The notes beneath the pieces are model-generated. The model made no database searches and was not told where the DNA came from. It saw nothing but the letters and a program-made list of their open reading frames with translations. From positions 1,224-65,223 of the forward strand of contig CAISIK010000061.1 of assembly GCA_903885375.1 (NCBI GenBank): DNA of 64,000 bases. The letters are read 5' to 3'. The stretch's first letter is position 1, and each line of letters starts with the position of its first letter. Shown here one piece after another: positions 1 to 64,000 of the stretch. The DNA is from an uncultured Pseudomonadota bacterium. GTDB lineage: Bacteria > Myxococcota_A > UBA796 > SXON01. Both the position numbers and the translations under genes were made by a program.

Positions 1-13
1 ATAATCGAGGGGG

Positions 14-1750
14 ATGCGTGTTCTGGGCCTGAGCTGTTTCTACCACGATGCCGCCGTCTGTCTCATCGACGAAGGGCGCATCGTCGCAGCGGCCACGGAA
101 GAATCCTTCAGCCGGAAGAAGCACGACAGCACTTTCCCCGCCCGGGCGGCGAACTATGCTCTGCGCGAAGGCAGAATCACCGCGAGCGACCTCTCGGCCG
201 TCATCTTCTACGACAAGCCGATGAAGAAGCTGGACCGCGCGCTGCGGACCCACCTCGACCAGTTCCCCTTCGGCCTCGGCCCCTTCGTGCGGAAGATGCC
301 GCACGTCTTCGGCACCGAATTGCGTCTGGCGAAGGTGCTGCGCGAGGAGATCGGGTTCACCGGTCCGCTGCTGTATTCGGAGCACCACCTGAGCCACGCC
401 GCGAGCGCCTTCTTTGCCTCGGGTTGGGAGGAGGCCGCCATCCTCACCGTGGATGGCGTCGGCGAGTGGGCCACCTCCACGTGGGGCGTCGGCCGCGGCA
501 ACAACATCGAACTGCAAGGGGAGACGCGCTTCCCGCACTCCCTCGGGCTCCTGTACTCCGCCATCACCTTCTATCTGGGGTTCAAGGTGAACTCCGCCGA
601 GTACAAGGTCATGGGGCTCGCCCCCTACGGCCACCCGCGGTTCGTGGACCAGATGCGAAAGCTCATCCACATCGCCGATGATGGGAGCTTCCGCCTCGAC
701 ATGAGCTACTTCGACTTCGAGCGCGGGCAGCGCATGTACAACGCCCGGCTCGAGGAGCTGTTCGGGCGGCCCACTCGCCCCCTCGAGGAGGGGGAGCTGG
801 AATCGTTCCATCACGACGTGGCCCGTTCGCTCCAGGTCATCGTGGACGAGGTGATGGTCAAGCTGGCCACCCACATCGTGGAGAAGACGGGGCTCACGCG
901 GCTCTGCCTCGCCGGCGGCGTGGCGCTCAACTGCGTGGCCAACGGGGAGGTGCTTCGCCGCTCTCCCGTCACCGAGATTTTCGTGCAGCCCAGCGCGGGC
1001 GATGCGGGCGGCGCGATGGGCGCGGCCCTTCAGCTCTGGAACGGCCTCCTGCAGAAGCCGCGCCTGCCGCGGCTCGAGTCGGTGTACCTGGGCCCAGGCC
1101 AGAGCACCGAGGAGGTGCGCGCCACACTCGATGGGTATGGCGCGAAGTACGTGGAGCTCGATCGCGAGGCGCTCCTGGCCCGGAGCGTGGAGCTCCTCGC
1201 CAGCAGCAAGGTGGTTGGCTGGCACCACGGCCGTATGGAGTGGGGCCCCCGCGCGCTCGGCCACCGCAGCATCCTCGGCGACCCGCGGGTGCTCGACATG
1301 CGGGACGTCATCAACCGCAAGATCAAGATGCGTGAAGGATTCCGGCCTTTTGCGCCATCCGTCCTCGAGGACAAGGTGAGCGAGTGGTTCGAGATGGACT
1401 GCCCCTCGCCCTACATGCTCCTGGTGGCCCCCGTGCGCGCCGGGAAGACCCCGCTTCCTTCCATCACGCATGTGGACAACAGCGCGAGGGTGCAGACCAT
1501 CTCGCGCGAGCAGGACGCGCTCTACTACGACCTCATCGCGGCCTTCGGCGAGCGGACCGGCGTTCCCGTGCTGATCAACACGTCGATGAACGTGCGCGGC
1601 GAGCCGATGGTGAACACGGCGGACGACACCTACCGGTGTTTCATGCGCACCGGGATGGACGCGCTGGTGATCGACCGGTTCGTGATGTTGAAGGAAGAGC
1701 AGCCGCCCCTGGCGCTCCGCAGCGCTCGCGATGAGTTCGGGCTGGATTGA
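14..1750 (+). CDS. Carbamoyltransferase, NodU/CmcH family
   Basis: 578-aa ORF; ATG 14 preceded by GAGGGGG. N-terminal MRVLGLSCFYHDAAVCL, internal LAGGVALNCVANG and C-terminal THVDNSARVQT / INTSMNVRGEP blocks are typical of NodU/CmcH carbamoyltransferases. Confidence 0.85.
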   Translation: MRVLGLSCFYHDAAVCLIDEGRIVAAATEESFSRKKHDSTFPARAANYALREGRITASDLSAVIFYDKPMKKLDRALRTHLDQFPFGLGPFVRKMPHVFGTELRLAKVLREEIGFTGPLLYSEHHLSHAASAFFASGWEEAAILTVDGVGEWATSTWGVGRGNNIELQGETRFPHSLGLLYSAITFYLGFKVNSAEYKVMGLAPYGHPRFVDQMRKLIHIADDGSFRLDMSYFDFERGQRMYNARLEELFGRPTRPLEEGELESFHHDVARSLQVIVDEVMVKLATHIVEKTGLTRLCLAGGVALNCVANGEVLRRSPVTEIFVQPSAGDAGGAMGAALQLWNGLLQKPRLPRLESVYLGPGQSTEEVRATLDGYGAKYVELDREALLARSVELLASSKVVGWHHGRMEWGPRALGHRSILGDPRVLDMRDVINRKIKMREGFRPFAPSVLEDKVSEWFEMDCPSPYMLLVAPVRAGKTPLPSITHVDNSARVQTISREQDALYYDLIAAFGERTGVPVLINTSMNVRGEPMVNTADDTYRCFMRTGMDALVIDRFVMLKEEQPPLALRSARDEFGLD

Positions 1751-1789
1751 ACGGTCGCCGCCGTGGTAAGGCTCGCTGCGAGGTGAACG

Positions 1790-3190
1790 GTGCCCGACTG
1801 GCTGCAGAAGCTGCTTCCCATCTTCGGTCTGCTCGTGTCGGTTGGGGTGGTGCTTTCGCTCCTCCCGAAGGTGGATGTCGGGCACTCGCCGGCCTTCCGG
1901 CGCCGGCGGTTGATGAACTGGATCCCGCTGGGCCTCACCTACGCTTTCCTGTATTTCGGGCGCTACAACCTCTCTGCGATCGCCGGTGAGCTCGACAAGA
2001 GCGGGGTGCTCACCAAGGCGCAGTTCAACGAGATCGACGGCGTTGGCGCCTGGGTGTACGGCATCGCGTTCCTTGTCAACGGGCCCCTGGCCGACCGCTG
2101 GGGCGGTCGCACTACGATGCTGATCGGCACGGCGGGGTCGGCGCTGGTGAACGTGGGCATGGCCTGGGCCATGCAGCGGTCGGTGAACGAGGGGGCTCTC
2201 GGCAACGAGCAGCTCCGCTCCACGTTCGTGATGCTCAATGCCGCGAACATGTACTTCCAGAGCTTTGGTGCCGTGAGCATCGTGAAGGTGAACGCCCCCT
2301 GGTTCCACGTGCGCGAGCGCGGCGTGCTCGGCGGCCTGTTCGGCGTGCTCATCTCGCTCGGGCTCTACTTCAGCTACGACTGGAGCCTCGGCATCGGGCG
2401 GGAGTTTGGCTGGGCCTTCAGCTTCTGGGTCCCCGCGGCCGTGCTCGGCGCGTGCGTGCTGAGCACCTTCCTCCTCGTTCGGGACACCCCGTCGGGCGCC
2501 GGCTTCCCCGACTTCGACACGGGCGACGCCACATCGGGCGAAACGGGCTCGATGCCGTTGAAGGCGGTGCTCGTGCGCATGTTCTCCAACCGGGTGATCT
2601 GGATCATCATCGCGGTGGAGTTCTGCAGCGGGTTCCTTCGCCAGGCGGTGATGAAGCAGTACCGGCTCTACGCCCGCGCGATCGGGGATGGCGAGAGCTT
2701 TGTGTACGAGAACTGGGGCATGCTCCTGTGCGTGGCCGGCATCCTCGGCGGCGTTTTCGCGGGCTTCATCAGCGACCACGTCTTCGGCAGCCGGCGTGGC
2801 CCGGTGTCGAGCGTGCTCTACGGCGGCCTGCTGCTCGGCGCGATCGCAGCGTTCTTCTCGCTCGGCCAGCCGATGCTCGGCTGGGCGGTGATCGGGATGT
2901 CGCTATGCGTAATCGGCGTGCACGGCATGCTGTCGGGCACGGCCTCGATGGACTTCGGCGGCACGAAGAACGCCGGCGTGGTCACGGGCATCATCGACGG
3001 CTTCGTGTACCTGGGCGCGGGCACGCAGGCCTTCGTGTACGGCGCCACGCTGCCGGTGGGGGATGCGGCCAAGCTCGCCGAGAACTGGCGGGTCTGGCCG
3101 GGCGCGATGCTGCCTGTGGCGCTGGTGGGCCTGCTCCTGTGCACGCGCATCTGGAACGCCAAGCCCAAGCCGCGCGCCGCCGCGCACTGA
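1790..3190 (+). CDS. MFS transporter, organophosphate:Pi antiporter (GlpT/UhpC)-like
   Basis: 466 aa; GTG start after GAGG; about 12 hydrophobic segments. YFGRYNLS and GPLADRWGGR motifs resemble the OPA branch of the MFS. Confidence 0.8.
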   Translation: MPDWLQKLLPIFGLLVSVGVVLSLLPKVDVGHSPAFRRRRLMNWIPLGLTYAFLYFGRYNLSAIAGELDKSGVLTKAQFNEIDGVGAWVYGIAFLVNGPLADRWGGRTTMLIGTAGSALVNVGMAWAMQRSVNEGALGNEQLRSTFVMLNAANMYFQSFGAVSIVKVNAPWFHVRERGVLGGLFGVLISLGLYFSYDWSLGIGREFGWAFSFWVPAAVLGACVLSTFLLVRDTPSGAGFPDFDTGDATSGETGSMPLKAVLVRMFSNRVIWIIIAVEFCSGFLRQAVMKQYRLYARAIGDGESFVYENWGMLLCVAGILGGVFAGFISDHVFGSRRGPVSSVLYGGLLLGAIAAFFSLGQPMLGWAVIGMSLCVIGVHGMLSGTASMDFGGTKNAGVVTGIIDGFVYLGAGTQAFVYGATLPVGDAAKLAENWRVWPGAMLPVALVGLLLCTRIWNAKPKPRAAAH

Positions 3191-3204
3191 ATCGCCCCGA
3201 ACCC

Positions 3205-4758
3205 TCAGTCTACCCGCACGCCCCGGCGCTGCCCGTTGTCGATGACGCCGGCTTCGCGTGCGTGGGCCACCGCCAGCTCGAAGTCGTTCAGACCGAGCAG
3301 CGCGGCATCTGCCGGCTCAAAGCCGAGGTGCTTGGACCACTGTTCAACGATGTACGAAGTGGAGGCGGCGCGGTAGCTGCGGGCCAGATCGACCGGCTGG
3401 GCGCCCACGTTCAGGCTCACGACCTCGGGCGTGCCGCCGACCTCCCGCCAGGTCCACGACACTCCGGACAGCGAGAGGAAGCCCTGCTTCCCGCCGGAGT
3501 CGGCCGCGATGTTCCGCAGGACGATCCCCACCAGTTGGCTGCCGGTGATCGAGAAGAGATGCACCGGGTTCTCGAAGGGGAAGGCCTCGAAGAGGTCCCT
3601 CCGCGTGATGGGTCCGGCGCGCAGCTCGGCCCGGAGGCCGCCACCGTTGTAGATGCCGACCTCGACCTTCGCCTGTACGCGCAGCGCATCGGTGATCCAC
3701 CGGCCGAGCGCGCTCTCGTGGGCGTACTCCTTGTCGAGGGTGGCAGGCGCCTTGGCCACGACCTCGCCGTAGAGAGAGTCGATGTTGGTCTCGTAGTGGG
3801 CAGCGAGCCCCTGCAGCGAGGCGTCGGGCGGAACGGTGGCCGACTCCGGCGTGAGGTCGCGCAGCTTGTACTGGAAGCGGGAGATGGCGTCGTTCTCCAC
3901 GACCATCTCCACCACGCCGAGGCTGCGGCCGTAGCTGCCGGCCTGCACGATGTACGTGTCGCCCTGCTTGACCGCCTCGGTGAGCGGCGTGTGGCTGTGG
4001 CCGCCCACGATGAGGTCGATGCCGGGAACGGCGGCGGCGAGCTTACGATCGGCGTCGACCCCGATGTGGGTGAGGGCGACAACGAGGTCGGTCTGCGGGT
4101 CGAGCACGGCCACCTCGGCGCGCACCGCCTCGGCCACCGACATCGCGTTCATCAGGCTCCAGTCCGCCGGGGAGACGAGGCCGCGGAGCTGGTCGGTGGT
4201 GGCGCCGATCACGCCGACCCGGAGGTTGTTCACGGTGTAGATGCGGCTGAGGCCCTGGCTCGGAAACAGCGGCCCCTTCTGCCCGCCCGGGGCGCGCAGG
4301 TTGGCGCTGAGCACCGCCATCGGCGACTTCGACACCAGCACGCCGAGGTTGGACAGCCCGCGGTCGAATTCGTGGTTGCCGATGACCCAGCCGTCGTACC
4401 CGACGGCCTCCATGAAGCGGAGCATCGGGGTGCCCCAGGCGCCTTCCTCCTTCACCGCGGTGAGCGGGGTGCCGGTGAGGATGTCGCCGCCATCGAGCAG
4501 GAGCGTGTTTGCGCGGCCATTCTGCTCGCGGATCGCGCGGACCTCCTGCTCCAGCCGCACAAACCCGCCGATCTTCGGCGAGCCGGGGAGCCAGTCCGCG
4601 TGGTCGGGGAGGTAGTGGCCATGCAGATCATTGGTGTGCATCACCACGAGGTGGCCGGGCGGGACGAGCGGCGTGGGGGGCGCCTTGGGGCAGCCCACGG
4701 CGAGGAGCGAGGCCCCCGCGGTGAGCGCCAGGACCGTGAGGAACGAGCGCGCCTGCAC
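3205..4758 (-). CDS. 5'-nucleotidase / metallophosphoesterase lipoprotein (UshA-like)
   Basis: 517 aa; lipobox LLAVGC. Metallophosphoesterase motifs HTNDLHG, DGGD, GNHEFD, GGHSH, followed by a 5'-nucleotidase-type C-terminal domain. Confidence 0.85.
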   Translation of the reverse strand: MQARSFLTVLALTAGASLLAVGCPKAPPTPLVPPGHLVVMHTNDLHGHYLPDHADWLPGSPKIGGFVRLEQEVRAIREQNGRANTLLLDGGDILTGTPLTAVKEEGAWGTPMLRFMEAVGYDGWVIGNHEFDRGLSNLGVLVSKSPMAVLSANLRAPGGQKGPLFPSQGLSRIYTVNNLRVGVIGATTDQLRGLVSPADWSLMNAMSVAEAVRAEVAVLDPQTDLVVALTHIGVDADRKLAAAVPGIDLIVGGHSHTPLTEAVKQGDTYIVQAGSYGRSLGVVEMVVENDAISRFQYKLRDLTPESATVPPDASLQGLAAHYETNIDSLYGEVVAKAPATLDKEYAHESALGRWITDALRVQAKVEVGIYNGGGLRAELRAGPITRRDLFEAFPFENPVHLFSITGSQLVGIVLRNIAADSGGKQGFLSLSGVSWTWREVGGTPEVVSLNVGAQPVDLARSYRAASTSYIVEQWSKHLGFEPADAALLGLNDFELAVAHAREAGVIDNGQRRGVRVD

Positions 4759-5454
4759 CTACGCCACTCCCGCCGCGCGCTTCACCGCTGCGATCAGGGG
4801 GAACACATCGTCGTGTTCGATGACGCCGTTTTTCTTCCAGGCCACGGTGCCATCCGGCGCGTAGACGACGGTCTGGGGGATGAGCTCGCTATCGAGGCCC
4901 AGCTCCTTGAAGAGCTCGGCCGGCTCGCCCACGAAGAGCACGCTGGCGTACCCGACGCCCGCGCTGTCGGCGAACGCGGCCACCCGGGCCGCCACCTGCA
5001 CGGGATCGCCCGGGTGATCGAAGAGGTCCCAGCTCAGCCCCATGAACTCGCCGATCTCCGCCACGCCTGCGGCGGCCCGGACGAGCCGGGGGAGCTCATC
5101 CACGCAGGGGTCGCACCAGGAGGCCCAGTGGTTCACCACGAGCGGCTTGCCGTTGGGCGCGAGTGCGCGGCGCAACCCGGCGAGATCGACGGGCCGGCAC
5201 CCTTCCGCCGGCCGGGCGGTGGCGGAATTCTCCCCCTTGACCGCCGCCACGGCGCGCGTGGACGCCGCCACGGCGCGACCGGCGCCCGAAGCGGCGCTGC
5301 CCGCAGCCGCCAACAGCGTGTCGGCTGTGGGCGAAGCCCGGGGCGCGAGCGGCGGCGTGCGCGGGCGCTCGGTGGGACGTTCGAAGAGGTCGTGCTTGGC
5401 GACGAGGCGCGCAATCACCAGAGCGGCGTTTCGGCTGAAGCGGGGGAGGGGCAT
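4759..5454 (-). CDS. TlpA-like thiol:disulfide oxidoreductase (thioredoxin fold)
   Basis: 231 aa; active-site WCDPC (NHWASWCDPCVDELP); hydrophobic N-terminal anchor. Its stop codon directly abuts the start of the nucleotidase gene. Confidence 0.75.
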   Translation of the reverse strand: MPLPRFSRNAALVIARLVAKHDLFERPTERPRTPPLAPRASPTADTLLAAAGSAASGAGRAVAASTRAVAAVKGENSATARPAEGCRPVDLAGLRRALAPNGKPLVVNHWASWCDPCVDELPRLVRAAAGVAEIGEFMGLSWDLFDHPGDPVQVAARVAAFADSAGVGYASVLFVGEPAELFKELGLDSELIPQTVVYAPDGTVAWKKNGVIEHDDVFPLIAAVKRAAGVA

Positions 5455-5468
5455 CGCGGCCTAGCGTA

Positions 5469-6005
5469 TCACTCGCTCAGCGACTGCCCCTCCACGAGCG
5501 ACGTGCTGGTGTCACGAAGCCGGTGCGGGGCGCCCTGATCGGCGAGCGCATCGGCCAGCTGCTGCGTGGTGTTGCGCGCGCGCACGGTGAGGACCTTGGC
5601 GATCTGGTACACGAGCTTGTAGGCGGCGAGGTTGTCCTCCGCGAGCAGCGCCTCGAAGGCATCGCGCGGGAAGCGGAACACGGTGGTTTCCCCACGGGCC
5701 ACGACCGTGGCGCTCCGCGGCGAATGGTCGAGGATGGCCATCTCGCCGAAGCAGGCCCGGGGCCCGATCTGCGAGATCACCTTGGCGGGGCCGAAGTCGT
5801 TGGCCTTCGTGACATCGGCCGCCCCTTCGAAGATCACGTACCAGGCATCCCCCGCATCCCCCTCGCGGAAGATGGGCTGCCCGTCGCGCACGCGCCGGAC
5901 CTGCATGATGTGCACCACCTCGGAGAGCTGACCCGGATCGAGGTCGCCGAACATCGGCGCCTCCAGCAGGAAGGTGATGATCTGCTCCAGCGTGATGGTC
6001 GTCAT
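5469..6005 (-). CDS. Stand-alone cyclic-nucleotide-binding domain protein
   Basis: ATG at 6005 (MTTITLEQ); the track ORF begins at a TTG at 6023. Canonical phosphate-binding cassette FGEMAILDHSPRSATVVA; too short for an HTH or other output domain. Confidence 0.75.
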   Translation of the reverse strand: MTTITLEQIITFLLEAPMFGDLDPGQLSEVVHIMQVRRVRDGQPIFREGDAGDAWYVIFEGAADVTKANDFGPAKVISQIGPRACFGEMAILDHSPRSATVVARGETTVFRFPRDAFEALLAEDNLAAYKLVYQIAKVLTVRARNTTQQLADALADQGAPHRLRDTSTSLVEGQSLSE

Positions 6006-6076
6006 GGGCGTTTCATACCACAAGCGCGAGGACGTGGGCCCCGAACCTTGTTCGGGAAGCGTTCCGGGGCTACCCT

Positions 6077-6265
6077 GTGGTCATGGGACTCCGTGATCGT
6101 TTGAAGAAGGGTGTGGCAGGCGTGATGAACCGGCTGAGCGGCGAGCACTCGGCCGCCGCGCCCGAGGAGATCAAGCCGATGGAGCGCCCGGCTGCGCCCG
6201 ATCCGGATGCGAAGATCCAGTGGGCCAAGCTCAACCGCCCCAAGGATTCGGGCTCCGCCGAGTAG
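6077..6265 (+). CDS. Small hypothetical protein (62 aa)
   Basis: The only ORF filling the 257-nt gap between two minus-strand genes. Codon usage is moderately genome-like. No recognisable motif and no clear RBS (GTG 6077 or ATG 6083). Confidence 0.3.
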   Translation: MVMGLRDRLKKGVAGVMNRLSGEHSAAAPEEIKPMERPAAPDPDAKIQWAKLNRPKDSGSAE

Positions 6266-6280
6266 CAGGCTTCCCGGCGC

Positions 6281-9200
6281 CTACCCAGGCAGGCCCGCGA
6301 GCTCCCACTCCGCCACGAGGCTCGCGATCTGCGCCTCGATCTCGTGCACATCGGCCTCGGTCCAGTCGGGGAGCCGAACGAGCTGGCCTGTGCGGGTGAA
6401 GAGAACGGCCGCGCGCGCGACGGCGCCGTGCCCGAGGGCCGTGAGCACCCTGCTGGCCGCGATGCTGTAGGTGAGGAGCTGCACCCGGTGGTGGGCGGCG
6501 GTTTCGTTGGGGTTCTCGCGCGGGTCCTCCGTTTTGTAGTCGACCACCATCCAGGCGTGATCGGCGGGGTCTACGCAGAGGCGGTCGAGCCGGCCATCGA
6601 TCCGGACGCCCGCGATCTCCATGCGGAGCGGCAGCTCGGCGTGGCCCCGCGCGGCGAGCACGGCCGCCACGTCGGGGCTCGCGCGCATCACCTCGAGCTG
6701 CGCCCGAAGCGGTGCCCACCCGTGGGTGATCGCCTCGTCATCGAGCCCCTCGACGATCGCCTCGGACCGCCAGCGCTGCCAGGCGATGGCCTCGTCGTGG
6801 AGGCACTCATCTTCGAGGAGGCTGTGGATGACGGTGCCGCGCACGGCGGCGAGTTCACGCGCCTTCCCCCGCCGCGCCAGCTCGGCGAGGCCCTCCGGAT
6901 CGTCGTCGGGGATGGCCGACGCTGCGGGTGTCCGGGGGACGGTCGACCGCGCCTCCAGGGCCGCGGCCAGCGCGCTCGGGGAGAGCGACCACCGACGCAC
7001 GCCCACGTGCGGCCGGAGGCTCGCGCGCACGGCCTCGAGGTCGACCCCTTCGCCGCTCCCGGGCTCCGCTGGCGGGGCGACCGGCTCCACCTCGACGAGC
7101 GCCTCCTGCCGCATGGCGGCACCGCAGTTGGCGCCATCGAGGAGGTCGAGCCAGGTGGTGTCGCCCCGGGAGGAGGGTTTTGCCTTCCGCAGCCCCACGA
7201 GCACGAGCGAGTCGATCGCGCGGGTGCAGGCCACGTAGAAGACACGCCGCTGCTCCGCGAGGTTCATCTCGCGGAGGGTGCGCCGGGCGCGCTCCAGCGC
7301 CCCGGGCCGGATGCGCACCCGCCGGGGGCCGTACCGGTCGATGGCGACGCAGTTCACATCCCAACCGCCATCGCGGGCCCGGGAAACGGCCACGTTCCCG
7401 CTCGGCGACCGATCGATGTCGACGCCCAGCTCGGGTACGATGACGACGGGGTATTCGAGCCCCTTGCTGCCGTGCACCGTGAGGATGCAGACCCGCGCGC
7501 CGGTGTCGGGCAGGCTGGCCTCGCCCTCGCGCACCTCCTCGGCCGCGGCATCAAACGCGGCCTGGGCGAACGCGGCCGGGTCGGTGCCGGCTTCATCGGC
7601 AGCGTCGGCCAGCTCGAGGAGACGGTGCACGTTGGCCTCGGCCTGACCGCCGGGGGAGGCCAACGTGAGCACCCACGCGGCGGCCGAGTCGGTGAGCAGC
7701 GCGTGGAGGGCCCCGGCGATGCTCCCCGACGCCACCCGCTCGCGGAGGCGCACCCAGCGCGCATGGGCTTCGAGGAGCTCGGGATCGTCGGCGAGGGACT
7801 CGGGGAGGGGCCCGCGACCGAACTCGGCGAGGGGCTGGGCGCGGGAGAGGCCCACGATCGAACGGTCGGGCACCCCGAAGAACGGCGAACGGAGCGCCCC
7901 GACCACGCTGAGCGCATCGCCCACCGCAAGCGCTCGGAGGCAGTGGGCGCAGTCGAGCACCTCCTGCTGCTGCCAGAACCCGGCACCGCCATCGACCACG
8001 ACGCTCACCCCTTCGGCCCGGAGGGCGGCCTCGAACAGGTGGAGCTTCGCCCGCCGCCGCAGCAGGATCGCAATGGGGGGGGAGGGGTAGCGCTGCGCGT
8101 CGGCGTACTCGGAGCCGGCCCACTCCCCGGTACCCGCGAGGATGCGCTCGCGGATGCTTCGCGCCACCCACGCCGCTTCGCGCTCTGCATCGGCTTCGGC
8201 GTTGCGCGGATCGAGTTTCGGGCCCGTGACCAGCAGCACGCTGCCGCCGGTGCGCGGCGAGGCGGCGCGCATGGCCTCGTAGCCGATCTGCCAGGCCGCG
8301 CGGGCCCCCCCACCGCCGCCGAGGATGGCCCCGAACGCGGCGTTCGCGAACTCGACCACGGCGGGGCGCGATCGGTGGTTGTCGGCGAAGAAGAGGCGGT
8401 GCGCGATGGTCTGGCGGGCGCGCTCGAACACCGCCACATCGCCGCCGCGGAAGCCGTAGATGCTCTGTTTGGGATCGCCCACCACGAAGAGGCGGTCGCG
8501 CGGCTCGCCGTGCCGGGTGATCGCCTCGACGAGGCTCCACTGGTCCACGTCGGTGTCCTGGAACTCATCGACCATGACGTAGCGGTGGCGCTCGCTCAGC
8601 GTGGCGGCGAGGCCGCCCTCCACGACGGCGAGGCGCGCTCGCGCGATCAGCTCGGCGAAGTCGAGCTCGCCGCGCTCATCGAACGATGCGGAGAGCCCCC
8701 GCTCGGCCGCCTGCACCAGCCTGGCCAGCGCGCGGCGGACGATCACGTGGGTGCGATCATGCCGGGTGGGGAGCTCGGCCGCGCGCTCCAGGTGCGTGGG
8801 GATGCTCTCGGCGTAGGCCTGCAGGCTGGCGGCGGCGGCGAGCGCCGCCTCGCGCTGCGGGCCGAGCTCGCCCTTGCTGCCGATCACGGTGTGGTGGTGG
8901 AAGCTCCGCACCCCGCCATCGCGCTTGAGGAGGGTGAGGAGGGCCCTCGACCAGAGCTCGCTCCGGGCGAGGGCATCCTGCCCGGCGAGCACGGCGGCGA
9001 TTTCGGCGGCAACCCCGCGCATGGCCGCGAGCGGAGCCTTGTCGATGTGGGGGGTGCAGGCGAGGAGCGGGGCCACCTCGCGCTGCCAGTCCAGCAGCCA
9101 GACGCCGAGGTCGGCATCGGCGATGCCGGCATCGGCGAGGATGGCTTCGTCGGTGATGGGCGCGGACGCGATACGATCGAGCGCGTGGCGCACCTCGCCT

Positions 9201-9853
9201 CGCCGGGCGAGGAGCGACTCCACCCCGGCGAGCACACTGCCTGCCCCGCCGAAGGACTCGAGCAGGAGGCGGATGTCCTCCCCGCCGCCACGGAGCGCCT
9301 GTTCCACGGCATCGGTGGCGGCCTCGCGCAACCGGCCATCGCAGTCGGCGGTGTCGAGCAGCGCCGCTCCGGGCGGGGTGGCGGACTCGGCGGGGAACTC
9401 CCGAAGCAGACGGGCGCAGAACCCGTGGAAGGTGTGGATGCTCGCGGCGGGGAAACGATCGCGCACCGCGGTCCAGGCGCGGCTGTGGAGGAGGAAGGCG
9501 GCCGCGCTCGGCAGCCCCGCCTCCGCGGCCGACCGGGCCGCATCGGCGCAGGCGCTGGCCATCTCGTTGACCATGCGGAGGCACCGCTCGCGCATCTCGG
9601 CGGCGGCCTTCTCGGTGAAGGTGAGCACGAGCACGTCGGTAGGTTCGGGCGGGACCCCGCGCTCGACGAGCAGGGCGTGCAGGAGCGCGACGTACCGGGC
9701 CGCGAGGGTGGAGGTCTTTCCTGCGCCCGCGCCGGCCACGACGGAGAGCTCCCGGTCGAACGCGAGGGCGCCGGCCTGCTCCTCGCTCAGGCGCCCGAAG
9801 CGGGGTGGCAGCTCGGCGCCAGGGCCGAGATGGACGAGCGGCGGCGTGCTCAT
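6281..9853 (-). CDS. addA: ATP-dependent helicase/nuclease subunit A (UvrD/Rep helicase + RecB-type nuclease)
   Basis: ATG 9853 chosen because it forms an ATGA overlap with the addB stop; the track ORF extends to 9982 through an Arg-rich stretch. Walker A GAGAGKTSTL, VDEFQDT and GDPKQSIYGFRG helicase motifs, C-terminal nuclease motif MVVDYKT. Confidence 0.85.
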   Translation of the reverse strand: MSTPPLVHLGPGAELPPRFGRLSEEQAGALAFDRELSVVAGAGAGKTSTLAARYVALLHALLVERGVPPEPTDVLVLTFTEKAAAEMRERCLRMVNEMASACADAARSAAEAGLPSAAAFLLHSRAWTAVRDRFPAASIHTFHGFCARLLREFPAESATPPGAALLDTADCDGRLREAATDAVEQALRGGGEDIRLLLESFGGAGSVLAGVESLLARRGEVRHALDRIASAPITDEAILADAGIADADLGVWLLDWQREVAPLLACTPHIDKAPLAAMRGVAAEIAAVLAGQDALARSELWSRALLTLLKRDGGVRSFHHHTVIGSKGELGPQREAALAAAASLQAYAESIPTHLERAAELPTRHDRTHVIVRRALARLVQAAERGLSASFDERGELDFAELIARARLAVVEGGLAATLSERHRYVMVDEFQDTDVDQWSLVEAITRHGEPRDRLFVVGDPKQSIYGFRGGDVAVFERARQTIAHRLFFADNHRSRPAVVEFANAAFGAILGGGGGARAAWQIGYEAMRAASPRTGGSVLLVTGPKLDPRNAEADAEREAAWVARSIRERILAGTGEWAGSEYADAQRYPSPPIAILLRRRAKLHLFEAALRAEGVSVVVDGGAGFWQQQEVLDCAHCLRALAVGDALSVVGALRSPFFGVPDRSIVGLSRAQPLAEFGRGPLPESLADDPELLEAHARWVRLRERVASGSIAGALHALLTDSAAAWVLTLASPGGQAEANVHRLLELADAADEAGTDPAAFAQAAFDAAAEEVREGEASLPDTGARVCILTVHGSKGLEYPVVIVPELGVDIDRSPSGNVAVSRARDGGWDVNCVAIDRYGPRRVRIRPGALERARRTLREMNLAEQRRVFYVACTRAIDSLVLVGLRKAKPSSRGDTTWLDLLDGANCGAAMRQEALVEVEPVAPPAEPGSGEGVDLEAVRASLRPHVGVRRWSLSPSALAAALEARSTVPRTPAASAIPDDDPEGLAELARRGKARELAAVRGTVIHSLLEDECLHDEAIAWQRWRSEAIVEGLDDEAITHGWAPLRAQLEVMRASPDVAAVLAARGHAELPLRMEIAGVRIDGRLDRLCVDPADHAWMVVDYKTEDPRENPNETAAHHRVQLLTYSIAASRVLTALGHGAVARAAVLFTRTGQLVRLPDWTEADVHEIEAQIASLVAEWELAGLPG

Positions 9854-12800
9854 TCGGCCTCCTCGGCTTCGGCGGGCGGCGTGCCGAACGGCACCTGTAC
9901 GGTGCCATCCGCGGCCTGACGCCGCTCGGGTGAACGGGCGTGGTCGACCCGGCAGATGGTGGCGTAGGCGCAGTAGCCACACCCGGCCAGGTCGGGATCG
10001 GCGGTGGTGGGGTGGAACCTGCCCGCGGCGAGCCGCGCCGCGCTCGCCTCGAGCCAGTCGTTGAGCCCGGTTCCCGCTTCACCATCGGTGGGGAGCCCGC
10101 CGCGGGAGGACAGCTCGGAGAGCAGGCTGGCCGGGCCGGCCCAGGCGCCGCGCCCCACATCATCGGGGGCGCGCACGCTCGCGAACCCGCCCGCCACCCG
10201 CGGGCGCTCCGCGGTGGCCACGGCGCGCGCGTAGAGCACGCCCTGTACCCGGAATCCGGCGGTGACCTGGCGGGTGGGGAGTCCCCCCGTCTTGTGGTCG
10301 AGCACGAGCTGCGCGTCGGGCCCGAGGTTGTCGACCCGATCGGCGCGACCGCGCAGCCGAAGCGGCCCCACCTCCATCTCGAGATCGAGCTCGACGGCGC
10401 GCACCTGCGAGGGCGGCGCCGCCCGCTCGGCATCGAGCCACGCCCGGAGGAGCCCGGCGGGCTTCTCATCGGCGAGGCCATCGCACCACTCCTCTTCGAG
10501 CAGGCGGCGCTGCACCTCGGGGAGCGCGGCCACATCGCGGTCGGCGGCCAGCTCGGCGGTGGCCGCCTGAGCGAGGAGCGCGAGGTGGCGGGCGGAGACG
10601 GTGGCATCGCCCGTTTGGAGGGTGGCGATGCCCTCGATCATCGCGGTCCGGAAGAACCGCTGGAGGACGCGGTGCAGGAGCCGGCCCCGCGCCGGGGCGG
10701 GGAGATCGAGGCTGAAGCTCTCCTCCGGGCGCAGGCCCAGCAGAGAGCCGTAGAGGTAGCGGGCCGGGCACGCGAGGTAGTTCTCGAAGGCGGTGACCGC
10801 GAGGGGCGCGCCATCGTGAGGCAGACCGGTGACGCCACTCCACGCCCCGAACTCGCGCCCCGCGCGCTCCCGCTCGCTGGCGGCGCGGCGTTCGAGGTCG
10901 CCCCGAAGGAGCGGCTGCCAGAGCGCGTGCGGCTGGCGCGCCGCGGCCCGCATCCAGGCGGCTTCGCCGAAGCGCCCGGCCGGCACCCGCCGGGCGGCCA
11001 CCCGGGCGCGCAGGGGGACGCCGCCCACCTGCACGGACAACAGCTCTTCGACGACGGGGGAGGGGAGGACGAGCTTGCCCGCGATCTGTCGGGGCCAGGA
11101 GAGGGTGAGGGTTCCCCCCGACTGCGCCACCGCGTTCCGGATGGCCGAGCCGAGGAGGTAGCGGGCCTGAGGCATGGCGACCGCGAGCCCGAGCGCATCG
11201 CGGCAGCGGCTGTCGAACAGCCAGTCGTTGGCCGCGCTGCCCGGGAAGTCATCCGCGAGGAGGCCGCCGATGAAAAGGTGCTTCGGGTGGATGCCGCGGA
11301 GCTCCAGCATGCCGACCACGGCGACGCCGCCCTGCAGCGCGGTGCGGGGCGGGGCCGACGCCCCTTCGAGCGCCGCGAGCCAGAGCGCAGTGAGCACGCG
11401 GCCCGAGGGCTCCTCCCGCGCAGTGCGCGCCTCGGCCACGAGGTTGGCGGCGGCGCGGAGCACGTGCCCCGCCCCCCGCCGCGCGGCCACATCGCGCTCG
11501 GGGGTGCCTTCGCGCAACCCCCAGCTGCGCGCGAGCGCGCCGAGCGCCGCCTCCCACGCCTCAGGACCGGGGGCGTCGAACACCGCGGAGAGCCGCTCGA
11601 GCTCGGCCTGCAGTGCGCTGACCCCGGCCGGGTCGTTGGCGGCAGCGAGCGGCACCCAGGCCTCCGGCCCGGCCCGCCGGACGCCCTTCTCCCGGAGCCG
11701 GCGCGCCATTGCCGCCACGGCCGGCGCGGGGAGGCTCGGCAGGTCGACCGGGAGGAGGGCGGCGAGGAGATCGGCCGGCTCATCGGGCCGGACCATGGCG
11801 CGCAGCGTCCCCATCACCGCGCGCGCGCCGGGCAGCGAGCCCACCGATTCGCCGCGGGAGATGGCGTGGGGGATGCCCACCTCGGCGAAGGTGCGGCGGA
11901 CGAGCCCCGCGTACCGGGGGAGGGCGGGGAACGCGACCTGGATGTCGGTTGCCCGCTCGCCGCCATCGAGGAGCGCCCGCACGGCGTGCGCGATGGCCTG
12001 CACTTCGCCGGCGGGATCGGGCCAGCTCTCGAGCGCGAGGCCCGGCGCTTCGGCCTCGCCGGCGGTGCCCCACACGTCGGTCGGGTCGGGCACTTCTTCC
12101 GGTGGGGGGCCGCTGCTGGCCGCGAACTCCGGCCCGGCCACGAAGACGTCGGCGCTCCCATCGGCGATGAGCGCATCGAGGCAGGCACGGCGGAGCCGCG
12201 AGGTGGCGCTGAGCGTGGGGGACAGGCGGCCCTCCCCGTCCTCGAGCCCGAAGTAGCGGGCCTCCTCCTCCACGCCATCCATTCCGCACTCGAACGAGAG
12301 CACCACGTTGGCGCCGGCCGCGGACCAGGCGCGGGAGAGGGCGAGGAGGACCTCCCGATCGAGGGGTGCGGGATCGATCACATCATCCACCACCACGAGA
12401 CTGGAGCGCCGGAGCCAGACCGTGAGGGCCTCGCCGGGTGATTCGAGCCCGCGAATGAGCTCGCGCATGGAAGTGTGGCGACACGCGGCGGAAGGGGAGG
12501 CATCGAGCGCCGCCGCCATGCGCCGGAACAGGGAGACGAGGCGTGCACCGCGCGCGCCGGGCAGGTTGGGCCGGCACGCAGAATCCCACGTGAAGAAGGC
12601 CGAGGCCACGCTCGGCGCCAAGCGCTCCGGGGGGCCCGACTCCTGCAACCAGGGCGGCGCCATCGTGCTGAAGTGGTGGATCAGCCAGAGACCGACGCCG
12701 GCCTCCGACCAGGTGGCCTTGCCCCCGACGTATCGGTTGGCGAGGTGGGTCTGCAGCTCGGCGAGCGTGGCCACCTCGGGCAGGAAGGAGGCGCCGTTGC

Positions 12801-12966
12801 GGTACTGGACGAACTCTTCCTGCACCGTGATTTTCTTGCGCGCCGAGTCGGTGACGAAGAGGAAGTTGGGGCGCCCGAGCACATCGATGCCGGCGAACTG
12901 CTCCGCGCGGAGCGCGCGGCGCCGGCGTTCGCGGGTGCGGCCGAGGAGGAGGGTGAGGGAGCCCAT
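9850..12966 (-). CDS. addB: Helicase/nuclease subunit B (PD-(D/E)XK nuclease with Fe-S cysteines)
   Basis: 1038 aa. Nuclease motif LVLDHKTG flanked by Cys in YLACPARY and the CGYCAYATIC cluster, as in Fe-S AddB. The N-terminal Walker A position is degenerate (LLLGRTRERRRR). Translationally coupled to addA. Confidence 0.8.
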   Translation of the reverse strand: MGSLTLLLGRTRERRRRALRAEQFAGIDVLGRPNFLFVTDSARKKITVQEEFVQYRNGASFLPEVATLAELQTHLANRYVGGKATWSEAGVGLWLIHHFSTMAPPWLQESGPPERLAPSVASAFFTWDSACRPNLPGARGARLVSLFRRMAAALDASPSAACRHTSMRELIRGLESPGEALTVWLRRSSLVVVDDVIDPAPLDREVLLALSRAWSAAGANVVLSFECGMDGVEEEARYFGLEDGEGRLSPTLSATSRLRRACLDALIADGSADVFVAGPEFAASSGPPPEEVPDPTDVWGTAGEAEAPGLALESWPDPAGEVQAIAHAVRALLDGGERATDIQVAFPALPRYAGLVRRTFAEVGIPHAISRGESVGSLPGARAVMGTLRAMVRPDEPADLLAALLPVDLPSLPAPAVAAMARRLREKGVRRAGPEAWVPLAAANDPAGVSALQAELERLSAVFDAPGPEAWEAALGALARSWGLREGTPERDVAARRGAGHVLRAAANLVAEARTAREEPSGRVLTALWLAALEGASAPPRTALQGGVAVVGMLELRGIHPKHLFIGGLLADDFPGSAANDWLFDSRCRDALGLAVAMPQARYLLGSAIRNAVAQSGGTLTLSWPRQIAGKLVLPSPVVEELLSVQVGGVPLRARVAARRVPAGRFGEAAWMRAAARQPHALWQPLLRGDLERRAASERERAGREFGAWSGVTGLPHDGAPLAVTAFENYLACPARYLYGSLLGLRPEESFSLDLPAPARGRLLHRVLQRFFRTAMIEGIATLQTGDATVSARHLALLAQAATAELAADRDVAALPEVQRRLLEEEWCDGLADEKPAGLLRAWLDAERAAPPSQVRAVELDLEMEVGPLRLRGRADRVDNLGPDAQLVLDHKTGGLPTRQVTAGFRVQGVLYARAVATAERPRVAGGFASVRAPDDVGRGAWAGPASLLSELSSRGGLPTDGEAGTGLNDWLEASAARLAAGRFHPTTADPDLAGCGYCAYATICRVDHARSPERRQAADGTVQVPFGTPPAEAEEAE

Positions 12967-12999
12967 GGTCGCATCGTGCTAACCACCCCCCGCCAGGAC

Positions 13000-13020
13000 A
13001 CCGACCAAATTCTGGTCGGT
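13000..13020 (-). terminator. Perfect 8-bp stem / 5-nt loop hairpin between the hydrolase stop and the addB start
   Basis: ACCGACCA-AATTC-TGGTCGGT lies inside the 64-nt intergenic gap 12967-13030. There is no U-tract, so it could be a terminator, an RNA-stability element or an operator. Confidence 0.3.
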
Positions 13021-13030
13021 CGCGCGATCG

Positions 13031-13897
13031 TCAGTCGGTGGTCATCGTCTGGCGCAGCGTGGCCAGCTTCTGGAGGATGGCGCGGTTCGCGGCGAGCGGC
13101 CCACCGGCCAGCCACGCCGGCCGCTCGGGCAGGGTGCCGCGGGGGTGGTCGTTGAGCTGCACCCACGCCGGCCGGCCGCGACGGGCCGCCTCGATCATCC
13201 GCCGCGCGTGGCGCAGCTCCTCCGGCTGGGCGTGGTCGGGGAAGGCCTGCAGGCGCGCATAGCCGCAGCCCAACGCGCCGACATGGGCCACGGCCTCCCG
13301 GGGCGGCCACCAGTCCTCGTCGTCGAGGGAATGGCCCGCTGCCGGCACCATGCGGGTGCCGCCCGCGGTGATGATCTCCCGGTCGCAGGGGCCCTCCCAG
13401 TCGAGGAGCCAGGGCACCGGCAGCTCGGGCCACCGAGCGAGCGCCCCGACGGCGGCGGCGAGGCCGAGCGAGAGGGAGAGCACGCCCACCCGGCCGGTGC
13501 AGTCGGGGCGGGCGGCGAGGGCGCGGATCGCCACGCGCACGTCGTCCTGGTGCTCCGGTCCGCCGAAGTCCTCCTCCCCCCAGCTGTCGCCCCGCCCCGC
13601 GGGGTCGTGCACGAGCACGGCGAAGCCGAGCCGGGCGAGCTCGGCGGCGCTGACGACCGCCGCGTTGCCGGTGAGCGCCGCCACGCCCTGGTGGATGGCC
13701 GGGGACACTACCAGGCCCGGCCAGCTGGTGCCCGACGCCGGGCGCACGAGCACGGCGGCGAGCCGGTATCCAGCGGTGGAGTGGAGCTCTGCCGGTTCGG
13801 TGCGCACTTCGGCAGCGCGGGACAGGTCACGTAGGCGGCGCAGGGCGGCGGTGCCGCGCCAGGCGAGGGCGGGAAGGGAGGGGGGAGCGAGCTTCAT
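13031..13897 (-). CDS. Alpha/beta-fold hydrolase
   Basis: ATG 13897 (MKLAPPSL) forms an ATGA overlap with the upstream stop. Nucleophile-elbow-like SLSLG, and the HDPAGRGDS context typical of dienelactone-hydrolase or prolyl-oligopeptidase-like esterases. The track ORF extension to 14293 is Arg-rich and overlaps the CotH gene. Confidence 0.65.
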   Translation of the reverse strand: MKLAPPSLPALAWRGTAALRRLRDLSRAAEVRTEPAELHSTAGYRLAAVLVRPASGTSWPGLVVSPAIHQGVAALTGNAAVVSAAELARLGFAVLVHDPAGRGDSWGEEDFGGPEHQDDVRVAIRALAARPDCTGRVGVLSLSLGLAAAVGALARWPELPVPWLLDWEGPCDREIITAGGTRMVPAAGHSLDDEDWWPPREAVAHVGALGCGYARLQAFPDHAQPEELRHARRMIEAARRGRPAWVQLNDHPRGTLPERPAWLAGGPLAANRAILQKLATLRQTMTTD

Positions 13898-15105
13898 TCG
13901 GGTTGGCTGGCGAGCCAGTCGTCGAGGTAGCTTCGCCGAAGGGGGACGAAGGCCTCGAGGCTGTCGAGGTAGGCGACGTAGGTTGCGTCGTCGTAGTAGC
14001 GCAGCGGGTCGTCCGCGCCGACCACTTCCGTCTGCGCGCGCATGTCTGCATACGCGGAGCGCATCTCGTCGCTCCCGTAGAGGGCGGTGAGCTCCCGGAG
14101 CGCATCGAGGTAGCCGGCCCAGCCCGCGTCGGTGGCGAGGAGCGCCGTCATGTGCGGGGTGCCGTCGGGGTAGTAGAGCAGGTCGGGCGGCGTGTCGTAG
14201 GCCACCCAGTCGAAGGTGCCGTCCTTGTCCCAGGGCAGCCAGAGGAAGCCCTGCTCCGGATGGTCGTAGAGGTAGTAGTTGTGTCCGCAGCACCAGTAGC
14301 CGTCACCATCGGGGAGGATGGCCTCGGCGGCCCACTCACGGAGCCACTCGTCGCTGTCGCCGAGGGCCGTGAAGCGGACCGGGTCGTAGCTCGACCAGAA
14401 GGCTTCGATCCGCGTGGTGTCGATGTCCTCGTCCTCGTGGTTGTCGAGCACGTAGCCGTACTTCCAGAGGTCTCCGTCTGCGTTGTCGTCGCCGAAGTTG
14501 CGTTCGAGGAACTCCCGATCGAGCTCCTCCATGTGGGCGTAGAGGCCCTGCGTCTCGCCGTTCACGCGGAGCTCGGCGTTGTTCGTGCAGGTTCCGGCGA
14601 GTCCGGCCCGGTGCAGGAACCAGTTGGCGAGACGGTTCTTCAGCACGGTGGGCTCGTAGTAGGGGGCGTCGAACGCCACCTTGCGTTCGCCCTCGACGCG
14701 GGCGTCGGGGTCGACCTCGTTGAAGGCCACCACGAATTGCATCTTCTCGCCCACCCAGCAGCAGCCGTTGTTCCCCTTCAGGCGGATCATCGTGTCGGGG
14801 ACGACCTCGCCATCGATGCGCAGCTCGGTGACGGGGACATAGTCCTTGGTGCCGTCGGCCGTGCGCCACTCGCGTTGGAGGTGCCGCCAGTCGCCCTCCT
14901 CGATGGTCAGCTCGTAGAGCGGCATCCGGTCCTGCGCGAACAGCGTGCTGCAGCCGAACTCGTCCTTCGGGTCGTCGGGCGGGTCCTCCTCGCCGCCGCC
15001 CCCGCCGCCGGGGGCCTCCTCGGAGCCGGAGGTGTCCGTGCCTCCTCCGGCGCCGTCGCCCAGCGCGATCCCGTCGGGAGCGCAGCCGAGGAGGGCGAGC
15101 AGCAT
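13894..15105 (-). CDS. CotH-family protein (atypical protein-kinase fold), lipoprotein
   Basis: ATG 15105 (MLLALLGC lipobox) forms a TGATG overlap with the upstream stop. CotH blocks LKNRLANWF, VNGETQGLYAHMEELDREFLERNF, GDLWKYGY, GHNYYLYDHPEQGFLWLPWDKDGTF. Confidence 0.8.
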   Translation of the reverse strand: MLLALLGCAPDGIALGDGAGGGTDTSGSEEAPGGGGGGEEDPPDDPKDEFGCSTLFAQDRMPLYELTIEEGDWRHLQREWRTADGTKDYVPVTELRIDGEVVPDTMIRLKGNNGCCWVGEKMQFVVAFNEVDPDARVEGERKVAFDAPYYEPTVLKNRLANWFLHRAGLAGTCTNNAELRVNGETQGLYAHMEELDREFLERNFGDDNADGDLWKYGYVLDNHEDEDIDTTRIEAFWSSYDPVRFTALGDSDEWLREWAAEAILPDGDGYWCCGHNYYLYDHPEQGFLWLPWDKDGTFDWVAYDTPPDLLYYPDGTPHMTALLATDAGWAGYLDALRELTALYGSDEMRSAYADMRAQTEVVGADDPLRYYDDATYVAYLDSLEAFVPLRRSYLDDWLASQPE

Positions 15106-16400
15106 CAAAGCGGCACGCTCGTGGCGTGAACCGCCATGCGGTAGAACGACCCCTGACCGCCCGTGCTCCCGTCGGAAGCCACGACCGTCACGGTGTAGCT
15201 GCCCGCCGCCAGCTTCGTCTCCGACTTCACCTCGGGGTCGGTTCCGCCCGACGCCGTGCCCGTGAGGTGGCCGCCCGGCCCGTCGACCTCCACGGTCGCT
15301 TCGAGCAGGCTGCCGTAGTTCAGCGCGCCGAAGGCGATGGCCACGTAGCTGTCCTCGGTGAGGGTGAAGGTGTACCAGTCCTGGTCGCCCGCCGGATCGA
15401 TCCGGCCCTCCACGAAGTCGGCCACCCAGGAGCCCGCGTCGGGGTACTGGTCCTCCAGGGTCAGCGTCATCGGCCCGTCGGCGGAGTCGTTGGGCTCGCG
15501 CTCGCGGCTGTTGCCGTAGCCCTCCTCGCTGTTGGCCACGAACACCCACATGCCGGCGGCGGGGCCGAGCGCGCCGGTCGTGTCGGACACGCCGAGGATG
15601 TAGGTGCTGTCGGGCGGCGAGATGTACTGGCGGAAGTCGGTCTCGGCCACGGTATCGGCCTGCAGGACGGGCGTGCCCTCGCTGTCGTAGAGCGTGAGCG
15701 CCGGCGTGTAGGGGCTGGACTCGATGTGGTGGGCGCGGGCGAAGGTGAGCGCGCCGTCGCTGTGGGCGAGCTCGAGGAGGACGTAGTCCGTGTCGCCGGC
15801 CTCGTCCGCTTGGACGGGGAGCGCGTACCAGCTGTTGTCGTTGTCCATCGCCGCGCCGTTGGCGAGGCGGAGGAGGCTGTCGGGCTCCTCCGGCGGGCCG
15901 GACGGACCGAGGATCTGCACGGTGTAGTCGGTGTCCTCGACGTCACGCTCCGCGCCCTCGAAGGTGCCCTTGTCCACGATACGGACGAAGTAACTGCCCG
16001 CTTCGGGGAAGAAGCCGAAGCAGACGGTGTCGTAGGTACCCACATCGCCCACGGGGTGGTCATCCTCCCAGGCGATGCGCGTCATCGCGGAGTCGTAGAC
16101 CTCCACGACCGTGTCGAGGCTGTCCTCCGAGGCGTTCTCGTCGGCGTTGACGACCTGCACCCGGAAGTGCTGCCCCGCGGACACACCGGTCACCTTGAAC
16201 CAGTCCGCGTCGTCGGCATCGAGCGTGCCGGACTCCTCCGTTTCCCACGCGAGCTCCCGCGCGGTTTCCGGCGTGTCTGCATCCTCCGGGGCGCTGGTGT
16301 CGGTGGAGGGAGTGCCGGTGTCATCGTCGGCGTAATGCGGGCCCTCCTCGGCGCCGGTGCACGCGGCGAGGAGGAGCGGGAGGAACGCGGTGCGGTGCAT
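15105..16400 (-). CDS. Lipoprotein with three pre-peptidase C-terminal (PPC)-like modules
   Basis: 431 aa; lipobox LLLAAC; acidic D/T/G-rich linker. Three repeats carry PPC-like signatures (DADWFKV..GSYFVRI; DTDYVLL..STYILGV; EPNDS..DQDWYTF..GSYTVTV). Confidence 0.7.
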   Translation of the reverse strand: MHRTAFLPLLLAACTGAEEGPHYADDDTGTPSTDTSAPEDADTPETARELAWETEESGTLDADDADWFKVTGVSAGQHFRVQVVNADENASEDSLDTVVEVYDSAMTRIAWEDDHPVGDVGTYDTVCFGFFPEAGSYFVRIVDKGTFEGAERDVEDTDYTVQILGPSGPPEEPDSLLRLANGAAMDNDNSWYALPVQADEAGDTDYVLLELAHSDGALTFARAHHIESSPYTPALTLYDSEGTPVLQADTVAETDFRQYISPPDSTYILGVSDTTGALGPAAGMWVFVANSEEGYGNSREREPNDSADGPMTLTLEDQYPDAGSWVADFVEGRIDPAGDQDWYTFTLTEDSYVAIAFGALNYGSLLEATVEVDGPGGHLTGTASGGTDPEVKSETKLAAGSYTVTVVASDGSTGGQGSFYRMAVHATSVPL

Positions 16401-16472
16401 CTCGGCAGTATAGCGCCCGAAGTAGCGGAGGGGGCTTGTCGCCGGATTCCGCCGTGCCTATCCCCGCCGCCC

Positions 16473-17459
16473 ATGCGCGCCCTGACCGGAATCAAGCCCA
16501 CCGCCACCCCCCACCTGGGCAACCTGCTTGGGGCCATCGCGCCCGCCCTGGCCTTGCAGGAGAAGGCGGATGCCTTCTACTTCATCGCCGACTACCACGC
16601 GCTCACCACCCTTCAGGATGCCGAGCGCATGCGGCAGTACACCCGCGAAGTCGCAGCAACCTGGCTCGCCCTGGGGCTCGATCCAGCGCGCACCAGCCTG
16701 TTCGTGCAGTCCGACATCCCCGAGGTCACGGAGCTCACCTGGCTCCTCGCCTGCGTGCTCGGCAGCGGCGCCCTGGAGCGCGCGCACGCCTACAAGGCCG
16801 CCCAGCAGGATGGCCGCGAGGTGAACGTCGGCACGTTCCTGTACCCGGTGCTGATGGCCGCCGACATCCTGATCTACGACAGCAACGCGGTGCCGGTGGG
16901 CAAGGACCAGAAGCAGCACGTGGAGATGGCCCGCGACATGGCGCAGGCCTTCAACAGCCGCTTCGGCGAGGTCTTCGTGATTCCCGAGCCGATCATCGCG
17001 GAGGCGGTGGCCACCATCCCGGGGCTCGATGGCCGGAAGATGTCGAAGTCCTACGGCAACACCATCGAGGTGTGGCTCCCGGCCAAGCAGCTGCGCAAGA
17101 AGATCATGAGCATCACGACCGACAGCCGCGGGGTGGATGAGGTCAAGGACCCCGACACCTGCAACGTCTTCGCGCTCTACAAGCTCTTCGCCACCCCCGA
17201 GCAGATCGCCGCCCTCGCCGAGCGCTACCGCGCCCCCGGCCTCGGCTACGGGCACGCCAAGGAGGAGCTCTTCCAGGTGGTGGAGGCGCGCCTCGCCCCC
17301 GCCCGCGTCCGGTACGAGCACCTCCTGGCCCACCCCGAGGAGATCGATGCGGTGCTCGATGCCGGCACGCGCCGCGCGCGCACCATCGCCGCTGGGGTGC
17401 TCGCCCGGGCTCGCCAGGCCGTGGGCTTTGCCGGCGCGCCACGTCGGGCGGTCATGTGA
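16473..17459 (+). CDS. trpS: Tryptophan--tRNA ligase
   Basis: 328 aa from ATG 16473. HIGH-type motif TPHLGN and KMSKS (GRKMSKSYGN); full-length class-I TrpRS layout. The 449 aa upstream in the track ORF are antisense to the PPC lipoprotein gene. Confidence 0.95.
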   Translation: MRALTGIKPTATPHLGNLLGAIAPALALQEKADAFYFIADYHALTTLQDAERMRQYTREVAATWLALGLDPARTSLFVQSDIPEVTELTWLLACVLGSGALERAHAYKAAQQDGREVNVGTFLYPVLMAADILIYDSNAVPVGKDQKQHVEMARDMAQAFNSRFGEVFVIPEPIIAEAVATIPGLDGRKMSKSYGNTIEVWLPAKQLRKKIMSITTDSRGVDEVKDPDTCNVFALYKLFATPEQIAALAERYRAPGLGYGHAKEELFQVVEARLAPARVRYEHLLAHPEEIDAVLDAGTRRARTIAAGVLARARQAVGFAGAPRRAVM

Positions 17460-17541
17460 GCGCGCAAGTTGCGGCGAAGCGCCCCACCTCCGCGTGCGAA
17501 AAACCTGCAAAGACCGATGCCGCAACCGAGGCCCCGCGCAG

Positions 17542-17569
17542 TTGACACTTTCTTGACAATCCGTATTCT
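17542..17569 (+). promoter_or_regulatory. Candidate sigma-70-type promoter for the sigma-factor gene
   Basis: TTGACA (17542-17547), 16-nt spacer, TATTCT (17564-17569), in a 256-nt AT-richer intergenic region. A second TTGACA sits 11 nt downstream (17553-17558). Confidence 0.35.
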
Positions 17570-17715
17570 CGGTTGCCCCTATTAACGGCGGCCGGACATC
17601 ACGATCCTTCGTGTTCCACACGCCCCCGAGGCTGTCAGGAATAATCCACCCCCCTGAAACGCTTCACGACTCCCGCCTTCGAACACTTTCCGCATTCTCC
17701 TTCCTCAGGTGATCC

Positions 17716-18762
17716 ATGTCGCTCCGCTTGCGCTCATCCTCCTCCGACGGCGCCCGTCGCCGCTCCGAGCGTCTCACCGCAGAAGAAGAGAAGATGATTG
17801 CCCGTGAAATTCGGAAGGCCGAGCAGGTGGCCCGCGAGTGCGTGGCCGGCATCGATGCCGCCGAGAACATCCTCCGTCGTCGTCCGGACCGTGCGGAGCG
17901 CACCCGCGCCGGCGCGGTCGATCGCCTCGAGGAGGCGGTTCGCGCCGTGGCCAAGGCCGCCCGCAAGGAAGACGATCTGAAGACCTACGCTCGCAAGGCG
18001 CAGGGCGCCTGGCAGCAGGCCGAGGAGCTCCGCTGGCGCCTCGCGATGAGCGGTCGCCGCATCGCCCACGGCGAGGCCCGCAAGCTGGCCGGCCCGTTCA
18101 TGGATGAGGAGGATCTCGTCCAGGAGGGCTACATCGGCCTCCTCCGCGCGGCCAAGCGCTTCGACCCGGACCGGGGCATCCGCTTCTCCACCTACGCGCG
18201 TTGGTGGGTTCGCGCGCAGATGACGCGGGCGATCGACCACACCGGCCGGCCCGTGCGCCTGCCCGGCTGCGCGGTGGAGCAGACCCGCAACCTCCGCAAG
18301 GCCATGAAGCGCTTCGAGGCCGCTGGCATCGAGTACAACGTGGCCGACCTCGCCGAAGAGGTGGGCATCGACAAGGAGCGCGCCGAGCTGCTCCTCTCGC
18401 AGGGCAACACCATCTCGCTCGAGCAGCCGGTGGATGACGGCCCCCGTCCGCGCCCCCTGGAGCGATTCCTCTCGGATGAGGGCGCCGTTTCGCCCGACGA
18501 CGAGAGCATCCAGATCCAGGAGCTTTCGCGCATGACGAAGGCCTTCCACAACGTGCTCAGCGAGCGCCAGCGCTTCGTGCTGACCCGCCGCTACGGCCTC
18601 GAGGATGGTGAGTTCCGCACCCTCTCCGAGGTGGGCAAGGAGATGGGCCTCTCGCGCGAGCGCGTGCGCCAGATCGAGCGCGAGGCCCTCATCCGCCTGC
18701 GCGACCAGTCCGGCATCCGCGACCTTCGTGGCATGCCGCTCCCGGAGCCGGGCGAGGCCTGA
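17716..18762 (+). CDS. RNA polymerase sigma factor, sigma-70 family (regions 1.2, 2, 3, 4)
   Basis: 348 aa; AGGTGA RBS. Region 2 DLVQEGYIGLLRAAKRFDPDRGIRFSTYARWWVRAQMTRAI; region 4 TLSEVGKEMGLSRERVRQIEREALIRLR. About 65 aa are inserted between region 1.2 (LTAEEEKMIAREIRKAE) and region 2.1. Confidence 0.9.
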   Translation: MSLRLRSSSSDGARRRSERLTAEEEKMIAREIRKAEQVARECVAGIDAAENILRRRPDRAERTRAGAVDRLEEAVRAVAKAARKEDDLKTYARKAQGAWQQAEELRWRLAMSGRRIAHGEARKLAGPFMDEEDLVQEGYIGLLRAAKRFDPDRGIRFSTYARWWVRAQMTRAIDHTGRPVRLPGCAVEQTRNLRKAMKRFEAAGIEYNVADLAEEVGIDKERAELLLSQGNTISLEQPVDDGPRPRPLERFLSDEGAVSPDDESIQIQELSRMTKAFHNVLSERQRFVLTRRYGLEDGEFRTLSEVGKEMGLSRERVRQIEREALIRLRDQSGIRDLRGMPLPEPGEA

Positions 18763-18780
18763 TCGAGCGCCCGCCGGCGA

Positions 18781-19206
18781 CTAGTGAAACTGGTCGTCGG
18801 CGGCGGCTTCGTCGGGGTCGGGCTCGGCCGCGATGGGTGAGCCGTGATGCAGGACGAGACGCCAGCCGCCGGGCCGGCGAAGGAACAGGTGCGTGACGGC
18901 CACGCGGCCGATCACCTCCTCGTCGCCCGCCACGCGGATGTCCTCGATGTTGTGCACCCGGGCGATGTCGCCGAGGATCTGCACCACCACATCCACCACC
19001 ACGAACCGCATGGGCACGCCCGTGGCGAAGATGTTGGCCCAGGCCTCCATCACCGCGGCGTGGCCATATACGGGCTCCCAGCCGGGGTGGATGCAGGCAT
19101 CCCCATCGGTTCCGCTCCAGCAGGCCGCCATTCCCTCGATGTCCCGCCGTTCGAACGTGCGGTAGAAGCGATCGTTGGCAGCGAGCACGGCGGCGCGATC
19201 GTCCAT
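18781..19206 (-). CDS. NTF2/SnoaL-like (DUF4440-type) protein
   Basis: 141 aa; NDRFYRTFERRDIEGMAACW ... HPGWEPVYG pattern typical of the SnoaL/NTF2-like fold. Confidence 0.65.
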   Translation of the reverse strand: MDDRAAVLAANDRFYRTFERRDIEGMAACWSGTDGDACIHPGWEPVYGHAAVMEAWANIFATGVPMRFVVVDVVVQILGDIARVHNIEDIRVAGDEEVIGRVAVTHLFLRRPGGWRLVLHHGSPIAAEPDPDEAAADDQFH

Positions 19207-19246
19207 GCGTGCCGAGTATCACGCGCACCCGGCCAGCGCAGGGGGC

Positions 19247-20254
19247 TCAGCCGCCGCAGCCGACCTCGATCACCCGGAGCACGTTGCCGCCGTAAGCGGC
19301 GTGCACCTCCTCGGCCGACCAGCCCAGACGCAGGAGCGCTTCGGTGAGATTGGGCAGCTTTTCGGCGCTGTCGAGGTCCGACGGGTAGAGCGCGAACCCC
19401 TCCCAGTCCGTGCCGAGCGCGCAGTGGCGCACCCCCACGGTTCGGCGGATGTGGTCGAGGTGGCGGGCCGCCGTGACCGCGCCGCCGCCCCCGATGAAGG
19501 GGGTCACGAAGATGATGCCCACGACACCGTCGGTGTCGGCGACGGCGCGGAGCACGTCGTCGTCGACGCCGCGGGGGGACTGGTGAACGCCGGTGCAGCC
19601 GGTGTGGCTCACGATGACGGGCCGGCGCGCTCGGCGACACACTTCGAGCACGGCGGCCTTCCCGAGGTGGGCGGCGTCGACGAGGATGCCGAGGCGCCAC
19701 AGCTCCTCCACGAGCTCCACCCCGAAGCCGGTGAGGCCGGCCTGGTTGCTCGCTCCCCACCCCACCATCGGGCGCGCTGCCTCGTTGGCGGTGAAGTGCA
19801 CGAGGCCCACGTAGCGGAGACCCTTCTCGCGCATGGTCGGCAGCTCGTCGAGCCGACCGTGCAGGCCGTGCGCGCCTTCGAGGCCCGCGAAGCAGGCGAT
19901 GCGGCCGGCCGCCCGTGCCTCGCGGATGGCGCCGGCGCTGCCGCAGAGGGCCATCTCGCCGGGGTTCGCGAGCACGTCGGCCGCGAGCTGATCGAGGTCC
20001 TGGTGGATGGCGGCCGGGCCGGTGGTGCGACGGAGCGGGTTGGTGACGACGCCGAAGGCGATGGCGCCCACGTTGCCCTCCCGGAGGCGGGGGAGGTCGC
20101 AGTGCCCCATCAGCGGCGCGCCGGGGAGCGGGTTGGGACGATGGCGCTTGGCGAGGTCCCACCCGAGGAAGTACCGGGTGAGGAGCAGATCGCAGTGGAG
20201 GTCGACGATGAGCGCCGAGTGGTGCACCGCGAGGGCCTCTTCGGACAGCTTCAT
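19247..20254 (-). CDS. Membrane dipeptidase (peptidase M19)
   Basis: 335 aa; HSALIVDLHCDLL metal-binding N-terminus; LVHFTANE, VSHTG and ALGTDWEG blocks of renal-dipeptidase-family enzymes. Confidence 0.85.
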   Translation of the reverse strand: MKLSEEALAVHHSALIVDLHCDLLLTRYFLGWDLAKRHRPNPLPGAPLMGHCDLPRLREGNVGAIAFGVVTNPLRRTTGPAAIHQDLDQLAADVLANPGEMALCGSAGAIREARAAGRIACFAGLEGAHGLHGRLDELPTMREKGLRYVGLVHFTANEAARPMVGWGASNQAGLTGFGVELVEELWRLGILVDAAHLGKAAVLEVCRRARRPVIVSHTGCTGVHQSPRGVDDDVLRAVADTDGVVGIIFVTPFIGGGGAVTAARHLDHIRRTVGVRHCALGTDWEGFALYPSDLDSAEKLPNLTEALLRLGWSAEEVHAAYGGNVLRVIEVGCGG

Positions 20255-20301
20255 CCGCCAGCGCTAACGGCTTTGGGTGCGGGTCGACGTTAGGCGCCCG
20301 C

Positions 20302-21327
20302 ATGCACCCCCTCGACGCCCTGGCCCGCATCGATGCGGCCACCCTCGGCACGGCGCTCCCGCCCGCCCACGCGCGCGCCGCCTGGGCGCTGGCGATCGAG
20401 GGCGCGCGCTCCGTGCGCACCGACCTGGTACTCCCGGGGCCAGCGCCGCGCGCGGTGGCGCTGGTGGCGAGCGCCAACGTCTTCACGGCGCCGATCGAGT
20501 GGGTGTGGGCGCTCTCGGCGCGCGGAGTGCCGGTGGTGCTGAAGTCCGCGCGCGGGCTCGCCGCCGTGGGCGAGGCGCTGGCCGCGGCCTTCCCCAGCGT
20601 GGAAGCCCGCGACTGGCGCGGCGGTGATCTCGACGCCGAAGCCGCTGCGCTCGCGGAGTGCGATGTGGCCATGGTTTTCGGCGCGGCGGAGACGATCGGT
20701 CGGGTGCGCGCCCGCTCGCCCATCCCGGTGCTCGGCTTCGGCCCCCGCTTCGGGGTGGCGCTCGTGGACGGAGTGGGCGCTGACCAGGCGGCCGGCCTCG
20801 CGCGGGACCACGCGCTCTACGATGGGCGGGGGTGCATGTCGCCGGCGGCGGTGTTCTCGGCGCAGGCGGTGGAGCTGGATCGTCTCGCGGCCGCGCTGGT
20901 CGAGGCCGACGAACGCCTGCCGGCGGGGGAGTTCACGCCCTCGGAGGCGGCGGGGCGGCGGTCCCTGGCCATGCTCGCGCGCATCGAAGGCCGTGTGCTG
21001 GAGGTGGGGAGCTGGGTGGTGGCGGTCCTGCCCGCCGCGCACGTGCGGCCGCGGGGGCTGCCGCGGGTGATCACGGTGCACGAGGGCGTGGCCCCTGCGG
21101 CCGCCGTGGCGCCGTGGCGCGAGGAGCTGGGCACCGTGGCGCTGCCGGGCGCCACCGAGTCGGACCTGCGCGCAGAGCCGGCGCTCGCGGAGGCGCTCGG
21201 CCTTGAGGGCCTGCCGCCGGCGCGGGTGTGTGCGGTCGGGGAAATGCAGCGCCCGCCCGGGGGGCGCCGCCTGCACGACGGCGTGAGCGTGCTGCCCGCG
21301 CTGTGGCATGCGGCGGCGAACCGCTAA
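20302..21327 (+). CDS. LuxC-like acyl-CoA (acyl-protein) reductase
   Basis: 341 aa; aldehyde-dehydrogenase-like fold with candidate catalytic Cys in ALYDGRGCMSPAAVF. The assignment is strengthened by the LuxE-like gene next door. Confidence 0.65.
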   Translation: MHPLDALARIDAATLGTALPPAHARAAWALAIEGARSVRTDLVLPGPAPRAVALVASANVFTAPIEWVWALSARGVPVVLKSARGLAAVGEALAAAFPSVEARDWRGGDLDAEAAALAECDVAMVFGAAETIGRVRARSPIPVLGFGPRFGVALVDGVGADQAAGLARDHALYDGRGCMSPAAVFSAQAVELDRLAAALVEADERLPAGEFTPSEAAGRRSLAMLARIEGRVLEVGSWVVAVLPAAHVRPRGLPRVITVHEGVAPAAAVAPWREELGTVALPGATESDLRAEPALAEALGLEGLPPARVCAVGEMQRPPGGRRLHDGVSVLPALWHAAANR

Positions 21328-21932
21328 CGGGGCGGCGGCCAGCCGAGGAGCGCCGCGGCCACGAGGGCGAAGCGCTCGCGGTCGGCCTCGGCCACGTCGG
21401 CGCCCACCAGCAGGGTGCCGGAGCCGAGCAGGTCCACGGCGGCGAGCAGGCGCTCGCCCTCGCGGATGGCCACGCCGGCCAGGACGGGGCCGGCGAGACC
21501 GCCCGGCTGGCGCACCGGCTCTACCGCGAGGGTGCGCCCCGCGAGGGCGAGCTCGCCGCGCACTTCCACGCTCCGGCCGAGCCGCAGCACCAGCCCCTCC
21601 GCGGTGCACGTGAGCGCATCCTCGAGCACCGACATCCCGCCGGGCCCGGGCGGGCGCGCGCGGCCGGCCTCGCAGCGCACCACCCGCGGCGTGCCCGTGG
21701 GGCCCACGAGCTCGAACCCGAAGCCCACGACCTCCGGCACGAGGCCGGTACCGGTGGCGTCCGGTCCGGCGCTCCACCCGCCCGTGGGCCGCTCCACCCG
21801 GTAGGGGCCGATGTGGTAGCCGGGCGCGAGATCGCCGCGGCCCGTGGCCGCGAAGACCACGGCCGGCTCGGGGAAGCCGGCGGGAGGCGCCATGCGCGCG
21901 GCGCACCCCGCGAGGAGGAGGATCGCCAGCAT
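21324..21932 (-). CDS. Hypothetical lipoprotein
   Basis: ATG 21932 (MLAILLLAGC lipobox), 2 nt after the LuxE-like stop; an alternative GTG at 21938 would overlap it. No known motif. Its 3' end overlaps the convergent luxC-like stop. Confidence 0.5.
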   Translation of the reverse strand: MLAILLLAGCAARMAPPAGFPEPAVVFAATGRGDLAPGYHIGPYRVERPTGGWSAGPDATGTGLVPEVVGFGFELVGPTGTPRVVRCEAGRARPPGPGGMSVLEDALTCTAEGLVLRLGRSVEVRGELALAGRTLAVEPVRQPGGLAGPVLAGVAIREGERLLAAVDLLGSGTLLVGADVAEADRERFALVAAALLGWPPPR

Positions 21933-21934
21933 GT

Positions 21935-22930
21935 TCACCGATCCGAGGCGGCGTCGAGCTCGCGGACGGCGGCCTCGGCGCGCAGCGAGCACCCGCGGAG
22001 CTCGGCGCCTTCCAGCCGGCCGAGGAGCTCCACGCGATCGCCGGCCCGGGAGGGGAGCACCCGCCCGAGGTCCTGCGTTTCGATCGCGAGCACGCTGCCG
22101 GCGTTCGCGAGGTCCCAGAAGCGGAGGACGCCCGGTTCATCGTCGAGGAGGCGGCCGGAGATCGGGTCGGCAGCGCGGACGCGGAGCCAGGGCGGCGCGT
22201 AGAAGACGCCCGGCACCTCGCCACAGGCGACGGGCTGGCTCCAGAGCTGCGAGGAGAGCTCGCTCATTCCGTATTCGCCCACCACCCGCGGGCTGCCCAG
22301 CCGCTTCGGGAGGGCGCGGTAGAGCCCCGGCGCGTCGAGCCTGACCTCGCGGCCCTTGAACCCGCCGGTGACCATCACGACGGACTCGCCGCTGAGCAGC
22401 GCCGAACCGGGCAGGGCAAGGAGCGCATCGAGCGCGAAGGCGGTCGCCGCGAGGAACACGGGCCCCTTCCGGGCGGCGGCGCGCAGGCGCTCCCAGGTGT
22501 CGGGGTGCACCTGGCCGTCGGTGAACGCCGCATCCACCGTGCCGAGGAGGTGCACCATGTGCCCGAGCGAGCTGTCGGGCTCGGTGGGGCAGAGGCTCAC
22601 AATGCGCCGGGGCAGGTTCGGGATGATCCGCCGCGCGTGCAGCACGGAGCCGAGGTCGTAGAGCGCCGTGTGCCGCACTCGTCGGGCCCCACGGACCTGC
22701 CCGGTGGTGCCGCTCGTGCGGAAGGTGCGGTCGGTTGGCATCGGGGGGAGCGGGCCGAGATCGACCTCCTTGAACACCTGCACGGGCACGGGCGCCTCGC
22801 CGATGGCGGCGAGCGGCCCGCCGCGCGCCACGTTCTCCGCGACCGCGGCCGCCAGCAGCTCGCCGAAGTTGCCGAGGCCGGAGAGCATGAAGCCCGAGAT
22901 GGCCTCCTCGGCGGGGCTCAGCGTTGCCAT
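21935..22930 (-). CDS. LuxE-like acyl-protein synthetase (adenylate-forming)
   Basis: 331 aa from ATG 22930 (MATLSPAEE). Adenylation motif FRTSGTTG and a GEYGMSELSSQ block. The track ORF extension to 23488 is Arg-rich and antisense-like. Confidence 0.7.
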   Translation of the reverse strand: MATLSPAEEAISGFMLSGLGNFGELLAAAVAENVARGGPLAAIGEAPVPVQVFKEVDLGPLPPMPTDRTFRTSGTTGQVRGARRVRHTALYDLGSVLHARRIIPNLPRRIVSLCPTEPDSSLGHMVHLLGTVDAAFTDGQVHPDTWERLRAAARKGPVFLAATAFALDALLALPGSALLSGESVVMVTGGFKGREVRLDAPGLYRALPKRLGSPRVVGEYGMSELSSQLWSQPVACGEVPGVFYAPPWLRVRAADPISGRLLDDEPGVLRFWDLANAGSVLAIETQDLGRVLPSRAGDRVELLGRLEGAELRGCSLRAEAAVRELDAASDR

Positions 22931-24168
22931 TGGAGGACCTCGCGGAGGGCCTCGACGAAGCCGCCTGCCTGTTCGGCCGTGAGGCAGTACGGCGGGGTGA
23001 TGCCGAGCGCGTCGGCGCGTTCGCCGCAGGGCAGAACGAGGTAGCCGCGGTCGAGCAGGTCGTGTGTGACCTGCAGGGCGTTGGGCACGTGGACACCCAG
23101 CATCAGGCCGGCGCCGGAAACGGCGCTGACGCCGGCCACGGCACGCAGGGCGGCGGCCAGAGAGGCGCCGAGCTCGGCCACGGTGGGCGCGAGGCGGTCG
23201 AGCTCTTCCAGCGCCGCGAGCGCGGCCGCGCAGCCCACCGGATGGCCGAGAAAGGTCTGGGTGTGGATGGCTGCGCCAGTGCTGGCCTGCCAGGCATCCA
23301 TCGCCGCGGCGGTGCCGAGGCAGGCCGACACCGGGAAGCCGCCGCCGAGCGCCTTGCCGAGGCACAGGAGGTCGGGTGCCACCTCGGCCGCGAGGAAGCG
23401 GCCGGTGCGGCCGCACCCGCTGTAGATCTCGTCGTGGATGACGAGCGCGCCGGCCGCGTGGGCGCGCTCGTGGAGGGCCGCGAGCCACCCCGATGGCGGC
23501 GCGCGCATGCCGCCCCGCCCCTGGATCGGCTCCACGAGCACGGCGGCCACGCCCTCGAGGTCGGGCAGGGGCCCGCCGAAGGGCGCCCAGCTCACGTGCG
23601 TGCCGAGCAGGCCCGCGAAGGGCTCGCGCATGGTGTGGCGGAGGTAGCCGAGGGCGGCGAGCGGGCCGAAGGCGAGTCCGTGGTAGCCGCCCTCGAAGGC
23701 GACGAGGCGGCTCCGGCCGGTGGCCACCACCGCGGTCTTCACCGCCGCATCCACCGCATCGCTCCCCGAGGTGCCGAGGATCACGCGGTCCATGCCGGTG
23801 CGGGCGGCGAGCGCCTCCATCAGCTCGATTCGGCGCGGGTCGGGGAACGCATCACCCATGGCGTGGAGGAGCTGGCCGGACTGCGCGGCCACCGCCTCCA
23901 CCACGCGGGGGTTGCGATGGCCGACGGCGGCCACCCCGAAGCCCGCGGTGAGGTCGACGAAGACGTTGCCATCGGCATCGCGCACGTTGGCGCCGAGCGC
24001 CTCCGCCCACACAATGGGGTCGGTGTCAGCCGCGCCGATCTGCAGCGCCCGGCGCGCCCGGCGGGCGGTGATGGCGGGGCACTCCCGGGCGGCGAGGCGG
24101 TCGACCCAGGCGCGGCTGGCGGGACCGGGGATGGCGGTGACCACCGCAGGGAGGCTGGAGCCGAACAT
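22918..24168 (-). CDS. Class-III PLP-dependent aminotransferase (GabT/omega-transaminase-like)
   Basis: 416 aa; blocks DLTAGFGVAAVGHRNPRV, GSDAVDAAVK, LVAFEGGYHG, IHDEIYSGCGRTGRF. Its 3' end overlaps the LuxE-like start by 13 nt. Confidence 0.85.
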   Translation of the reverse strand: MFGSSLPAVVTAIPGPASRAWVDRLAARECPAITARRARRALQIGAADTDPIVWAEALGANVRDADGNVFVDLTAGFGVAAVGHRNPRVVEAVAAQSGQLLHAMGDAFPDPRRIELMEALAARTGMDRVILGTSGSDAVDAAVKTAVVATGRSRLVAFEGGYHGLAFGPLAALGYLRHTMREPFAGLLGTHVSWAPFGGPLPDLEGVAAVLVEPIQGRGGMRAPPSGWLAALHERAHAAGALVIHDEIYSGCGRTGRFLAAEVAPDLLCLGKALGGGFPVSACLGTAAAMDAWQASTGAAIHTQTFLGHPVGCAAALAALEELDRLAPTVAELGASLAAALRAVAGVSAVSGAGLMLGVHVPNALQVTHDLLDRGYLVLPCGERADALGITPPYCLTAEQAGGFVEALREVLQWQR

Positions 24169-24287
24169 GGCCGCCCACCTATCCGTGGCGACGCGATCCG
24201 CGGCGACCGGATCGCACTCCCGAGGTGGGGCGAACGCGGATCGCCCACCCGCCTGCCCATCTGCGCCCGGAATGCTACCTTGATCCC

Positions 24288-25715
24288 ATGAGCTGGCTGT
24301 GGTTTCTGCTCGGCTGCAAGGAGGCCGTCACCGAGGTGATCCCCGCCCAGGATGGCGCGCTCACGCTGCACCTCGTGAACCCCACGACCTGCTCCTGGTG
24401 TGATGCCTTCGCCGAGGTGGATGAGGTGCGCCTCGACGTGGAGCAGGACGGCGAGGTGATCGCGAGCGACACCTTCGCCTGGCCGGCCGAATCCCTTTCG
24501 TTGCCCGCGCTGGAGGGCTTCGGCGTGGTTCGCATCCGGATGTATGGCGTCGGGGAGGGCTTCGTGGTGAGCTACGGGCAGACGCCGGAGCTCGCCCTCG
24601 GCCCGGGCGAGGAGCTCGAAGCCGCCCTGCTCTTTGCGCCGGTGAACCGCGCCCTGCCGCTCAGCTCGCCGATGCGCGCAGCCCGCCGCGACGCCGCGGT
24701 CGTCACGCTGCGGGATGGTCGGGTGCTCGTGGCCGGCGGGTACGTGAACGAGGGCAGCGCCCTGACCGCGAGCGTGGAGCTCTACGACCCGGGCAGCGGC
24801 GTATTTGCCGATGCGCCCGAGGCCCTGCCCGTGCCGCTGGCCGGCGCCCAGGTGGCCGCGTTCGACTCCGGCGAGCGCTTCTTCGTGGGCGGGGAGTCGG
24901 CGGCTGACGGCACCCCCAGCGCCGAGGCGGTGGACTACGTGGAGGAGGCGGGCACGATGGAGTCGGTGCGGCCGATGAACCGGGCGCGATCGGGACATTG
25001 TGTGTCGGCCTTCCGGGGCGACCAGGCGGTGGTGCTCGGCGGTCACGACGACGACGTTGCGCGTGGCGAGCTCCTGCGCGTGAACGCCGACGACGGGGAG
25101 TGGATATTCAAGGAGCAGCCGTTCGACGACCTCGACGAGGTGAGGGTGACGGGCTGCGCCCCGCTCGCCGATGGTCGCACGGCCGTGCAGGGCCTCGGCG
25201 CGGCCAGCACGGGCATCTGGACGTACTCGCAGGACACCGTGGGCACAGTGGAGCCCGAGAACGCCTTCCTCGCCACCCCAGCCGACGACCCCGGGGCGGG
25301 CGCGGCCTTCGTGCTCGGCGCGAGCATCGTGGCGCTCGCCGATGGGGATGCGTGGTTCGGCGGCGGCGTGGACCCCACGAGCGGCCAGCTCGCTGCAGCC
25401 CGGGAGCTTCGCGCCGCGAGCGTGCGTTTCGACCCTGCGGACGCCCTCCCGCGCCCGCGAGCCTGGGGCGACCTCGAGCGGCTCGACGAGGCGGGCAACG
25501 TGGCCTGGGGGTGCGGGTGGCGGGATGCCTTCCACAACAGCCCGGTGTCGAGCGTGGAGCTCTTCAACGTGGAGACGGGAACGCTCGGCCCCACCGTGGA
25601 GCTGGTGGACGAGCGCCGGGGCTGCGCGCTCGCGGTCCTGCCCGATGGCGCCGTGCTCGTGGTCGGAGGGGCGCTCGCCGCCTCGGCCGAGCTGATCGTG
25701 CCCTACACCCGCTGA
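24288..25715 (+). CDS. Kelch-repeat lipoprotein
   Basis: ATG 24288 (MSWLWFLLGC lipobox). Repeated Kelch-like units such as AAVVTLRDGRVLVAGGY...VELYDP and HCVSAFRGDQAVVLGGH. Confidence 0.7.
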   Translation: MSWLWFLLGCKEAVTEVIPAQDGALTLHLVNPTTCSWCDAFAEVDEVRLDVEQDGEVIASDTFAWPAESLSLPALEGFGVVRIRMYGVGEGFVVSYGQTPELALGPGEELEAALLFAPVNRALPLSSPMRAARRDAAVVTLRDGRVLVAGGYVNEGSALTASVELYDPGSGVFADAPEALPVPLAGAQVAAFDSGERFFVGGESAADGTPSAEAVDYVEEAGTMESVRPMNRARSGHCVSAFRGDQAVVLGGHDDDVARGELLRVNADDGEWIFKEQPFDDLDEVRVTGCAPLADGRTAVQGLGAASTGIWTYSQDTVGTVEPENAFLATPADDPGAGAAFVLGASIVALADGDAWFGGGVDPTSGQLAAARELRAASVRFDPADALPRPRAWGDLERLDEAGNVAWGCGWRDAFHNSPVSSVELFNVETGTLGPTVELVDERRGCALAVLPDGAVLVVGGALAASAELIVPYTR

Positions 25716-25719
25716 ATGC

Positions 25720-27159
25720 TCAGGCGGGGCGGCTGGCCTCGATGGCGGCGATGAGCTTCTTGTGCAGGCCGCCGAAGCCGCCGTTGCTCAGCACCGCGAC
25801 GACATCCCAGGGCAGCGCGTTGGCGGCCACCACCGCCACGATCTCCTCGACGGAGGGGTAGGTGAACGCCTCTTGCCCGCGCGCCCGCAACGCCTGCACC
25901 AGCTCGGCGGCGCTGAAGCGCTCCTCGTCGGCGATGCGGGACTGGTCGTGCGCCCCGGCGATGATCACCACGTCGGCGGCGCCGAAGGCTTCGGCGTAGG
26001 CATCCTGGAACACCTTGCGGCGGCTCGTGGCGCTGCGCGGCTCGAAGATGGTCCACATCCGGCGCTTTCCGAAGCGCAGGCGCAGGGCCTCGAGCGTGAC
26101 CTTCACGGCGGTGGGGTGGTGCGCGAAGTCATCGAGCACGGTGATGTGGCGCGGCTCGCCGATGACCTCCTGGCGCCGCTTCACCCCGCCGAAGCTCCGG
26201 AAGCCGGGGGCGAGGGATTCGGCGGTGAAGCCCTCGCGCTCCAGCGCGGCCACGCCGGCCACCTGGTTGTAGAGGTTGTGCTCGCCCACGAGGACGCTCT
26301 CGAAGCGCCCCCAGAGGTTGCCCTCGTGCAGCACGGCGAAGGTCTGGATGCCGCGCTCGGTGTCGACCTTCTCGATGCGCCCATCCCAGCTCTGACCCAC
26401 GCCGTACCGGCGGATCTCGCAGCGGGCATCGAGGCAGACGTCGCGCACGTTGTCGTGGTCCCACCGGGCCACGACGCACCCATCGTCGGGCACGATGTCC
26501 ACGAGGCGGCGGAAGCTCTGTTTTACGTGGTCGAGGTCGGTGTAGATGTCGGCGTGATCGAACTCCACCGAGGTGATGATCGCGGTGGTGGGGCGGTAGT
26601 GGAGGAACTTCGGCCCCTTGTCGAAGAAGGCGGTGTCGTATTCATCGCCCTCGATGACGAACTGCGCGCCGGAGCCGGTGCGGGCGGTGCGATCGAAGTT
26701 CTTGGCGAGCCCGCCGATGAGGAAGCCCGGGTCCTTGCCGGCGGCATCGACCAGCTGGGCGATCAGCGCGGTGGTGGTGGTCTTGCCGTGGGTGCCCGCG
26801 CACACGATGTTCCGGCGGGAGGCGAGGAAACGTGCGCCGAGCAGCTGCGGCATGGAGGCGTAGGTGAGATCGCTCGCGAGCAGCGCCTGGGCCTCGGCGT
26901 ACTCCGCGCGGATCACGTTGCCCACCACGACGAGATCGGGGTTGTGTTTGAGGTTTTCGGCGTTGTAGCCGATCATCACCTCGATACCGAGCGAGGCGAG
27001 GTAGTCGGACATCGGCGGGTACACGCCGGTATCACTCCCGGTCACGGTGTAGCCGGCATCCTTGAGCATGCCGGCGAAGGCCGCCATGGCGGTGCCACCG
27101 ATACCCATGATGTGGACGGAGCGGACGTCGTCGGGGAGGGGGCCGGCGAGGAGCGGCAT
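25720..27159 (-). CDS. mpl: UDP-N-acetylmuramate:L-Ala-gamma-D-Glu-meso-DAP ligase (murein peptide ligase)
   Basis: 479 aa from ATG 27159. Mur-ligase motifs HIMGIGGTAMAAFAGML and GTHGKTTTTAL, with an Mpl-like overall layout. Confidence 0.85.
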   Translation of the reverse strand: MPLLAGPLPDDVRSVHIMGIGGTAMAAFAGMLKDAGYTVTGSDTGVYPPMSDYLASLGIEVMIGYNAENLKHNPDLVVVGNVIRAEYAEAQALLASDLTYASMPQLLGARFLASRRNIVCAGTHGKTTTTALIAQLVDAAGKDPGFLIGGLAKNFDRTARTGSGAQFVIEGDEYDTAFFDKGPKFLHYRPTTAIITSVEFDHADIYTDLDHVKQSFRRLVDIVPDDGCVVARWDHDNVRDVCLDARCEIRRYGVGQSWDGRIEKVDTERGIQTFAVLHEGNLWGRFESVLVGEHNLYNQVAGVAALEREGFTAESLAPGFRSFGGVKRRQEVIGEPRHITVLDDFAHHPTAVKVTLEALRLRFGKRRMWTIFEPRSATSRRKVFQDAYAEAFGAADVVIIAGAHDQSRIADEERFSAAELVQALRARGQEAFTYPSVEEIVAVVAANALPWDVVAVLSNGGFGGLHKKLIAAIEASRPA

Positions 27160-27232
27160 GGGGAAGGACCGGGGAGGGGAGAGGCGGGAGAGCGGCGGGG
27201 CCGGGAAGATAACCGGGGGATATGGCTCGGGC

Positions 27233-27853
27233 GTGATCCACATCTTCGTTCGGGTGCCCGAGCCCGGCACCGTCAAGACCCGCCTCATTCCCCTGCTCGG
27301 CGCCTCGGGGGCGGCCCGCCTCGCCGCCGCCATGGCCGGCGATGCGGTGGAGCTCGTCCGCGAGTCGCGCCTGCCGTTCCGCGTGGTGCTCTCCGGCCCG
27401 ATCGATCACCCTTGGGTACGCACGCTCGACTGCGAGGTGGAGGCGCAGGCCGAAGGCGACCTCGGCGCGCGCCTCGCCCACGCGCTCCGCGACGGCGGAG
27501 TGGCCATCGGCAGCGATGCGCCCACCCTGCCCGTGAACCTGCTGCTCGAAGCACACGCATCCACCGCGGACGTGGTGCTCGCACCCGCGTTCGACGGGGG
27601 CTTCACCCTCGTGGGAACGCAGGAGCCGGAGGACCTCTTCGACCTCGTGCCCTGGTCCGCGCCCGACACGTTCGCGCGGCAGCACCGGCGTGCGCTCGAC
27701 CTCGGCCGCAGCGTGCGGGTGCTGCCCTTCTGGTACGACGTGGACGACGCCGAGAGCCTCCGCTTCCTCGGCAACCATCTTTCGACGCTGCCCGAACGGG
27801 TGGCGGCGCGCACGCGCGGGTTCCTCGCCGGCTGGCGGGAGCGGTCGGCCTGA
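27233..27853 (+). CDS. DUF2064 / TIGR04282-type nucleotidyltransferase-like protein
   Basis: In-frame GTG 27233 chosen (VIHIFVRVPEPGTVKTRLIPLLG); the upstream part of the track ORF overlaps mpl. Also APAFDGGFTLVG motif. Confidence 0.6.
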   Translation: MIHIFVRVPEPGTVKTRLIPLLGASGAARLAAAMAGDAVELVRESRLPFRVVLSGPIDHPWVRTLDCEVEAQAEGDLGARLAHALRDGGVAIGSDAPTLPVNLLLEAHASTADVVLAPAFDGGFTLVGTQEPEDLFDLVPWSAPDTFARQHRRALDLGRSVRVLPFWYDVDDAESLRFLGNHLSTLPERVAARTRGFLAGWRERSA

Positions 27854-27859
27854 GCGGGT

Positions 27860-29419
27860 TCACGCCCCGGGGTGTTGCGCCAGCGCGACGAGCGCATCGA
27901 AGGCGGGCCCGTCGAGCACCACCGGCTCCTTGACCTGGGCTTCCGGCGCGCCTGCCGCCACCCGGGCGTCGCGCCACCGTTCCCAGGCGGACTCCGGCAG
28001 CGCGATGCAGGCGGGCGGGGCGTAGCGCCCCCCCTCTCGACGATCGGCGTACTCCACGTTGACCTCGGCGAGCGCGCGGTCGAAGGCGGCCGCCGATGGC
28101 GCCGCGGAGCCTTCGGGGAGCCCGAGCGCCACCCGGAGGTGCGGCACTTCCTCCCACACGATGCACGCGGAGACGTGCGTGGCCCCGGGAGCCGCGCGGG
28201 CGGTCGCGGCGAGCAGCTGCGCTTCGGTGACGCGCTCGCCCACGGCCGAGAGCTCGGCCGCCGCGCGACCCACGAAGACGAGCCGCGGGGTGCGCCCGGC
28301 GAAGCCGGTCACCCGCACGAGATCGCCCATGTCGTAGCGGAGGAGCCCGGCCTCGGTGCTCACGACGAGGCGGTAGGTGCGCCCCTCCTCGAGCTCCCAG
28401 GCCCAGCGGGGCGCGCCGCCCTCGTCGATGAACTCGAGGAGGTGGCCGTGCAGCCAGGCCACCGGGTCGCCATCATCGACGGGCACGCCGAAGTAGCCCT
28501 CCGAAGCGGAGAGCCCCGCCTCGCGGATGGGCACGTTCGCGCCGAGCGCCGCGGGAACCCGGGCGGCGAAGAAGGCGGCGGGGCCCCCGCGCCACACGTT
28601 CACGCGGCGGAGCGCCCAGGGCCAGGACGGATCGCCGGAGAGGCGGCGCCGCGGGAGCCGACGCTCGCCGGTGCGACGGAGGGTGCCGTCCGCGAGGTCG
28701 GCCACGAGCTCCTCCCACCACTGGTGGAGCCGCCGCGTGTAGAGCAGGATGGTGGAGGGGTTGGCGGCGGTCCAGCTCCGCACGTCGGCGGCCAGCGCGT
28801 GGCGGAGGATGGCGTACTGGCGCGTTTCGGCGTCGTCGAGGAGGTAGGCCGACCAGGGCACCGGAGCGCGCCACCGCACCCAGAAGGGCTGCTCGAGGAA
28901 CATGCGCCCGGTGTTGCTGCCGTAGGGCACGCCCCCCGCGGTGTGGCCGGCCACGGCGGGGGAGACGATGGAGAGGGCGCTGCCGCCGGCGAGCGCTTCG
29001 TCGTCGCGGAGGAGGCCGAGCACCCACAGCCGCTGCGCCGCTGACACGCTGTCGGACCAGGCGCGGGTGACGGGGATGCGCTTGGCCCGGCCGGTCGTGC
29101 CCGTCGTCTGGACGAGTTGGAGGACCGGCGAGGCGGTGAGCACGCCGCGCTCGCCGGCCTCCACGCGGTCGAGCCACGGGAGGAGCTCCGTGTGCGTGCG
29201 CACCGGCACGGCGGCCCGGAACGCCTCCGCCGACAGGCCCGGAGCGAGCCCGTGCTCCCGCCCGAAGGCGCTGCCGTACACCTCCGCGAGGATGGCCGCG
29301 AGTCGCGACCGTTGCGTGGCCTCGGGCTGCGCGAGCCCTCCTTCGAACGCCGCGACCGGCGCGCCGCCGAACGCGCGGAGCAGGCGGTACGGTCCGTTGC
29401 CTTCGTCGGGGAAGAACAC
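27860..29419 (-). CDS. GH3-family (auxin-responsive GH3-like) acyl-acid amido synthetase homologue
   Basis: 519 aa; GTG start. Adenylation motif VQTTGTTGRAKRIPVT and GH3-type length and layout. Confidence 0.8.
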   Translation of the reverse strand: MFFPDEGNGPYRLLRAFGGAPVAAFEGGLAQPEATQRSRLAAILAEVYGSAFGREHGLAPGLSAEAFRAAVPVRTHTELLPWLDRVEAGERGVLTASPVLQLVQTTGTTGRAKRIPVTRAWSDSVSAAQRLWVLGLLRDDEALAGGSALSIVSPAVAGHTAGGVPYGSNTGRMFLEQPFWVRWRAPVPWSAYLLDDAETRQYAILRHALAADVRSWTAANPSTILLYTRRLHQWWEELVADLADGTLRRTGERRLPRRRLSGDPSWPWALRRVNVWRGGPAAFFAARVPAALGANVPIREAGLSASEGYFGVPVDDGDPVAWLHGHLLEFIDEGGAPRWAWELEEGRTYRLVVSTEAGLLRYDMGDLVRVTGFAGRTPRLVFVGRAAAELSAVGERVTEAQLLAATARAAPGATHVSACIVWEEVPHLRVALGLPEGSAAPSAAAFDRALAEVNVEYADRREGGRYAPPACIALPESAWERWRDARVAAGAPEAQVKEPVVLDGPAFDALVALAQHPGA

Positions 29420-29484
29420 GCTCGCGGGGTAACTCTTGACGGTAGCGGGCGGAGGGCGGGTCCGTTAGCTTCGGCCCCTTCGGG

Positions 29485-31461
29485 ATGGTGATGCGCACCG
29501 GGGATACCGTTCGCGACGGGCAGGGCAATGCCTATCAAGTGGGGCAGCTCCTCGGGCGTGGCCTGTGGGGCAAGTCCTTCCTCGCCCGCCGTGAGGCGAA
29601 CGATCACCTCTACGTCCTGAAGGTGCCGCTGGCGCCGGAGGATCTGCGGGGGGATGGCGCCGCGCCGGATGTGTTCTTCAACGGCTGCCGCGAAGCGCTG
29701 ATGGAGCAGGCCCGCCTCTACGAGCAGGGCCAGCTCCCGATGCTCCCCCGCCTCGAGGCGAGGTTCACGGCGCCCGATGGCCAGCCGGCCATGCTGCTGC
29801 CGCGGCTCGGCGAATCGCTGGAGCGTCGCATCGCCGCCGGTCTTCCCGTGGGCGCGTTGATCGACGTGCTCCTGGCCGTGGCGAAAGAGGTGCGTCGCAT
29901 GCCACCGGAGAGCGCGGGTGCGCCGGGCGTGCACGGCGGCCTGCGCCCCCAGAACATCCTCTTCTCCGAGAGCGGCGAGGTGATCCTCACCGACCTCGCC
30001 ACCCCCGCCGTGCGGAAGCATGCCGCGGCGTGCAGCCACCTCCTCCCGGGCGGGAACCCCTGGTTGCCGCCCGAGATCGTTGGCGCGAACAGCCCCACCG
30101 TGTGGTCCCCCGCGGTGGACACCTGGGCGCTGGCCATGATCCTCTGGCGAGGCGTGGTGGGCCCGGAGCAGCCGGTGGCCTGGCCCGCGCGCGGGCTCGA
30201 CAAGGGCGCGGTCAGCGCGGTGAAGGACCGCCTGATCGACCGGATGAAGACCGAGGACAGCAACCCGCGCTTCCATGGCCGCCTCGCCGAACGGTTCGGC
30301 GTGCTCCTCTCTCGCGCGCTGTCGCTCGAGGTCGCGCCCTCGCCGCCCTACCGCTTCGTGCGGCTCGACGAGTTCGAGCAGCGCCTCGAAGAGCTCGCCG
30401 CGCTCGTGCGCCCGCAGGTCACCAACGTGGGCAAGGTGCTGCACGAGCGGCCGCCTTCGCGCCCGTGGTTCAGCACCGACGAGGCGGTGAGCTTCTCGGT
30501 CACCGTGGGCGCCACGGCGGGTGTGGAAGGGCGCGATGAGATCGGCGTGGGCATCGCGGTGTTCGACCTCGCGAAGGACGAGCGCGTGAAGTCGCTCGAC
30601 CTCGGCTACACCGCCGACAAGCACTCCTCCGGTCGTTACCGCTTCGCGTTCAAGGTGAACGGCCTCACCCCCGGGCCCTACCGCGCCCGGGTGGCGTTCG
30701 CGATCCGGGACAGCGGGCAGCCGCCCGCCACGGCCGAGACCGAGTTCGAAGTGCGCGCCGCCCCCGGGTGGGTGCCGCCGGCCGAGCCTCCGCCCACCGG
30801 TCAGCCCCTGCAGTTCCAGCGGGAGCACACCCAGGCCACCGTGCCGCGCATGGAGCCGGCCGATCCCAGCGTCACGCCCGCGATGGGAACGGTGATTCCG
30901 CCCCGCTTCGATGCGCCCGCGGCCAGCCCGCCGCCCGGTTCGACACCGACCGCGCCGCCCTTCCCGAGCGCGCCGCGGTGGTCGCCGCCCGTGCCCGATT
31001 CGGCGGTTGGTAGCGGCGATACGCTCGTGCCCGCGCTGCGCGTCGAGCCGGCGGAGGAGCCCGCGCCCACCCCGCTGCGCGTGCCGAAGCCGCTGCTGCC
31101 CCCCTCGATGGATGCGCCCGAGCCCGTGGCGCCCCCGCGGGCGCCGATCGCGCCCGCCCCGATCGCCACCCCGCTGCCTCCTGCGCCGGCCGCCATGGGC
31201 GGCCCCTCGGCACCGGAGGAGCCCGTGTTCGAGCCCCCCCGGAACTGGACCTACGAGCCCATCCCCCGGGCGAAGGCCACCACTTCCGCCCAGCGCGAAG
31301 AAGACCCGCCCTCGCAGATCGAGCCCGAGGAGGACGGCGAGCCAGGCCCGATCCAGCGCTTCTTCGAGAGCGCGAAGAACGATCCCTTCGTGCTGGTGAT
31401 GGTGTCCCTCGGCGCCCTCAGTCTCGCCCTCGTCATCGTGTACCTCGTCATTCGGAGCTGA
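29485..31461 (+). CDS. Tail-anchored Ser/Thr-kinase-like protein (predicted pseudokinase)
   Basis: 658 aa. Gly-loop GRGLWG, VAIK-like YVLKV, DFG-like TDLA and APE-like PPE are present, but the HRD box reads HGGLRPQN (29932-29940). Followed by a beta-rich middle region, a Pro-rich segment and a terminal TM helix FVLVMVSLGALSLALVIVYLVI. Confidence 0.75.
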   Translation: MVMRTGDTVRDGQGNAYQVGQLLGRGLWGKSFLARREANDHLYVLKVPLAPEDLRGDGAAPDVFFNGCREALMEQARLYEQGQLPMLPRLEARFTAPDGQPAMLLPRLGESLERRIAAGLPVGALIDVLLAVAKEVRRMPPESAGAPGVHGGLRPQNILFSESGEVILTDLATPAVRKHAAACSHLLPGGNPWLPPEIVGANSPTVWSPAVDTWALAMILWRGVVGPEQPVAWPARGLDKGAVSAVKDRLIDRMKTEDSNPRFHGRLAERFGVLLSRALSLEVAPSPPYRFVRLDEFEQRLEELAALVRPQVTNVGKVLHERPPSRPWFSTDEAVSFSVTVGATAGVEGRDEIGVGIAVFDLAKDERVKSLDLGYTADKHSSGRYRFAFKVNGLTPGPYRARVAFAIRDSGQPPATAETEFEVRAAPGWVPPAEPPPTGQPLQFQREHTQATVPRMEPADPSVTPAMGTVIPPRFDAPAASPPPGSTPTAPPFPSAPRWSPPVPDSAVGSGDTLVPALRVEPAEEPAPTPLRVPKPLLPPSMDAPEPVAPPRAPIAPAPIATPLPPAPAAMGGPSAPEEPVFEPPRNWTYEPIPRAKATTSAQREEDPPSQIEPEEDGEPGPIQRFFESAKNDPFVLVMVSLGALSLALVIVYLVIRS

Positions 31462-31467
31462 CTCTTC

Positions 31468-32931
31468 ATGCGTACCTCTTTCTCCAGCGATCGCGCCGCC
31501 AAGACCGCGGCCGATGTGCTCGCCGTCTTCGTTCCCGCCGGTCGTGTGGCGGGCTGCCTCGCCGACCTCGATGCCACCGATGCCTATGCGGGCTCGCTCG
31601 CGGGCGCGGCCCGGGATGATGGCTTCGAGGGCCGTCCGGCCTCCACGTTCGTGCTCCCCGGCCTCGGCCGCGTGGCCGCCAAGCGGGTGGTGCTCGTGGG
31701 TGCGGGCGCCGGTTCGGCCTCCGATCTGCGCGGCGCCGCCGGTGCGCTCGGCAAGCTCGTTCGGGAGAAGGGCGCCCGCAAGGTGGCGGTCCTCTCGCCC
31801 GAGGCGGCCATCGCCGGCGAAACGCTGTCGCTGATGATCGAGGCCTTCGCCGAGGGCAACTACCGCTTCGACAAGTACAAGCCGGTGGCGCAGCGAAAGG
31901 CCGCGGCCGAGGAGCTGTGCTTCGTGGGGGTGGCGGCCGATGCCGCCGCCGTGGCCACCGCCGAGGCGCTCGCCGCCGGTCAGGAGCTGGCCCGCAACCT
32001 CGTGAACGAGCCCGCCGCCGAAATCTACCCCGACACGCTGGCCGCCGTGGCCGAGTCGCTCCAGGGCGGCGAGGTCTCCGTCGTGGCTTCCCTCGGCTTC
32101 GCGGAAATCCAGGCGAAGGGCATGGGCGGCATCGTGGGCGTGGGTCAGGGCAGCGCGCGCAAGCCCCGCTTCGTGCACCTCCGATACGAGCCCGCGGGCG
32201 GGGCGAAGGCCCACGTGGCGCTGGTGGGCAAGGGCGTGACCTTCGACTCCGGCGGTCTCTCCATCAAGCCCAGCGATGGCATGCTCACGATGCGGTGCGA
32301 CATGGCCGGCGCCGCCGCCGTGATCGGCACCATGAAGGCCATCGCCGCCACGCGCCCCAACGTGCGGGTCGACGTGATCTTCGGCGCCGTCGAGAACATG
32401 CCCAGCAGCAACGCCTACAAGCTCGGCGACATCCTCACGATGTACAGCGGCAAGCGCGTGGAGATCCACAACACCGACGCCGAAGGGCGTCTGGTGCTCG
32501 CCGACTGCCTGCACTACGCGAGCGAGCTCAAGCCCGATGTGGTGGTCGACCTCGCCACGCTCACCGGCGCGGCGGTGGTGGCCCTCGGCGACTGGTACAG
32601 CGCGCTGTACTCCCGCGAGGACAGCACGGCCGCCGGCCTGCTCGGCGCCGCCGAGCGCTCGGGTGAAGGCGCCTGGCGCATGCCGCTGCCCGACCTCTAC
32701 CGCGACAAGATCAAGGCCGAGTGGGGCGAGACCAAGAACACCGGCGGCCGGGCTGCGGGCAGCATCACCGCGGCGCTCTTCCTGAGCGACTTCGTGACCA
32801 CCCCCAAGTGGGCCCACATCGACATCGCCGGCCCCGCCTTCATGGACAGCCCGCTGCTGCACTACGTGCAGGGCGGCACCGGCATCATGGTGCGCACCCT
32901 CACGCGGTGGATCACGAGCCTCGGCGCGTAG
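31468..32931 (+). CDS. pepA: Leucyl aminopeptidase (M17)
   Basis: 487 aa; M17 signature NTDAEGRLVLAD and VGKGVTFDSGG block. Confidence 0.95.
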   Translation: MRTSFSSDRAAKTAADVLAVFVPAGRVAGCLADLDATDAYAGSLAGAARDDGFEGRPASTFVLPGLGRVAAKRVVLVGAGAGSASDLRGAAGALGKLVREKGARKVAVLSPEAAIAGETLSLMIEAFAEGNYRFDKYKPVAQRKAAAEELCFVGVAADAAAVATAEALAAGQELARNLVNEPAAEIYPDTLAAVAESLQGGEVSVVASLGFAEIQAKGMGGIVGVGQGSARKPRFVHLRYEPAGGAKAHVALVGKGVTFDSGGLSIKPSDGMLTMRCDMAGAAAVIGTMKAIAATRPNVRVDVIFGAVENMPSSNAYKLGDILTMYSGKRVEIHNTDAEGRLVLADCLHYASELKPDVVVDLATLTGAAVVALGDWYSALYSREDSTAAGLLGAAERSGEGAWRMPLPDLYRDKIKAEWGETKNTGGRAAGSITAALFLSDFVTTPKWAHIDIAGPAFMDSPLLHYVQGGTGIMVRTLTRWITSLGA

Positions 32932-32948
32932 GCGGACTGCGCCTTCTC

Positions 32949-33773
32949 CTACTTGCCCAGCAGATGGAGGATCTTGCGGTAGGCGTCGCGTTTGCTGAGG
33001 CCGGTGGCCTCGGCCAGCGCGTCGCGCGCGCTGCGGGCATCCATGCCGCGGTCCAGCAGGGTGCGGGCGAGGGCATCGGCGTCGGCCACGAGCGGCGCCT
33101 CCACCGGGGGCCCCAGCAGCAGGACGACCTCGCCGCGGGTTTCGCTGCCCAGCTCGGCGCGCACCTCGCTGGCCGTGCCGCGCAGCCACTGCTCGTGGGT
33201 GCGCGTGATGTTGCGGGCCACGCAAACGGGGCGGTCGTTCCAGTGCTGCGTGAGCCACTCGAGGGTGGCCGCGAGGCGCAAGGGGGACTCGAAGAACACG
33301 AGCGTAGCGCGCAGGCCGCGGAGCTCGTCCACCAGGGTGAGGCGCGGCCCGGCGTCGCGCGGGAAGAAGCCGCCGTACCAGAAACGGTCCACCGGGAGGC
33401 CGGCGCCGGTGAGGGCGGCGATGGGGGCGCAGGCGCCGGGCACGATGTCGACGGGGATGCCCGCTTCGAGCGCGGCGCGCACGAGCCGGAAGCCGGGGTC
33501 GTTCACCATCGGGGTGCCGGCCTCGCTCACGAGCGCGATGTGCTGGCCCCGCTGGAGGCGGCTGAGCACCTCCTCGAGCCGGCCGCCCTCGTTGTGGTCG
33601 TGGAAGCTGAAACAGCGCGCGGTCTGGCCGTGGTGCGCCAGCAGGGCCGAGGTGGTGCGGGTGTCCTCGCAGGCTATGGCATCGGCCTCGCGGAGGATGC
33701 GCAGCGCGCGGATCGTGATGTCGTCGGCGTTTCCGATGGGCACCGACACGACGGAGAGGCGGCCAGGCGTCAT
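32949..33773 (-). CDS. rsmI: 16S rRNA (cytidine1402-2'-O)-methyltransferase
   Basis: 274 aa from ATG 33773, which forms an ATGA overlap with the upstream stop. GNADDITIRALRILREADAIACEDTR and SEAGTP..DPG blocks of RsmI. Confidence 0.9.
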   Translation of the reverse strand: MTPGRLSVVSVPIGNADDITIRALRILREADAIACEDTRTTSALLAHHGQTARCFSFHDHNEGGRLEEVLSRLQRGQHIALVSEAGTPMVNDPGFRLVRAALEAGIPVDIVPGACAPIAALTGAGLPVDRFWYGGFFPRDAGPRLTLVDELRGLRATLVFFESPLRLAATLEWLTQHWNDRPVCVARNITRTHEQWLRGTASEVRAELGSETRGEVVLLLGPPVEAPLVADADALARTLLDRGMDARSARDALAEATGLSKRDAYRKILHLLGK

Positions 33774-34744
33774 GAGGGTTCGGCCTGGGCCCAGGTGCAG
33801 ACGGACACGCCGGCCACCACATGGCTGCGTTCGGCCGGGGCAAGCACGAACCCGCGCGAATCGGCCACCACCTCCTCCAGCAGAACGCCGGAAAAGCCGC
33901 GCACCTCGGCCACCACCTGCCCGCGCTCCAGAAGCACGCCCGCGCGCGTACGCGGCAGCAGCAGTCCGGTCGTGCTCGCGCGGGGACCGTTCTCGCGGCG
34001 CCACGGCCCGCCGGGTACGCGCTGGGGGTGGGCGGCCGACGGAGAGGCGAGCATGCCGAGGCTGGTGAGGGTGCCGAGGACGGCGCGCACCGTGAGGTCC
34101 ACAGCGTCGGGGTCGAGCACGAGGCGGGGGCCGGCTTCGATGGTGACCGCGGGAATCCGCAGGCGGTTGAGCGCGGCGCCCGACAGGCTGCGATCGAGCC
34201 GGAAGCGGAGGTAGCGGTCGTCGGGGTATTCGTTGACGACGGTGAGGCCGGTGGCCTCGGCGGCCGACAGCGAGGCGGCTTCGAGCGTGCGGCGGGGCTC
34301 GCCCTTGAGGGAGGCCGCGCGGTCCACCAGCGCGTAGGGCAGCGCCCCGGGGGCATCGGCGTGCAGATCGACGAGCAAGTCGGGTTGGCGGGCCGCGATG
34401 TCGGTCCACGCGGCGTGGGCGAGGCGCTCGGCGGGCGTGCCCGCGGGATCGCCCGGGAACTGGCGGTTGAGGTCCTGGTCATCCTCGGGGACGCGGCGCA
34501 CGCGCCGCTCGAGCCCGTCGGGGTTCAAGCTCGGGTAGATGTGCACGGCGCCGTGCAGGAGCTCCGACTCGAGGATCGGCAGGAGGCGCAACGCCGCGCC
34601 CGACCCGGTGCACTCATCGCCGTGCACGTTGGCGGTGACGACCACGACGGGGCCACGCTCGGCGCGGGTGTGCGGGGTGACGGTGACCACGTAGAGGTCG
34701 CCGCCGCGCCCGCCGTAGCTCACCCGCGAAACGCTGCGCGGCAT
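33770..34744 (-). CDS. Succinylglutamate desuccinylase/aspartoacylase-family (M14-like) zinc deacylase
   Basis: 324 aa from ATG 34744 (TGATG overlap). Zn motif NVHGDECTG, plus LNRQFPG and DLHAD blocks typical of the AstE/AspA family. Confidence 0.7.
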   Translation of the reverse strand: MPRSVSRVSYGGRGGDLYVVTVTPHTRAERGPVVVVTANVHGDECTGSGAALRLLPILESELLHGAVHIYPSLNPDGLERRVRRVPEDDQDLNRQFPGDPAGTPAERLAHAAWTDIAARQPDLLVDLHADAPGALPYALVDRAASLKGEPRRTLEAASLSAAEATGLTVVNEYPDDRYLRFRLDRSLSGAALNRLRIPAVTIEAGPRLVLDPDAVDLTVRAVLGTLTSLGMLASPSAAHPQRVPGGPWRRENGPRASTTGLLLPRTRAGVLLERGQVVAEVRGFSGVLLEEVVADSRGFVLAPAERSHVVAGVSVCTWAQAEPS

Positions 34745-35961
34745 CAGTCGGCCTCCATGACCCAGAACTTCAGGTAGCGGCTCTCGGGGAAGTGCAGCGC
34801 GGCGGGATGGTCCGGGCCGGTGGTGCCCTCGTGGATCAGCCTGAGCCGGCGCTCGGCGCGGTCGGCGCCTTCGGCGAGCGCAGCGCCGAAGTGTTTGGGG
34901 GACTGCGTGCCGAGGTTGCTCGCGGCGATGAGCCAGCCACCGGGTTCGAGCACGCGCAGGCAGGCGGCCGACAGCCGCGGCCACTCCTTTTCGCCCTGCC
35001 ACACCCCCGCCTCGCTGTGGCTGTACCCGGGCGGGTCGACCACCACCCGGTCGAACTTCCGGCCCTGGCGGCGGAGGCGATCGAGCGTCTTGAACACATC
35101 CTCCGCGTAGAGCTCGCCGGGGTCGAGCTCGTTGAGCTCGAAGTTGCGGCGCATGCGCGCGAGGTAGGCCTCCGAGAGGTCCACGCTCACCACCTCGGCG
35201 GCGCCGTGCGTCCGCGCGCTCACCGAGAAGGCGCCGGTGTGCGCGAAGAGGTTCAACACCCGGGTGCCCTTCCAGTGGGGCGCGAGCCAGGCGCGGTTCT
35301 GGCGCATGTCGGTGAAGAGGCCGGCGTCCTTGCCGAGCGAGGGGCGCACCTCGTAGGCGAGGCCCAGCTCGCGCACGGTGACATCCTCGGGGCCGGCGCC
35401 GAAGAGCCGGCGGGGAGGGGGGAGGCGCCCGGCGGTGTCGCGCGGGTCGCGCCGCTCGGCCAGCCACGCGCCGGTCAGCCCGGGCACCTGCTCGCGGAGG
35501 GCGGCGGCGAGCTGCCCCGCGAGGTCCACCAGCGAGGCGCTGTCCACGCTCACTACGAGCTCGGGGCCCCAGCGGTCGGCCCGGAGGCCGGGCAGGTCGT
35601 CGCTCTCGGCGTTGACGAGCCGAAGGGCGGTGGTGTCGGCGTCGACGTGCGCGCGCGCGCGGAGCGTGGCGACCACGCGCTCGGCGAGCCAGGCGGAATC
35701 GAGCGGGCCGGGGGTGGTGCGGAAGCGGCGGGCCGCGATCCAGCCGGTGTCGGCGATGGCGGTGCCGAGGCTCGAGCCGCCCTCGCCGCGGAGCTCCACG
35801 GCTTCCCCCGGGCGCGCCCGGCCGCGCACGACCTCGGCGGGGTACACCCAGGGAAAGCCGCGCTTCAGCCACCCCGTGCTGTAGGCATTCACCACCAGCC
35901 CGCTGGCCGAGCTACGATCGGCCTCGGCAGGGAGCCTCGGAGTGGAACGACCGCCCTTCAT
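34744..35961 (-). CDS. rlmI: 23S rRNA m5C methyltransferase (RlmI-like, PUA + class I SAM MTase)
   Basis: 405 aa; N-terminal LKRGFPWVY (PUA-like); SAM-binding VLNLFAHTGAFSV and catalytic VVDPPGYS. Confidence 0.8.
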   Translation of the reverse strand: MKGGRSTPRLPAEADRSSASGLVVNAYSTGWLKRGFPWVYPAEVVRGRARPGEAVELRGEGGSSLGTAIADTGWIAARRFRTTPGPLDSAWLAERVVATLRARAHVDADTTALRLVNAESDDLPGLRADRWGPELVVSVDSASLVDLAGQLAAALREQVPGLTGAWLAERRDPRDTAGRLPPPRRLFGAGPEDVTVRELGLAYEVRPSLGKDAGLFTDMRQNRAWLAPHWKGTRVLNLFAHTGAFSVSARTHGAAEVVSVDLSEAYLARMRRNFELNELDPGELYAEDVFKTLDRLRRQGRKFDRVVVDPPGYSHSEAGVWQGEKEWPRLSAACLRVLEPGGWLIAASNLGTQSPKHFGAALAEGADRAERRLRLIHEGTTGPDHPAALHFPESRYLKFWVMEAD

Positions 35962-37264
35962 GCACTCATCCGCGGGGCTGGTCGGGGAATTCTACCAGCT
36001 CGTCCTGGCGGCCACCTACCATGGCGACGGCCTCTGGGGGGATGCGACCTTCGACCTCTACGCGCGCGGGATGCCTTCCTCGTGGGGCTACATGGTGGCC
36101 GCCGGCCTCGAACCGGTGCTGCAGATGCTCGAGGGGTTCGCGTTCTCCGAGGCGGAGGTGGCCGCGCTACAGGCGCTACCGCCGTTCGCGCGGGTGCCCG
36201 GCGCGTTCTTCGATGCGCTCCGCCGGCTTCGTTTCGAAGGGGAGGTGATGGCCGTGCCGGAGGGAACGCCCATGTTCCCCAACGAGCCGCTCCTGCGCAT
36301 CACGGCGCCGCTCTGGGTCGTCACCCTCCTCGAAACGCGGCTGATCCAGATCGTCGGCTTCTCCACCGCCGTGGCTACGCGCGCCGCCCGGCTCGTGGAT
36401 GTCGCGGAGGGCCGCGCCGTCTACGACTTCGGCTCGCGGCGCTGCGCGGGCGGGGAGAGCTCTCTCCTTGCGGCGCGGTCCGCCTGGATCGGCGGCGTGG
36501 CGGGCACCACCAACGCCAATGCCATCGTCTCGCTCGGCGTGCCGGCGTTCGGCACCATGTCCGACACCTTCCTCGCCTCCTACCCCGCCGACCGCGCGGC
36601 CTACGATGCCTTCCGGGTGCGCTTCCCCACCCTCGGCCACTACACCCTCCCCGACGACGATCCGCTCGATGGCGTGCTCCGCTTCGCGCGGTTCCACGAC
36701 GAGGTCCGGCTCGTTCGCATCGACCACGACGATCTGGCCGGCCTCTCGCGGAGCGTGCGCGCGAGCCTCGATGCCGGCGGCATGCGCGACACCCGCATCC
36801 TCGGCTCCGGCCACCTCGACGAGGCGGCGATCGCCCGCCTGGTCCGCTCCGGCGCGCCCATCGACATGTTCGCCGTGGGCCGGGCGCTCGGCGGCATGAC
36901 CGAGGATGGCATGCGCCTCGCCTTTCGCCTCGCGGAGCTCCAGCGCGGCGTCGGTTCGGCGCCGGTCACCCGTCCGGGGAGCAGCGCGTACCCGGGGCGG
37001 AAGCAGGTGGTTCGTTTCGCCGACCACGATCTCCTCTGCCTCGAAGCCGAGGCCAGCGCCTATTCGCGCTCCGGCTGGCCGCTCTTGCGCGCGTTCATGA
37101 CGGGCGGGGCGCGTACCGGTGCCGCCGAACCGCTCACCTCCACTCGGGACCGCCGCGCGGCGATGGTCGCGGCGTTGCCCCCGGGCCTGCGCGGTATCCA
37201 GGCCACCGACACCCGCGAGGTTCGCATCAGCGACCGGCTCGCCCACCTCACCCTGGCCGGCTGA
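35960..37264 (+). CDS. pncB: Nicotinate phosphoribosyltransferase-like
   Basis: ATG 35960 (alternative GTG 35942). N-terminal GEFYQLVLAATY..ATFDLYAR plus FGSRR and GTTN blocks of the NAPRTase family. Confidence 0.8.
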   Translation: MHSSAGLVGEFYQLVLAATYHGDGLWGDATFDLYARGMPSSWGYMVAAGLEPVLQMLEGFAFSEAEVAALQALPPFARVPGAFFDALRRLRFEGEVMAVPEGTPMFPNEPLLRITAPLWVVTLLETRLIQIVGFSTAVATRAARLVDVAEGRAVYDFGSRRCAGGESSLLAARSAWIGGVAGTTNANAIVSLGVPAFGTMSDTFLASYPADRAAYDAFRVRFPTLGHYTLPDDDPLDGVLRFARFHDEVRLVRIDHDDLAGLSRSVRASLDAGGMRDTRILGSGHLDEAAIARLVRSGAPIDMFAVGRALGGMTEDGMRLAFRLAELQRGVGSAPVTRPGSSAYPGRKQVVRFADHDLLCLEAEASAYSRSGWPLLRAFMTGGARTGAAEPLTSTRDRRAAMVAALPPGLRGIQATDTREVRISDRLAHLTLAG

Positions 37265-37277
37265 GCCGGCGCAGCGG

Positions 37278-37781
37278 TCAGATCAGGCTGCCGCCCGGGA
37301 TCGAGGCGGCCACATCCTCGGCCGTGAGGGTGGCGAGCCCGGCCAGCTCGGCGATGCGGTGGTTGGTGGCGCGCAGATCGCGCACCAGCTGCCGGCAGAC
37401 GAGCATGAGGAAGCGGGCGCCCAGCGGCGTGGAGGCTTCCGTGAGGCGCTGGAAGTCTTCCGCGGTGATCTCGAGCACGCGGGCTTCGGTGACGGCCCGG
37501 CAGGAAACGGCGCGCGTGCCCCCATCCAGGAGCGCGATCCCGCCGAAGATGGCGCCGCGCGAGAGCAGGCCGAGGCTGGTGCGGTTGCCACCCGGCAGGC
37601 GGCGGATGACCTCGACCTCGCCGCTGTAGAGCACGTAGGCGGCGCGGGCGCGTTCGGCCTGCTCGATGATCGTGCTCTCAGGCGGAAAGACCAGCGTGCG
37701 GCAGATGCCATCGAGCAGCGCGAGGTCGTGATCCGGGAACTCGGCGAAGTCGGGCAGGTTGCGGAGGGGAGAGGGGCTCAT
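37278..37781 (-). CDS. Stand-alone cNMP-binding domain protein (degenerate phosphate-binding cassette)
   Basis: 167 aa; CAP effector-domain pattern, but the cassette reads FGGIALLDGGTRAVS (Glu replaced by Gly). No HTH. ATGA overlap with the upstream gene. Confidence 0.7.
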   Translation of the reverse strand: MSPSPLRNLPDFAEFPDHDLALLDGICRTLVFPPESTIIEQAERARAAYVLYSGEVEVIRRLPGGNRTSLGLLSRGAIFGGIALLDGGTRAVSCRAVTEARVLEITAEDFQRLTEASTPLGARFLMLVCRQLVRDLRATNHRIAELAGLATLTAEDVAASIPGGSLI

Positions 37782-38293
37782 CGGGTGATCTTCTCCCGTG
37801 AATCGGCCAGATCGCGGCGGAGGTTCACGCCTTCGCCGGTGAGGAGCCGGTCGAGCTTGGTCTCGAGCTCGCGGAGGCGGCCGCAGACCTGGAGCGAAAC
37901 GGTGCGGAGGATGCCGCTCGCGGCCGGGTGGCCCGCGGCGAGGAGGTCGGCGAAGGCGTGGGCATCGATGTTGAGCACCACGGTTTCTTCGATGGCGGTG
38001 GCGGTGGCGGCGCGCGGCGCGGGGTCGATCAGTGCCATCTCACCGATGAGCGCGCCGGAAGCCACGCTCGCCACGACGAGGTCGGGCCCGTCGGGCACCG
38101 ACACGGAAATCTGGACGAGGCCGCTCACCACGATGGTGACGCTGTCCGCGAACTCCCCCTCGCTGAAGATGCGCATGCCGGGCTTGTAGCGGAGCCCCAT
38201 GCAGCGGGAGGCGAGCGCCACGGCTTCCTCGCTGCCCAGCGAGCTGAAGACCGGAAGGCGGCGCAGGAGGTTGGCGAGTTCCTGGTAGGGCAT
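37778..38293 (-). CDS. Stand-alone cNMP-binding domain protein
   Basis: 171 aa from ATG 38293 (MPYQELANLL), 1 nt after the cyclase stop. Cassette IGEMALIDPAPRAATATA (R-A-A instead of R-S/T-A). No output domain. Confidence 0.75.
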   Translation of the reverse strand: MPYQELANLLRRLPVFSSLGSEEAVALASRCMGLRYKPGMRIFSEGEFADSVTIVVSGLVQISVSVPDGPDLVVASVASGALIGEMALIDPAPRAATATAIEETVVLNIDAHAFADLLAAGHPAASGILRTVSLQVCGRLRELETKLDRLLTGEGVNLRRDLADSREKITR

Positions 38294-38294
38294 G

Positions 38295-39839
38295 TCAGGG
38301 TCCAGCTTCGCGAAGGGCGACGACCGTGGTCCCCACGAGGATGGCATCGCCCACGTGGACGGTGCGCGCGCTCGGGAGTCGGGAGACGGTGCCTTCGGCG
38401 GTGAGGAGGAGCGTGGGGCAGGTTTCGTGCAGCGGGATGACCACGATGCCGCCTCCGCCCGCTTCGACGGCGGTCTGGCGCCGGCCGGTGAGCGACTTGT
38501 CCATCGTGAATCCCTTTTCGCGGGCCCGTGCGGCCCGCGGCCCGGCACACCAGCGGATGTTGTCCTGGCTGTTGCGGTCGGGCAGCAGCAGACCGGGATG
38601 CGCAGGCTCGCGGCCCAGCTCCACCCGCTCACCCAGGCCCACGCCGCGGTGCATGGGCGAATCGCCCACGAGCGCGCCCATGAACCCATCCACCGAGAAG
38701 GCGTGGTAGCGCATCGGCCCGAGGTGGGTCTGCACCATGCTGCCCGGGCGAAGCGGCCAGGTGGTCTGGATGCCGGCGTGCTGGCCATCCACCGACACCC
38801 CGGGCGCGAGGATGGTGAGTCCGACACCGGACTGCGACACATCGAGCCGCAGCACGGCCCGCTCGCTGCGGTTCACCCAGCGGCCATCGGGCAGCAGATC
38901 GTAGCTGTAGCCAGCCACCACCTCCGCGAAGGGCACGGCCGGCAGGCAGACCCCGGCGATGACGAGGTTGAAGATCGCGGCGCCGCCGGCATCGAGGATG
39001 ATGGTGTCGCTGCCGAGCGCCCGCTGCAGCGGGGCGGCGTAGCGGGCCACGGTGGCGGTGAGGGCCTCGGCGGTGGTGACCACGAGCCCGCGGCCGTGCT
39101 GCGCCCACTCGATGCGCTCGGCCGGCCCGATGTGGTGGGCCTGCAGCCAGATGTGCGACGGGTCGAGCACCGGGAGGGCATCCACAGCCTGGGAGAGCGA
39201 GGCGCTCCCGGGCTGGAAGCCGACGAGCACGATGTGGCCGTTGGCCGGCGCGCTGGGAACAGGGTCGCCTTCGTTCCAGACCACCAGGCGGCTGGTGCGG
39301 ACGGCCGCCACGAGCGGGTCGGGCAGGGCGCAGTGGTGCCGGGCCACGGCCCGGAAGACCTCGACCTCGCCGGGGATGCCCTTGAGCACGTGCCGGCCGG
39401 TGGACTCCCAGGGAATCTCGGCCTGGTTCATGCAGTGCCACGTGCCGGCGGAAATCCAGACCTCGCCCGCAGGAATACGGGCGTTGATCCGCGCCGAGAG
39501 GTTCACCGTTTCGCCGAAGGCGTCGTTGTCGGTCTCTTCGACATCGCCCGTGGCGCACGATGCACGGAAGGTGACCCCGGCGCTGGCCTGGGGCGGGTGG
39601 GCCTCGATGAGGTCGAGGCAGGCCCGAACGGCATCGGTGGCCGTGTCGAACAAGGCCATGAACGAATCGCCGATGCCCTTCACAACGCGACCGCCGCGCG
39701 CGATGAGCACGGGCTCCACCATCGCCTGGTGACGCTGCAGGAGGGCGCGGAGCTCCTCACGGTCGCTCTTCACCACCGACTTGGTGTAGTCGGCCATGTC
39801 GGTGAAAACCACCGTCTTGGTGCGCGTACGCAGCTCCAC
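38295..39839 (-). CDS. Class III adenylate/guanylate cyclase with unknown middle region and FHA-like C-terminus
   Basis: 514 aa; GTG start. Cyclase motifs VVFTDMADYT, KGIGDSFMALF, GETVNLSARI. The C-terminal ~110 aa (LGREP...TGRRQTAVE...VHVGDAILVGTTVVAL) resemble an FHA domain. Confidence 0.8.
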   Translation of the reverse strand: MELRTRTKTVVFTDMADYTKSVVKSDREELRALLQRHQAMVEPVLIARGGRVVKGIGDSFMALFDTATDAVRACLDLIEAHPPQASAGVTFRASCATGDVEETDNDAFGETVNLSARINARIPAGEVWISAGTWHCMNQAEIPWESTGRHVLKGIPGEVEVFRAVARHHCALPDPLVAAVRTSRLVVWNEGDPVPSAPANGHIVLVGFQPGSASLSQAVDALPVLDPSHIWLQAHHIGPAERIEWAQHGRGLVVTTAEALTATVARYAAPLQRALGSDTIILDAGGAAIFNLVIAGVCLPAVPFAEVVAGYSYDLLPDGRWVNRSERAVLRLDVSQSGVGLTILAPGVSVDGQHAGIQTTWPLRPGSMVQTHLGPMRYHAFSVDGFMGALVGDSPMHRGVGLGERVELGREPAHPGLLLPDRNSQDNIRWCAGPRAARAREKGFTMDKSLTGRRQTAVEAGGGGIVVIPLHETCPTLLLTAEGTVSRLPSARTVHVGDAILVGTTVVALREAGP

Positions 39840-40008
39840 CGTTCTTCCCTCAGCCTCGCCGGCTTATCGCCTCGGGCCCCTCCCGTCGAACGTCTCCGGC
39901 CGGGTAGGGCGGATATGCCTCCGGGCCAGCGGCCGTCGATGTTTGCAACCGCCGTGGACATCGGGTGACGGACATCTTGTCACGACCTCGACCACCTCTC
40001 TTGCCAAC

Positions 40009-40040
40009 TTGACAAGGTGGCGGAACGATCGCAAATTATC
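40009..40040 (+). promoter_or_regulatory. Candidate promoter elements upstream of gspC
   Basis: TTGACA at 40009-40014 with weak -10 candidates (CAAATT / AATTAT). It overlaps a sigma-54-like TGGCGG-N5-TCGCA (40018-40033) with correct GG/GC spacing. The region is AT-richer. Confidence 0.2.
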
Positions 40041-40093
40041 AAGCTGATTCGAGCACTCGGCAGCCGGCATGGTTCTTGCTATTCTTGACGCCG

Positions 40094-41029
40094 ATGCGTT
40101 TCCCTCCTGAACTCACTCGCCTCCGAGCCCTCATGGCCCTGGGCGTTTCCCTCGTGGTGGGCCTCGCCGCCGGCACGGGGGCGAACGTATTCGCGGGCAC
40201 CCGGCTCACCCTCCCGGATGATGTCACGCTGCCCGAGTACACCGATGCTCCCGTGGCCGAGGCCGGGGAGGGGAGCGTGGCTGCCCCGGTGGAAGAGAGC
40301 GGGAGCGCGGAAGAATCCGCCCCGCTCGTGGCCGATCGTCGCCTCTACAACGATGCGATCGTGCGGCGGAACATCTTCGATTCGGCCGCCACTCCCTCCG
40401 AAACGGTGGCCAACGCCGGCTCGCAGGACTGCAAGGAGAGCGGCTCGCGGCTGCTCGCCACGGTCGTGGCCGACCTCCCCGAGTACTCGAGCGCGCTCAT
40501 CGGCGGCAGCGGCAAGTCCGGCCGCGCCCTCGGCTACAAGGTGGGCGACTCGGTGGGTTCCGAGGGCCGCATCGTGGCCATCGAGCAGAAGAAGGTCTGT
40601 CTCGACGCAGGCGGCTGCATCTGCATGGGCGAGAATGCCAGGTTGGCGGAAGCCGGCCCCACCGCCGAAGCGGGCGCCGAGGACTCGGGCGGGGTCACCA
40701 AGCTCTCCGACACCAAGTTCCTCGTGGATCGGTCCTTCCTCGAGAAGCAGCTCGGCAACGTGGAAACGCTCGCCTCCCAGATCCGGGCCTCGCCCAAGAC
40801 CGAGGATGGCCAGATTGTCGGGTTCCGCCTCTCCGCCATCCGCAAGGGGAGCGTGTTCGACAAGCTGGGCATCAAGAACGGGGACGTCGTGCACAACGTG
40901 AACGGCCAGGCCCTCACGAGCATGGAAACGGCCATGGGGGTCTACGGCTCCCTCCAGAACGAACGCGGCTTCAACTTCGAAGTGACGCGCCGCAACCAGA
41001 AGATGACGATCGAGTACGAGGTTCGCTGA
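40094..41029 (+). CDS. gspC: Type II secretion system protein C (PDZ-containing)
   Basis: ATG 40094 (MRFPPELTRLRALMALGVSLVV TM anchor). C-terminal PDZ-like GFRLSAIRKGSVFDKLGIKNGDVVHNVNG. TGATG overlap with gspD. Confidence 0.75.
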   Translation: MRFPPELTRLRALMALGVSLVVGLAAGTGANVFAGTRLTLPDDVTLPEYTDAPVAEAGEGSVAAPVEESGSAEESAPLVADRRLYNDAIVRRNIFDSAATPSETVANAGSQDCKESGSRLLATVVADLPEYSSALIGGSGKSGRALGYKVGDSVGSEGRIVAIEQKKVCLDAGGCICMGENARLAEAGPTAEAGAEDSGGVTKLSDTKFLVDRSFLEKQLGNVETLASQIRASPKTEDGQIVGFRLSAIRKGSVFDKLGIKNGDVVHNVNGQALTSMETAMGVYGSLQNERGFNFEVTRRNQKMTIEYEVR

Positions 41030-43857
41030 TGATTACGCAAGTCCTTCTCCAGAATGCCCGTCGCGTGGGAATGATCCTCGCCCTCGGCCTCGTGTCGCTC
41101 CCCGTGGCCTTCGCCGCCGGCGACGACGAGGAGCCGCCCGAGGAGCCAGTCGGTGAGCCGGGTCAGCCGCTGCCGGGCGGGCCCGATCGCATCCTCCCCA
41201 ACGGCGCCGGCAACAAGCTGCCGTTCCGCCCCGGCCAGGGCGGCGCGGGCGGCCAGGGCGGGGCGGGGGGCCAGGGCGCGGGGGGGCCCGGCATGGGCGG
41301 TCCGGGCATGGGCGGCGCGGGCATGGGCGGCGAAGGTGGTCCCGGCATGGGCGGCCCCGGCATGGGCGGCCCCGGCATGGGCGGTCCCGAGGGGATGGAC
41401 GGTCCGGGCAGCAAGCAGGGAACGAGCTTCGTGCCCGGCGGCGCCGGCGAAGCGCCCCCCGGCGGCGAGCCGGCCGCCTCCAAGCAGAAGGCCCCCTGCA
41501 TGCCCAGCAAGGGCAAGATCACCATGGACTACGTCGATGCCCCCGTGGGCGACGTCGTGAAGTACATGGCCGAGATCACGTGCCGCAACTTCATCATCAA
41601 GGACGATCTCTCCGGCAAGGTCACCATCATCAGCCACCAGCAGGTGGGGGTCGATGAGGCCTACGAGGCCTTCCTCAGCGCGCTGGAGATCAACGGCTAC
41701 ACCACCGTGCAGGTCGGGAAGAACACGCAGGTCGTCCCCACCACCGAGGCGGCCAACCACCCGCTCCGCGTACTGCAGCCGGATGATGCCATCCCGGCCA
41801 CCGACAACTACGTCACCCAGATCGTCCAGGTCGAGAACGTGAGCGTGAGCGACATGGCCTCCGTGGTCAAGGAGCTCGCGGGCACCAAGGTGCGCGTGGT
41901 GGCCTACGCCCCCACGAACACGCTCATCATCACCGACTCGGCGTTCAACATCCGCCGCGTGGTGAAGATCGTGGCGCAGCTCGATGTGGCCGCCCCCAAG
42001 GCCAAGCTCGAGGTGGTGCCGCTGAAGCACGCCACCGCCTCGGAGGTGGAGACCATCCTCAAGGACATCTACTCGGTGGAGAGCTCGTCATCGTCGTCGA
42101 GCAAGACCTCGAGCGCCGACCGCAACTCGCGCACGCGCAAGGGCAAGAAGGACGCGGAGCCCACCGGCGGCTCGGCCACGAGCGTGGGCGCCGAGGGCAC
42201 CTACATCTCCAAGATCATCTCCGATGAGCGCACCAACTCGCTCATCATCATGGCCAACGAGGAGGCGCTCACGGCGGTCAAGGGCCTCATCGCCACGCTC
42301 GATCAGGACATCGATCCGAGCAGCCGTTCGCAGATCCACGTCGTCTACCTCGAGAACGCCAAGGCCTCCGATGTGGCGGCGGTGCTCCAGGACCTCTCCT
42401 CCTCGACGAGCAGCGGCGGGTCGAGCCGCTCATCCTCGTCGTCGTCGAGCTCCCGCAGCAAGTCGTCGAACTCGAGCTCCCGCAGCAGCACCCCCAGCCG
42501 AAGCTCCAACAGCGGCGGATACGGCGGCGGCGGCGGCTCCCGCGGCGGCGGCTCGAGTGGCGGCATGCCCGGCGGCGCGCCTGGCGATGGCCCCGGCGGG
42601 CCACCCGGCGGCTTTGGCGGTCCCAGCGGTCCCGGCGGCGGCAACTCCACCGGCGTGGTAGCGGCCTTCGACAGCGGGATGCGCATCACGGCCGACGAGA
42701 ACACCAACTCGCTCGTGATCATCGCCGCCCCCGAGGACTACCGCGTGATCCAGGGCGTGATCTCCAAGCTCGACATCCGGCGTCGCCAGGTGTTCGTGGA
42801 GGCGGTCGTGCTCGAGGTGGGCAGCGAGGACGAGTTCGACTTCGGGATCGGCTACCACGGCGGCCTGCCCGACTCCGACGGCAACATGCAACTGGCTTCG
42901 GCCCAGCTCAACGGCAGCTCCTTCGGGGCCACCACCGATGCGCTCAGCGGCCTCGCCATGGGCATCTTCGGCGCCGAAACGGTGGACATCCCGCTGTTCA
43001 GCAGCTCGGGCGAGAGCACCGTCCTCTCCATCCCCACCTTCGGCATCGCGCTCAACGCCCTGGCCTCCAACTCGGGCGTGGACATCCTCTCCAACCCTTC
43101 GTTGCTCATCGTCGACAACGAGGAGGCCACGATCAGCGTGGGCCGCAACGTGCCGTTCCCGGTGTCCAGCGGGCGGGACAACAACAACAACCCGATCGTG
43201 AGCTACCAGCGCGAAGACGTGGGCATCGAGCTCAAGGTCACGCCGCAGATCAACGAGAGCAACACCGTCACCATGGAGCTCTCGCTCAAGGTGGCCGAGG
43301 TGGAGGAGGACAGCTCCGGGCTCGACGTGAGCACGGCGGGCTTCATCACGTCGGAGCGCGAGATGGAGAACGTGGCCGTGGTCGACGACAACCAGACCAT
43401 CGTGATCGGCGGCCTCATCGGCAAGACTGCCACCACGGTGGAAACCAAGATTCCCATCCTCGGCGACATTCCGCTCATCGGCGCGCTCTTCCGCGGCACG
43501 CGCAACACCGAGCGCAAGACGAACCTGCTCATCTTCCTCACGCCCCACGTCATCAACGAGGGCGACGATCTGCAGGAGGTGTACCGCGTGAAGTGGGCGC
43601 AGCGGCAGGAGTTCGTAAAGCGCTTCTACGGCAAGTCGCGTGATGCCCAGCAGAAGGAGCTGGCCGCCATCCTCGCCGGGTCGATGACCGCCATCGACGA
43701 GCCGAGTCAGTACCGTCCCAAGGCGCGCCCCGTGCAGTCCGACGAGGCCATCGGCGAGCGCGGCATGGGCACCATCCTCCCCGCTGCCGGTGAGGCGCCG
43801 CCCGCCCCCGCCGCGCCCGCCGAGCCCACCCCGCCGCCGGCCGGCGGGGGAGAGTAG
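41029..43857 (+). CDS. gspD: Type II secretion system secretin
   Basis: 942 aa. N-domains (VKYMAEITCRNFII; NTLIITDS; NSLIIMAN; NSLVIIAAPED) and secretin core (VPILGDIPLIGALFR...NLLIFLTPHVI), with long low-complexity inserts. Confidence 0.9.
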   Translation: MITQVLLQNARRVGMILALGLVSLPVAFAAGDDEEPPEEPVGEPGQPLPGGPDRILPNGAGNKLPFRPGQGGAGGQGGAGGQGAGGPGMGGPGMGGAGMGGEGGPGMGGPGMGGPGMGGPEGMDGPGSKQGTSFVPGGAGEAPPGGEPAASKQKAPCMPSKGKITMDYVDAPVGDVVKYMAEITCRNFIIKDDLSGKVTIISHQQVGVDEAYEAFLSALEINGYTTVQVGKNTQVVPTTEAANHPLRVLQPDDAIPATDNYVTQIVQVENVSVSDMASVVKELAGTKVRVVAYAPTNTLIITDSAFNIRRVVKIVAQLDVAAPKAKLEVVPLKHATASEVETILKDIYSVESSSSSSSKTSSADRNSRTRKGKKDAEPTGGSATSVGAEGTYISKIISDERTNSLIIMANEEALTAVKGLIATLDQDIDPSSRSQIHVVYLENAKASDVAAVLQDLSSSTSSGGSSRSSSSSSSSRSKSSNSSSRSSTPSRSSNSGGYGGGGGSRGGGSSGGMPGGAPGDGPGGPPGGFGGPSGPGGGNSTGVVAAFDSGMRITADENTNSLVIIAAPEDYRVIQGVISKLDIRRRQVFVEAVVLEVGSEDEFDFGIGYHGGLPDSDGNMQLASAQLNGSSFGATTDALSGLAMGIFGAETVDIPLFSSSGESTVLSIPTFGIALNALASNSGVDILSNPSLLIVDNEEATISVGRNVPFPVSSGRDNNNNPIVSYQREDVGIELKVTPQINESNTVTMELSLKVAEVEEDSSGLDVSTAGFITSEREMENVAVVDDNQTIVIGGLIGKTATTVETKIPILGDIPLIGALFRGTRNTERKTNLLIFLTPHVINEGDDLQEVYRVKWAQRQEFVKRFYGKSRDAQQKELAAILAGSMTAIDEPSQYRPKARPVQSDEAIGERGMGTILPAAGEAPPAPAAPAEPTPPPAGGGE
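41287..41385 (+). repeat. Coding 15-nt tandem repeat (CCCGGCATGGGCGGY, = PGMGG) inside gspD
   Basis: Three units at 41287-41331, a 9-nt interruption, then three more units at 41341-41385. Read directly from the sequence. Confidence 0.9.
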
Positions 43858-43860
43858 GTC

Positions 43861-45570
43861 ATGGCGGTTCGTCGGGAGGGAATGGAGGAGCTGCTCCTTC
43901 GCGGTGGCGCCGATGCCGGCCGCCTTCGCGATGCGCGCAAGGAGTCCCAACGAGGGGGCGTGAGCCTGCTCGAAGGCATCCAGCGCACCCAGGCGGTGCC
44001 GTCGGAGCAGGTGGGCCGCGCGCTCGCCGAGATGCTCGGGCTCCCCTACCGCGAGTCGATCGACCACGAGGCCGTCGAGGTGGAGCTGGTGCGGCCGATC
44101 TCGCTGGCCATGGCCCGCGAGGAGGGTTTCCTCCCCTGCTGGCGCGAGGGCGCCTTCGTGCGCGTGGCCATCGCCGATGGTCGCGCCGTGGGCGTGCTCG
44201 AGGACCTGCGCCTGCTCTACCGCACGCCGGTGCGCGCCTTCGTGGTGTCGGCCGATGTGCTCCGCAACGCCACCAACAAGGCCTACGACCGCGCCTCCCG
44301 CAGCGCGTCGGCCACCCTCGAGGGCATCATCGAGGATGGCCTCGAGCAGGAGGATGGCGACCTCAACCTCACCGGCGACATCGTCGACGACCCGAACCAG
44401 GCGCCGATCATCAAGTTCGTGAACTCGCTCCTGAGCCAGGCGGTGAAGGACCGCGCGAGCGACATCCACATCGAGCCCTTCGAGAAGGAGCTCGTGGTGC
44501 GCTTCCGCATCGACGGCGTGCTCTACGAGATCGTGAAACCGCCGCCCAAGCTGCAGGCCAGCATCGTGAGCCGCGTGAAGATCATGGCGGGGCTCAACAT
44601 CGCGGAGAAGCGCATCCCGCAGGATGGTCGCATCCGCACCCGTTTTGCCGGCCGCGAGATCGACCTTCGTGTGTCGACCCTGCCCGTCCGCCACGGCGAG
44701 CGCGTGGTGATGCGTATTCTCGAGAAGGGGACGGTGTTCTCGCTCGACGGCGTGGGCATGGGCGCCGACACCGTCGCGCTGTTCCGCGAGGTCATCTCCC
44801 GTCCGCACGGCATCGTGCTCGTGACCGGCCCCACCGGCTCCGGCAAGACCACCACGCTGTACTCGGCGCTCGCCGAGATCAACGCGCCGGACCTCAACAT
44901 CCTCACCATCGAGGACCCGATCGAGTACGAGCTGCGCGGCATCGGCCAGACCCAGGTGAACCCGAAGATCGACCTCACGTTCGCTTCGGCGCTCCGCGCC
45001 CACCTCCGCCAGGACCCCGACGTCATCCTCGTGGGCGAAATCCGCGACAAGGAAACGGCCGACAACGCCGTTCAGGCCTCGCTCACCGGTCACCTCGTGT
45101 TCAGCACGCTGCACACGAACGACGCGGCCACGGCCTTCACCCGGCTCATCGACATGGGCGTGGAGAAGTTCCTCGTCACCAGCTCGCTGCTCGCGGTGCT
45201 GGCGCAACGCCTCGTCCGTCGGTTGTGTCCGCAGTGCAAGGTCGCCTACACGCCCTCGGAGGGCGAGCTGGCGGAAGCCGGCGTGGAACGCGGCCGTTTC
45301 CACGGCCACACCGTTTACAAGGCGGTGGGGTGTCCCGCCTGCCTGATGACCGGGTACAAGGGGCGAACCGGCATCTACGAGTTCCTCTCGGTGGCCGACG
45401 AAATTCGCGAGCTCGTACTCAAGAACGTGCCCGCAAACCTCGTTTCGCGCCGCGCGCGCGAGCTCGGCATGCGGTCGTTGCGGGATGACGGCATGCGCGT
45501 GGTTGCCGAAGGGCGCACCTCGCTCGACGAGGTGATGCGCGTCACCCAGATCGACGTACAGGGGGCCTGA
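43861..45570 (+). CDS. gspE: Type II secretion ATPase
   Basis: 569 aa; Walker A GPTGSGKTTT, Asp/His boxes, tetracysteine CPQC...CPAC. Confidence 0.95.
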   Translation: MAVRREGMEELLLRGGADAGRLRDARKESQRGGVSLLEGIQRTQAVPSEQVGRALAEMLGLPYRESIDHEAVEVELVRPISLAMAREEGFLPCWREGAFVRVAIADGRAVGVLEDLRLLYRTPVRAFVVSADVLRNATNKAYDRASRSASATLEGIIEDGLEQEDGDLNLTGDIVDDPNQAPIIKFVNSLLSQAVKDRASDIHIEPFEKELVVRFRIDGVLYEIVKPPPKLQASIVSRVKIMAGLNIAEKRIPQDGRIRTRFAGREIDLRVSTLPVRHGERVVMRILEKGTVFSLDGVGMGADTVALFREVISRPHGIVLVTGPTGSGKTTTLYSALAEINAPDLNILTIEDPIEYELRGIGQTQVNPKIDLTFASALRAHLRQDPDVILVGEIRDKETADNAVQASLTGHLVFSTLHTNDAATAFTRLIDMGVEKFLVTSSLLAVLAQRLVRRLCPQCKVAYTPSEGELAEAGVERGRFHGHTVYKAVGCPACLMTGYKGRTGIYEFLSVADEIRELVLKNVPANLVSRRARELGMRSLRDDGMRVVAEGRTSLDEVMRVTQIDVQGA

Positions 45571-46802
45571 TGGGCGTCTACGAGTACGCAGGGCTCGACG
45601 CCGCCGGCAAGCCGGTGAAGGGAGTGGTCGAAGCGGACTCGCAGAAGACCGCGCGGGCGCGCCTGCGCAAGCAGGGGCTCTACCCCACCGACGTGAACGA
45701 GCAGAAGCAGGGGTCGGTGCGGGGTTCGGGCCTGTCGATGGAGATCGACTTCTCGAAGTGGTTCCAGCGCGTGAGCCCGCAGGACATCGCCACGCTCACC
45801 ACGCAGATGTCCACGCTCGTGGGCGCGAACATCCCCATGGTGGAGGCGCTCGGCGCGCTCACGGAGCAGACCGAGAACCCCAAGCTCAAGGCCGTGCTCA
45901 CCGAAGTCACCGGCAAGGTGAACGAAGGCTTCACGCTCGCGAAGGCGCTCCGAGCCCACCCGACGGTGTTCGACGACCTCTTCGTGAACATGGTGGATGC
46001 GGGCGAGCAGTCCGGCGCGCTCGAGCTCGTGCTCACCCGGCTGAGCGCCTACACCGAAGCGAGCGTGGCCCTGCGGGGCAAGCTCGTGACCGCGATCACC
46101 TACCCCATCCTGATGATGGTGGTGTCGTCGGGGTTGGTGCTTGGCCTGTTCACCTTCGTGATCCCGCGAATCAAGCGCATCTTCGACAGCTTCGGCAAGG
46201 AGCTGCCCATCCTCACGCGGTTCCTTTTCGGGGTGTCCAACCTCGTCACCGAGCACTACATCATCCTCGGCGTGGTGGTCTTCGGGAGCATCTTCGGCGC
46301 CCGGTGGTGGCTGAAGACGCCCGCAGGCCGCGCCTGGTGGCACCGCAAGCAGCTCACCGTCCCGGTTTTCGGGCCGTTGAACCGCACGGTCGCGGTGTCG
46401 CGTTTCTGCCGTACCTTGGGCACCCTCCTCGTTTCCGGTGTTCCCATCCTCACCGCGCTGGCCATCGTGAAGACGGTCGTCGGCAACGACGTGATCGCCG
46501 CCGCCGTGGAGGGCGCCGGCAAGAACATCGCCGAGGGACAGTCCATCGCGGTGCCCCTGAAACAAAGTGGGGAGTTCCCACCAATCGTGACACACATGAT
46601 CACCATCGGGGAAAAAACCGGCGAGCTCGAAGGTATGTTGACCAAGGTGGCCGACGCATACGACGCCGAGGTGGAAAACACCGTCAACTCGCTCACTTCC
46701 CTGCTCACCCCCATCCTGACCATCTTCATGGGTCTGGTGGTTGCCACCATCGCGCTCGGCATCCTCCTCCCCATGCTCCAACTCGCTTCCGCCGTCAAAT
46801 AA
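45570..46802 (+). CDS. gspF: Type II secretion inner-membrane platform protein
   Basis: 410 aa; duplicated GspF domain (GANIPMVEAL / SGVPILTAL; GEQSGALE / GEKTGELE). TGATG overlap with gspE. Confidence 0.95.
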   Translation: MGVYEYAGLDAAGKPVKGVVEADSQKTARARLRKQGLYPTDVNEQKQGSVRGSGLSMEIDFSKWFQRVSPQDIATLTTQMSTLVGANIPMVEALGALTEQTENPKLKAVLTEVTGKVNEGFTLAKALRAHPTVFDDLFVNMVDAGEQSGALELVLTRLSAYTEASVALRGKLVTAITYPILMMVVSSGLVLGLFTFVIPRIKRIFDSFGKELPILTRFLFGVSNLVTEHYIILGVVVFGSIFGARWWLKTPAGRAWWHRKQLTVPVFGPLNRTVAVSRFCRTLGTLLVSGVPILTALAIVKTVVGNDVIAAAVEGAGKNIAEGQSIAVPLKQSGEFPPIVTHMITIGEKTGELEGMLTKVADAYDAEVENTVNSLTSLLTPILTIFMGLVVATIALGILLPMLQLASAVK

Positions 46803-46812
46803 AGGAGAACCC

Positions 46813-47229
46813 ATGCGCAAGTCCCGCCTCGTCACCAACCGGAAGGGCATGTCCCTCGTGGAGATCATGGTCGTGATCGCCATCATCGGCGTGCTGATGA
46901 CCGTGATCGCCGTCAACGTGACCGGCTTCCTCGACGACGCCAACGTGTCCTCGACCAAGATCCAGATCAACAACCTCGAGAAGGCCCTCGTGGCCTACTC
47001 GGCGAAGCACAAGGGCAAGTACCCTTCGACCTCCGAAGGCCTCGACGCGGCCAAGAAGTACTTCCCGAACGACACCACGCCGCAGGATGCCTGGGGCAAC
47101 AACTTCCAGTACTACTCGCCCGGCACGCACGGCAAGCACGACTACGAGATCGTCTCGCTGGGCAAGGACGGCAAGGAGGGCGGCGAGGAGTCCGACGCCG
47201 ACATCTACAGCTGGGCGATGGCCGACTGA
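46813..47229 (+). CDS. gspG: Major pseudopilin
   Basis: 138 aa; AAGGAG RBS at 46802-46807. Prepilin motif KG/MSLVEIMVVIAIIGVL; GspG blocks DAWGNNFQY and SLGKDGKEGG. Confidence 0.95.
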   Translation: MRKSRLVTNRKGMSLVEIMVVIAIIGVLMTVIAVNVTGFLDDANVSSTKIQINNLEKALVAYSAKHKGKYPSTSEGLDAAKKYFPNDTTPQDAWGNNFQYYSPGTHGKHDYEIVSLGKDGKEGGEESDADIYSWAMAD

Positions 47230-47230
47230 C

Positions 47231-47935
47231 ATGAAGCGCGGGGTCACCCTCATCGAGATGATGGTGGTGATGGCGGTCATGGCCGTCGTCATCGCCGTGG
47301 GCGCGCCTGTGCTCACCTCGGTGTTCGACCTCCAGCAGCGCGGCGCGGCGAAGACCCTCGCCGATGCCTACCGGCTCCTCCAGACCGAGGCAATGCTCCG
47401 CAACGTGACCTTCCGCATCGCCTACAACCTCGATCGGTCCACGTGGAGCGTGGAGGTGGGCGATCCTTCGGCGCTCATCTTCACCGACCCGCGCAGCCGC
47501 GAGGAGTGGGAGGAGGAGCAGCAGCGGAAGTTGAAGCGTTTTACCAAGAAGGAGATCGAGTCGGGGGAGGCGAGCGACATCACCGATCAGGGCGGTCGCT
47601 TTTCCGGGCTCGAGGTTCCCGGCTTCCCCACCAAGGGCGAGCTTCCCGACAGTTGCCGCTTCGCCTACGTGTACACCCCGCAGTACGGCGATCCGGTCAC
47701 CCCTTCGGAGCAGATGCCCGAGGAAAAGGAAGACGAACGGGTGGTGTACAGCCACATCTTCCCCGACGGCACGATGGAGTTCACGGTGGTCCGCATCGTG
47801 GACGTAGAGGACCCGGCCGATGGCTACACGGTGGAGGTGGAGCCCTTTTCCGGGCAGGTGCGCCTGGAAACGGAGGAGGCCTCGATCGGCTCCAGCCTGT
47901 CGTGGATTCCGTCGGAGGCGCCGACCAGCCGATGA
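47231..47935 (+). CDS. gspH: Minor pseudopilin, GspH-like
   Basis: 234 aa; prepilin motif RG/VTLIEMMVVMAV. The name is assigned by operon position. Confidence 0.6.
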   Translation: MKRGVTLIEMMVVMAVMAVVIAVGAPVLTSVFDLQQRGAAKTLADAYRLLQTEAMLRNVTFRIAYNLDRSTWSVEVGDPSALIFTDPRSREEWEEEQQRKLKRFTKKEIESGEASDITDQGGRFSGLEVPGFPTKGELPDSCRFAYVYTPQYGDPVTPSEQMPEEKEDERVVYSHIFPDGTMEFTVVRIVDVEDPADGYTVEVEPFSGQVRLETEEASIGSSLSWIPSEAPTSR

Positions 47936-48582
47936 TCCGCCGCCACGCCTTCACCCTCATGGAGATCGTGATCTCCCTCGCGATCCTCGCCGTCTCGCTG
48001 ATGGTGCTCGTGGAGTCGCAGATCGCCAGCGTCGTCCAGACGATGGATGGGCAGCGCATCCTCACGGCCACCCAACTGGCGGAGGCCAAGCTGGCCGAGG
48101 TGCTGCTCACGCTCGAGATGGAAGGCTTCCAGGAGAGCGAGAAGGGCGAGGAGGGCACCTTCGAGGAGTTCGGCGACAACGGCGAGTACGGCGAGGTCGT
48201 GGACTTCGAGGGCGAGTACGACGACTACGGCTACGCCTGGACCGTGCGCAAAGTGGAGATGCAGCTCGGCGACATCGGCGGCACCCTCGAGGAGCTGCAG
48301 CAGTCGGGCGAGCTCGACCAGACCGGCACCGGAACGACCTCCTCGGCGGATGACGCCGGCATCGACTCCTCGATGTTCTCGAGTTTCCTGTCGCCGGACA
48401 CCATCAACGACACCCTCTCGCCCTGGATGCGGGAGGTGCGCGTGATCGTGTGGTGGGGCGACGATCCGGGGGAGCAGGAGGGGGAGTCCAGCTGCGAGAA
48501 CTGTGTCGAGATCGTGACCCACGTCTTCAACCCGAGCGGCAAGGTGTTCAACACCGAGTCCGGCGCGGCGGAGACTCCATGA
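47932..48582 (+). CDS. gspI: Minor pseudopilin, GspI-like, with acidic insert
   Basis: 216 aa; HA/FTLMEIVISLAIL; ATGA overlap. Acidic insert EGFQESEKGEEGTFEEFGDNGEYGEVVDFEGEYDDYG. Confidence 0.6.
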   Translation: MIRRHAFTLMEIVISLAILAVSLMVLVESQIASVVQTMDGQRILTATQLAEAKLAEVLLTLEMEGFQESEKGEEGTFEEFGDNGEYGEVVDFEGEYDDYGYAWTVRKVEMQLGDIGGTLEELQQSGELDQTGTGTTSSADDAGIDSSMFSSFLSPDTINDTLSPWMREVRVIVWWGDDPGEQEGESSCENCVEIVTHVFNPSGKVFNTESGAAETP

Positions 48583-49298
48583 TGCGGTCTCGCGCCGGCT
48601 TCTCGCTGCTCGAGGTGGTGGTGGCCCTCGGCATCATGGGCCTGATCGGGTTGATCACGTTCGAGACCATCGCCAGCGCGCTCGACACGCGCGATGTGCT
48701 GGAGGAGGAGGATGCCTCCAACCAGTCCGCGCGTGTGGCGCTCGATCGCCTCCGGCGCGACCTTCGGGTGGCCTACCTCACCACCAACACCAGCGCGGTG
48801 AACACCTACAAGACGCAGTTCATCGGCAAGAACGACGGTCCCGATTCATTGTGGTTCACCACCCTGTCGCACCACCGCCTGTTCCGCGAATCGCGCGAAT
48901 GCGACCAGACCGAGGTCACCTATTGGACCGAGGACGACCCCACGATGAAGGGCGCCAAGGTGCTCTTGAGGCGCGAGGCGCCGCGTATCGACAACGAGCC
49001 CGAGAAAGGCGGGCTCATCGCGCCGTTGGCCTACAACCTGAAGGCCGTGGAATACCGCTACATCAACCCGAAGACCAACGAGTGGTTGGAGGAGTGGGAC
49101 AGCACCGGGGTGGACCTCGCGAACAAGCTGCCGCGTGCCGTGCAGATCGCCCTGGTGTTCCTCGTGGCCGATCCGGACGATCCCGAAAAGCTCGTGGAGC
49201 GTCCGTACGCCACCACCGTGATGCTGTACTACGGCGACAAGCTCACCACCAAGGTGAGCAGCAGCGACAGCACGAGCAGCACCGAGGACAACAACTGA
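48579..49298 (+). CDS. gspJ: Minor pseudopilin, GspJ-like
   Basis: 239 aa; AG/FSLLEVVVALGI; ATGA overlap; GspJ-like RVALDRLRRDLR block. Confidence 0.65.
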   Translation: MMRSRAGFSLLEVVVALGIMGLIGLITFETIASALDTRDVLEEEDASNQSARVALDRLRRDLRVAYLTTNTSAVNTYKTQFIGKNDGPDSLWFTTLSHHRLFRESRECDQTEVTYWTEDDPTMKGAKVLLRREAPRIDNEPEKGGLIAPLAYNLKAVEYRYINPKTNEWLEEWDSTGVDLANKLPRAVQIALVFLVADPDDPEKLVERPYATTVMLYYGDKLTTKVSSSDSTSSTEDNN

Positions 49299-50521
49299 TG
49301 CCCTCGTTGCGCCAGCTGCGTCGCCAGCGTGCCCGGCGCTCCCGCGGTGGGATCGCGCTGCTCGTGGTGATCGCCGCGGTGATGTTCCTGACCGTGCTCG
49401 TCACCGACATCGACTTCGGCTCCCGCGTTCGTTTCGTGGCGGCCGCGCACAGCCGCGATGGCTCGCAGGCCTACTGGGTGGCCAACTCGGGCATGAGCCT
49501 CTACCGGCTCGTCCTGATGGGGAACAAGCAGCTCGGAAAATACCTCACCGGCTCGGGCAAGGACTTCTGCGAGGTGGTGGCGATGCAGGGCATCAGCTGC
49601 AGCGACCCGCTCCTCAGCTTCATCCCCTTCCTCAACACGGGCATGCTGCGGAGCATGCTCGTGAGCGGCGGCGACCTCGAAGAGGAAGACATCGAGGAGC
49701 TGAAGGCCACCGGCCAGGCCACCGAGGCCACCACCGACGAGTCCCGCGAGAAGTCGGCGTCCCGCTTCGGAAAGCAGGGGTTCCTCGACTTCAACGGTGA
49801 CTTCACCGCTACCGTGCAGGGCGAGGACTGCAAGGTGAACATTTCGGGCCTCGCCACGCACAGCGAGCCCCTGAGCGAGGACCCGCTCTACGAGATGCTC
49901 GAGCAGCTGATGTCGGGCGAGGAGAACGAAGCCTGGCTCCGCGAACGGAACCTCACGGCGCTCGAGCTCATCGGCAACCTCGCCGACTGGGTGGACTCCG
50001 ACTCCAACGTGGCCAGCGGCAACGGCAGCTACGAAGACAACCTCTACAGCGGCCTCGCCAGCCCGTACATGACCAAGAACGCCCCGTTCGACAGCACCGA
50101 GGAAATCCGGCTCGTGGAGGGGTGGCAGGACTCCGTGTACGAGCGCTGGGGCGACAAGCTCACGATCTACGGGTCGAAGAAGGTGAACATCACCTGCGCG
50201 GACAAGGAAGTCCTCAAGATGATGCTCCGGGCCTACGGGGGGCTCACCACGGACTCGCAAGTCGATGCGGCGCTCACCGCGCTCGAACAGTACAAGCTGC
50301 AGGGCAACGTGATCGCCACCTGTGATCAATTCTCCAAGGCCCTCACCGAGGAGCAGGGGATCACGATGTCGAGTGATTTTGCCGAGAAGTGCACCAATCG
50401 CAACACGGTGTACCGGGTCACCTCCACGGGGGTGGTGTCCAATGTGAACGTGAAGATCACCGCGGTGATCGATCAATCGAGTTCCGACGCGGGTCGCGTG
50501 AAATACTGGCTGGTGGAGTAA
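49298..50521 (+). CDS. gspK: Minor pseudopilin GspK-like
   Basis: 407 aa; hydrophobic N-terminus GIALLVVIAAVMFL without Glu+5. GspK-like SYEDNLY..PYMTKNAPFDSTEEIRLVEGW block. TGATG overlap. Confidence 0.7.
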   Translation: MPSLRQLRRQRARRSRGGIALLVVIAAVMFLTVLVTDIDFGSRVRFVAAAHSRDGSQAYWVANSGMSLYRLVLMGNKQLGKYLTGSGKDFCEVVAMQGISCSDPLLSFIPFLNTGMLRSMLVSGGDLEEEDIEELKATGQATEATTDESREKSASRFGKQGFLDFNGDFTATVQGEDCKVNISGLATHSEPLSEDPLYEMLEQLMSGEENEAWLRERNLTALELIGNLADWVDSDSNVASGNGSYEDNLYSGLASPYMTKNAPFDSTEEIRLVEGWQDSVYERWGDKLTIYGSKKVNITCADKEVLKMMLRAYGGLTTDSQVDAALTALEQYKLQGNVIATCDQFSKALTEEQGITMSSDFAEKCTNRNTVYRVTSTGVVSNVNVKITAVIDQSSSDAGRVKYWLVE

Positions 50522-50523
50522 GC

Positions 50524-52131
50524 ATGGCGCAGGTTCAAGGCATTGATCTCGGAGCGTGGCGCGTTCGCGTCGCCACGATGGACGGCAGTTTCCGCCGTCG
50601 CATCCTCCGCGACGTGGTGGAGATGGATGCCTCGGTGGGCACCGGCAAGGCCATCGAGGCCATCGCAGCCGGCGAGCCCGGCTGGTCCACCGCGGAGCGC
50701 GCTGCGGCCTTCCCGCTGGAGCAGGGTGCCGTGCGCACGGTGCGCATGCCCTTCACCGACCGCGCCACGATCGCCCGGGCGCTCCCCGCGGAGATCGAGA
50801 GCAACGTCCCCTACGAGCTCGACGAGATGGTGCTCGCGTCGCGGGTCATCCTCCAGGACAAGGCGGGTTCGCTCACCCGGGCCGTCATCGCACCGAAGGT
50901 GGAGCTCCGCGATCGGCTCGCCCTCCTCGTCGCGGCAGGGTCGGAGCCGAAGCTGGTGGTGCTGGATGCCGAAGCGCTGGCTTCGTACTCGGACCGTGGG
51001 GTGCAGGCGGTGATCGACTTCGGTCACGAGCGCATCCTGATGGCGCTGTGTCGGGGGGGCGAGCTGCTCGCGGGGCGCCTGATCCCAATGGGCGGCGCGG
51101 CGTTGACGCAGGCTATCGCGGAAGCGCTGAACGTCCCGGTCGCGGATGCGGAAGCCATCAAGCACGAGGCAGCCGTGCCGGCCGATCGCGACGACGGATG
51201 GCGGGGATCGGAGCCCACCGACGGGCAGGGCACGCGGGTGGACGCCCAACGGGTGCTGGCCGCCCTGATTCCCGTGCTCGACGACCAGATCGCCGAGCTC
51301 CGGGCGCGCCTCGTGGCCTTCGAGGATGAGTTCGAGGTGGGCATCGACGAGGTCCTGCTGGCCGGCGGCGGCAGCCAGCTCGCGGGTGTGGCCGACCGCA
51401 TCGCCACCTTCGTGGGGGTGCCCTGCCGCTCGGTCATCGTGCCGGGTGGCCACCCGCCCGCGTGTGCGCTGGCCGTGGCGCTCGCACGCGTGGCGGCCGG
51501 CGAAGTGCCGGCTACCGACCTCCGGATCGGCGAGTTCACCTTCCGCGGTCACGCGGAAATCCTCTGGAACGTGGTGAGCTACGGCGGCCTCGCCACCGCG
51601 GGAGCCCTGCTCGTGGGAACCCTGGTGCTCGGCGTGCGTGTGATGCAGGCATGGGACGAAATGAGCGCGCTCGACACGCGCATCGTCGACTCCGTGAACC
51701 GCAGCGTGCCCGGCGTCGACCCGTCGCGGCTCTCCGACTCGGGCATGGCGCTCGCCATCGTGCAGGAACGCGCGGATGCGATGGAGGAGCGCGTGAACAC
51801 GTTGGGGAGCATCGTCGGGGGCGAGCCGCCCACGCTGGGCATGCTCAAGCGCCTCTCCGACTCGCTGCCCGCCAACCAGGTGGCCCGGGTCGACGTTCGC
51901 GAGCTCACCCTCACCGCCGAGGCGCTCAGCTTCAAGGCCGAGACCGACAGCTACGAGTCCGTGGCCAAGATCGAAGAAACGCTGAAGGCCACGACCACCT
52001 TCGCCCAGGCGGTGAAGGGGGAGGAGAAAAAATCTGGCGAAATGCTGGTGTTCAACATGAGCATTCCGCTCGGTGAGCCGGAAGCCAAGGCCGAAGAAGG
52101 CGTCGAAGCAGACGCCGGCAAGGAGGGTTGA
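50524..52131 (+). CDS. gspL: GspL-like assembly protein (actin-like/PilM-type N-domain, TM, periplasmic domain)
   Basis: 535 aa; GIDLGAWRVRVA and AVIDFGHERI actin-fold motifs; TM VVSYGGLATAGALLVGTLVLGV. Confidence 0.7.
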   Translation: MAQVQGIDLGAWRVRVATMDGSFRRRILRDVVEMDASVGTGKAIEAIAAGEPGWSTAERAAAFPLEQGAVRTVRMPFTDRATIARALPAEIESNVPYELDEMVLASRVILQDKAGSLTRAVIAPKVELRDRLALLVAAGSEPKLVVLDAEALASYSDRGVQAVIDFGHERILMALCRGGELLAGRLIPMGGAALTQAIAEALNVPVADAEAIKHEAAVPADRDDGWRGSEPTDGQGTRVDAQRVLAALIPVLDDQIAELRARLVAFEDEFEVGIDEVLLAGGGSQLAGVADRIATFVGVPCRSVIVPGGHPPACALAVALARVAAGEVPATDLRIGEFTFRGHAEILWNVVSYGGLATAGALLVGTLVLGVRVMQAWDEMSALDTRIVDSVNRSVPGVDPSRLSDSGMALAIVQERADAMEERVNTLGSIVGGEPPTLGMLKRLSDSLPANQVARVDVRELTLTAEALSFKAETDSYESVAKIEETLKATTTFAQAVKGEEKKSGEMLVFNMSIPLGEPEAKAEEGVEADAGKEG

Positions 52132-52724
52132 TGTCCGCGCTCCTCGAACCCGCACGCGCCCGTTTCAACGGGTACGTCTCCGACATGAGCCCGCGCGATC
52201 GCGCGCTCTTCCTCGGCCTCACCCTCAGCCTCTACGGCGGGCTCCTCCTCGGCGCCCTCTGGCTCGGCAGCTCCATCCTCGGCGACCTGCGCTCCCGTAG
52301 CTCGGCGCGGGATGCCGTGGCCACCCGGCTCGAAGCGATGGAGTCGGAGCTGAAAGCCAATTCGGCGAAGGCGGCCGAGATCGAAACCGTCCTGCGCGAG
52401 AACGCCAACCAGGACCTGCCGAGTTTTGTGGAGAAGGCCGCCCTGAAGCTGAGCCTCGGGAGCAACCTCAAGGCCGTGAAGGCCAAGGGCACGACCTCGA
52501 TCGGCAACATCGAGGAGAAGTCCTTCAACATCGAGCTCGACAAGATCTCGCTCGGGCAGCTCACCGAGCTCCTGTTCGAGATGGAGACCACCGGCTACCC
52601 CCTGCGCATCCGCACCACGCGCCTGAAGACCGTTGGCCCTCCGGGCCAGCGCCTCCTCTCGGGCACCCTGGAAGTCAGCCGTTTCAAGCTCGATGAGTCG
52701 GGCACCACCACCGAGGGGAACTAG
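52131..52724 (+). CDS. gspM: GspM-like protein
   Basis: 197 aa from ATG 52131 (TGATG overlap). Single TM LFLGLTLSLYGGLLLGALWL followed by a periplasmic domain. The name is assigned by position and size. Confidence 0.6.
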   Translation: MSALLEPARARFNGYVSDMSPRDRALFLGLTLSLYGGLLLGALWLGSSILGDLRSRSSARDAVATRLEAMESELKANSAKAAEIETVLRENANQDLPSFVEKAALKLSLGSNLKAVKAKGTTSIGNIEEKSFNIELDKISLGQLTELLFEMETTGYPLRIRTTRLKTVGPPGQRLLSGTLEVSRFKLDESGTTTEGN

Positions 52725-54047
52725 ATGATCCGCTGGGCGCTTCTGTTGGCCGGCTGTGCGGGTGCTTCGCTCCTCGGCCTCGCGTTTGGCTTCTACGCCA
52801 CCTTCCCCTCCGAAGAGGCGGCGACCTACGCCGAATACGAGTTCCACCACCGCAATCGCGACTACGCGATGGAGGTCGGCGACGTCTCGCCGTGGTGGAT
52901 TCCGGGTGTTCGCGCCACCGACGTCACGATCTACACGGTGAAGCGCGGTCGGCGCACGAAGGACGTGCCCAAGCCCGGCCTCGAGCGTACGCCGATGCTC
53001 AAGCTCGATTCGCTCGGGGTTCGCGCCCAGGTGCTCCCGCTCCTGATGGGCAGGGAGAGCTACGGGTTCAGCGCGGCGCTGATCGGTGGCACCGTGGCAG
53101 GCCACTTCGCGCAGGGGGATGCCGGCATCGACCTCTCCTTCGCCGCGTCGGGTCTCGACCTCACGCAGATGCCGATCGAGAAGGACAACGTGATCGTCCA
53201 CCTCGGCGGCACCCTTTCCGGAAAGAGCGACCTTTCGCTCGACGCCGAGGACGTGCAGAACTCCACCGGCTCGCTCTCCTTCTCCTTCGATGGCCTGAAG
53301 CTCGACGAGGGCACGAAGGTCATGGGCATCGCGCTCCCGGTCGTCACCTTCGCCACGGCGGCCGTAAAACTCGACGCCACGGAGGGCAAGCTCGTGGTGA
53401 GCGAGGGCACGTTCGACGGCGATGTGCTCGACATGACGCTGGTGGGCGACATCGCGTTGAACAAGAAGCTCGCGCGGAGCCGCAACCGCCTGGAGCTGAT
53501 GGTCACGCTTCCCGAAGACCTCGACCGCCTCGCGAAGATCGCGCCGCTGATGAAACGGGCGCGTGATTCCGAAGGCACCTACCACTTCAACATCGGCGGA
53601 ACGATCCTGAGCCCGACGTTCCGCGCCGGGAAAGCGGCGGCCGGCGGCCTCGCCAGCAGCGACGAGCCGGGCGGATCGCGCATCGGTGGGCTCGGGCCGG
53701 CGATGGGGGAGGATGAGGCGGGCGACGCCAATCCGGATGACGCGCGCGAGGAGCGGCGGAAGCGTCGCGAGGAGCGCATCAAGGAGCGCCGCGAGCGCCT
53801 GCGGAAGCGCCGCGAGGAGGCCGCGGCGAACGGGGGAGGGGGTGCCATCGGCGATGAGCACGACGAGGAGCCGGTGGGCGAGGACATGGAGGAGCCTCGG
53901 ATCGGTCGCCGTCCCCGCGCCAACATGGGCGAAGAGGACGTGGAACAGGGCGACTTCGACATGGGCCGCGGGCCCCCGCAGATGGACATGCCCGACATCG
54001 GCCCTCCCGGCAACGAAGGGCCTGCGGAGGACTTCGAGGAGCAGTAG
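52725..54047 (+). CDS. gspN: GspN-like protein with long charged C-terminal tail
   Basis: 440 aa; the start abuts the gspM stop. N-terminal TM, a GspN-like body (~300 aa), then the tail EERRKRREERIKERRERLRKRREE... and an acidic end. Confidence 0.6.
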   Translation: MIRWALLLAGCAGASLLGLAFGFYATFPSEEAATYAEYEFHHRNRDYAMEVGDVSPWWIPGVRATDVTIYTVKRGRRTKDVPKPGLERTPMLKLDSLGVRAQVLPLLMGRESYGFSAALIGGTVAGHFAQGDAGIDLSFAASGLDLTQMPIEKDNVIVHLGGTLSGKSDLSLDAEDVQNSTGSLSFSFDGLKLDEGTKVMGIALPVVTFATAAVKLDATEGKLVVSEGTFDGDVLDMTLVGDIALNKKLARSRNRLELMVTLPEDLDRLAKIAPLMKRARDSEGTYHFNIGGTILSPTFRAGKAAAGGLASSDEPGGSRIGGLGPAMGEDEAGDANPDDAREERRKRREERIKERRERLRKRREEAAANGGGGAIGDEHDEEPVGEDMEEPRIGRRPRANMGEEDVEQGDFDMGRGPPQMDMPDIGPPGNEGPAEDFEEQ

Positions 54048-54131
54048 CGGCACGGAACGCCGCATGGCAAGATCCTGCGGCCAGACGCGGCGCCGGTCGA
54101 CCGGTTAGCCCTGCCGAGCCGTGGGAGTCCG

Positions 54132-55898
54132 ATGTTGCTGATCCTCGCCAGCTCCGCCCTTGCGGGCGTCCTCGTCAACGAGGTCTACTACGACCCCGAT
54201 CCCGAGGGTGACGACGGCAACGAGTGGATCGAGCTGTGCAACAACGGCGTCGAAACGGTCGACCTCAGCGGGTGGTGGATCGAGGCGGGCGGGTCCTCGT
54301 TCGACAGCTGCTTCGACATCGCCTCGGCCTCCATCGATGCCGGCGGCTACGTCCTGATCGGTGGCGCCAGCGGCCCGGTGCCCGGCAGCTTCTCGCCGAA
54401 CCTGCAGAATGGGGGGAGCGAGTCGGATGGCGTGCGCCTCGTGAACGCCGAAGGCGTGGTCGTGGACACCGTGCTCTACGACGAGGACAACACCAGCCTC
54501 CTCCCCGACGATCTGGGCGGCACCTCGAGCGCGCCTGCGCCCGACGTTTCGGGCGGCCACTCGATCGGCCGCTGGAACGGCAGCTCCGACTGTGTCGACA
54601 CCGATGTGTCCGGCGCCGACTTCATCGACTACGAAGTGCCGTCGGCCGGCGTGGCCAACCCCGCCCCCGCCACCGATCCGGGCGGCGATGCCGACTGCAC
54701 CGGGGCTCCCTCGGTGCGCGTGAACGAGTTCCTCTCCAACCCCGAGGGCAGCGACGACGACCTCGAGTGGGTGGAGCTCTACAACGGCGGCACCGAGTCC
54801 TTCGACCTCTCTGGTTGGGTGGTGCGCGGCGCCACGAAGTCCACCGGTGGGTCCTCCAACGTGATCCCCGAGGGCTCCCTGCTGGAAGCGGGCGCGTTCC
54901 TCGTCGTGGGCAACGGCGGCATCGGCACCATCTCCCTGGGCAACGGCACCGGCGGCGATGGGGTGTACCTCGAATGCAACGGCGCGGTGGTCGACACCAT
55001 CATCTACGGCACGAGCAACAGCGACGCGCTCCCCGATGAGTCCGGCGCGGTGGCCACGCTGCTGGGCGCCGTGCCCTCGGAAGGCGTGTCGCTCTCCCGC
55101 CGGGTGGACGGTGGGGACTCCGACGACCCCACGGCCGATTGGACCTCGTCGTCCGTGAACACCCCCGGCGCCGCCAACCAGACGCCCCAGTGCAACCCCG
55201 CGGGCGCCGAGGGCCTCAAGGTCAACGAGGTGATGTACGACCCCTCGAGTGATGACTCCACCAACGAGTTCGTGGAGTTGGTCAACACCGGCTCCGTGGC
55301 GATCCAGCTCGAAGGTTTCGTGCTGGAAGCGGCCAAGAGCTCCTGGGGCATCAACGCTACGCTTCCGGCCGGCGCGGTCATCGAGCCGGGCGAGTTCTTC
55401 GTGGTCGGCGGCGGCACCGTCACCAACGAGGACTACACCGCCTCCAAGCTGGACCTTGGCAATGGCACCGACGGGGATGGCGTGCGCATCCTCGATTGCA
55501 CCGGCGTGGTGCTCGACAGCATGCTCTACGGCGGCGCCACCGGCGATGGGCTCGAAGGAGACAACGGGTCGACCGACGTGGCCGACAAGGTGAGCGCCGG
55601 AACTTCGCTGGGTCGGTACCCCGACGGCGCCGACAGCGATGCCCACACCGACTGGTTCCCGTACTCCACCCCCACGCCGGGCGCCGCCAACGCCGATCCC
55701 GGCGCGGAGGACACCGGTTCGGGCTCCGACACCGGCAACGGCGGGGACACCGGTTCCGGGGGAGACACGGGCGTGTGCGGGCCCAGCGCCGAGCGTCCCG
55801 ATGGGGCGGCGTGCGCCACCACCGGGCTTCCGTTCGGGGGCCTGGAGGTGGTGGCCGCCGCGATCGTGGCGGTGCGTCGTCGTCGCCGCGCCGGTTGA
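54132..55898 (+). CDS. Secreted protein with three lamin-tail domains and a MYXO-CTERM-like C-terminal tag
   Basis: 588 aa; GGGAG RBS; short signal peptide. Three LTD repeats (VLVNEVYYDPDPEGDDGNEWIELCNNG; VRVNEFLSNPEGSDDDLEWVELYNGG; LKVNEVMYDPSSDDSTNEFVELVNTG). C-terminus as described in the next feature. Confidence 0.8.
   Translation: MLLILASSALAGVLVNEVYYDPDPEGDDGNEWIELCNNGVETVDLSGWWIEAGGSSFDSCFDIASASIDAGGYVLIGGASGPVPGSFSPNLQNGGSESDGVRLVNAEGVVVDTVLYDEDNTSLLPDDLGGTSSAPAPDVSGGHSIGRWNGSSDCVDTDVSGADFIDYEVPSAGVANPAPATDPGGDADCTGAPSVRVNEFLSNPEGSDDDLEWVELYNGGTESFDLSGWVVRGATKSTGGSSNVIPEGSLLEAGAFLVVGNGGIGTISLGNGTGGDGVYLECNGAVVDTIIYGTSNSDALPDESGAVATLLGAVPSEGVSLSRRVDGGDSDDPTADWTSSSVNTPGAANQTPQCNPAGAEGLKVNEVMYDPSSDDSTNEFVELVNTGSVAIQLEGFVLEAAKSSWGINATLPAGAVIEPGEFFVVGGGTVTNEDYTASKLDLGNGTDGDGVRILDCTGVVLDSMLYGGATGDGLEGDNGSTDVADKVSAGTSLGRYPDGADSDAHTDWFPYSTPTPGAANADPGAEDTGSGSDTGNGGDTGSGGDTGVCGPSAERPDGAACATTGLPFGGLEVVAAAIVAVRRRRRAG
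55770..55895 (+). other. C-terminal sorting-tag-like region (Cys / small residues / hydrophobic helix / Arg cluster)
   Basis: GVCGPSAERPDGAACATTGLPFGGLEVVAAAIVAVRRRRRAG, the last 42 codons of the LTD protein. Confidence 0.6.
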
Positions 55899-55955
55899 GG
55901 CTCGCCGGGAGGGATTCGGTTCATCGCGGGTGAATCGGGCGGTATAGTGGCGCCC

Positions 55956-56912
55956 ATGTGCTCGCTCCTCCTGCTCCTCCTCGCCGCCTGCCCCAACACA
56001 CCCGAAGAAAGTGGCCAGCCCACCGATACCGACACCGGCGGCGGCATCGTGGATGGCGACCCGACCACCATCCCGCTCAACGGCGTCTGCCCCCTCGATA
56101 CGCGCTGGGGCGGGTTCAAGGTCGAGGCAAACGTCGACTACTCGGCGATCGACGGGTACATCTCCAACGGTGTCGTGCCGGGAAACGTGATGGAGGAGGC
56201 GGGGAAGGAAGGGGACTGCCGCCTGATGAAGCGCGAGAACCCCTACTGCAACCCCGTTTGCGAGGCGGGCGAGACCTGCGACTTCGACGGCACCTGTCTC
56301 CCGTACCCGGAGAACCAGGACCTCGGCACGGTCACCATCGAGGGGCTCCGCAACGCGGTATCGATGGAGCCCTCGGAGTCCGGGAAGAAATACTTCTACA
56401 CCCAGCTCGATCCCCTCGCGTTCGATGCCGGGGTGCTCATCCAGTTGAAGACGGAGGGCGAGGCGTACGCACCGCTCACGCTCAACGGCGTGGGTGTGGT
56501 GCCGCTCGTGCCCACCTCGACGGAGTGGACCATCGCCGAAGGACAGGACCTCGCCGTCGCCTGGGATGCCCCCACGGACGCCGTGCGCAGCGAAATCTTC
56601 CTCACCCTGAACGTGGACCAGCACGGGCTCACCCCGCTCAACCTCGAGTGTGTCTTCGAGGATGATGGCGCCGCCACCGTGCCGGCCTCGGTCATCGATG
56701 CCCTCCTTAGCGCCGGCGTCACGGGCTACCCCACGGGCAAGGTGCAGCGCCGCACGGCTGACAAGGTCGCGCTCGGCGCGGGCTGCGCCGACTTCATCGT
56801 GGACTACTCCTGGGCCACCACGATCACGGTGTCGGGGCATACGCCCTGCAAGTCGGATCGGGACTGTCCCGACGGTGAAACCTGCGACATTCCCAACGAG
56901 ACCTGTGAGTGA
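55956..56912 (+). CDS. Cys-rich hypothetical lipoprotein
   Basis: ATG 55956 (MCSLLLLLLAAC lipobox; alternative GTG 55947). D/T/G linker, then Cys-rich patches YCNPVCEAGETCDFDGTCLPYP and PCKSDRDCPDGETCDIPNETCE. Confidence 0.6.
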   Translation: MCSLLLLLLAACPNTPEESGQPTDTDTGGGIVDGDPTTIPLNGVCPLDTRWGGFKVEANVDYSAIDGYISNGVVPGNVMEEAGKEGDCRLMKRENPYCNPVCEAGETCDFDGTCLPYPENQDLGTVTIEGLRNAVSMEPSESGKKYFYTQLDPLAFDAGVLIQLKTEGEAYAPLTLNGVGVVPLVPTSTEWTIAEGQDLAVAWDAPTDAVRSEIFLTLNVDQHGLTPLNLECVFEDDGAATVPASVIDALLSAGVTGYPTGKVQRRTADKVALGAGCADFIVDYSWATTITVSGHTPCKSDRDCPDGETCDIPNETCE

Positions 56913-58417
56913 TGCGCGGGCTCCTGCTGGTCCTCGTGGGCTGCCCCTCGGGCACGCTGGAGGTGGGCGAGACGGGTGAGCGCGGCCGGGACTCGGGCGG
57001 CGTGGACTCCGGCACCGACACCGCCGATACGGGGGTTGACCCGTCCCTCTGCGACTCCCTCACGCCGCTTCCGCTGGACCGCCCTCGCTCCCTCGGTACC
57101 TTCACCAACGGGGAGGACTTCACGTTCAACGAGGATGGCCAGCACGTGAGCGTGGATGCCCAGGGCAACCTCGTGGGAATCACGATCGATGGCACGCAGC
57201 AGCTCCTGTACCCGGGCCTCGGCACCACGGCCGGCATCCACATGCTTCCGGACGGCTCCGTGGTCTACGCCGACGTGCTGAACAACACCGTGGTGAACGT
57301 CGACTATCGAACGGGCGACTTCCGGATCATCGCTGCGGGCCTCTCCTACCCCAACGGTCTCGACGTGGGTCGGGACGGGATGGTGTACGTGGCCGAGACG
57401 GGGCGGGGTGGGCTCAGGCGCATCGACCCGGCCACCGGCGAGTCGGAGGTGATCGCGCTCGGGCTCGAGGCCCCCAACGGCGTGAGCTTCGGCCCAACCT
57501 GGGATGACCTCTACGTGGGCAGCTTCGGCGGCGGGGCGGTGTACCGCCTGCAGCGCGAAGCAAATGATACATGGTCCCGCCCGGAGGTCTTCGCGCTCAC
57601 TCCCGAGGCCTTGGCGCCGGTGAACGCGTGCGCCGAGGCGGCGCTGGGCACACGTTGCGCGGCCTCCTACTACGGCCTGGAGGGCGAATGTGTGTCATCA
57701 GAGCTTGGCTACAACGTCTGTGAAATCGTGTATGACACACCAGCATGTGTCGGGCTCGCCGTGGGTGATTCATGCGTCACTGAACTTGGGCAGCAGAGCA
57801 TCGAGTCGATCTGTGTGGAGACCAGCGCGGTGGAGGGCGCGTTCTGCGCCTCGGCGCCGGCCGAGCTCGTCGAGCCGTGCGCGGGGAACGAGCAGGGCTC
57901 GCCATGCCGCCTCGACGATGGAACCCTCGCCACCTGCACCCCCACCTTTGAAGGGGTCAACATCTGCTACCCGCAGGCCACCGACTACTCGGAGTACACC
58001 GAGCCCTGCGTGGACCAGGCGCTGGGCGCCGAATGTACCGTGGAAAGCTGGACGTATCCGGTGCATGGCGTTTGCCAGGATGGGTCGACATTCGGCATCC
58101 CGGGCAATTTCTGCTGGACTGCACCCTCGCTCGGCGGTGAGTTCGGAATGCTCGACGGCCTGAACGTGGACGTGTGCGGAAACGTGTACGCCACGGCCTA
58201 CATCGCGGGGCACGTGTACCGGTGGTCGGCCGCCGGCACCGAGCCCGAGCTCGTGGTCGACGTGCGCAGCTCCTGGATTCCGAACCTCCACTGGGGCAAC
58301 GGCGTGGGCGGCTGGGAGAAGAACGTGCTGTACATGGCCGATCGGCAGAGGGGAGGGGTCTTCCCCCTCGACGTGGGCGTCGAAGGGCACGGCGAAGCCT
58401 ACGAGGTGGCGCCGTGA
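56912..58417 (+). CDS. Lipoprotein, SMP-30/gluconolactonase/LRE-like beta-propeller with inserted Cys-rich repeats
   Basis: ATG 56912 (TGATG overlap; lipobox LVLVGC). Propeller-blade motifs SYPNGLDVGRDGMVYVAE, EAPNGVSFGP, LYVGSFGGGAVYRL, GNVYATAYIAGHVYRW. A 16-Cys insert lies at 57629-58114. Confidence 0.7.
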   Translation: MRGLLLVLVGCPSGTLEVGETGERGRDSGGVDSGTDTADTGVDPSLCDSLTPLPLDRPRSLGTFTNGEDFTFNEDGQHVSVDAQGNLVGITIDGTQQLLYPGLGTTAGIHMLPDGSVVYADVLNNTVVNVDYRTGDFRIIAAGLSYPNGLDVGRDGMVYVAETGRGGLRRIDPATGESEVIALGLEAPNGVSFGPTWDDLYVGSFGGGAVYRLQREANDTWSRPEVFALTPEALAPVNACAEAALGTRCAASYYGLEGECVSSELGYNVCEIVYDTPACVGLAVGDSCVTELGQQSIESICVETSAVEGAFCASAPAELVEPCAGNEQGSPCRLDDGTLATCTPTFEGVNICYPQATDYSEYTEPCVDQALGAECTVESWTYPVHGVCQDGSTFGIPGNFCWTAPSLGGEFGMLDGLNVDVCGNVYATAYIAGHVYRWSAAGTEPELVVDVRSSWIPNLHWGNGVGGWEKNVLYMADRQRGGVFPLDVGVEGHGEAYEVAP

Positions 58418-59037
58418 GCGGAGCCTCGCTCGCCTCGATGCTCTTGGCTCCGGGCGCCAGCCTTTCCGACGTTGCCGCCCTCCTCGATGGCCTCGACCAC
58501 GCGGGACGCCGGGCCGCCGTGGAGGCCTGCGGGTTGGCCGAGCTGGGGCGCCTGTACGAGCTGGCCGCGGCGTCCGACCCCATCACCGCCGCCCACTTCG
58601 TCGGCGCGGGGGCGCCCCTGCACCCCACCGTGCACGATGGCTGGAACTCGTTGCCGCTCCCCGCGTTCGGGCGGCGGTTCCAGAAGGTGTTCTGCCGGCC
58701 CGAGCCGGGCGGGCCGGACCGCATCTTCGGCTACAACGAGGGCGGGGCCCGTTGGCTCATCGGCCCGGGCTACTTCCAGCTCGTGCCTACCGCCGGCAAC
58801 GCCGAGTTCGAAGCGCGCGGGGCCTGGGTGGTGGACTACTTCAAGGTGCCCGACGGGCCCGTGCCGGCGTCCTGGCCGTGGGTGGTGCCCAACTGGGTCG
58901 GCCCGCAGGTGCTCGTTTACAACGGCACCCGCGACTTCATGCGCAAGGTGAGCGAGCACGTGAGCGTGGGCAAGCCGTGGTCGCGGCTCGGCGAGCTGCC
59001 CTTCTGCTTCGTGCTGGTCCGGCGGCCGGAGGCGTAG
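58414..59037 (+). CDS. Hypothetical protein
   Basis: GTG 58414 forms a GTGA overlap with the upstream stop (alternative ATG 58438). About 207 aa, genome-like codon usage, no family confidently recognised. Confidence 0.45.
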   Translation: MSGASLASMLLAPGASLSDVAALLDGLDHAGRRAAVEACGLAELGRLYELAAASDPITAAHFVGAGAPLHPTVHDGWNSLPLPAFGRRFQKVFCRPEPGGPDRIFGYNEGGARWLIGPGYFQLVPTAGNAEFEARGAWVVDYFKVPDGPVPASWPWVVPNWVGPQVLVYNGTRDFMRKVSEHVSVGKPWSRLGELPFCFVLVRRPEA

Positions 59038-59054
59038 GCAGCTCCCCCGAGGTG

Positions 59055-59098
59055 GGTCGCGGCGCGGCTTCCCGGCCCGGCGGCAAACCGCCGCGACC
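59055..59098. terminator. GC-rich inverted repeat in a convergent gap (candidate bidirectional terminator)
   Basis: GGTCGCGGCG (59055-59064) and CGCCGCGACC (59089-59098) form a 10-bp perfect stem with a 24-nt loop. It fills the 61-nt gap between convergent genes. Confidence 0.35.
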
Positions 59099-59803
59099 TC
59101 AGCTTGCCGGCACCCGGAGCGCGGCCCGCATCTCCGCTGCCAGGCCGCGGAAGGGCTCGGGTTGGAGGACCGGCTCGCCGTGGCCGAAGACGGCGCCGAT
59201 CGGCGGTACACGTTCGAGCTCCTCGGCGAACCACCGGGCGAACGCCGGCCGGTCCTGCACCACCACGTTGCGACAGCCAAAACCGTTCACCGCGAGCCCC
59301 ACCCGGAAGTCGAGGAAACCGAGGAGCCAGGAGAGCGGCGGCTTGCCGAGGCTGTCGAGGTTCACGACGAGGTCGTTGAGGTACCAGAGGCCTCCCGCCG
59401 GCGTGGCGAAGTGGCCCACCACGTCGGGCCGCTTCACGTGCGGGGGCACGAGCAGCTCCACGCCGGCGGGGAGCCGCTCCACGAGCTCCGCCATGGGGCG
59501 GGGAGGCCGGCCGCGCACGGCTTTTGCCCCCACCCGGTCGAGCATCAGCTCCGGCGCGTAGAGCACCGCCTCCGGAAAACGCTCCTGGCCGCCCCGGACG
59601 CCGAGGCGGTGGTTGCCGTTCGGCGCGAGCAGCGAGGTGACCGTGCCGAGCTCCGCCAGCGCGTTCAGAAGGGAAGGCGCCACCTCGCCCGGCCCCATGC
59701 CGATGGCCACGCTCGAGGCGCTGCCCTGACCGAACCAGTAGGTCGCCCGGTAGAGGCGCAGGGTGGCATCCACGCAGGTCCAGGAGGAGGAGGGTTCATG
59801 CAT
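59099..59803 (-). CDS. Hypothetical protein (possibly DUF4336 / metallo-beta-lactamase-fold-like)
   Basis: 234 aa from ATG 59803 (MHEPSSSW). The rest of the 630-aa track ORF is Arg/Gly-rich and antisense to the EEP gene. The family assignment is only tentative. Confidence 0.5.
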   Translation of the reverse strand: MHEPSSSWTCVDATLRLYRATYWFGQGSASSVAIGMGPGEVAPSLLNALAELGTVTSLLAPNGNHRLGVRGGQERFPEAVLYAPELMLDRVGAKAVRGRPPRPMAELVERLPAGVELLVPPHVKRPDVVGHFATPAGGLWYLNDLVVNLDSLGKPPLSWLLGFLDFRVGLAVNGFGCRNVVVQDRPAFARWFAEELERVPPIGAVFGHGEPVLQPEPFRGLAAEMRAALRVPAS

Positions 59804-59854
59804 GCGCGGGTGTAGCTTCGGGTAGACTCCCACGCAGGGGCTGGGGGCGCAGAG

Positions 59855-60715
59855 ATGGCCGTTCGCGACACGCTGGTGGTGGTGGTGCTCCTCGGTTGCG
59901 ACGCCGAGGAGTCGCTGCCCGCAACGGGTTCGGTCCGCATGCTGAGCTACAATGTTCATGGCTTGCCATCTGGGATTACTGGCGATGATACACCGGCGCG
60001 TATCGCGCAGATCGCCCCCCTGCTCCCGGACTACGACCTCCTCGGCCTTCAGGAAGTCTGGATCGCCGAGGATCAGGCGGTGCTCACCGCCCAGTGCGAG
60101 CATCCTACGCAGGAGTACTTCGATGAACGACTCGATGCCGACCGGGCCTACGGCGCGGGGCTGAACCTGCTCGGGCCCGCGCCCACCCGGCTCGTGCACG
60201 AACAGCACTACACCCAGTGTTACGGCCTGCTCGACGGCGCGAGCGACTGTTTTGCCAGCAAGGGCTTCCAGCTCGTGCGCTTCGAGCTCGGCGCCGGTTC
60301 GGTCGACGTGTACAACAGCCACTTCGAAGCCGGAAGCGGCGAGGAGGATGCGGCGGCGCGCGCCAGCAACGTGGCGGAGCTGCTCGACGCGATGGCCGAG
60401 CTCTCGGGGGGGCGCGCCATCCTCTTCATGGGCGACACCAACCTCGATGGGGACGATCCGGCCGACGAGCCCATCCTCGACGCCCTCTTCGCCGCGGGGC
60501 TCGAGGATGCCTGCGACATCGTGGGCTGCCCCGAGCCCGGGCGCATCGACCGCTTCCTCCTTCGTGATGGCAACGACGTGCGCCTCCGGCCACACGACTG
60601 GAGCGTGGCCGACGGCTTCGTGGATGCGGGAGGCGTGCCGCTTTCGGACCACGATCCCATCGAGCTCTCGATCGATTGGGAGGTCCTGGTGCCCCCTGAC
60701 CAGCTTCCGCGATAG
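59855..60715 (+). CDS. Endonuclease/exonuclease/phosphatase (EEP)-family lipoprotein
   Basis: 286 aa; lipobox VLLGC. EEP motifs MLSYNVHGL, LLGLQEV, FMGDTNL, LSDHDP. Confidence 0.8.
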   Translation: MAVRDTLVVVVLLGCDAEESLPATGSVRMLSYNVHGLPSGITGDDTPARIAQIAPLLPDYDLLGLQEVWIAEDQAVLTAQCEHPTQEYFDERLDADRAYGAGLNLLGPAPTRLVHEQHYTQCYGLLDGASDCFASKGFQLVRFELGAGSVDVYNSHFEAGSGEEDAAARASNVAELLDAMAELSGGRAILFMGDTNLDGDDPADEPILDALFAAGLEDACDIVGCPEPGRIDRFLLRDGNDVRLRPHDWSVADGFVDAGGVPLSDHDPIELSIDWEVLVPPDQLPR

Positions 60716-60725
60716 CCGAGGGGTC

Positions 60726-62870
60726 GTGCGCTCCAGTCCCCAGAGCCTCTCCCGCCGCGGCTTCCTCGCTGGCCTCGGCGTGCTCCTTGTGGCCGTGCAC
60801 CTCCCGCCGGCCGAGGCGGCGGCGGTCGGCTCTCCCTCGCCGTTGAGCGCGTTCGTGGGCATCGCGGCCGATGGCACCACCACGATCCTGTCGCCGTCGT
60901 CCGAAATGGGGCAGGGCGTGTGTACGGCGCTCGCCCAGCTCCTCGCCGAGGAGCTGGATGCGGACTGGTCCCTGGTGCGGGTGGTCACCACGGAGGGGCC
61001 GGAGTTCCGGCGGTCCCTGGGCCCCGGCTACACCATGCAGGTCACGGGCGGGTCCACGAGCGTTCCGGTGTGGAGCGAGCCGTTGCGGGCGGCCGGCGCC
61101 TCTGCGCGGGACAGGCTGGTTCGGGCGGCGGCGGCGCGCTGGGGCGCTCCGGCGGCGAGCCTCACCACGGATGCGGGCGTGGTGCACCACCCCGATGGTC
61201 GCAGCGCCACCTACGGGGAGCTCGCCCTCGAAGCGTCGAAGCTCCGCGCCTCGCGCAACCCGCCGCGGAAGCCGCGCACCGTCGACCGTCTCGTGGGCAC
61301 CTCGGTGCCGCGCAACGATCTCGTGGCGAAGGTCACGGGCGCGGCGACCTTTGGCGTGGACATCCGCATCCCCGGCATGCTCCGCGCGTGTTCGGTGGCC
61401 TGCCCCGTGTTCGGCGGGCGCGTGGGCGCCGTGGAGGATGCGGCCGCCCGCGCCATCCCCGGCGTGCGCGACGTGCTGGTGTTCGAGGACTTCGTGGCGG
61501 TGGTGGCCGATACGTGGTGGCCGGCGAAGCGGGCGGTGGAGGCGCTGAAGATCACCTGGGAAGAGGGCGCGAACGCCGGGCTGGATTCGGCCGGCGTGTC
61601 GGCCGCCCTCCGCGCGGGGCTCGACGCCGAGCGGCCGTTCGTGGGGCGCAGCGAGGGGCGCTCGCCGGCGCTGTGGCCCGCGGAAGAGGTGCTCAGCGCC
61701 GACTACGAGGTGCCCTACCTCGACCATGCGCCGATGGAGCCGCTGAACTGCACGGTGCACATCCAGCCCGACCGCTGCGATGTGTGGGTGGGCACGCAGG
61801 TGCAGACCATGGTGCTCCAGGCCGCGGCGAAGGCCACCGGGCTCCGCGAGGAGCAGGTCTTCGTGCACACGCCCTACCTCGGTGGCGGTTTTGGGCGGCG
61901 CGGCAACAACGACTGGGTGGAGCAGGCGCTGGCCATCGCGGTGCGGCTCCAGAAGCCCGTCCAGCTGTTGTGGACGCGCGAAGAGGGCATCCGCCACGGC
62001 TTCTACCGGCCGGCGTTCGCAGGCCGGCTGCGCGCGCGCGTGGCCGCGGGGGAGGTGAGGGGTCTCCACGTGCGGGTGGCGGGCGACAACATCCTCCACC
62101 GCTACCGGCCGCGCCTCCTGCAGGGGCTCCCGCTCGCCAAGGCGCTGCCCATGGAGGGCCTCCTCGAATCGAGCCCTTACGGGTTCGACGATGTGCGGAT
62201 GGAGGGCGTGCTGGTGGATCTGCCGGTGCCCATCGGGTTCTGGCGGTCGGTGTCCCACAGCTACACCGCCTTCTTCGTGGAGTCCTTCCTCGACGAGGTG
62301 GCCGCGAAGATCGGTGTGGATTCCGTCGCGCTGCGCCGTGGTCTCATCCGCGACTCCCACGCGCGCTTCCGCGCGGTGCTGGAGCTCGCGGTGGAAAAGG
62401 GGGCGTGGGGCAAGCCGGAAGCCGGCCGGTTCCAGGGCGTGGCGTTGCACGAGAGCTTCGGCTCGATCTGCGCGCAGGTGGTGGAGCTCTCGATGGTGGG
62501 CGGGCTCCCGAAGGTGCACCGGATCACGGCAGCGGTGGATTGTGGTCCGGTGGTGAACCCCGACCTCGTTCGTGCGCAGATCATGGGCGGCGCCCTCTTC
62601 GGCCTCTCCGAAGCGCTGGGCGCCCGCCTCGACTTCAAGGCGGGCCGCGTGGTGCAGGGCAACTTCCACGACTACCCGCTCCTCCGCATGAAGGACGCCC
62701 CGAACGTGGAGGTGCACATCGTGGAGAACCCCACGGCCCCCGTCGGCGGAATCGGCGAGATCGGCACCCCGCCCATCGCGCCCGCCGTGTGCAACGCCAT
62801 CTTCGCCGCCACCGGTCGTCGGGTCCGCTCCCTGCCGATCCTGCCGGCGCTCGCCGGGGGCAAGGCATGA
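60726..62870 (+). CDS. Molybdopterin-binding oxidoreductase large subunit (IorB / aldehyde-oxidase family) with Tat signal
   Basis: GTG 60726 chosen; twin-arginine signal [39 protein letters not shown] and [14 protein letters not shown] blocks of xanthine-oxidase-family Mo subunits. Confidence 0.85.
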
Positions 62871-63331
62871 AGTTCACGGTCAACGGCAAGGCGGTGGAGG
62901 TGTCCGCCACCCCCGACACGCCGCTTTTGTGGGTGCTCCGCGACCACCTCGACCTCACGGGAACGAAGTTCGGCTGCGGACTTGCGCAGTGTGGCGCCTG
63001 CACCGTCCACCTCGATGGTCGGGCCATCCGCTCCTGCGTCACGCCCGTGGTCGAGGTCCAGGGCCGCACCGTCCGCACCATCGAGGGGCTCGCGCCCGAG
63101 CAGGGGCTCCACCCCGTGCAGACCGCGTGGATCGAGGCCGGCGCGCCGCAGTGCGGATATTGCCAGAGCGGACAGATCATGAGCGCGGTGGCGCTCCTCG
63201 CCGCTGTTCCCGACCCGACCGACGCCGACATCGATGCCGCGCTCTCCCCGAACCTCTGCCGCTGCGCCACCTACCCGCGCATCCGCGATGCGGTGCACCG
63301 TGCGGCCGCAAGGATGCGTGATGCGCGCTGA
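62867..63331 (+). CDS. [2Fe-2S]-binding small subunit of the molybdo-hydroxylase
   Basis: 154 aa; ATGA overlap. Two Fe-S motifs, [12 protein letters not shown] and [11 protein letters not shown]...CRC. Confidence 0.9.
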
Positions 63332-63896
63332 TCTCCTCGGTCTGGCGCTCGCGTGGGTGTCGTCGGCGTCCGCGGCCCCGCCGTCGGCGCCCGTCGCGCC
63401 GCCCCCACCGCCGCCGGTTCCGGTGGAGGAGGGCATCGCCGCGTTCCGCGCGGTTGCCTCCGTCCTGCAGAGCCCGCGCTGCCAGAACTGCCACCCCGCG
63501 GGGAACGCACCTTTGCAAACGGATGCGAGCGTGCCGCACAGCATGGGCATCACGCGGGACAGTCCCCGCGTGGGGCTCGACTGCGCCACGTGTCACCGCG
63601 AGGTCGGCCTCGGGCTGCCGCTCGTGCCCCCGGCCAACCCCCAGTGGCACCTGCCGCCGGCCGTGCAGGTCTTCGAGGGGCGCACCCCCGCCGAGTTGTG
63701 CGCCCAGCTCAAGGACCCGGCGCAGACCGGCGGGCGCGACCTCGCCGCGCTCCAGGAGCACGTGGCTGGCGATCCGCTCGTGCTCTACGGGTGGGATCCG
63801 GGCGGCGGGCGGAGCGTTCCGCCGCTGAGCCATGCCACCTTCGTGGCGCGGTTCCGCACCTGGGTGGAGGCGGGCGCACCCTGCCCGTCGCCGTGA
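63321..63896 (+). CDS. Secreted dihaem c-type cytochrome-like protein
   Basis: 191 aa from ATG 63321 (11-nt overlap with the upstream gene). Signal peptide [11 protein letters not shown]; two CxxCH motifs (CQNCH, CATCH). Confidence 0.6.
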
Positions 63897-64000
63897 TCCT
63901 CGGCTACCTGCTCGTGGCGGGGGCCGCGCTCTTCTGGCTCGGCGTGGCGGCGAAGGTGGCCGGCGGGCGCTCGGACACCCGCTACAAGCTTGGCCCCGAC
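63893..64000 (+). CDS. Partial ORF (5' end only), probable membrane protein
   Basis: GTG 63893 forms a GTGA overlap with the preceding stop. It is open to the window edge and encodes a hydrophobic start, [20 protein letters not shown]. Confidence 0.25.

Follow-up and report, generated by a model that had tools for sequence, protein, structure and literature searches.

[quoted passage not shown] PulA is cited in the work that presents the MYXO-CTERM pathway model and the T2SS dependence of MYXO-CTERM proteins (PMC11980579). This form of sorting, in which a Cys is lipidated, a CPBP myxosortase cleaves the protein, and the T2SS transports it, has been solved only recently, in Myxococcus xanthus. 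According to the published description by the author of the sequence model, canonical MYXO-CTERM tails have no charged or Pro residues between the Cys and the Arg cluster. GlyGly-CTERM proteins in general are also handled by the T2SS. For one protein with a lamin-tail domain (LTD), the extracellular nuclease ExeM, a candidate rhombosortase has been identified (PMC6085458).

Here, we analyze a gene for a protein with three LTDs (the 3xLTD protein), which follows a T2SS operon in a 64-kb stretch of DNA. By the window, we mean that whole stretch. The reading that we favor, with a confidence moderately above even, is that of an envelope protein with a variant of the MYXO-CTERM tail, which would be sorted to the surface by a myxosortase and the upstream T2SS. 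The features of the locus are collected in Table 1.

Table 1. Features of the T2SS-LTD locus, with positions in the window and the evidence for each assignment.
Feature	Positions	Strand	Description and evidence
gspC	40076..41029	+	delta/Myxococcota type with PDZ domain; NF041515 GspC_delta E 1.5e-55, 189 bits (cutoff 150)
gspD	41029..43857	+	secretin, 942 aa; Pfam Secretin E 6e-47, Secretin_N three stretches, GspD N0
gspE	43861-45570	+	ATPase; Pfam T2SSE E 1.4e-141
gspF	45570-46802	+	platform protein; Pfam T2SSF E 2.9e-57
gspG, H-like, I-like, J, K	46813..50521	+	pseudopilins; Pfam T2SSG, N_methyl, T2SSJ, T2SSK_1st; XpsH/GspH
gspL and gspM	50524..52724	+	gspL PilM/FtsA-like, 535 aa; gspM 197 aa; Pfam FtsA, PilM_2; operon position
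gspN	52725..54047	+	440 aa; TIGR04411 E 6.3e-43, 147 bits (cutoff 50), residues 8-299
gspN-LTD intergenic gap	54048..54131	+	84 nt; no promoter- or terminator-like site
3xLTD protein gene	54132..55898	+	588 aa plus stop; ATG start
Leader	54132..54167	+	aa 1-12, MLLILASSALAG; hydrophobic, no basic residue, ends ALA|G
LTD 1	54168..54662	+	aa 13-177; Pfam LTD, repeat alignment, beta-sandwich pLDDT ~90
LTD 2	54714..55178	+	aa 195-349; Pfam LTD, repeat alignment, AF2
LTD 3	55215..55691	+	aa 362-520; best Pfam stretch 358-466, repeat alignment, AF2
Asp/Thr/Gly-rich disordered linker	55692..55769	+	aa 521-546; sequence
Tripartite tail	55770..55895	+	aa 547-588; GVC549GP..RPDG..C561ATTGLP567FG570GLE572, VVAAAIVAV, RRRRRAG
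p318	55956..56912	+	Cys-rich putative lipoprotein (MCSLLLLLLAAC...); no Pfam family; weak Myxo_Cys_RPT match
SGL-type beta-propeller	56909..58417	+	putative lipoprotein (LVLVGC...); Pfam SGL E 2.3e-14; Cys-rich insert
p207	58414..59037	+	conserved, leaderless; last of co-oriented run; convergent gene next

Coding evidence and the upstream secretion operon

An earlier note on this DNA had described an open reading frame of 588 aa on the plus strand, 84 nt past gspN, and the coordinates, the ATG, and the codon-position GC all agree with that description. The GC content by codon position over 54132-55898 (0.66/0.53/0.90) matches that of real genes in this window of ~70% GC, and a Shine-Dalgarno-like GGGAG is found 4 nt before the ATG. 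The identical protein is present on 22 contigs examined, GCA_947472305.1 among them. A longer leader by use of an upstream start was considered and rejected: the 28 codons that separate the ATG from the stop of gspN contain no ATG, GTG or TTG in frame. That stop shares the frame of the LTD gene in the window and in loci L009, L003, L017, and L019, and is out of frame in L010, L013, L021, and L035; we treat the shared frame as a coincidence and not as a sign of a read-through fusion.

The T2SS operon that had been placed directly upstream on the same strand is indeed there, as a complete delta-type set, with the core components C to N in a single co-oriented cluster. The Pfam matches of GspC to T2SSC and PDZ are below the cutoff (25.8 and 24.1 bits, cutoff 27). 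The boundaries of the pseudopilin genes are those of the called genes of a contig with an exact match, and gspM is assigned by operon position together with a faint T2SSM match in an orthologue. GspN has a highly charged C-terminal extension of ~140 aa, which is kept in orthologues. As for the host, the clues are indirect: the match of GspC to GspC_delta at 189 bits, the labels of the homologue MAGs, which read Myxococcales, Myxococcota or Deltaproteobacteria bacterium, and canonical MYXO-CTERM tails on related contigs.

Three lamin-tail domains behind a minimal leader

The 3xLTD protein consists of three lamin-tail, Ig-like beta-sandwich domains. Pfam LTD (PF00932) matches it in three stretches with an E-value of 5.8e-49 and 165.5 bits, well above the cutoff of 34.3. 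The repeats had been described as having a length of ~130 aa; they are LTDs as proposed, but they measure 155-165 aa each, with 38-44% pairwise identity and z-scores of 18-34 relative to shuffles. The opening and closing motifs quoted for the repeats are found as well, except that repeat 1 ends in DF...PSAGVAN. The AF2 model of the whole protein (mean pLDDT 82) has three confident beta-sandwiches, which Foldseek matches to the Ig-folds of lamin A/C and lamins B1/B2 with probability 1.0 and TM-scores (target) of 0.5-0.66. A sequence search of the PDB, using the protein and the family profile as queries, found no match.

At a net charge of about -76, with 89 acidic versus 13 basic residues in its mature form, the protein is extremely acidic. 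Six Cys in the body of the LTDs (C36, C154, C189, C282, C354, and C456) are either invariant or conserved to at least 90%. These conserved Cys, together with the extreme acidity, favor an extracytoplasmic character for the protein. Most likely, the acidic LTD array acts as a binding or adhesion module on the surface, and that binding could possibly be cation-dependent. By analogy with LTD nucleases, we also considered DNA binding, which is disfavored as a direct electrostatic contact by the balance of 89 acidic to 13 basic residues; a contact with DNA bridged by cations is conceivable.

The leader MLLILASSALAG is an atypical putative signal peptide with no basic n-region, yet it is conserved across the LTD family. 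Family leaders have at most 14 aa in 64 of 106 cases, and 60 of those 64 have no Lys or Arg. In the AF2 model, the leader has a helix at residues 4-10 with low pLDDT. The small LTD paralogue of the sister genomes has no leader at all. Given a 12-aa leader without a basic residue and a leaderless paralogue, Sec export is putative. If these minimal or absent leaders are real, they pose the question of how LTD proteins pass the inner membrane.

The C-terminal tail as a probable family-specific variant

After the third LTD, the DTGSG-rich linker (aa 521-546) and the 42-aa terminus quoted in the earlier note are found identically in the sequence. AF2 assigns pLDDT <50 to residues 530 to 570, and a helix to residues 571-586 of the tail. 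At the extreme C-terminus, the layout is C561-ATTGLPFGGLEVVAAAIVAV-RRRRRAG followed by the stop, that is, the tripartite arrangement of MYXO-CTERM tags. All of the 120 homologues have a C-terminus with Cys, a hydrophobic segment, and RRRR. In an alignment of 39 members, C549 and P556 do not vary, and C561 is kept in at least 90%. The two tail Cys of the 3xLTD protein are 12 residues apart (11-17 in most members), and they do not form GCGC.

The MYXO-CTERM architecture that the note had seen in this terminus thus stands as to its three parts and its conserved Cys, but not as to the sequence models. TIGR03901.2 aligns to residues 558-586 with only 8.4 bits (cutoff 20) and an E-value of 2.8, and TIGR03382 (cutoff 15.85 bits) gives no match to the tail. 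Moreover, P567 and E572, both invariant, fall between C561 and the Arg cluster, where canonical tails have neither Pro nor charge.

Membership is rescued indirectly. Two members of the LTD family, P0109 (23.5 bits) and P0111 (22.4 bits), pass TIGR03901.2, aligned on the Cys proximal to the transmembrane segment. As a control, the experimentally validated tag of TraA scores only 20.6 bits with the same model. Across the family, 23 of 65 tails match TIGR03901, and 51 of 65 match the tail region of the myxosortase-dependent phytase model. The related tails in all 120 homologues, the distant homologues that pass, and the score of TraA partly support that the tail is a derived, family-specific variant of MYXO-CTERM. 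The lineage itself appears to use the MYXO-CTERM system, since other proteins encoded on related contigs end in canonical MYXO-CTERM tails. No CPBP (PF02517) gene was found among the ~50 ORFs of the 64-kb window submitted to Pfam, nor when 588 kb of related loci were scanned for a CPBP motif, and a myxosortase for this genome is therefore assumed.

Alternatively, the tail could be a separate sorting signal that is served by another enzyme, whether rhombosortase-like, sortase-like, or a dedicated CPBP paralogue. We consider this unlikely. It would account for the failure of TIGR03901 and TIGR03382 on the 3xLTD tail, and for the motif that the family tails share, GCG-x8-15-C-x2-4-LPxGG(L/M)E-hydrophobic-RRRR. 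The positions P567, G570, and E572 are invariant among the 56 tails that bear this motif, and six tagged proteins of related contigs that do not belong to the family lack LPxGG(L/M)E. In addition, dedicated pairs of CPBP protease and target are known, such as JDVT-CTERM/MrtJ with one enzyme and one target. On the other hand, there is a continuous transition within the family to members whose canonical GCGC tails pass the MYXO-CTERM model, and 84 of 121 tails keep the canonical spacing of 19-20 aa between the last Cys and the Arg cluster. Neither do we find any candidate processing-enzyme gene conserved beside the LTD gene across about 30 loci.

The likeness to other anchors cuts both ways, as a weak resemblance to LPXTG/NPXTG, GlyGly-CTERM, and GVDTG_CTERM speaks for a separate signal, but all of it lies far below the cutoffs. 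GVDTG_CTERM (NF058571), considered because some linkers contain GVD(T) strings, scores 14.5 bits versus a cutoff of 29 and matches 3 of 65 tails. GlyGly-CTERM (TIGR03501) does not match the 3xLTD tail and reaches 2 of the 65 family tails with E-values of about 0.1; the window ORFs scanned have no Pfam match to the rhomboid family. Reading 'LPFGG' as an LPXTG/NPXTG signal gives 13.7 bits with Rumino_NPXTG (cutoff 23.5), and LPXTG_anchor matches 6 of 65 family tails, with a best E-value of 0.0065. None of these models was retained. As to non-LTD carriers of the motif, a search with a profile of 56 tail sequences against a database of 5.8 billion proteins returned one partial protein, P0121, with an E-value of 2.8e-5, and it is uninformative because the profile is too short for a database of that size.

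Gene order around the LTD gene

The conservation of the LTD gene downstream of gspN is partial. In 7 of 10 species-level orthologues (52-71% identity), the T2SS is followed by the LTD gene, with a gap of 15-115 nt, and in 3 of those 7 a second small tagged LTD gene stands between the two. The adjacency is missing in 3 of the 10 orthologues and in all 8 four-LTD relatives. The synteny is, then, restricted to a clade, and in a more distant T2SS, whose GspN is 31% identical, gspN is not followed by an LTD gene. A scan of metagenome contigs based on GspN was saturated by the low-complexity sequence EERRKRRE, and three loci were confirmed.

A scan of the plus strand in the gap between gspN and the LTD gene found no promoter-like or terminator-like site, and the gap folds no better than its shuffles (z -0.8). 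Downstream, 7 of the 10 orthologous loci have p318 after the LTD gene, and the SGL gene overlaps p318 by 4 nt. From the short gaps and the absence of a terminator-like site, we infer that the LTD gene is probably co-transcribed with gspC-N as well as with p318, the SGL beta-propeller gene, and p207.

Is the adjacency to the T2SS just the incidental gene order of one clade, with the LTD gene belonging instead with p318, SGL, and p207? These three genes accompany it in 7 of 10 cases, exactly as the T2SS does, and they are also present in three genomes that have no T2SS upstream. Besides, every MYXO-CTERM protein needs the T2SS wherever it is encoded. We find it quite unlikely nonetheless, as orthologues with protein identities of 52-71% keep the order, the gaps stay short at 15-115 nt, there is no terminator, and a clade that does not have p318 and SGL downstream keeps the T2SS-LTD order, plus an extra tagged LTD paralogue.

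Of these neighbors, p207 has no known Pfam family. It has 482 homologues, the distant ones in unrelated contexts, and a confident AF2 model (pLDDT 94) that combines a helical domain with a beta-barrel and does not match any PDB structure significantly. As a modifying enzyme, p207 was set aside, given uninformative structural matches and distant homologues in unrelated neighborhoods.

EEP-family genes are also seen near members of the LTD family: the window has one at 59855-60715, and two immediately precede the gene for P0111.

A proposed route to the surface

Under the reading that we favor, the 3xLTD protein would pass the inner membrane, where the tail would hold it with RRRRR on the cytoplasmic side. 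The membrane-proximal Cys561 would be lipidated, and a CPBP-family myxosortase, assumed to be encoded elsewhere in the genome, would remove the hydrophobic segment. The T2SS encoded directly upstream would then deliver the protein, now lipid-anchored, to the cell surface. The steps of export, lipidation, and cleavage are carried over from the M. xanthus model, and by the same analogy the protein would depend on the T2SS. With no CPBP/myxosortase gene in the window, it is the synteny that suggests a tagged cargo linked to its own export machine.

A different possibility is that the tail is never processed, and that it is a permanent C-terminal anchor in the inner membrane with the LTDs in the periplasm, or else that the protein is an accessory component of the T2SS in this clade. 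We know of no T2SS component with LTDs, which counts against the accessory role. The fixed slot after gspN in 7 of 10 orthologues, with a second LTD gene at that place in some genomes, would suit such a protein, as would the failure of the tag models on the tail. ExeM, a tagged LTD protein, is largely membrane-associated, and its activity is independent of rhombosortase processing (PMC6085458). Yet the genes for three orthologues and for all of the four-LTD relatives do not lie near any T2SS genes, the distant T2SS with a 31% identical GspN does without an LTD gene after gspN, and a conserved Cys together with a disordered linker are hallmarks of sorting tags that are cleaved. We regard an unprocessed anchor or accessory component as very unlikely.

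One could go further and propose that LTD proteins have their own subclass of sorting signal, defined by spaced Cys, LPxGG(L/M)E, and a leader of 11-12 uncharged residues or none, which has co-evolved with the T2SS of one clade. The LTD proteins would be dedicated substrates or surface-tethered accessories, maybe with a non-canonical route to the periplasm. This proposal we hold to be unlikely.

Comparison with known sorting systems

The LTD family is widespread among uncultured freshwater Myxococcota-like genomes, and it reveals which positions of the tail are fixed (two Cys, one Pro, and the Arg cluster) as well as a Pro-Gly-Gly-x-Glu that is tolerated or required within the membrane segment. 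These tails are natural variants with which to probe how the myxosortase and the T2SS recognize their substrates, and the operon linkage offers a simple pair of cargo plus machine for study. Bacterial proteins made only of LTDs are also given a likely location, at the cell surface.

The extracellular nucleases ExeM of Shewanella and Xds of Vibrio likewise combine an LTD with a C-terminal tripartite tag (PMC6085458). ExeM has one LTD with an OB-fold and an EEP nuclease, whereas the three LTDs of the 3xLTD protein come without any catalytic domain. The tags differ too: a GlyGly motif and a rhomboid protease for ExeM and Xds, a Cys motif and a presumed CPBP protease here.

JDVT-CTERM/MrtJ (bioRxiv 10.1101/2023.06.07.544157) is another Cys-containing tripartite tag with features specific to a lineage or family. 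There, the target adjoins the gene of its CPBP protease, whereas the LTD gene has no neighboring protease in the loci examined.

With PulA and SslE, the 3xLTD protein has in common a substrate gene physically linked to the secretion operon and, presumably, a lipid anchor. PulA and SslE are lipidated at the N-terminus via a lipobox, in contrast with the presumed C-terminal anchor of the 3xLTD protein, whose T2SS linkage, unlike theirs, is seen only in one uncultured clade.

The closest likeness in C-terminal architecture is to the MYXO-CTERM proteins of M. xanthus, for example TraA, with MrtX and the T2SS (PMC11980579; bioRxiv 10.1101/2023.06.07.544157). The differences are the Cys spaced by 12 residues instead of GCGC, the LPxGG(L/M)E motif with its Pro and Glu inside the membrane segment, the uncharged 12-aa leader, the gene position at the end of the T2SS operon, and the passenger, an LTD array; the table of M. 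xanthus MYXO-CTERM proteins does not list LTD in its domain legend. What they share is the disordered linker, the Cys motif with two Cys, the hydrophobic segment, the Arg cluster, an apparently Myxococcota-like host, and a delta-type T2SS, and LTD homologues pass TIGR03901.2. The 3xLTD protein extends a known sorting pathway to a modest degree, and it does not represent a new kind of system.

The LTD gene and its secretion neighbors

The window carries a complete, co-oriented type II secretion (T2SS) cluster that closes with gspN, and directly after it an ORF for a protein with three lamin-tail domains (LTDs) and a C-terminal tail, which we call the 3xLTD protein. This arrangement, proposed in an earlier note, holds: the ORF is present on the same strand, and because the gene before it is GspN by its own model, the 84-nt gap is exact. 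The codon-position GC of the ORF (0.66/0.53/0.90) matches that of real genes in this window of ~70% GC, a GGGAG element lies 4 nt 5′ of the ATG, and none of the 28 codons between the preceding stop and the ATG offers an alternative in-frame start. Neither a promoter-like nor a terminator-like site lies in the gap, and its structure is not unusual. Co-transcription with gspN is plausible.

GspN itself runs ~140 aa past the TIGR04411 model (residues ~300-440, window 53625-54047). The extension is kept in orthologues and is extremely charged (EERRKRREERIKERRERLRKRREE, then an acidic Pro/Gly-rich end). The gspN TAG stop shares its reading frame with the LTD ORF, with 28 sense codons between (window 54045-54134); this is found in several orthologues and not in four others (L010, L013, L021, L035), and we judge it coincidental.

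Features of the window and of related loci (L numbers)
Feature	Position	Strand	Remarks
3xLTD gene	54132-55898	+	ORF, 588 aa
LTD repeats	aa 13-177, 195-349, 362-520		155-165 aa each
gspN	52725-54047		upstream of LTD gene; TIGR04411, E 6e-43
GspC			delta/Myxococcota type; NF041515, 189 bits vs cutoff 150
GspD			secretin; T2SS cluster upstream of LTD gene
GspE, GspF			same cluster
GspG, H-, I-, J-, K-type pseudopilins			same cluster
GspL (PilM-like), GspM			same cluster
p318	55956-56912		Cys-rich 318-aa protein; lipobox-like N-terminus
SGL	56909-58417		beta-propeller with Cys-rich insert; lipobox-like N-terminus
p207	58414-59037		~200-aa family
EEP-family nuclease/phosphatase	59855-60715		lipoprotein; lipobox-like N-terminus
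CotH kinase-family protein	13894-15549	-
Cyclic-nucleotide-binding proteins, adenylate/guanylate-cyclase-domain protein	37278-39839, 5469-6023	-	just upstream of gspC and elsewhere
AddAB-like helicase-nuclease pair	6281-12966	-
Single-LTD gene, sister clade	L003:9332-9979		between gspN and 3xLTD gene
Single-LTD gene, sister clade	L017 ~3570-4211; L019 ~9989-10636; L035 from ~5778		same position
LTD+CotH gene	L001:5110-9771	-	1553 aa; divergent, upstream of 3xLTD gene
EEP-family genes, two	L033:7708-9677		co-oriented, directly upstream of P0111

Three lamin-tail domains and a short leader

Pfam LTD matches the protein three times (E 5.8e-49). An AlphaFold2 prediction from 39 homologues has a mean pLDDT of 82, and Foldseek matches its domains to human lamin Ig-folds (A/C, B1 and B2; probability 1.0, TM-score 0.5-0.66). 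The repeats are thus lamin-tail domains as the earlier note had read them, but longer than its ~130 aa. They are 38-44% identical pairwise, with z-scores of 18-34 against shuffles. In the model, three beta-sandwiches are confident, residues 530-570 are disordered and residues 571-586 form a terminal helix; PDB sequence searches gave no match. The mature protein has 89 Asp+Glu vs. 13 Lys+Arg (net charge about -76), and the LTD body has six Cys (C36, C154, C189, C282, C354, C456), each invariant or with conservation of 90% or more. The acidity and the conserved Cys fit an extracytoplasmic location, and the extreme negative charge disfavors direct DNA binding by the array.

The leader is only 12 residues (MLLILASSALAG, window 54132-54167), none of them basic. 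Leaders of ≤14 aa are a family trait (64/106, 60 of those without Lys or Arg), typically 11-12 aa, and more distant members have ordinary leaders. Such a leader is unusual for a Sec signal peptide, and passage of the protein through the inner membrane is assumed.

The tail as a probable derived MYXO-CTERM

The terminus is tripartite and reads GVC549GPSAERPDGAAC561ATTGLPFGGLEVVAAAIVAVRRRRRAG, with a hydrophobic segment before the Arg cluster. As a MYXO-CTERM tag, which is how it was first read, it falls below threshold (TIGR03901.2, 8.4 bits vs. cutoff 20), and TIGR03382 does not match it; the model it fits best is that of a "myxosortase-dependent phytase", in its tail region. According to the author of the MYXO-CTERM model, canonical tags have a membrane segment without charged and proline residues and frequently GCGC. 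Here Pro567 and Glu572 lie inside the membrane segment, and the two Cys are 12 residues apart.

And yet each of the 120 homologues found (34-95% identity; three to five LTDs) ends in a related tail. Among 39 family members, C549 and P556 never vary and the conservation of C561 is 90% or more; the last Cys sits 19-20 residues before the Arg cluster in 84/121 tails. The phytase tail model matches 51 of 65 tails scanned, TIGR03901 23 and TIGR03382 12. We calibrated TIGR03901.2 with the experimentally validated TraA tag (PMC11980579), which scores just 20.6 bits. Two homologues, P0109 (23.5 bits) and P0111 (22.4 bits), score higher, with the alignment anchored at the Cys closest to the membrane segment, and are therefore bona fide MYXO-CTERM proteins within the LTD family; the window's tail is probably a derived form of the tag. 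That it is instead a separate kind of sorting signal, served by an enzyme of its own, would suit the query's low score, and is unlikely given these homologues.

About half of the family tails (58/121) share a motif, C-x8-20-C-x1-7-P-[LFM]-x-G-x-E, with Pro, Gly and Glu invariant among those that bear it. Six tagged proteins of other families on contigs of related genomes have ordinary CGC/CSC-type tails without it, so the motif would be specific to the LTD family and not to the lineage, as judged from this small sample of six.

How far the T2SS linkage extends

Identical copies of the protein are found in many assemblies, GCA_947472305.1 among them, and the gene order is gspE...N, LTD, p318, SGL, p207 in every case. 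Ten informative species-representative genomes, all freshwater-lake MAGs, have orthologues 52-71% identical: gspN lies directly upstream in four, an extra ~215-aa gene intervenes in three, and no T2SS gene is upstream in three. The gap in orthologues is 15-115 nt. None of eight four-LTD relatives (39-45% identity) adjoins a T2SS, nor does an LTD gene follow gspN in a more distant T2SS whose GspN is 31% identical. The conservation downstream of gspN is real but clade-restricted. Incidental adjacency to the T2SS is quite unlikely. Several species-representative MAG records with such high-GC, Myxococcota-like loci (L013, L017, L022, L028, L029) bear the names Klebsiella pneumoniae, Klebsiella sp., Bifidobacterium breve or Enterobacteriaceae in their titles and are evidently mislabelled.

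The extra gene encodes a protein with one LTD, whose tail is of the canonical Cys-x-Cys/TM/RRRR kind. Its GTG start lies 0-5 nt past the gspN stop. The protein is leaderless, opening directly with the first LTD strand (VAIPVVNEF), and shares 35% identity with repeats 1 and 3 of the window's protein. The tail has RRRR in L003 and L017 and a degenerate RRHLR in L019; in L035 it lies beyond the contig end.

The downstream module p318-SGL-p207 accompanies the LTD gene in 7/10 orthologues. Three window neighbors have lipobox-like N-termini (LLAAC in p318, LVGC in SGL, LLGC in the EEP-family protein). The p207 family, which Pfam does not cover, has about 480 homologues in Myxococcota-like genomes, the distant ones in unrelated neighborhoods. 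Its predicted structure, of very high confidence (pLDDT 94), combines a helical domain at the N-terminus with a lipocalin-like beta-barrel and has no significant PDB match.

P0111, with four LTDs and a canonical tag in a 9.4-Mb genome, has EEP-family genes upstream. ExeM and Xds are tagged nucleases with an LTD-EEP fusion (PMC6085458), which these recurrent EEP neighbors echo. LTD and CotH also recur together in this lineage, as in one of the three T2SS-less loci.

A proposed sorting pathway

Following the M. xanthus model (PMC11980579), the 3xLTD protein would be exported, its tail keeping it in the inner membrane, Cys561 would be lipidated, a myxosortase would cut off the hydrophobic segment, and the adjacent T2SS would carry the protein to the cell surface, where the acidic array may serve in binding or adhesion. 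We consider this pathway reasonably probable. No CPBP (PF02517) or rhomboid gene is among the window ORFs scanned, and a search for CPBP motifs across 588 kb from related loci came up empty. A myxosortase in the host genome is presumed from the published statement that mrtX orthologues and MYXO-CTERM proteins occur throughout Myxococcota (PMC11980579). The GspC_delta equivalog, homologue labels and canonical tags in related contigs point indirectly to that phylum for the host. An unprocessed anchored protein, or an accessory T2SS protein, is quite unlikely.

Comparison with known systems

LTD is missing from the domain legend that accompanies the table of M. xanthus MYXO-CTERM proteins, and no paper in the literature library searched pairs "lamin tail domain" with Myxococc*. 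The tagged family suggests a likely localization for LTD-only proteins, and its natural variation is useful for studying how tags are recognized. In PulA and SslE, too, the gene for a surface lipoprotein cargo adjoins its own T2SS, but lipidation is N-terminal. ExeM and Xds, like the 3xLTD protein, combine LTD with a C-terminal tripartite sorting tag, but of another class and enzyme, and have a catalytic domain; their T2SS route is extrapolated from GlyGly-CTERM proteins as a class. TraA and other MYXO-CTERM proteins have the same architecture and presumably use the same pathway, and differ in tail motif, leader, passenger domain and operon position. The 3xLTD protein, with its seemingly derived tag, is thus a variation on a known sorting system, and not a new type of system.

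What the first reader, a model, noticed from the sequence alone, without database searches (positions are those of the whole stretch)
55956..59037. Three further translationally coupled genes behind the T2SS: a candidate cargo/accessory cassette
Seen: after the LTD gene come a Cys-rich lipoprotein (55956-56912), a beta-propeller lipoprotein (56912-58417) and a ~207-aa unknown protein (58414-59037). They are joined by TGATG and GTGA overlaps, and an inverted repeat follows at 59055-59098. The two lipoproteins share D/T/G-rich post-lipobox linkers and similar Cys-spacing motifs (..C.....G(E/D)(T/S)C......(T/E)C..). Inference: all four genes continue on the gsp strand and end at the first terminator-like structure after gspN. 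They may therefore be co-transcribed T2SS substrates or surface-assembly partners of the LTD protein. None has an assignable biochemical function.
Basis: partly seen in the sequence, partly recalled or inferred. Interest (0 to 1): 0.55.

Follow-up and report, generated by a model that had tools for sequence, protein, structure and literature searches.

The report
Lipoprotein operon parked behind a T2SS
The three genes are real, but they and the preceding LTD gene form a separate operon built around a widespread, uncharacterised pair of myxobacterial envelope lipoproteins; it lies behind the type II secretion genes only in one narrow lineage, and its last protein is not secreted.

Summary
The ORFs, the TGATG and GTGA overlaps, both lipoboxes, the D/T/G-rich linkers and the 10-bp inverted repeat are all present as described. 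Three points fail. The quoted Cys motif matches neither protein. The inverted repeat folds no better than shuffled sequence and has no U-tract. Protein C has no signal peptide.

A (318 aa) belongs to a large family with no Pfam or NCBIfam model (1,532 clusters at 50% identity). It is a disulfide-rich all-beta lipoprotein. B is an NHL/SGL beta-propeller lipoprotein carrying four inserted 4-Cys repeats. C is a confidently folded helical plus beta-barrel protein from a separate family that occurs in unrelated contexts elsewhere.

Among 76 species-level genomes that carry A, a B-like propeller lies within 3 kb in 54. A PPDK_N-domain lipoprotein does so in 34, C in 10 and LTD in about 8. T2SS genes are adjacent in only 5. 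Two close relatives keep LTD-A-B-C without the T2SS, and one same-type T2SS lacks the cassette.

The unit is therefore a self-contained LTD-A-B-C operon that became linked to gspN once, in a shallow clade. T2SS-dependent surface display is plausible, mainly for the LTD protein with its MYXO-CTERM-like tail, but it is unproven. Biochemical function remains unknown.

The parts
52725..54047 (+). gspN, the last T2SS gene; the upstream boundary of the cassette
   Evidence: NCBIfam TIGR04411 T2SS_GspN_Lepto scores 147.2 bits against a cut-off of 50. It lies in the GspC-N run identified by Pfam.
54048..54131 (+). 84-bp gspN-LTD spacer. It holds a conserved GGTTAGCC box (54103-54110) and a GGGAG Shine-Dalgarno sequence (54123-54127).
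   Evidence: The box and the SD are conserved upstream of the LTD start in T2SS-linked loci (L003, L006, L066) and in T2SS-less loci (L004, L005). No terminator-like or sigma-70-like site was found here, and Rfam gave nothing.
54132..55898 (+). First gene of the cassette: an exported protein with three lamin-tail domains and a MYXO-CTERM-like tail (nt 55767-55895: Cys motif, TM helix, RRRRR)
   Evidence: Pfam PF00932 LTD, 3 stretches, 5.8e-49. The tail GCGP..PDGAACAT..LP..GLE + TM + RRRR is conserved in 6 relatives. There is a weak match to the C-terminus of NF045638, the myxosortase-dependent phytase. TIGR03901 was not hit.
55899..55955 (+). 57-bp LTD-A spacer with a conserved TATAGTGGCGCCCATG (55943-55958)
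   Evidence: The same TATAGTGG..CATG precedes the A start in L004, L005 and L006. In L003, L005 and L006 the LTD stop lies only 6-8 nt from A's ATG.
55956..56912 (+). Gene A: a 318-aa disulfide-rich all-beta lipoprotein. Features: lipobox Cys12, D/T/G linker, 12 invariant Cys, invariant DxHG (codons 221-224, DQHG, nt 56616-56627) and RxT.D (R265, T267, D269), and Cys knots at nt 56247-56297 and 56847-56906.
   Evidence: No Pfam or NCBIfam family passes threshold. The family has 152 close hits and 1,532 50%-identity clusters. Invariant columns are listed. The AF2 model has mean pLDDT 86.7 and is all-beta. PDB matches are only generic FnIII/Ig with TM about 0.2.
56912..58417 (+). Gene B: a 501-aa lipoprotein. 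It is an NHL/SGL beta-propeller (nt 57053-57616 and 58127-58414) interrupted by four ~40-aa 4-Cys repeats (nt 57617-58126).
   Evidence: PF08450 SGL, 2.3e-14. PDB sequence hits are to PknD-derived 'Pizza' propellers and the PknD sensor domain. The insert is absent from about 55% of B-like homologues.
58414..59037 (+). Gene C: a 207-aa protein without a signal peptide, made of an N-terminal helical bundle and a beta-barrel. The GTG start overlaps B's stop, with a GAGGTGG SD at 58403-58409.
   Evidence: The family has 482 hits of about 200 aa with no Pfam domain. The start is supported by homologue N-termini. AF2 mean pLDDT is 94.5. PDB fold hits are weak and lipocalin/calycin-like (E about 1e-2). 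Contexts elsewhere are unrelated.
59055..59098 (.). Inverted repeat in the 61-bp gap between the convergent genes C and the 234-aa minus-strand gene
   Evidence: The arms are 10 bp and perfect, with a 24-nt loop. Folding energy is not above shuffles (z = 0.26), and no U-tract follows.
59099..59803 (-). Convergent 234-aa gene of unknown function that bounds the operon
   Evidence: It is called as a gene on the public contigs. It has no Pfam or NCBIfam hit and is not conserved next to the cassette in relatives.

Best explanation
What is there. The three ORFs are genuine genes. Together with the preceding LTD gene they form a self-contained operon, LTD-A-B-C. In one shallow clade of uncultured freshwater Myxococcota this operon came to lie directly behind gspN.

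The core pair. The core is an older and much more widespread A-B pair. A is a lipoprotein of an undescribed, disulfide-rich, all-beta family. B is an NHL/SGL beta-propeller lipoprotein, here carrying four inserted Cys-rich repeats.

Inferred mechanism for A and B. Both are exported by Sec and lipidated on the lipobox Cys. Both are held on long acidic Asp/Thr/Gly stalks. They most likely act together as a heteromeric envelope or surface complex.

The LTD protein. It is anchored through a MYXO-CTERM-like C-terminal Cys tag. That class of protein needs the T2SS for surface display in Myxococcus xanthus. T2SS-dependent surface display of the LTD protein is therefore plausible by analogy. The same may hold for A and B, in the manner of pullulanase. 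This is not shown, and the cassette is not a T2SS component.

Protein C. C is a non-secreted helical plus beta-barrel protein. It comes from a separate, widely distributed family and joined the operon later.

Shown versus inferred. Shown: gene structure, family membership or its absence, predicted folds, and synteny statistics. Inferred: lipidation, physical A-B interaction, surface location, use of the T2SS, and co-transcription.
For: - Gene reality and coupling.
- Lipoboxes invariant across the families.
- Twelve invariant Cys in A and sixteen Cys in B's insert fit an oxidising extracytoplasmic location.
- A-B partnership: a B-like propeller lies within 3 kb of A in 54 of 76 species-level genomes, 51 of them on the same strand. 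One A+SGL fusion protein exists as an uninterrupted ORF.
- Independence from the T2SS: gsp genes lie next to A in only 5 of 76 loci, plus the window and L082. L004 and L005 carry LTD-A-B-C behind divergently oriented genes. L083 has the same type of T2SS (GspN 59% identical) without the cassette.
- A single origin of the linkage: in the A tree the T2SS-less L004/L005 nest inside the T2SS-linked clade, and the sister clade has A-B-C only.
- A cassette-proximal control region: the GGTTAGCC box and SD are conserved whether or not a T2SS lies upstream.
- LTD tail: the Cys/TM/Arg architecture is conserved. MYXO-CTERM proteins need the T2SS, and the T2SS also carries lipoproteins such as pullulanase (PMC11980579; bioRxiv 10.1101/2023.06.07.544157).
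- Neither A nor B has the +2 Lys that marks inner-membrane lipoproteins in M. xanthus (PMC3222651).
- C: no signal peptide and a confidently folded N-terminus. Its family of 482 hits sits in unrelated neighbourhoods. C lies near A in only 10 of 76 loci.
Against: - No direct evidence exists for lipidation, localisation, A-B binding or T2SS dependence.
- The fusion is a singleton from one 5-kb contig.
- TIGR03901 (MYXO-CTERM) does not hit the LTD tail even at E <= 1. Its motif (GCGP ... second Cys ... TM) differs from the published consensus.
- Within its clade the T2SS linkage is retained in 6 of 8 genomes. That could reflect selection for co-expression with the T2SS rather than mere history.
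- T2SS substrates are usually unlinked to gsp genes, so the lack of synteny in distant genomes does not argue against export by the T2SS.
- C's start overlaps B's stop, and C always follows B in the 10 loci that have it. A functional tie between C and A-B cannot be excluded.
Confidence: 0.55

Rival explanations
1. LTD, A, B and C are a dedicated cargo or accessory cassette of this T2SS. They are transcribed with gspC-N from the gsp promoter and depend on it for export.
For: The genes share the gsp strand, with 84-bp and 57-bp spacers and two overlaps, and nothing resembling a terminator lies between gspN and C. The order gspN-LTD-A(-B-C) recurs in L003, L006, L007, L066 and L082. The linkage is retained in most members of the clade. 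The LTD tail belongs to the T2SS-dependent class.
Against: The cassette occurs without a T2SS in L004 and L005, where it is the first gene after divergent genes. The same type of T2SS occurs without the cassette in L083. A-B occurs in about 50 further genomes with no gsp neighbour. The conserved 5' region of LTD does not depend on gspN being upstream. C is not exported.
Confidence: 0.25
2. The adjacency has no functional meaning. A and B are periplasm-facing outer-membrane lipoproteins delivered by Lol. They form a generic envelope module unrelated to type II secretion, and the position behind gspN is a historical accident in one lineage.
For: 69 of 76 A loci have no gsp neighbour. The linkage arose once and was lost once. 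Downstream synteny (GT2, FabA-like, KAS genes) is kept in the window, L003, L004 and L005 whether or not the T2SS is present. Neither A nor B carries the +7 Ala signal described for matrix lipoproteins in M. xanthus.
Against: The first gene of the same operon has a C-terminal tag of a class that needs the T2SS. The linkage survived in 6 of 8 sampled genomes of the clade. The long acidic stalks and heavy disulfide bonding are also typical of surface-displayed proteins, so they do not decide the matter.
Confidence: 0.3
3. A and B form an extracytoplasmic enzyme system. B is a metal-dependent SGL-type hydrolase (lactonase, esterase or phosphotriesterase-like). A is its substrate-binding or regulatory subunit. 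The PPDK_N-domain lipoprotein found beside them in many genomes is a third catalytic partner, which this lineage lacks.
For: B passes the PF08450 threshold. A has invariant polar residues (Q121, Y146, D221, H223, R265, T267, D269) that suggest a binding or active site. A PPDK_N lipoprotein lies within 3 kb of A in 34 of 76 loci.
Against: B's best sequence matches among solved structures are non-enzymatic NHL/PknD sensor propellers. No Glu/Asn/Asn/Asp set is conserved at 85% or more across 36 B-like proteins. The window has no PPDK_N homologue. An ATP-grasp domain outside the cytoplasm has no obvious ATP supply.
Confidence: 0.2
4. A and/or B are T2SS assembly factors, for example a pilotin-like lipoprotein for the GspD secretin.
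For: They are lipoproteins encoded at the distal end of a gsp cluster.
Against: A and B occur without any nearby T2SS in most genomes, and a T2SS of the same type lacks them. Their sizes (318 and 501 aa) and folds are unlike the small pilotins. A pairs instead with propellers, or with an Ig/beta-helix pair.
Confidence: 0.03

Closest known systems
T2SS-exported surface lipoproteins encoded beside their gsp genes: PulA with the pul cluster of Klebsiella oxytoca, and SslE/YghJ with the E. coli T2SS-beta operon
   Same: The proteins have an N-terminal lipobox, the genes are co-located with gsp genes, and the T2SS is proposed to carry folded, lipidated proteins to the cell surface. PMC11980579 cites pullulanase as the precedent. 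The details on SslE rest on my own knowledge.
   Different: PulA and SslE are characterised enzymes with demonstrated T2SS dependence. Here no activity or export has been shown. The linkage is confined to one shallow clade, and the cassette also exists without a T2SS.
MYXO-CTERM proteins (for example TraA) processed by the myxosortase MrtX and displayed through the T2SS in Myxococcus xanthus
   Same: The LTD protein ends in a short Cys-containing motif, a hydrophobic helix and an Arg cluster. This is the tripartite architecture that defines the class.
   Different: The HMM TIGR03901 does not match. The motif is GCGP followed about 12 residues later by a second Cys, not the published GCGC-type signature. 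TraA is not encoded next to gsp genes. No myxosortase gene was looked for in the window.
SMP-30/gluconolactonase/LRE (PF08450) and NHL/PknD-type six-bladed beta-propellers
   Same: B matches PF08450 above threshold and aligns to PknD-derived propeller blades.
   Different: B is a lipoprotein with a 170-residue insert of four 4-Cys repeats. The catalytic metal ligands of SGL enzymes are not demonstrably conserved.
GlyGly-CTERM/rhombosortase clients of the Vibrio and Shewanella T2SS, some of which (Xds, ExeM) contain a lamin-tail domain
   Same: These are exported LTD-containing proteins with a C-terminal sorting tag and T2SS-dependent surface retention. The LTD content of Xds and ExeM is from my own knowledge and was not checked here.
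   Different: The tag and sorting enzyme differ. Xds and ExeM carry nuclease domains, whereas the window's protein is three LTDs only. A literature search for 'lamin tail domain' plus 'type II secretion' returned no paper.
Lipocalin/calycin-type eight-stranded beta-barrels (for protein C)
   Same: The C model has an eight-strand barrel. Its best PDB matches are lipocalins, nitrophorins, NHBA-C and designed barrels.
   Different: All matches are weak (E >= 8e-3, TM 0.3-0.39). C has an extra N-terminal helical bundle and no sequence match to any solved structure.

Membership tests
Bacterial lipoprotein (Lgt/LspA substrate) | A hydrophobic signal peptide ending in a lipobox [LVI][ASTVI][GAS]C | tested here: met
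   A has MCSLLLLLLAAC and B has MRGLLLVLVGC. The Cys is invariant in 24/24 A homologues and present in at least 85% of B-like proteins. C has no such sequence.
Bacterial lipoprotein (Lgt/LspA substrate) | Actual diacylglyceryl modification and signal peptidase II cleavage | not testable with these tools
   This needs globomycin sensitivity, palmitate labelling or mass spectrometry.
T2SS substrate or T2SS-linked cargo cassette | Delivery to the periplasm by a Sec or Tat signal | tested here: met
   LTD, A and B have N-terminal signal sequences. This is not met for C.
T2SS substrate or T2SS-linked cargo cassette | Conserved genetic linkage with gspC-N | tested here: inconclusive
   The cassette is linked in the window, L003, L006, L007, L066 and L082. 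It is unlinked in L004 and L005 and absent from L083. Only 5 of 76 A loci overall have gsp neighbours.
T2SS substrate or T2SS-linked cargo cassette | Export or surface exposure abolished in gsp mutants | not testable with these tools
   This is an experiment. The source organism is an uncultured MAG.
MYXO-CTERM sorting signal (TIGR03901), for the LTD protein | A tripartite C-terminus: a Cys-containing signature, a TM helix and an Arg-rich cluster | tested here: met
   The tail reads ...GVCGPSAERPDGAACATTGLPFGGLEVVAAAIVAVRRRRRAG and is conserved in six relatives.
MYXO-CTERM sorting signal (TIGR03901), for the LTD protein | A match to the family HMM | tested here: not met
   An NCBIfam scan of the 59-aa tail at E <= 1 returned only the tail of NF045638 (16 bits) and a chance NPXTG hit. 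The authors note that lineage-specific forms need custom models.
SMP-30/gluconolactonase/LRE-like (PF08450), for B | A Pfam score above the gathering threshold | tested here: met
   54.1 bits against a cut-off of 26.3, E = 2.3e-14.
SMP-30/gluconolactonase/LRE-like (PF08450), for B | Conserved divalent-metal ligands of the catalytic centre | tested here: inconclusive
   Residues conserved at 85% or more in 36 B-like proteins are mostly Gly, Tyr, Phe and Cys, plus D415, D420 and R437. The Asn of the two PNG motifs is not conserved at that level.
Myxococcal Cys-rich repeat (TIGR04201), for A's C-terminus | An HMM score above the curated cut-off | tested here: not met
   18.1 bits for the whole protein and 20.7 bits for the 29-aa tail, against a cut-off of 25.
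Intrinsic (rho-independent) terminator, for 59055-59098 | A stable GC-rich hairpin followed directly by a U-tract | tested here: not met
   The hairpin exists but is no more stable than shuffles (z = 0.26). The downstream sequence CTCAGCTTGCCGG has no T run. The consensus scan did not report it.
Lipocalin/calycin fold, for C | Significant structural similarity to solved lipocalins | tested here: inconclusive
   Best Foldseek E-values are 8e-3 to 1e-1 with TM 0.3-0.39, and none reaches E <= 1e-3.

The most novel reading that the evidence does not exclude
Protein A defines a large, undescribed Myxococcota family. It would act as the common, obligatory partner of alternative exported effectors. 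One partner set is an NHL/SGL propeller, often with an extracytoplasmic PPDK_N/ATP-grasp-like lipoprotein. The other is an Ig/ASH protein plus a beta-helix lipoprotein. On this reading A is a new kind of envelope adaptor that presents or delivers lipoprotein effectors at the cell surface. In this clade it would have been wired directly to the T2SS and a MYXO-CTERM-like LTD protein.
Probability: 0.15. Interest if true: 0.65.

Novelty: new variant of a known kind. Interest (0 to 1): 0.35.

Why it matters
If the cassette proteins are T2SS clients, this would be a natural case in Myxococcota of N-terminally and C-terminally lipid-anchored surface proteins encoded in one operon behind their secretion machine. 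That would give a convenient handle on how the myxobacterial T2SS selects lipidated cargo.

Independently of the T2SS, the work defines two protein families with no Pfam or NCBIfam model. A has at least 1,532 clusters at 50% identity, and C has at least 482 hits. It also shows a strongly conserved A-B partnership whose function is unknown.

As it stands, the finding is an annotation-level result. It gives a clearer operon boundary, corrects the description of the third protein, and yields a testable gene-pair hypothesis. It does not reveal a new mechanism.

Tried and rejected
- Family searches. Pfam and NCBIfam gave nothing above threshold for A, for C, for B's Cys-rich insert or for the convergent gene. 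Profile searches of A and C against PDB sequences gave nothing meaningful.
- Fold searches. Foldseek for A returned only generic tandem FnIII/Ig matches (TM about 0.2). For C it returned only weak barrel matches. Neither assigns a function.
- RNA and signal scans. Rfam on 53900-59900 gave no credible hit. The promoter and terminator consensus scan was uninformative, with 0 promoters and terminators at the shuffle level.
- Sigma-54 reading. I considered TGGCAAGATCCTGC (54065-54078) as a sigma-54 promoter. I rejected it because the GG-GC spacing is one base short of the consensus (my own reading).
- TGACA block. A TGACA-like block upstream of LTD lies 33-35 nt from the GGTTAGCC box. That is too far for a -35/-10 pair.
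- Fusion P0311. This 602-aa apparent A+ThrE fusion was rejected as a frameshift artefact. An Arg/Ser-rich out-of-frame-looking stretch follows the A domain.
- EEP lipoprotein gene. I considered a link between the LTD protein and the downstream EEP lipoprotein gene, an ExeM/Xds-like split. I dropped it because the EEP gene is not near the cassette in any relative.
- Metagenome scan. The scan with GspN returned only two loci, so the T2SS-centred view of synteny rests on few genomes.
- First alignment. The first A alignment (A1) was too diverse for the locus scan. A narrower one (A2) worked.

Full report
**Context.** The window has about 70% G+C. It is nearly identical to contig CANJAN010000011.1 of MAG GCA_947472305.1, differing by 10 SNPs and one 30-bp indel over 17 kb. 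On the + strand a complete T2SS cluster runs from gspC (40076) to gspN (52725-54047):
- GspC, D, E, F, G, J, K and a PilM/FtsA-like GspL are identified by Pfam.
- GspN is identified by TIGR04411 at 147 bits against a cut-off of 50.

Next comes a 588-aa protein with three lamin-tail domains (PF00932, 5.8e-49), and then the three genes of the finding.

**Checking the observation.**
- All three ORFs have coding-type codon-position G+C. Independent gene calls on the public contigs give the same 318, 501 and 207 aa products.
- The overlaps are exact. A's TGA (56910-56912) shares its A with B's ATG (56912-56914). B's TGA (58415-58417) overlaps C's GTG (58414-58416). A GAGGTGG Shine-Dalgarno sequence lies at 58403-58409.
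- A starts MCSLLLLLLAAC and B starts MRGLLLVLVGC. The lipobox Cys is invariant in 24 aligned A homologues and conserved in at least 85% of 36 B-like proteins.
- Both mature N-termini are rich in Asp, Thr and Gly.
- The inverted repeat has perfect 10-bp arms (59055-59064 and 59089-59098) and a 24-nt loop.

Three details do not hold:
- The Cys-spacing motif as quoted matches neither protein. A has two C-x2-GET-C-x5/6-C knots. B has four ~40-aa repeats with four Cys each.
- The hairpin is no more stable than dinucleotide shuffles (z = 0.26) and has no U-tract. What really bounds the operon is the convergent 234-aa gene that ends at 59099.
- C has no signal peptide.

**Protein A.**
- No Pfam or NCBIfam model passes threshold. 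The only hit is a sub-threshold match of the last 20 residues to the myxococcal Cys-rich repeat TIGR04201.
- The family is nevertheless large and well conserved. There are 152 close hits, all 'hypothetical' and all from Myxococcota-type MAGs. There are 1,532 clusters at 50% identity in the 1.84-billion-protein library, and nearly all are stand-alone proteins of 300-480 aa.
- Twelve Cys are invariant, together with Q121, Y146, W203, D221, H223, G224, R265, T267 and D269.
- AlphaFold2 gives a confident all-beta model (mean pLDDT 86.7). Its only PDB neighbours are generic tandem FnIII/Ig modules (TM about 0.2).

**Protein B.**
- B passes PF08450 (SGL) and aligns to PknD-type NHL propeller blades.
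- Residues 236-405 are an insert of four 4-Cys repeats. About half of the B-like homologues lack it.
- No catalytic metal-ligand set is evident among the conserved residues.

**Protein C.**
- C belongs to a separate family of about 200-aa proteins: 482 hits, still 50% identical at rank 120, and no Pfam domain.
- Its model is very confident (mean pLDDT 94.5). It shows an N-terminal helical bundle followed by an eight-strand barrel.
- PDB similarity is weak and lipocalin-like at best.

**Synteny.**
- A scan of one genome per species returned 75 loci encoding A. They include Enhygromyxa salina, Haliangium, Nannocystaceae, Polyangiaceae, Kofleriaceae and Bradymonadia.
- I searched all six frames of these loci with HMMs built from the locus proteins. 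The table gives the number of the 76 A loci with each neighbour within 3 kb of A.

| Neighbour within 3 kb of A | Loci (of 76) |
|---|---|
| B-like propeller | 54 (51 on the same strand) |
| PPDK_N-domain lipoprotein (PF01326, 6.6e-20) | 34 |
| Ig/ASH protein plus beta-helix lipoprotein (an alternative pair) | 14 (none of these has B) |
| C | 10 |
| LTD protein | about 8 |

- gsp genes lie next to A only in L003, L006, L007 and L066, besides the window's own contig. A metagenome scan with GspN added L082, which runs gspL-M-N-LTD-A to the contig end. It also added L083, a same-type T2SS (GspN 59% identical) with nothing related downstream.
- L004 and L005 carry LTD-A-B-C directly after divergently oriented genes. 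They share the window's downstream neighbours: a GT2 glycosyltransferase, a FabA-like gene and ketosynthase genes.
- A neighbour-joining tree of A places L004 and L005 inside the T2SS-linked clade. The sister clade (L008, L009, L011, L012) has A-B-C only.
- The simplest history is as follows. A-B is old. C was added in the ancestor of the two clades. LTD and the position behind gspN were acquired once. The T2SS linkage was then lost once.

**Operon structure.**
- In relatives the LTD stop lies 6-8 nt from A's ATG, and a TATAGTGG..CATG string is conserved there.
- The A-B and B-C junctions are always overlapping or less than 30 nt apart.
- Upstream of the LTD start, a GGTTAGCC box (window 54103-54110) and a GGGAG Shine-Dalgarno sequence are conserved in both T2SS-linked and T2SS-less loci.
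- The cassette therefore brings its own 5' region. In L004 and L005 it must have its own promoter.
- Read-through from gsp in the window remains possible. Nothing terminator-like lies between gspN and LTD.

**Relation to the T2SS.**
- The LTD protein ends in GVCGPSAERPDGAACATTGLPFGGLEVVAAAIVAVRRRRRAG. This is a Cys motif, a TM helix and an Arg cluster, and it is conserved in relatives.
- That is the architecture of MYXO-CTERM. In M. xanthus, proteins carrying it are cleaved by myxosortase and need the T2SS to reach the surface. The same paper likens this route to T2SS transport of lipoproteins such as pullulanase (PMC11980579).
- The TIGR03901 HMM does not match this tail, so membership is architectural only.
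- A and B lack the +2 Lys of M. xanthus inner-membrane lipoproteins and the +7 Ala of matrix lipoproteins (PMC3222651). This is weakly consistent with an outer-membrane location.
- Nothing here tests export.

**A-B partnership.** Beyond the adjacency in 54 of 76 genomes, one protein (P0351, 671 aa) fuses an A domain through a Pro/Glu linker to an SGL propeller. It is an uninterrupted ORF on its contig, but it is a singleton. I treat it as weak supporting evidence.

**Protein C elsewhere.** Its homologues lie in unrelated settings. One follows an MBOAT gene and an 844-aa unknown gene. One sits among fatty-acid oxidation genes. One is next to GGDEF and cobalamin adenosyltransferase genes. In MAG GCA_030684355.1 the A and C homologues are on different contigs. 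C is best read as a non-secreted protein recruited late to the 3' end of the operon.

**Verdict.**
- The interpretation as a T2SS cargo or accessory cassette is only partly supported.
- The thing is a self-contained LTD-A-B-C operon, built around a widespread and uncharacterised A-B lipoprotein pair. It lies behind gspN in a single shallow lineage.
- T2SS-dependent surface display is a reasonable hypothesis for the LTD protein and possible for A and B. It is wrong for C.
- The biochemical role is unknown. My best guess is a disulfide-stabilised surface or envelope binding complex on flexible stalks. An enzymatic role for the propeller is the main alternative.

Noticed in passing
L070:8037-10001 (also L021:11976-13991, L041:7663-9957, and 34 of 76 A loci): A lipoprotein of about 650-760 aa, with a signal peptide and lipobox, carries a PPDK_N / PEP-synthase ATP-binding domain (PF01326, 6.6e-20). 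It sits immediately next to A, often in the order B > PPDK > A or PPDK > A > B. An apparently exported ATP-grasp-type domain is odd. The window has no homologue.
   Followed up: partly
L022:10898-13658 (and 13 other loci, e.g. L013, L014, L015, L017, L076): In 14 genomes A is flanked by a HYDIN/ASH Ig-like protein of about 530 aa and a right-handed beta-helix lipoprotein of about 365-430 aa, not by a propeller. This arrangement is mutually exclusive with B.
   Followed up: partly
L084:2443-4458 (protein P0351): A single 671-aa ORF fuses an A domain, without its C-terminal Cys knot, through a PEPEPEP linker to an SGL propeller. It is a singleton from one 5-kb Logan contig.
   Followed up: yes
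window 54103-54110 and 54065-54078: A GGTTAGCC box about 22 nt upstream of the LTD start codon is conserved in relatives whether or not gspN lies upstream. A second partly conserved block (TGGCA/TGACA...GCTG) lies 33-35 nt further upstream. It matches neither sigma-70 spacing nor sigma-54 spacing.
   Followed up: partly
window 59855-60715 (+): A 286-aa endonuclease/exonuclease/phosphatase-family protein has its own lipobox (VVVVLLGC). It lies 0.8 kb downstream of the cassette on the same strand and is not conserved near the cassette in relatives.
   Followed up: yes
window 59684 (inside the minus-strand gene 59099-59803): The public contig L002 has 30 extra bases here (CTCGCCCGCGGGGGGGCTGATCAGCAGAAG). 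It also has 10 SNPs relative to the window over 17 kb, so the window is a near-identical strain variant of GCA_947472305.1.
   Followed up: yes
L007:10911-13928: This T2SS-linked relative carries two tandem B paralogues (509 and 495 aa) between A and C.
   Followed up: no
L078:4035-8609: A C homologue 70% identical to the window's has a start that abuts the stop of an 844-aa protein with no Pfam hit. That protein follows an MBOAT acyltransferase gene. This is a different tightly coupled context for the C family.
   Followed up: partly
L083:1-11311: A T2SS cluster of the same type (GspD-N, 56-87% identical to the window's proteins) has no LTD, A, B or C in the 8 kb downstream of gspN.
   Followed up: yes
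window 37278-39839 (-): Directly upstream of gspC, on the opposite strand, lie a cyclic-nucleotide-binding protein (PF00027) and a 514-aa adenylate/guanylate cyclase-domain protein (PF00211).
   Followed up: no
window 44000-50000: The central T2SS genes have lower G+C (0.64-0.68) than most of the window (0.70-0.77).
   Followed up: no
L033:12117-12797, L051:9820-11265 (-), L005:3268-8124 (-): LTD-domain proteins recur next to A-B modules in distant loci and in other orientations. One of them is a 1,620-aa ORF matching the LTD profile (built from the cassette LTD proteins) that lies divergent from the L005 cassette.
   Followed up: no
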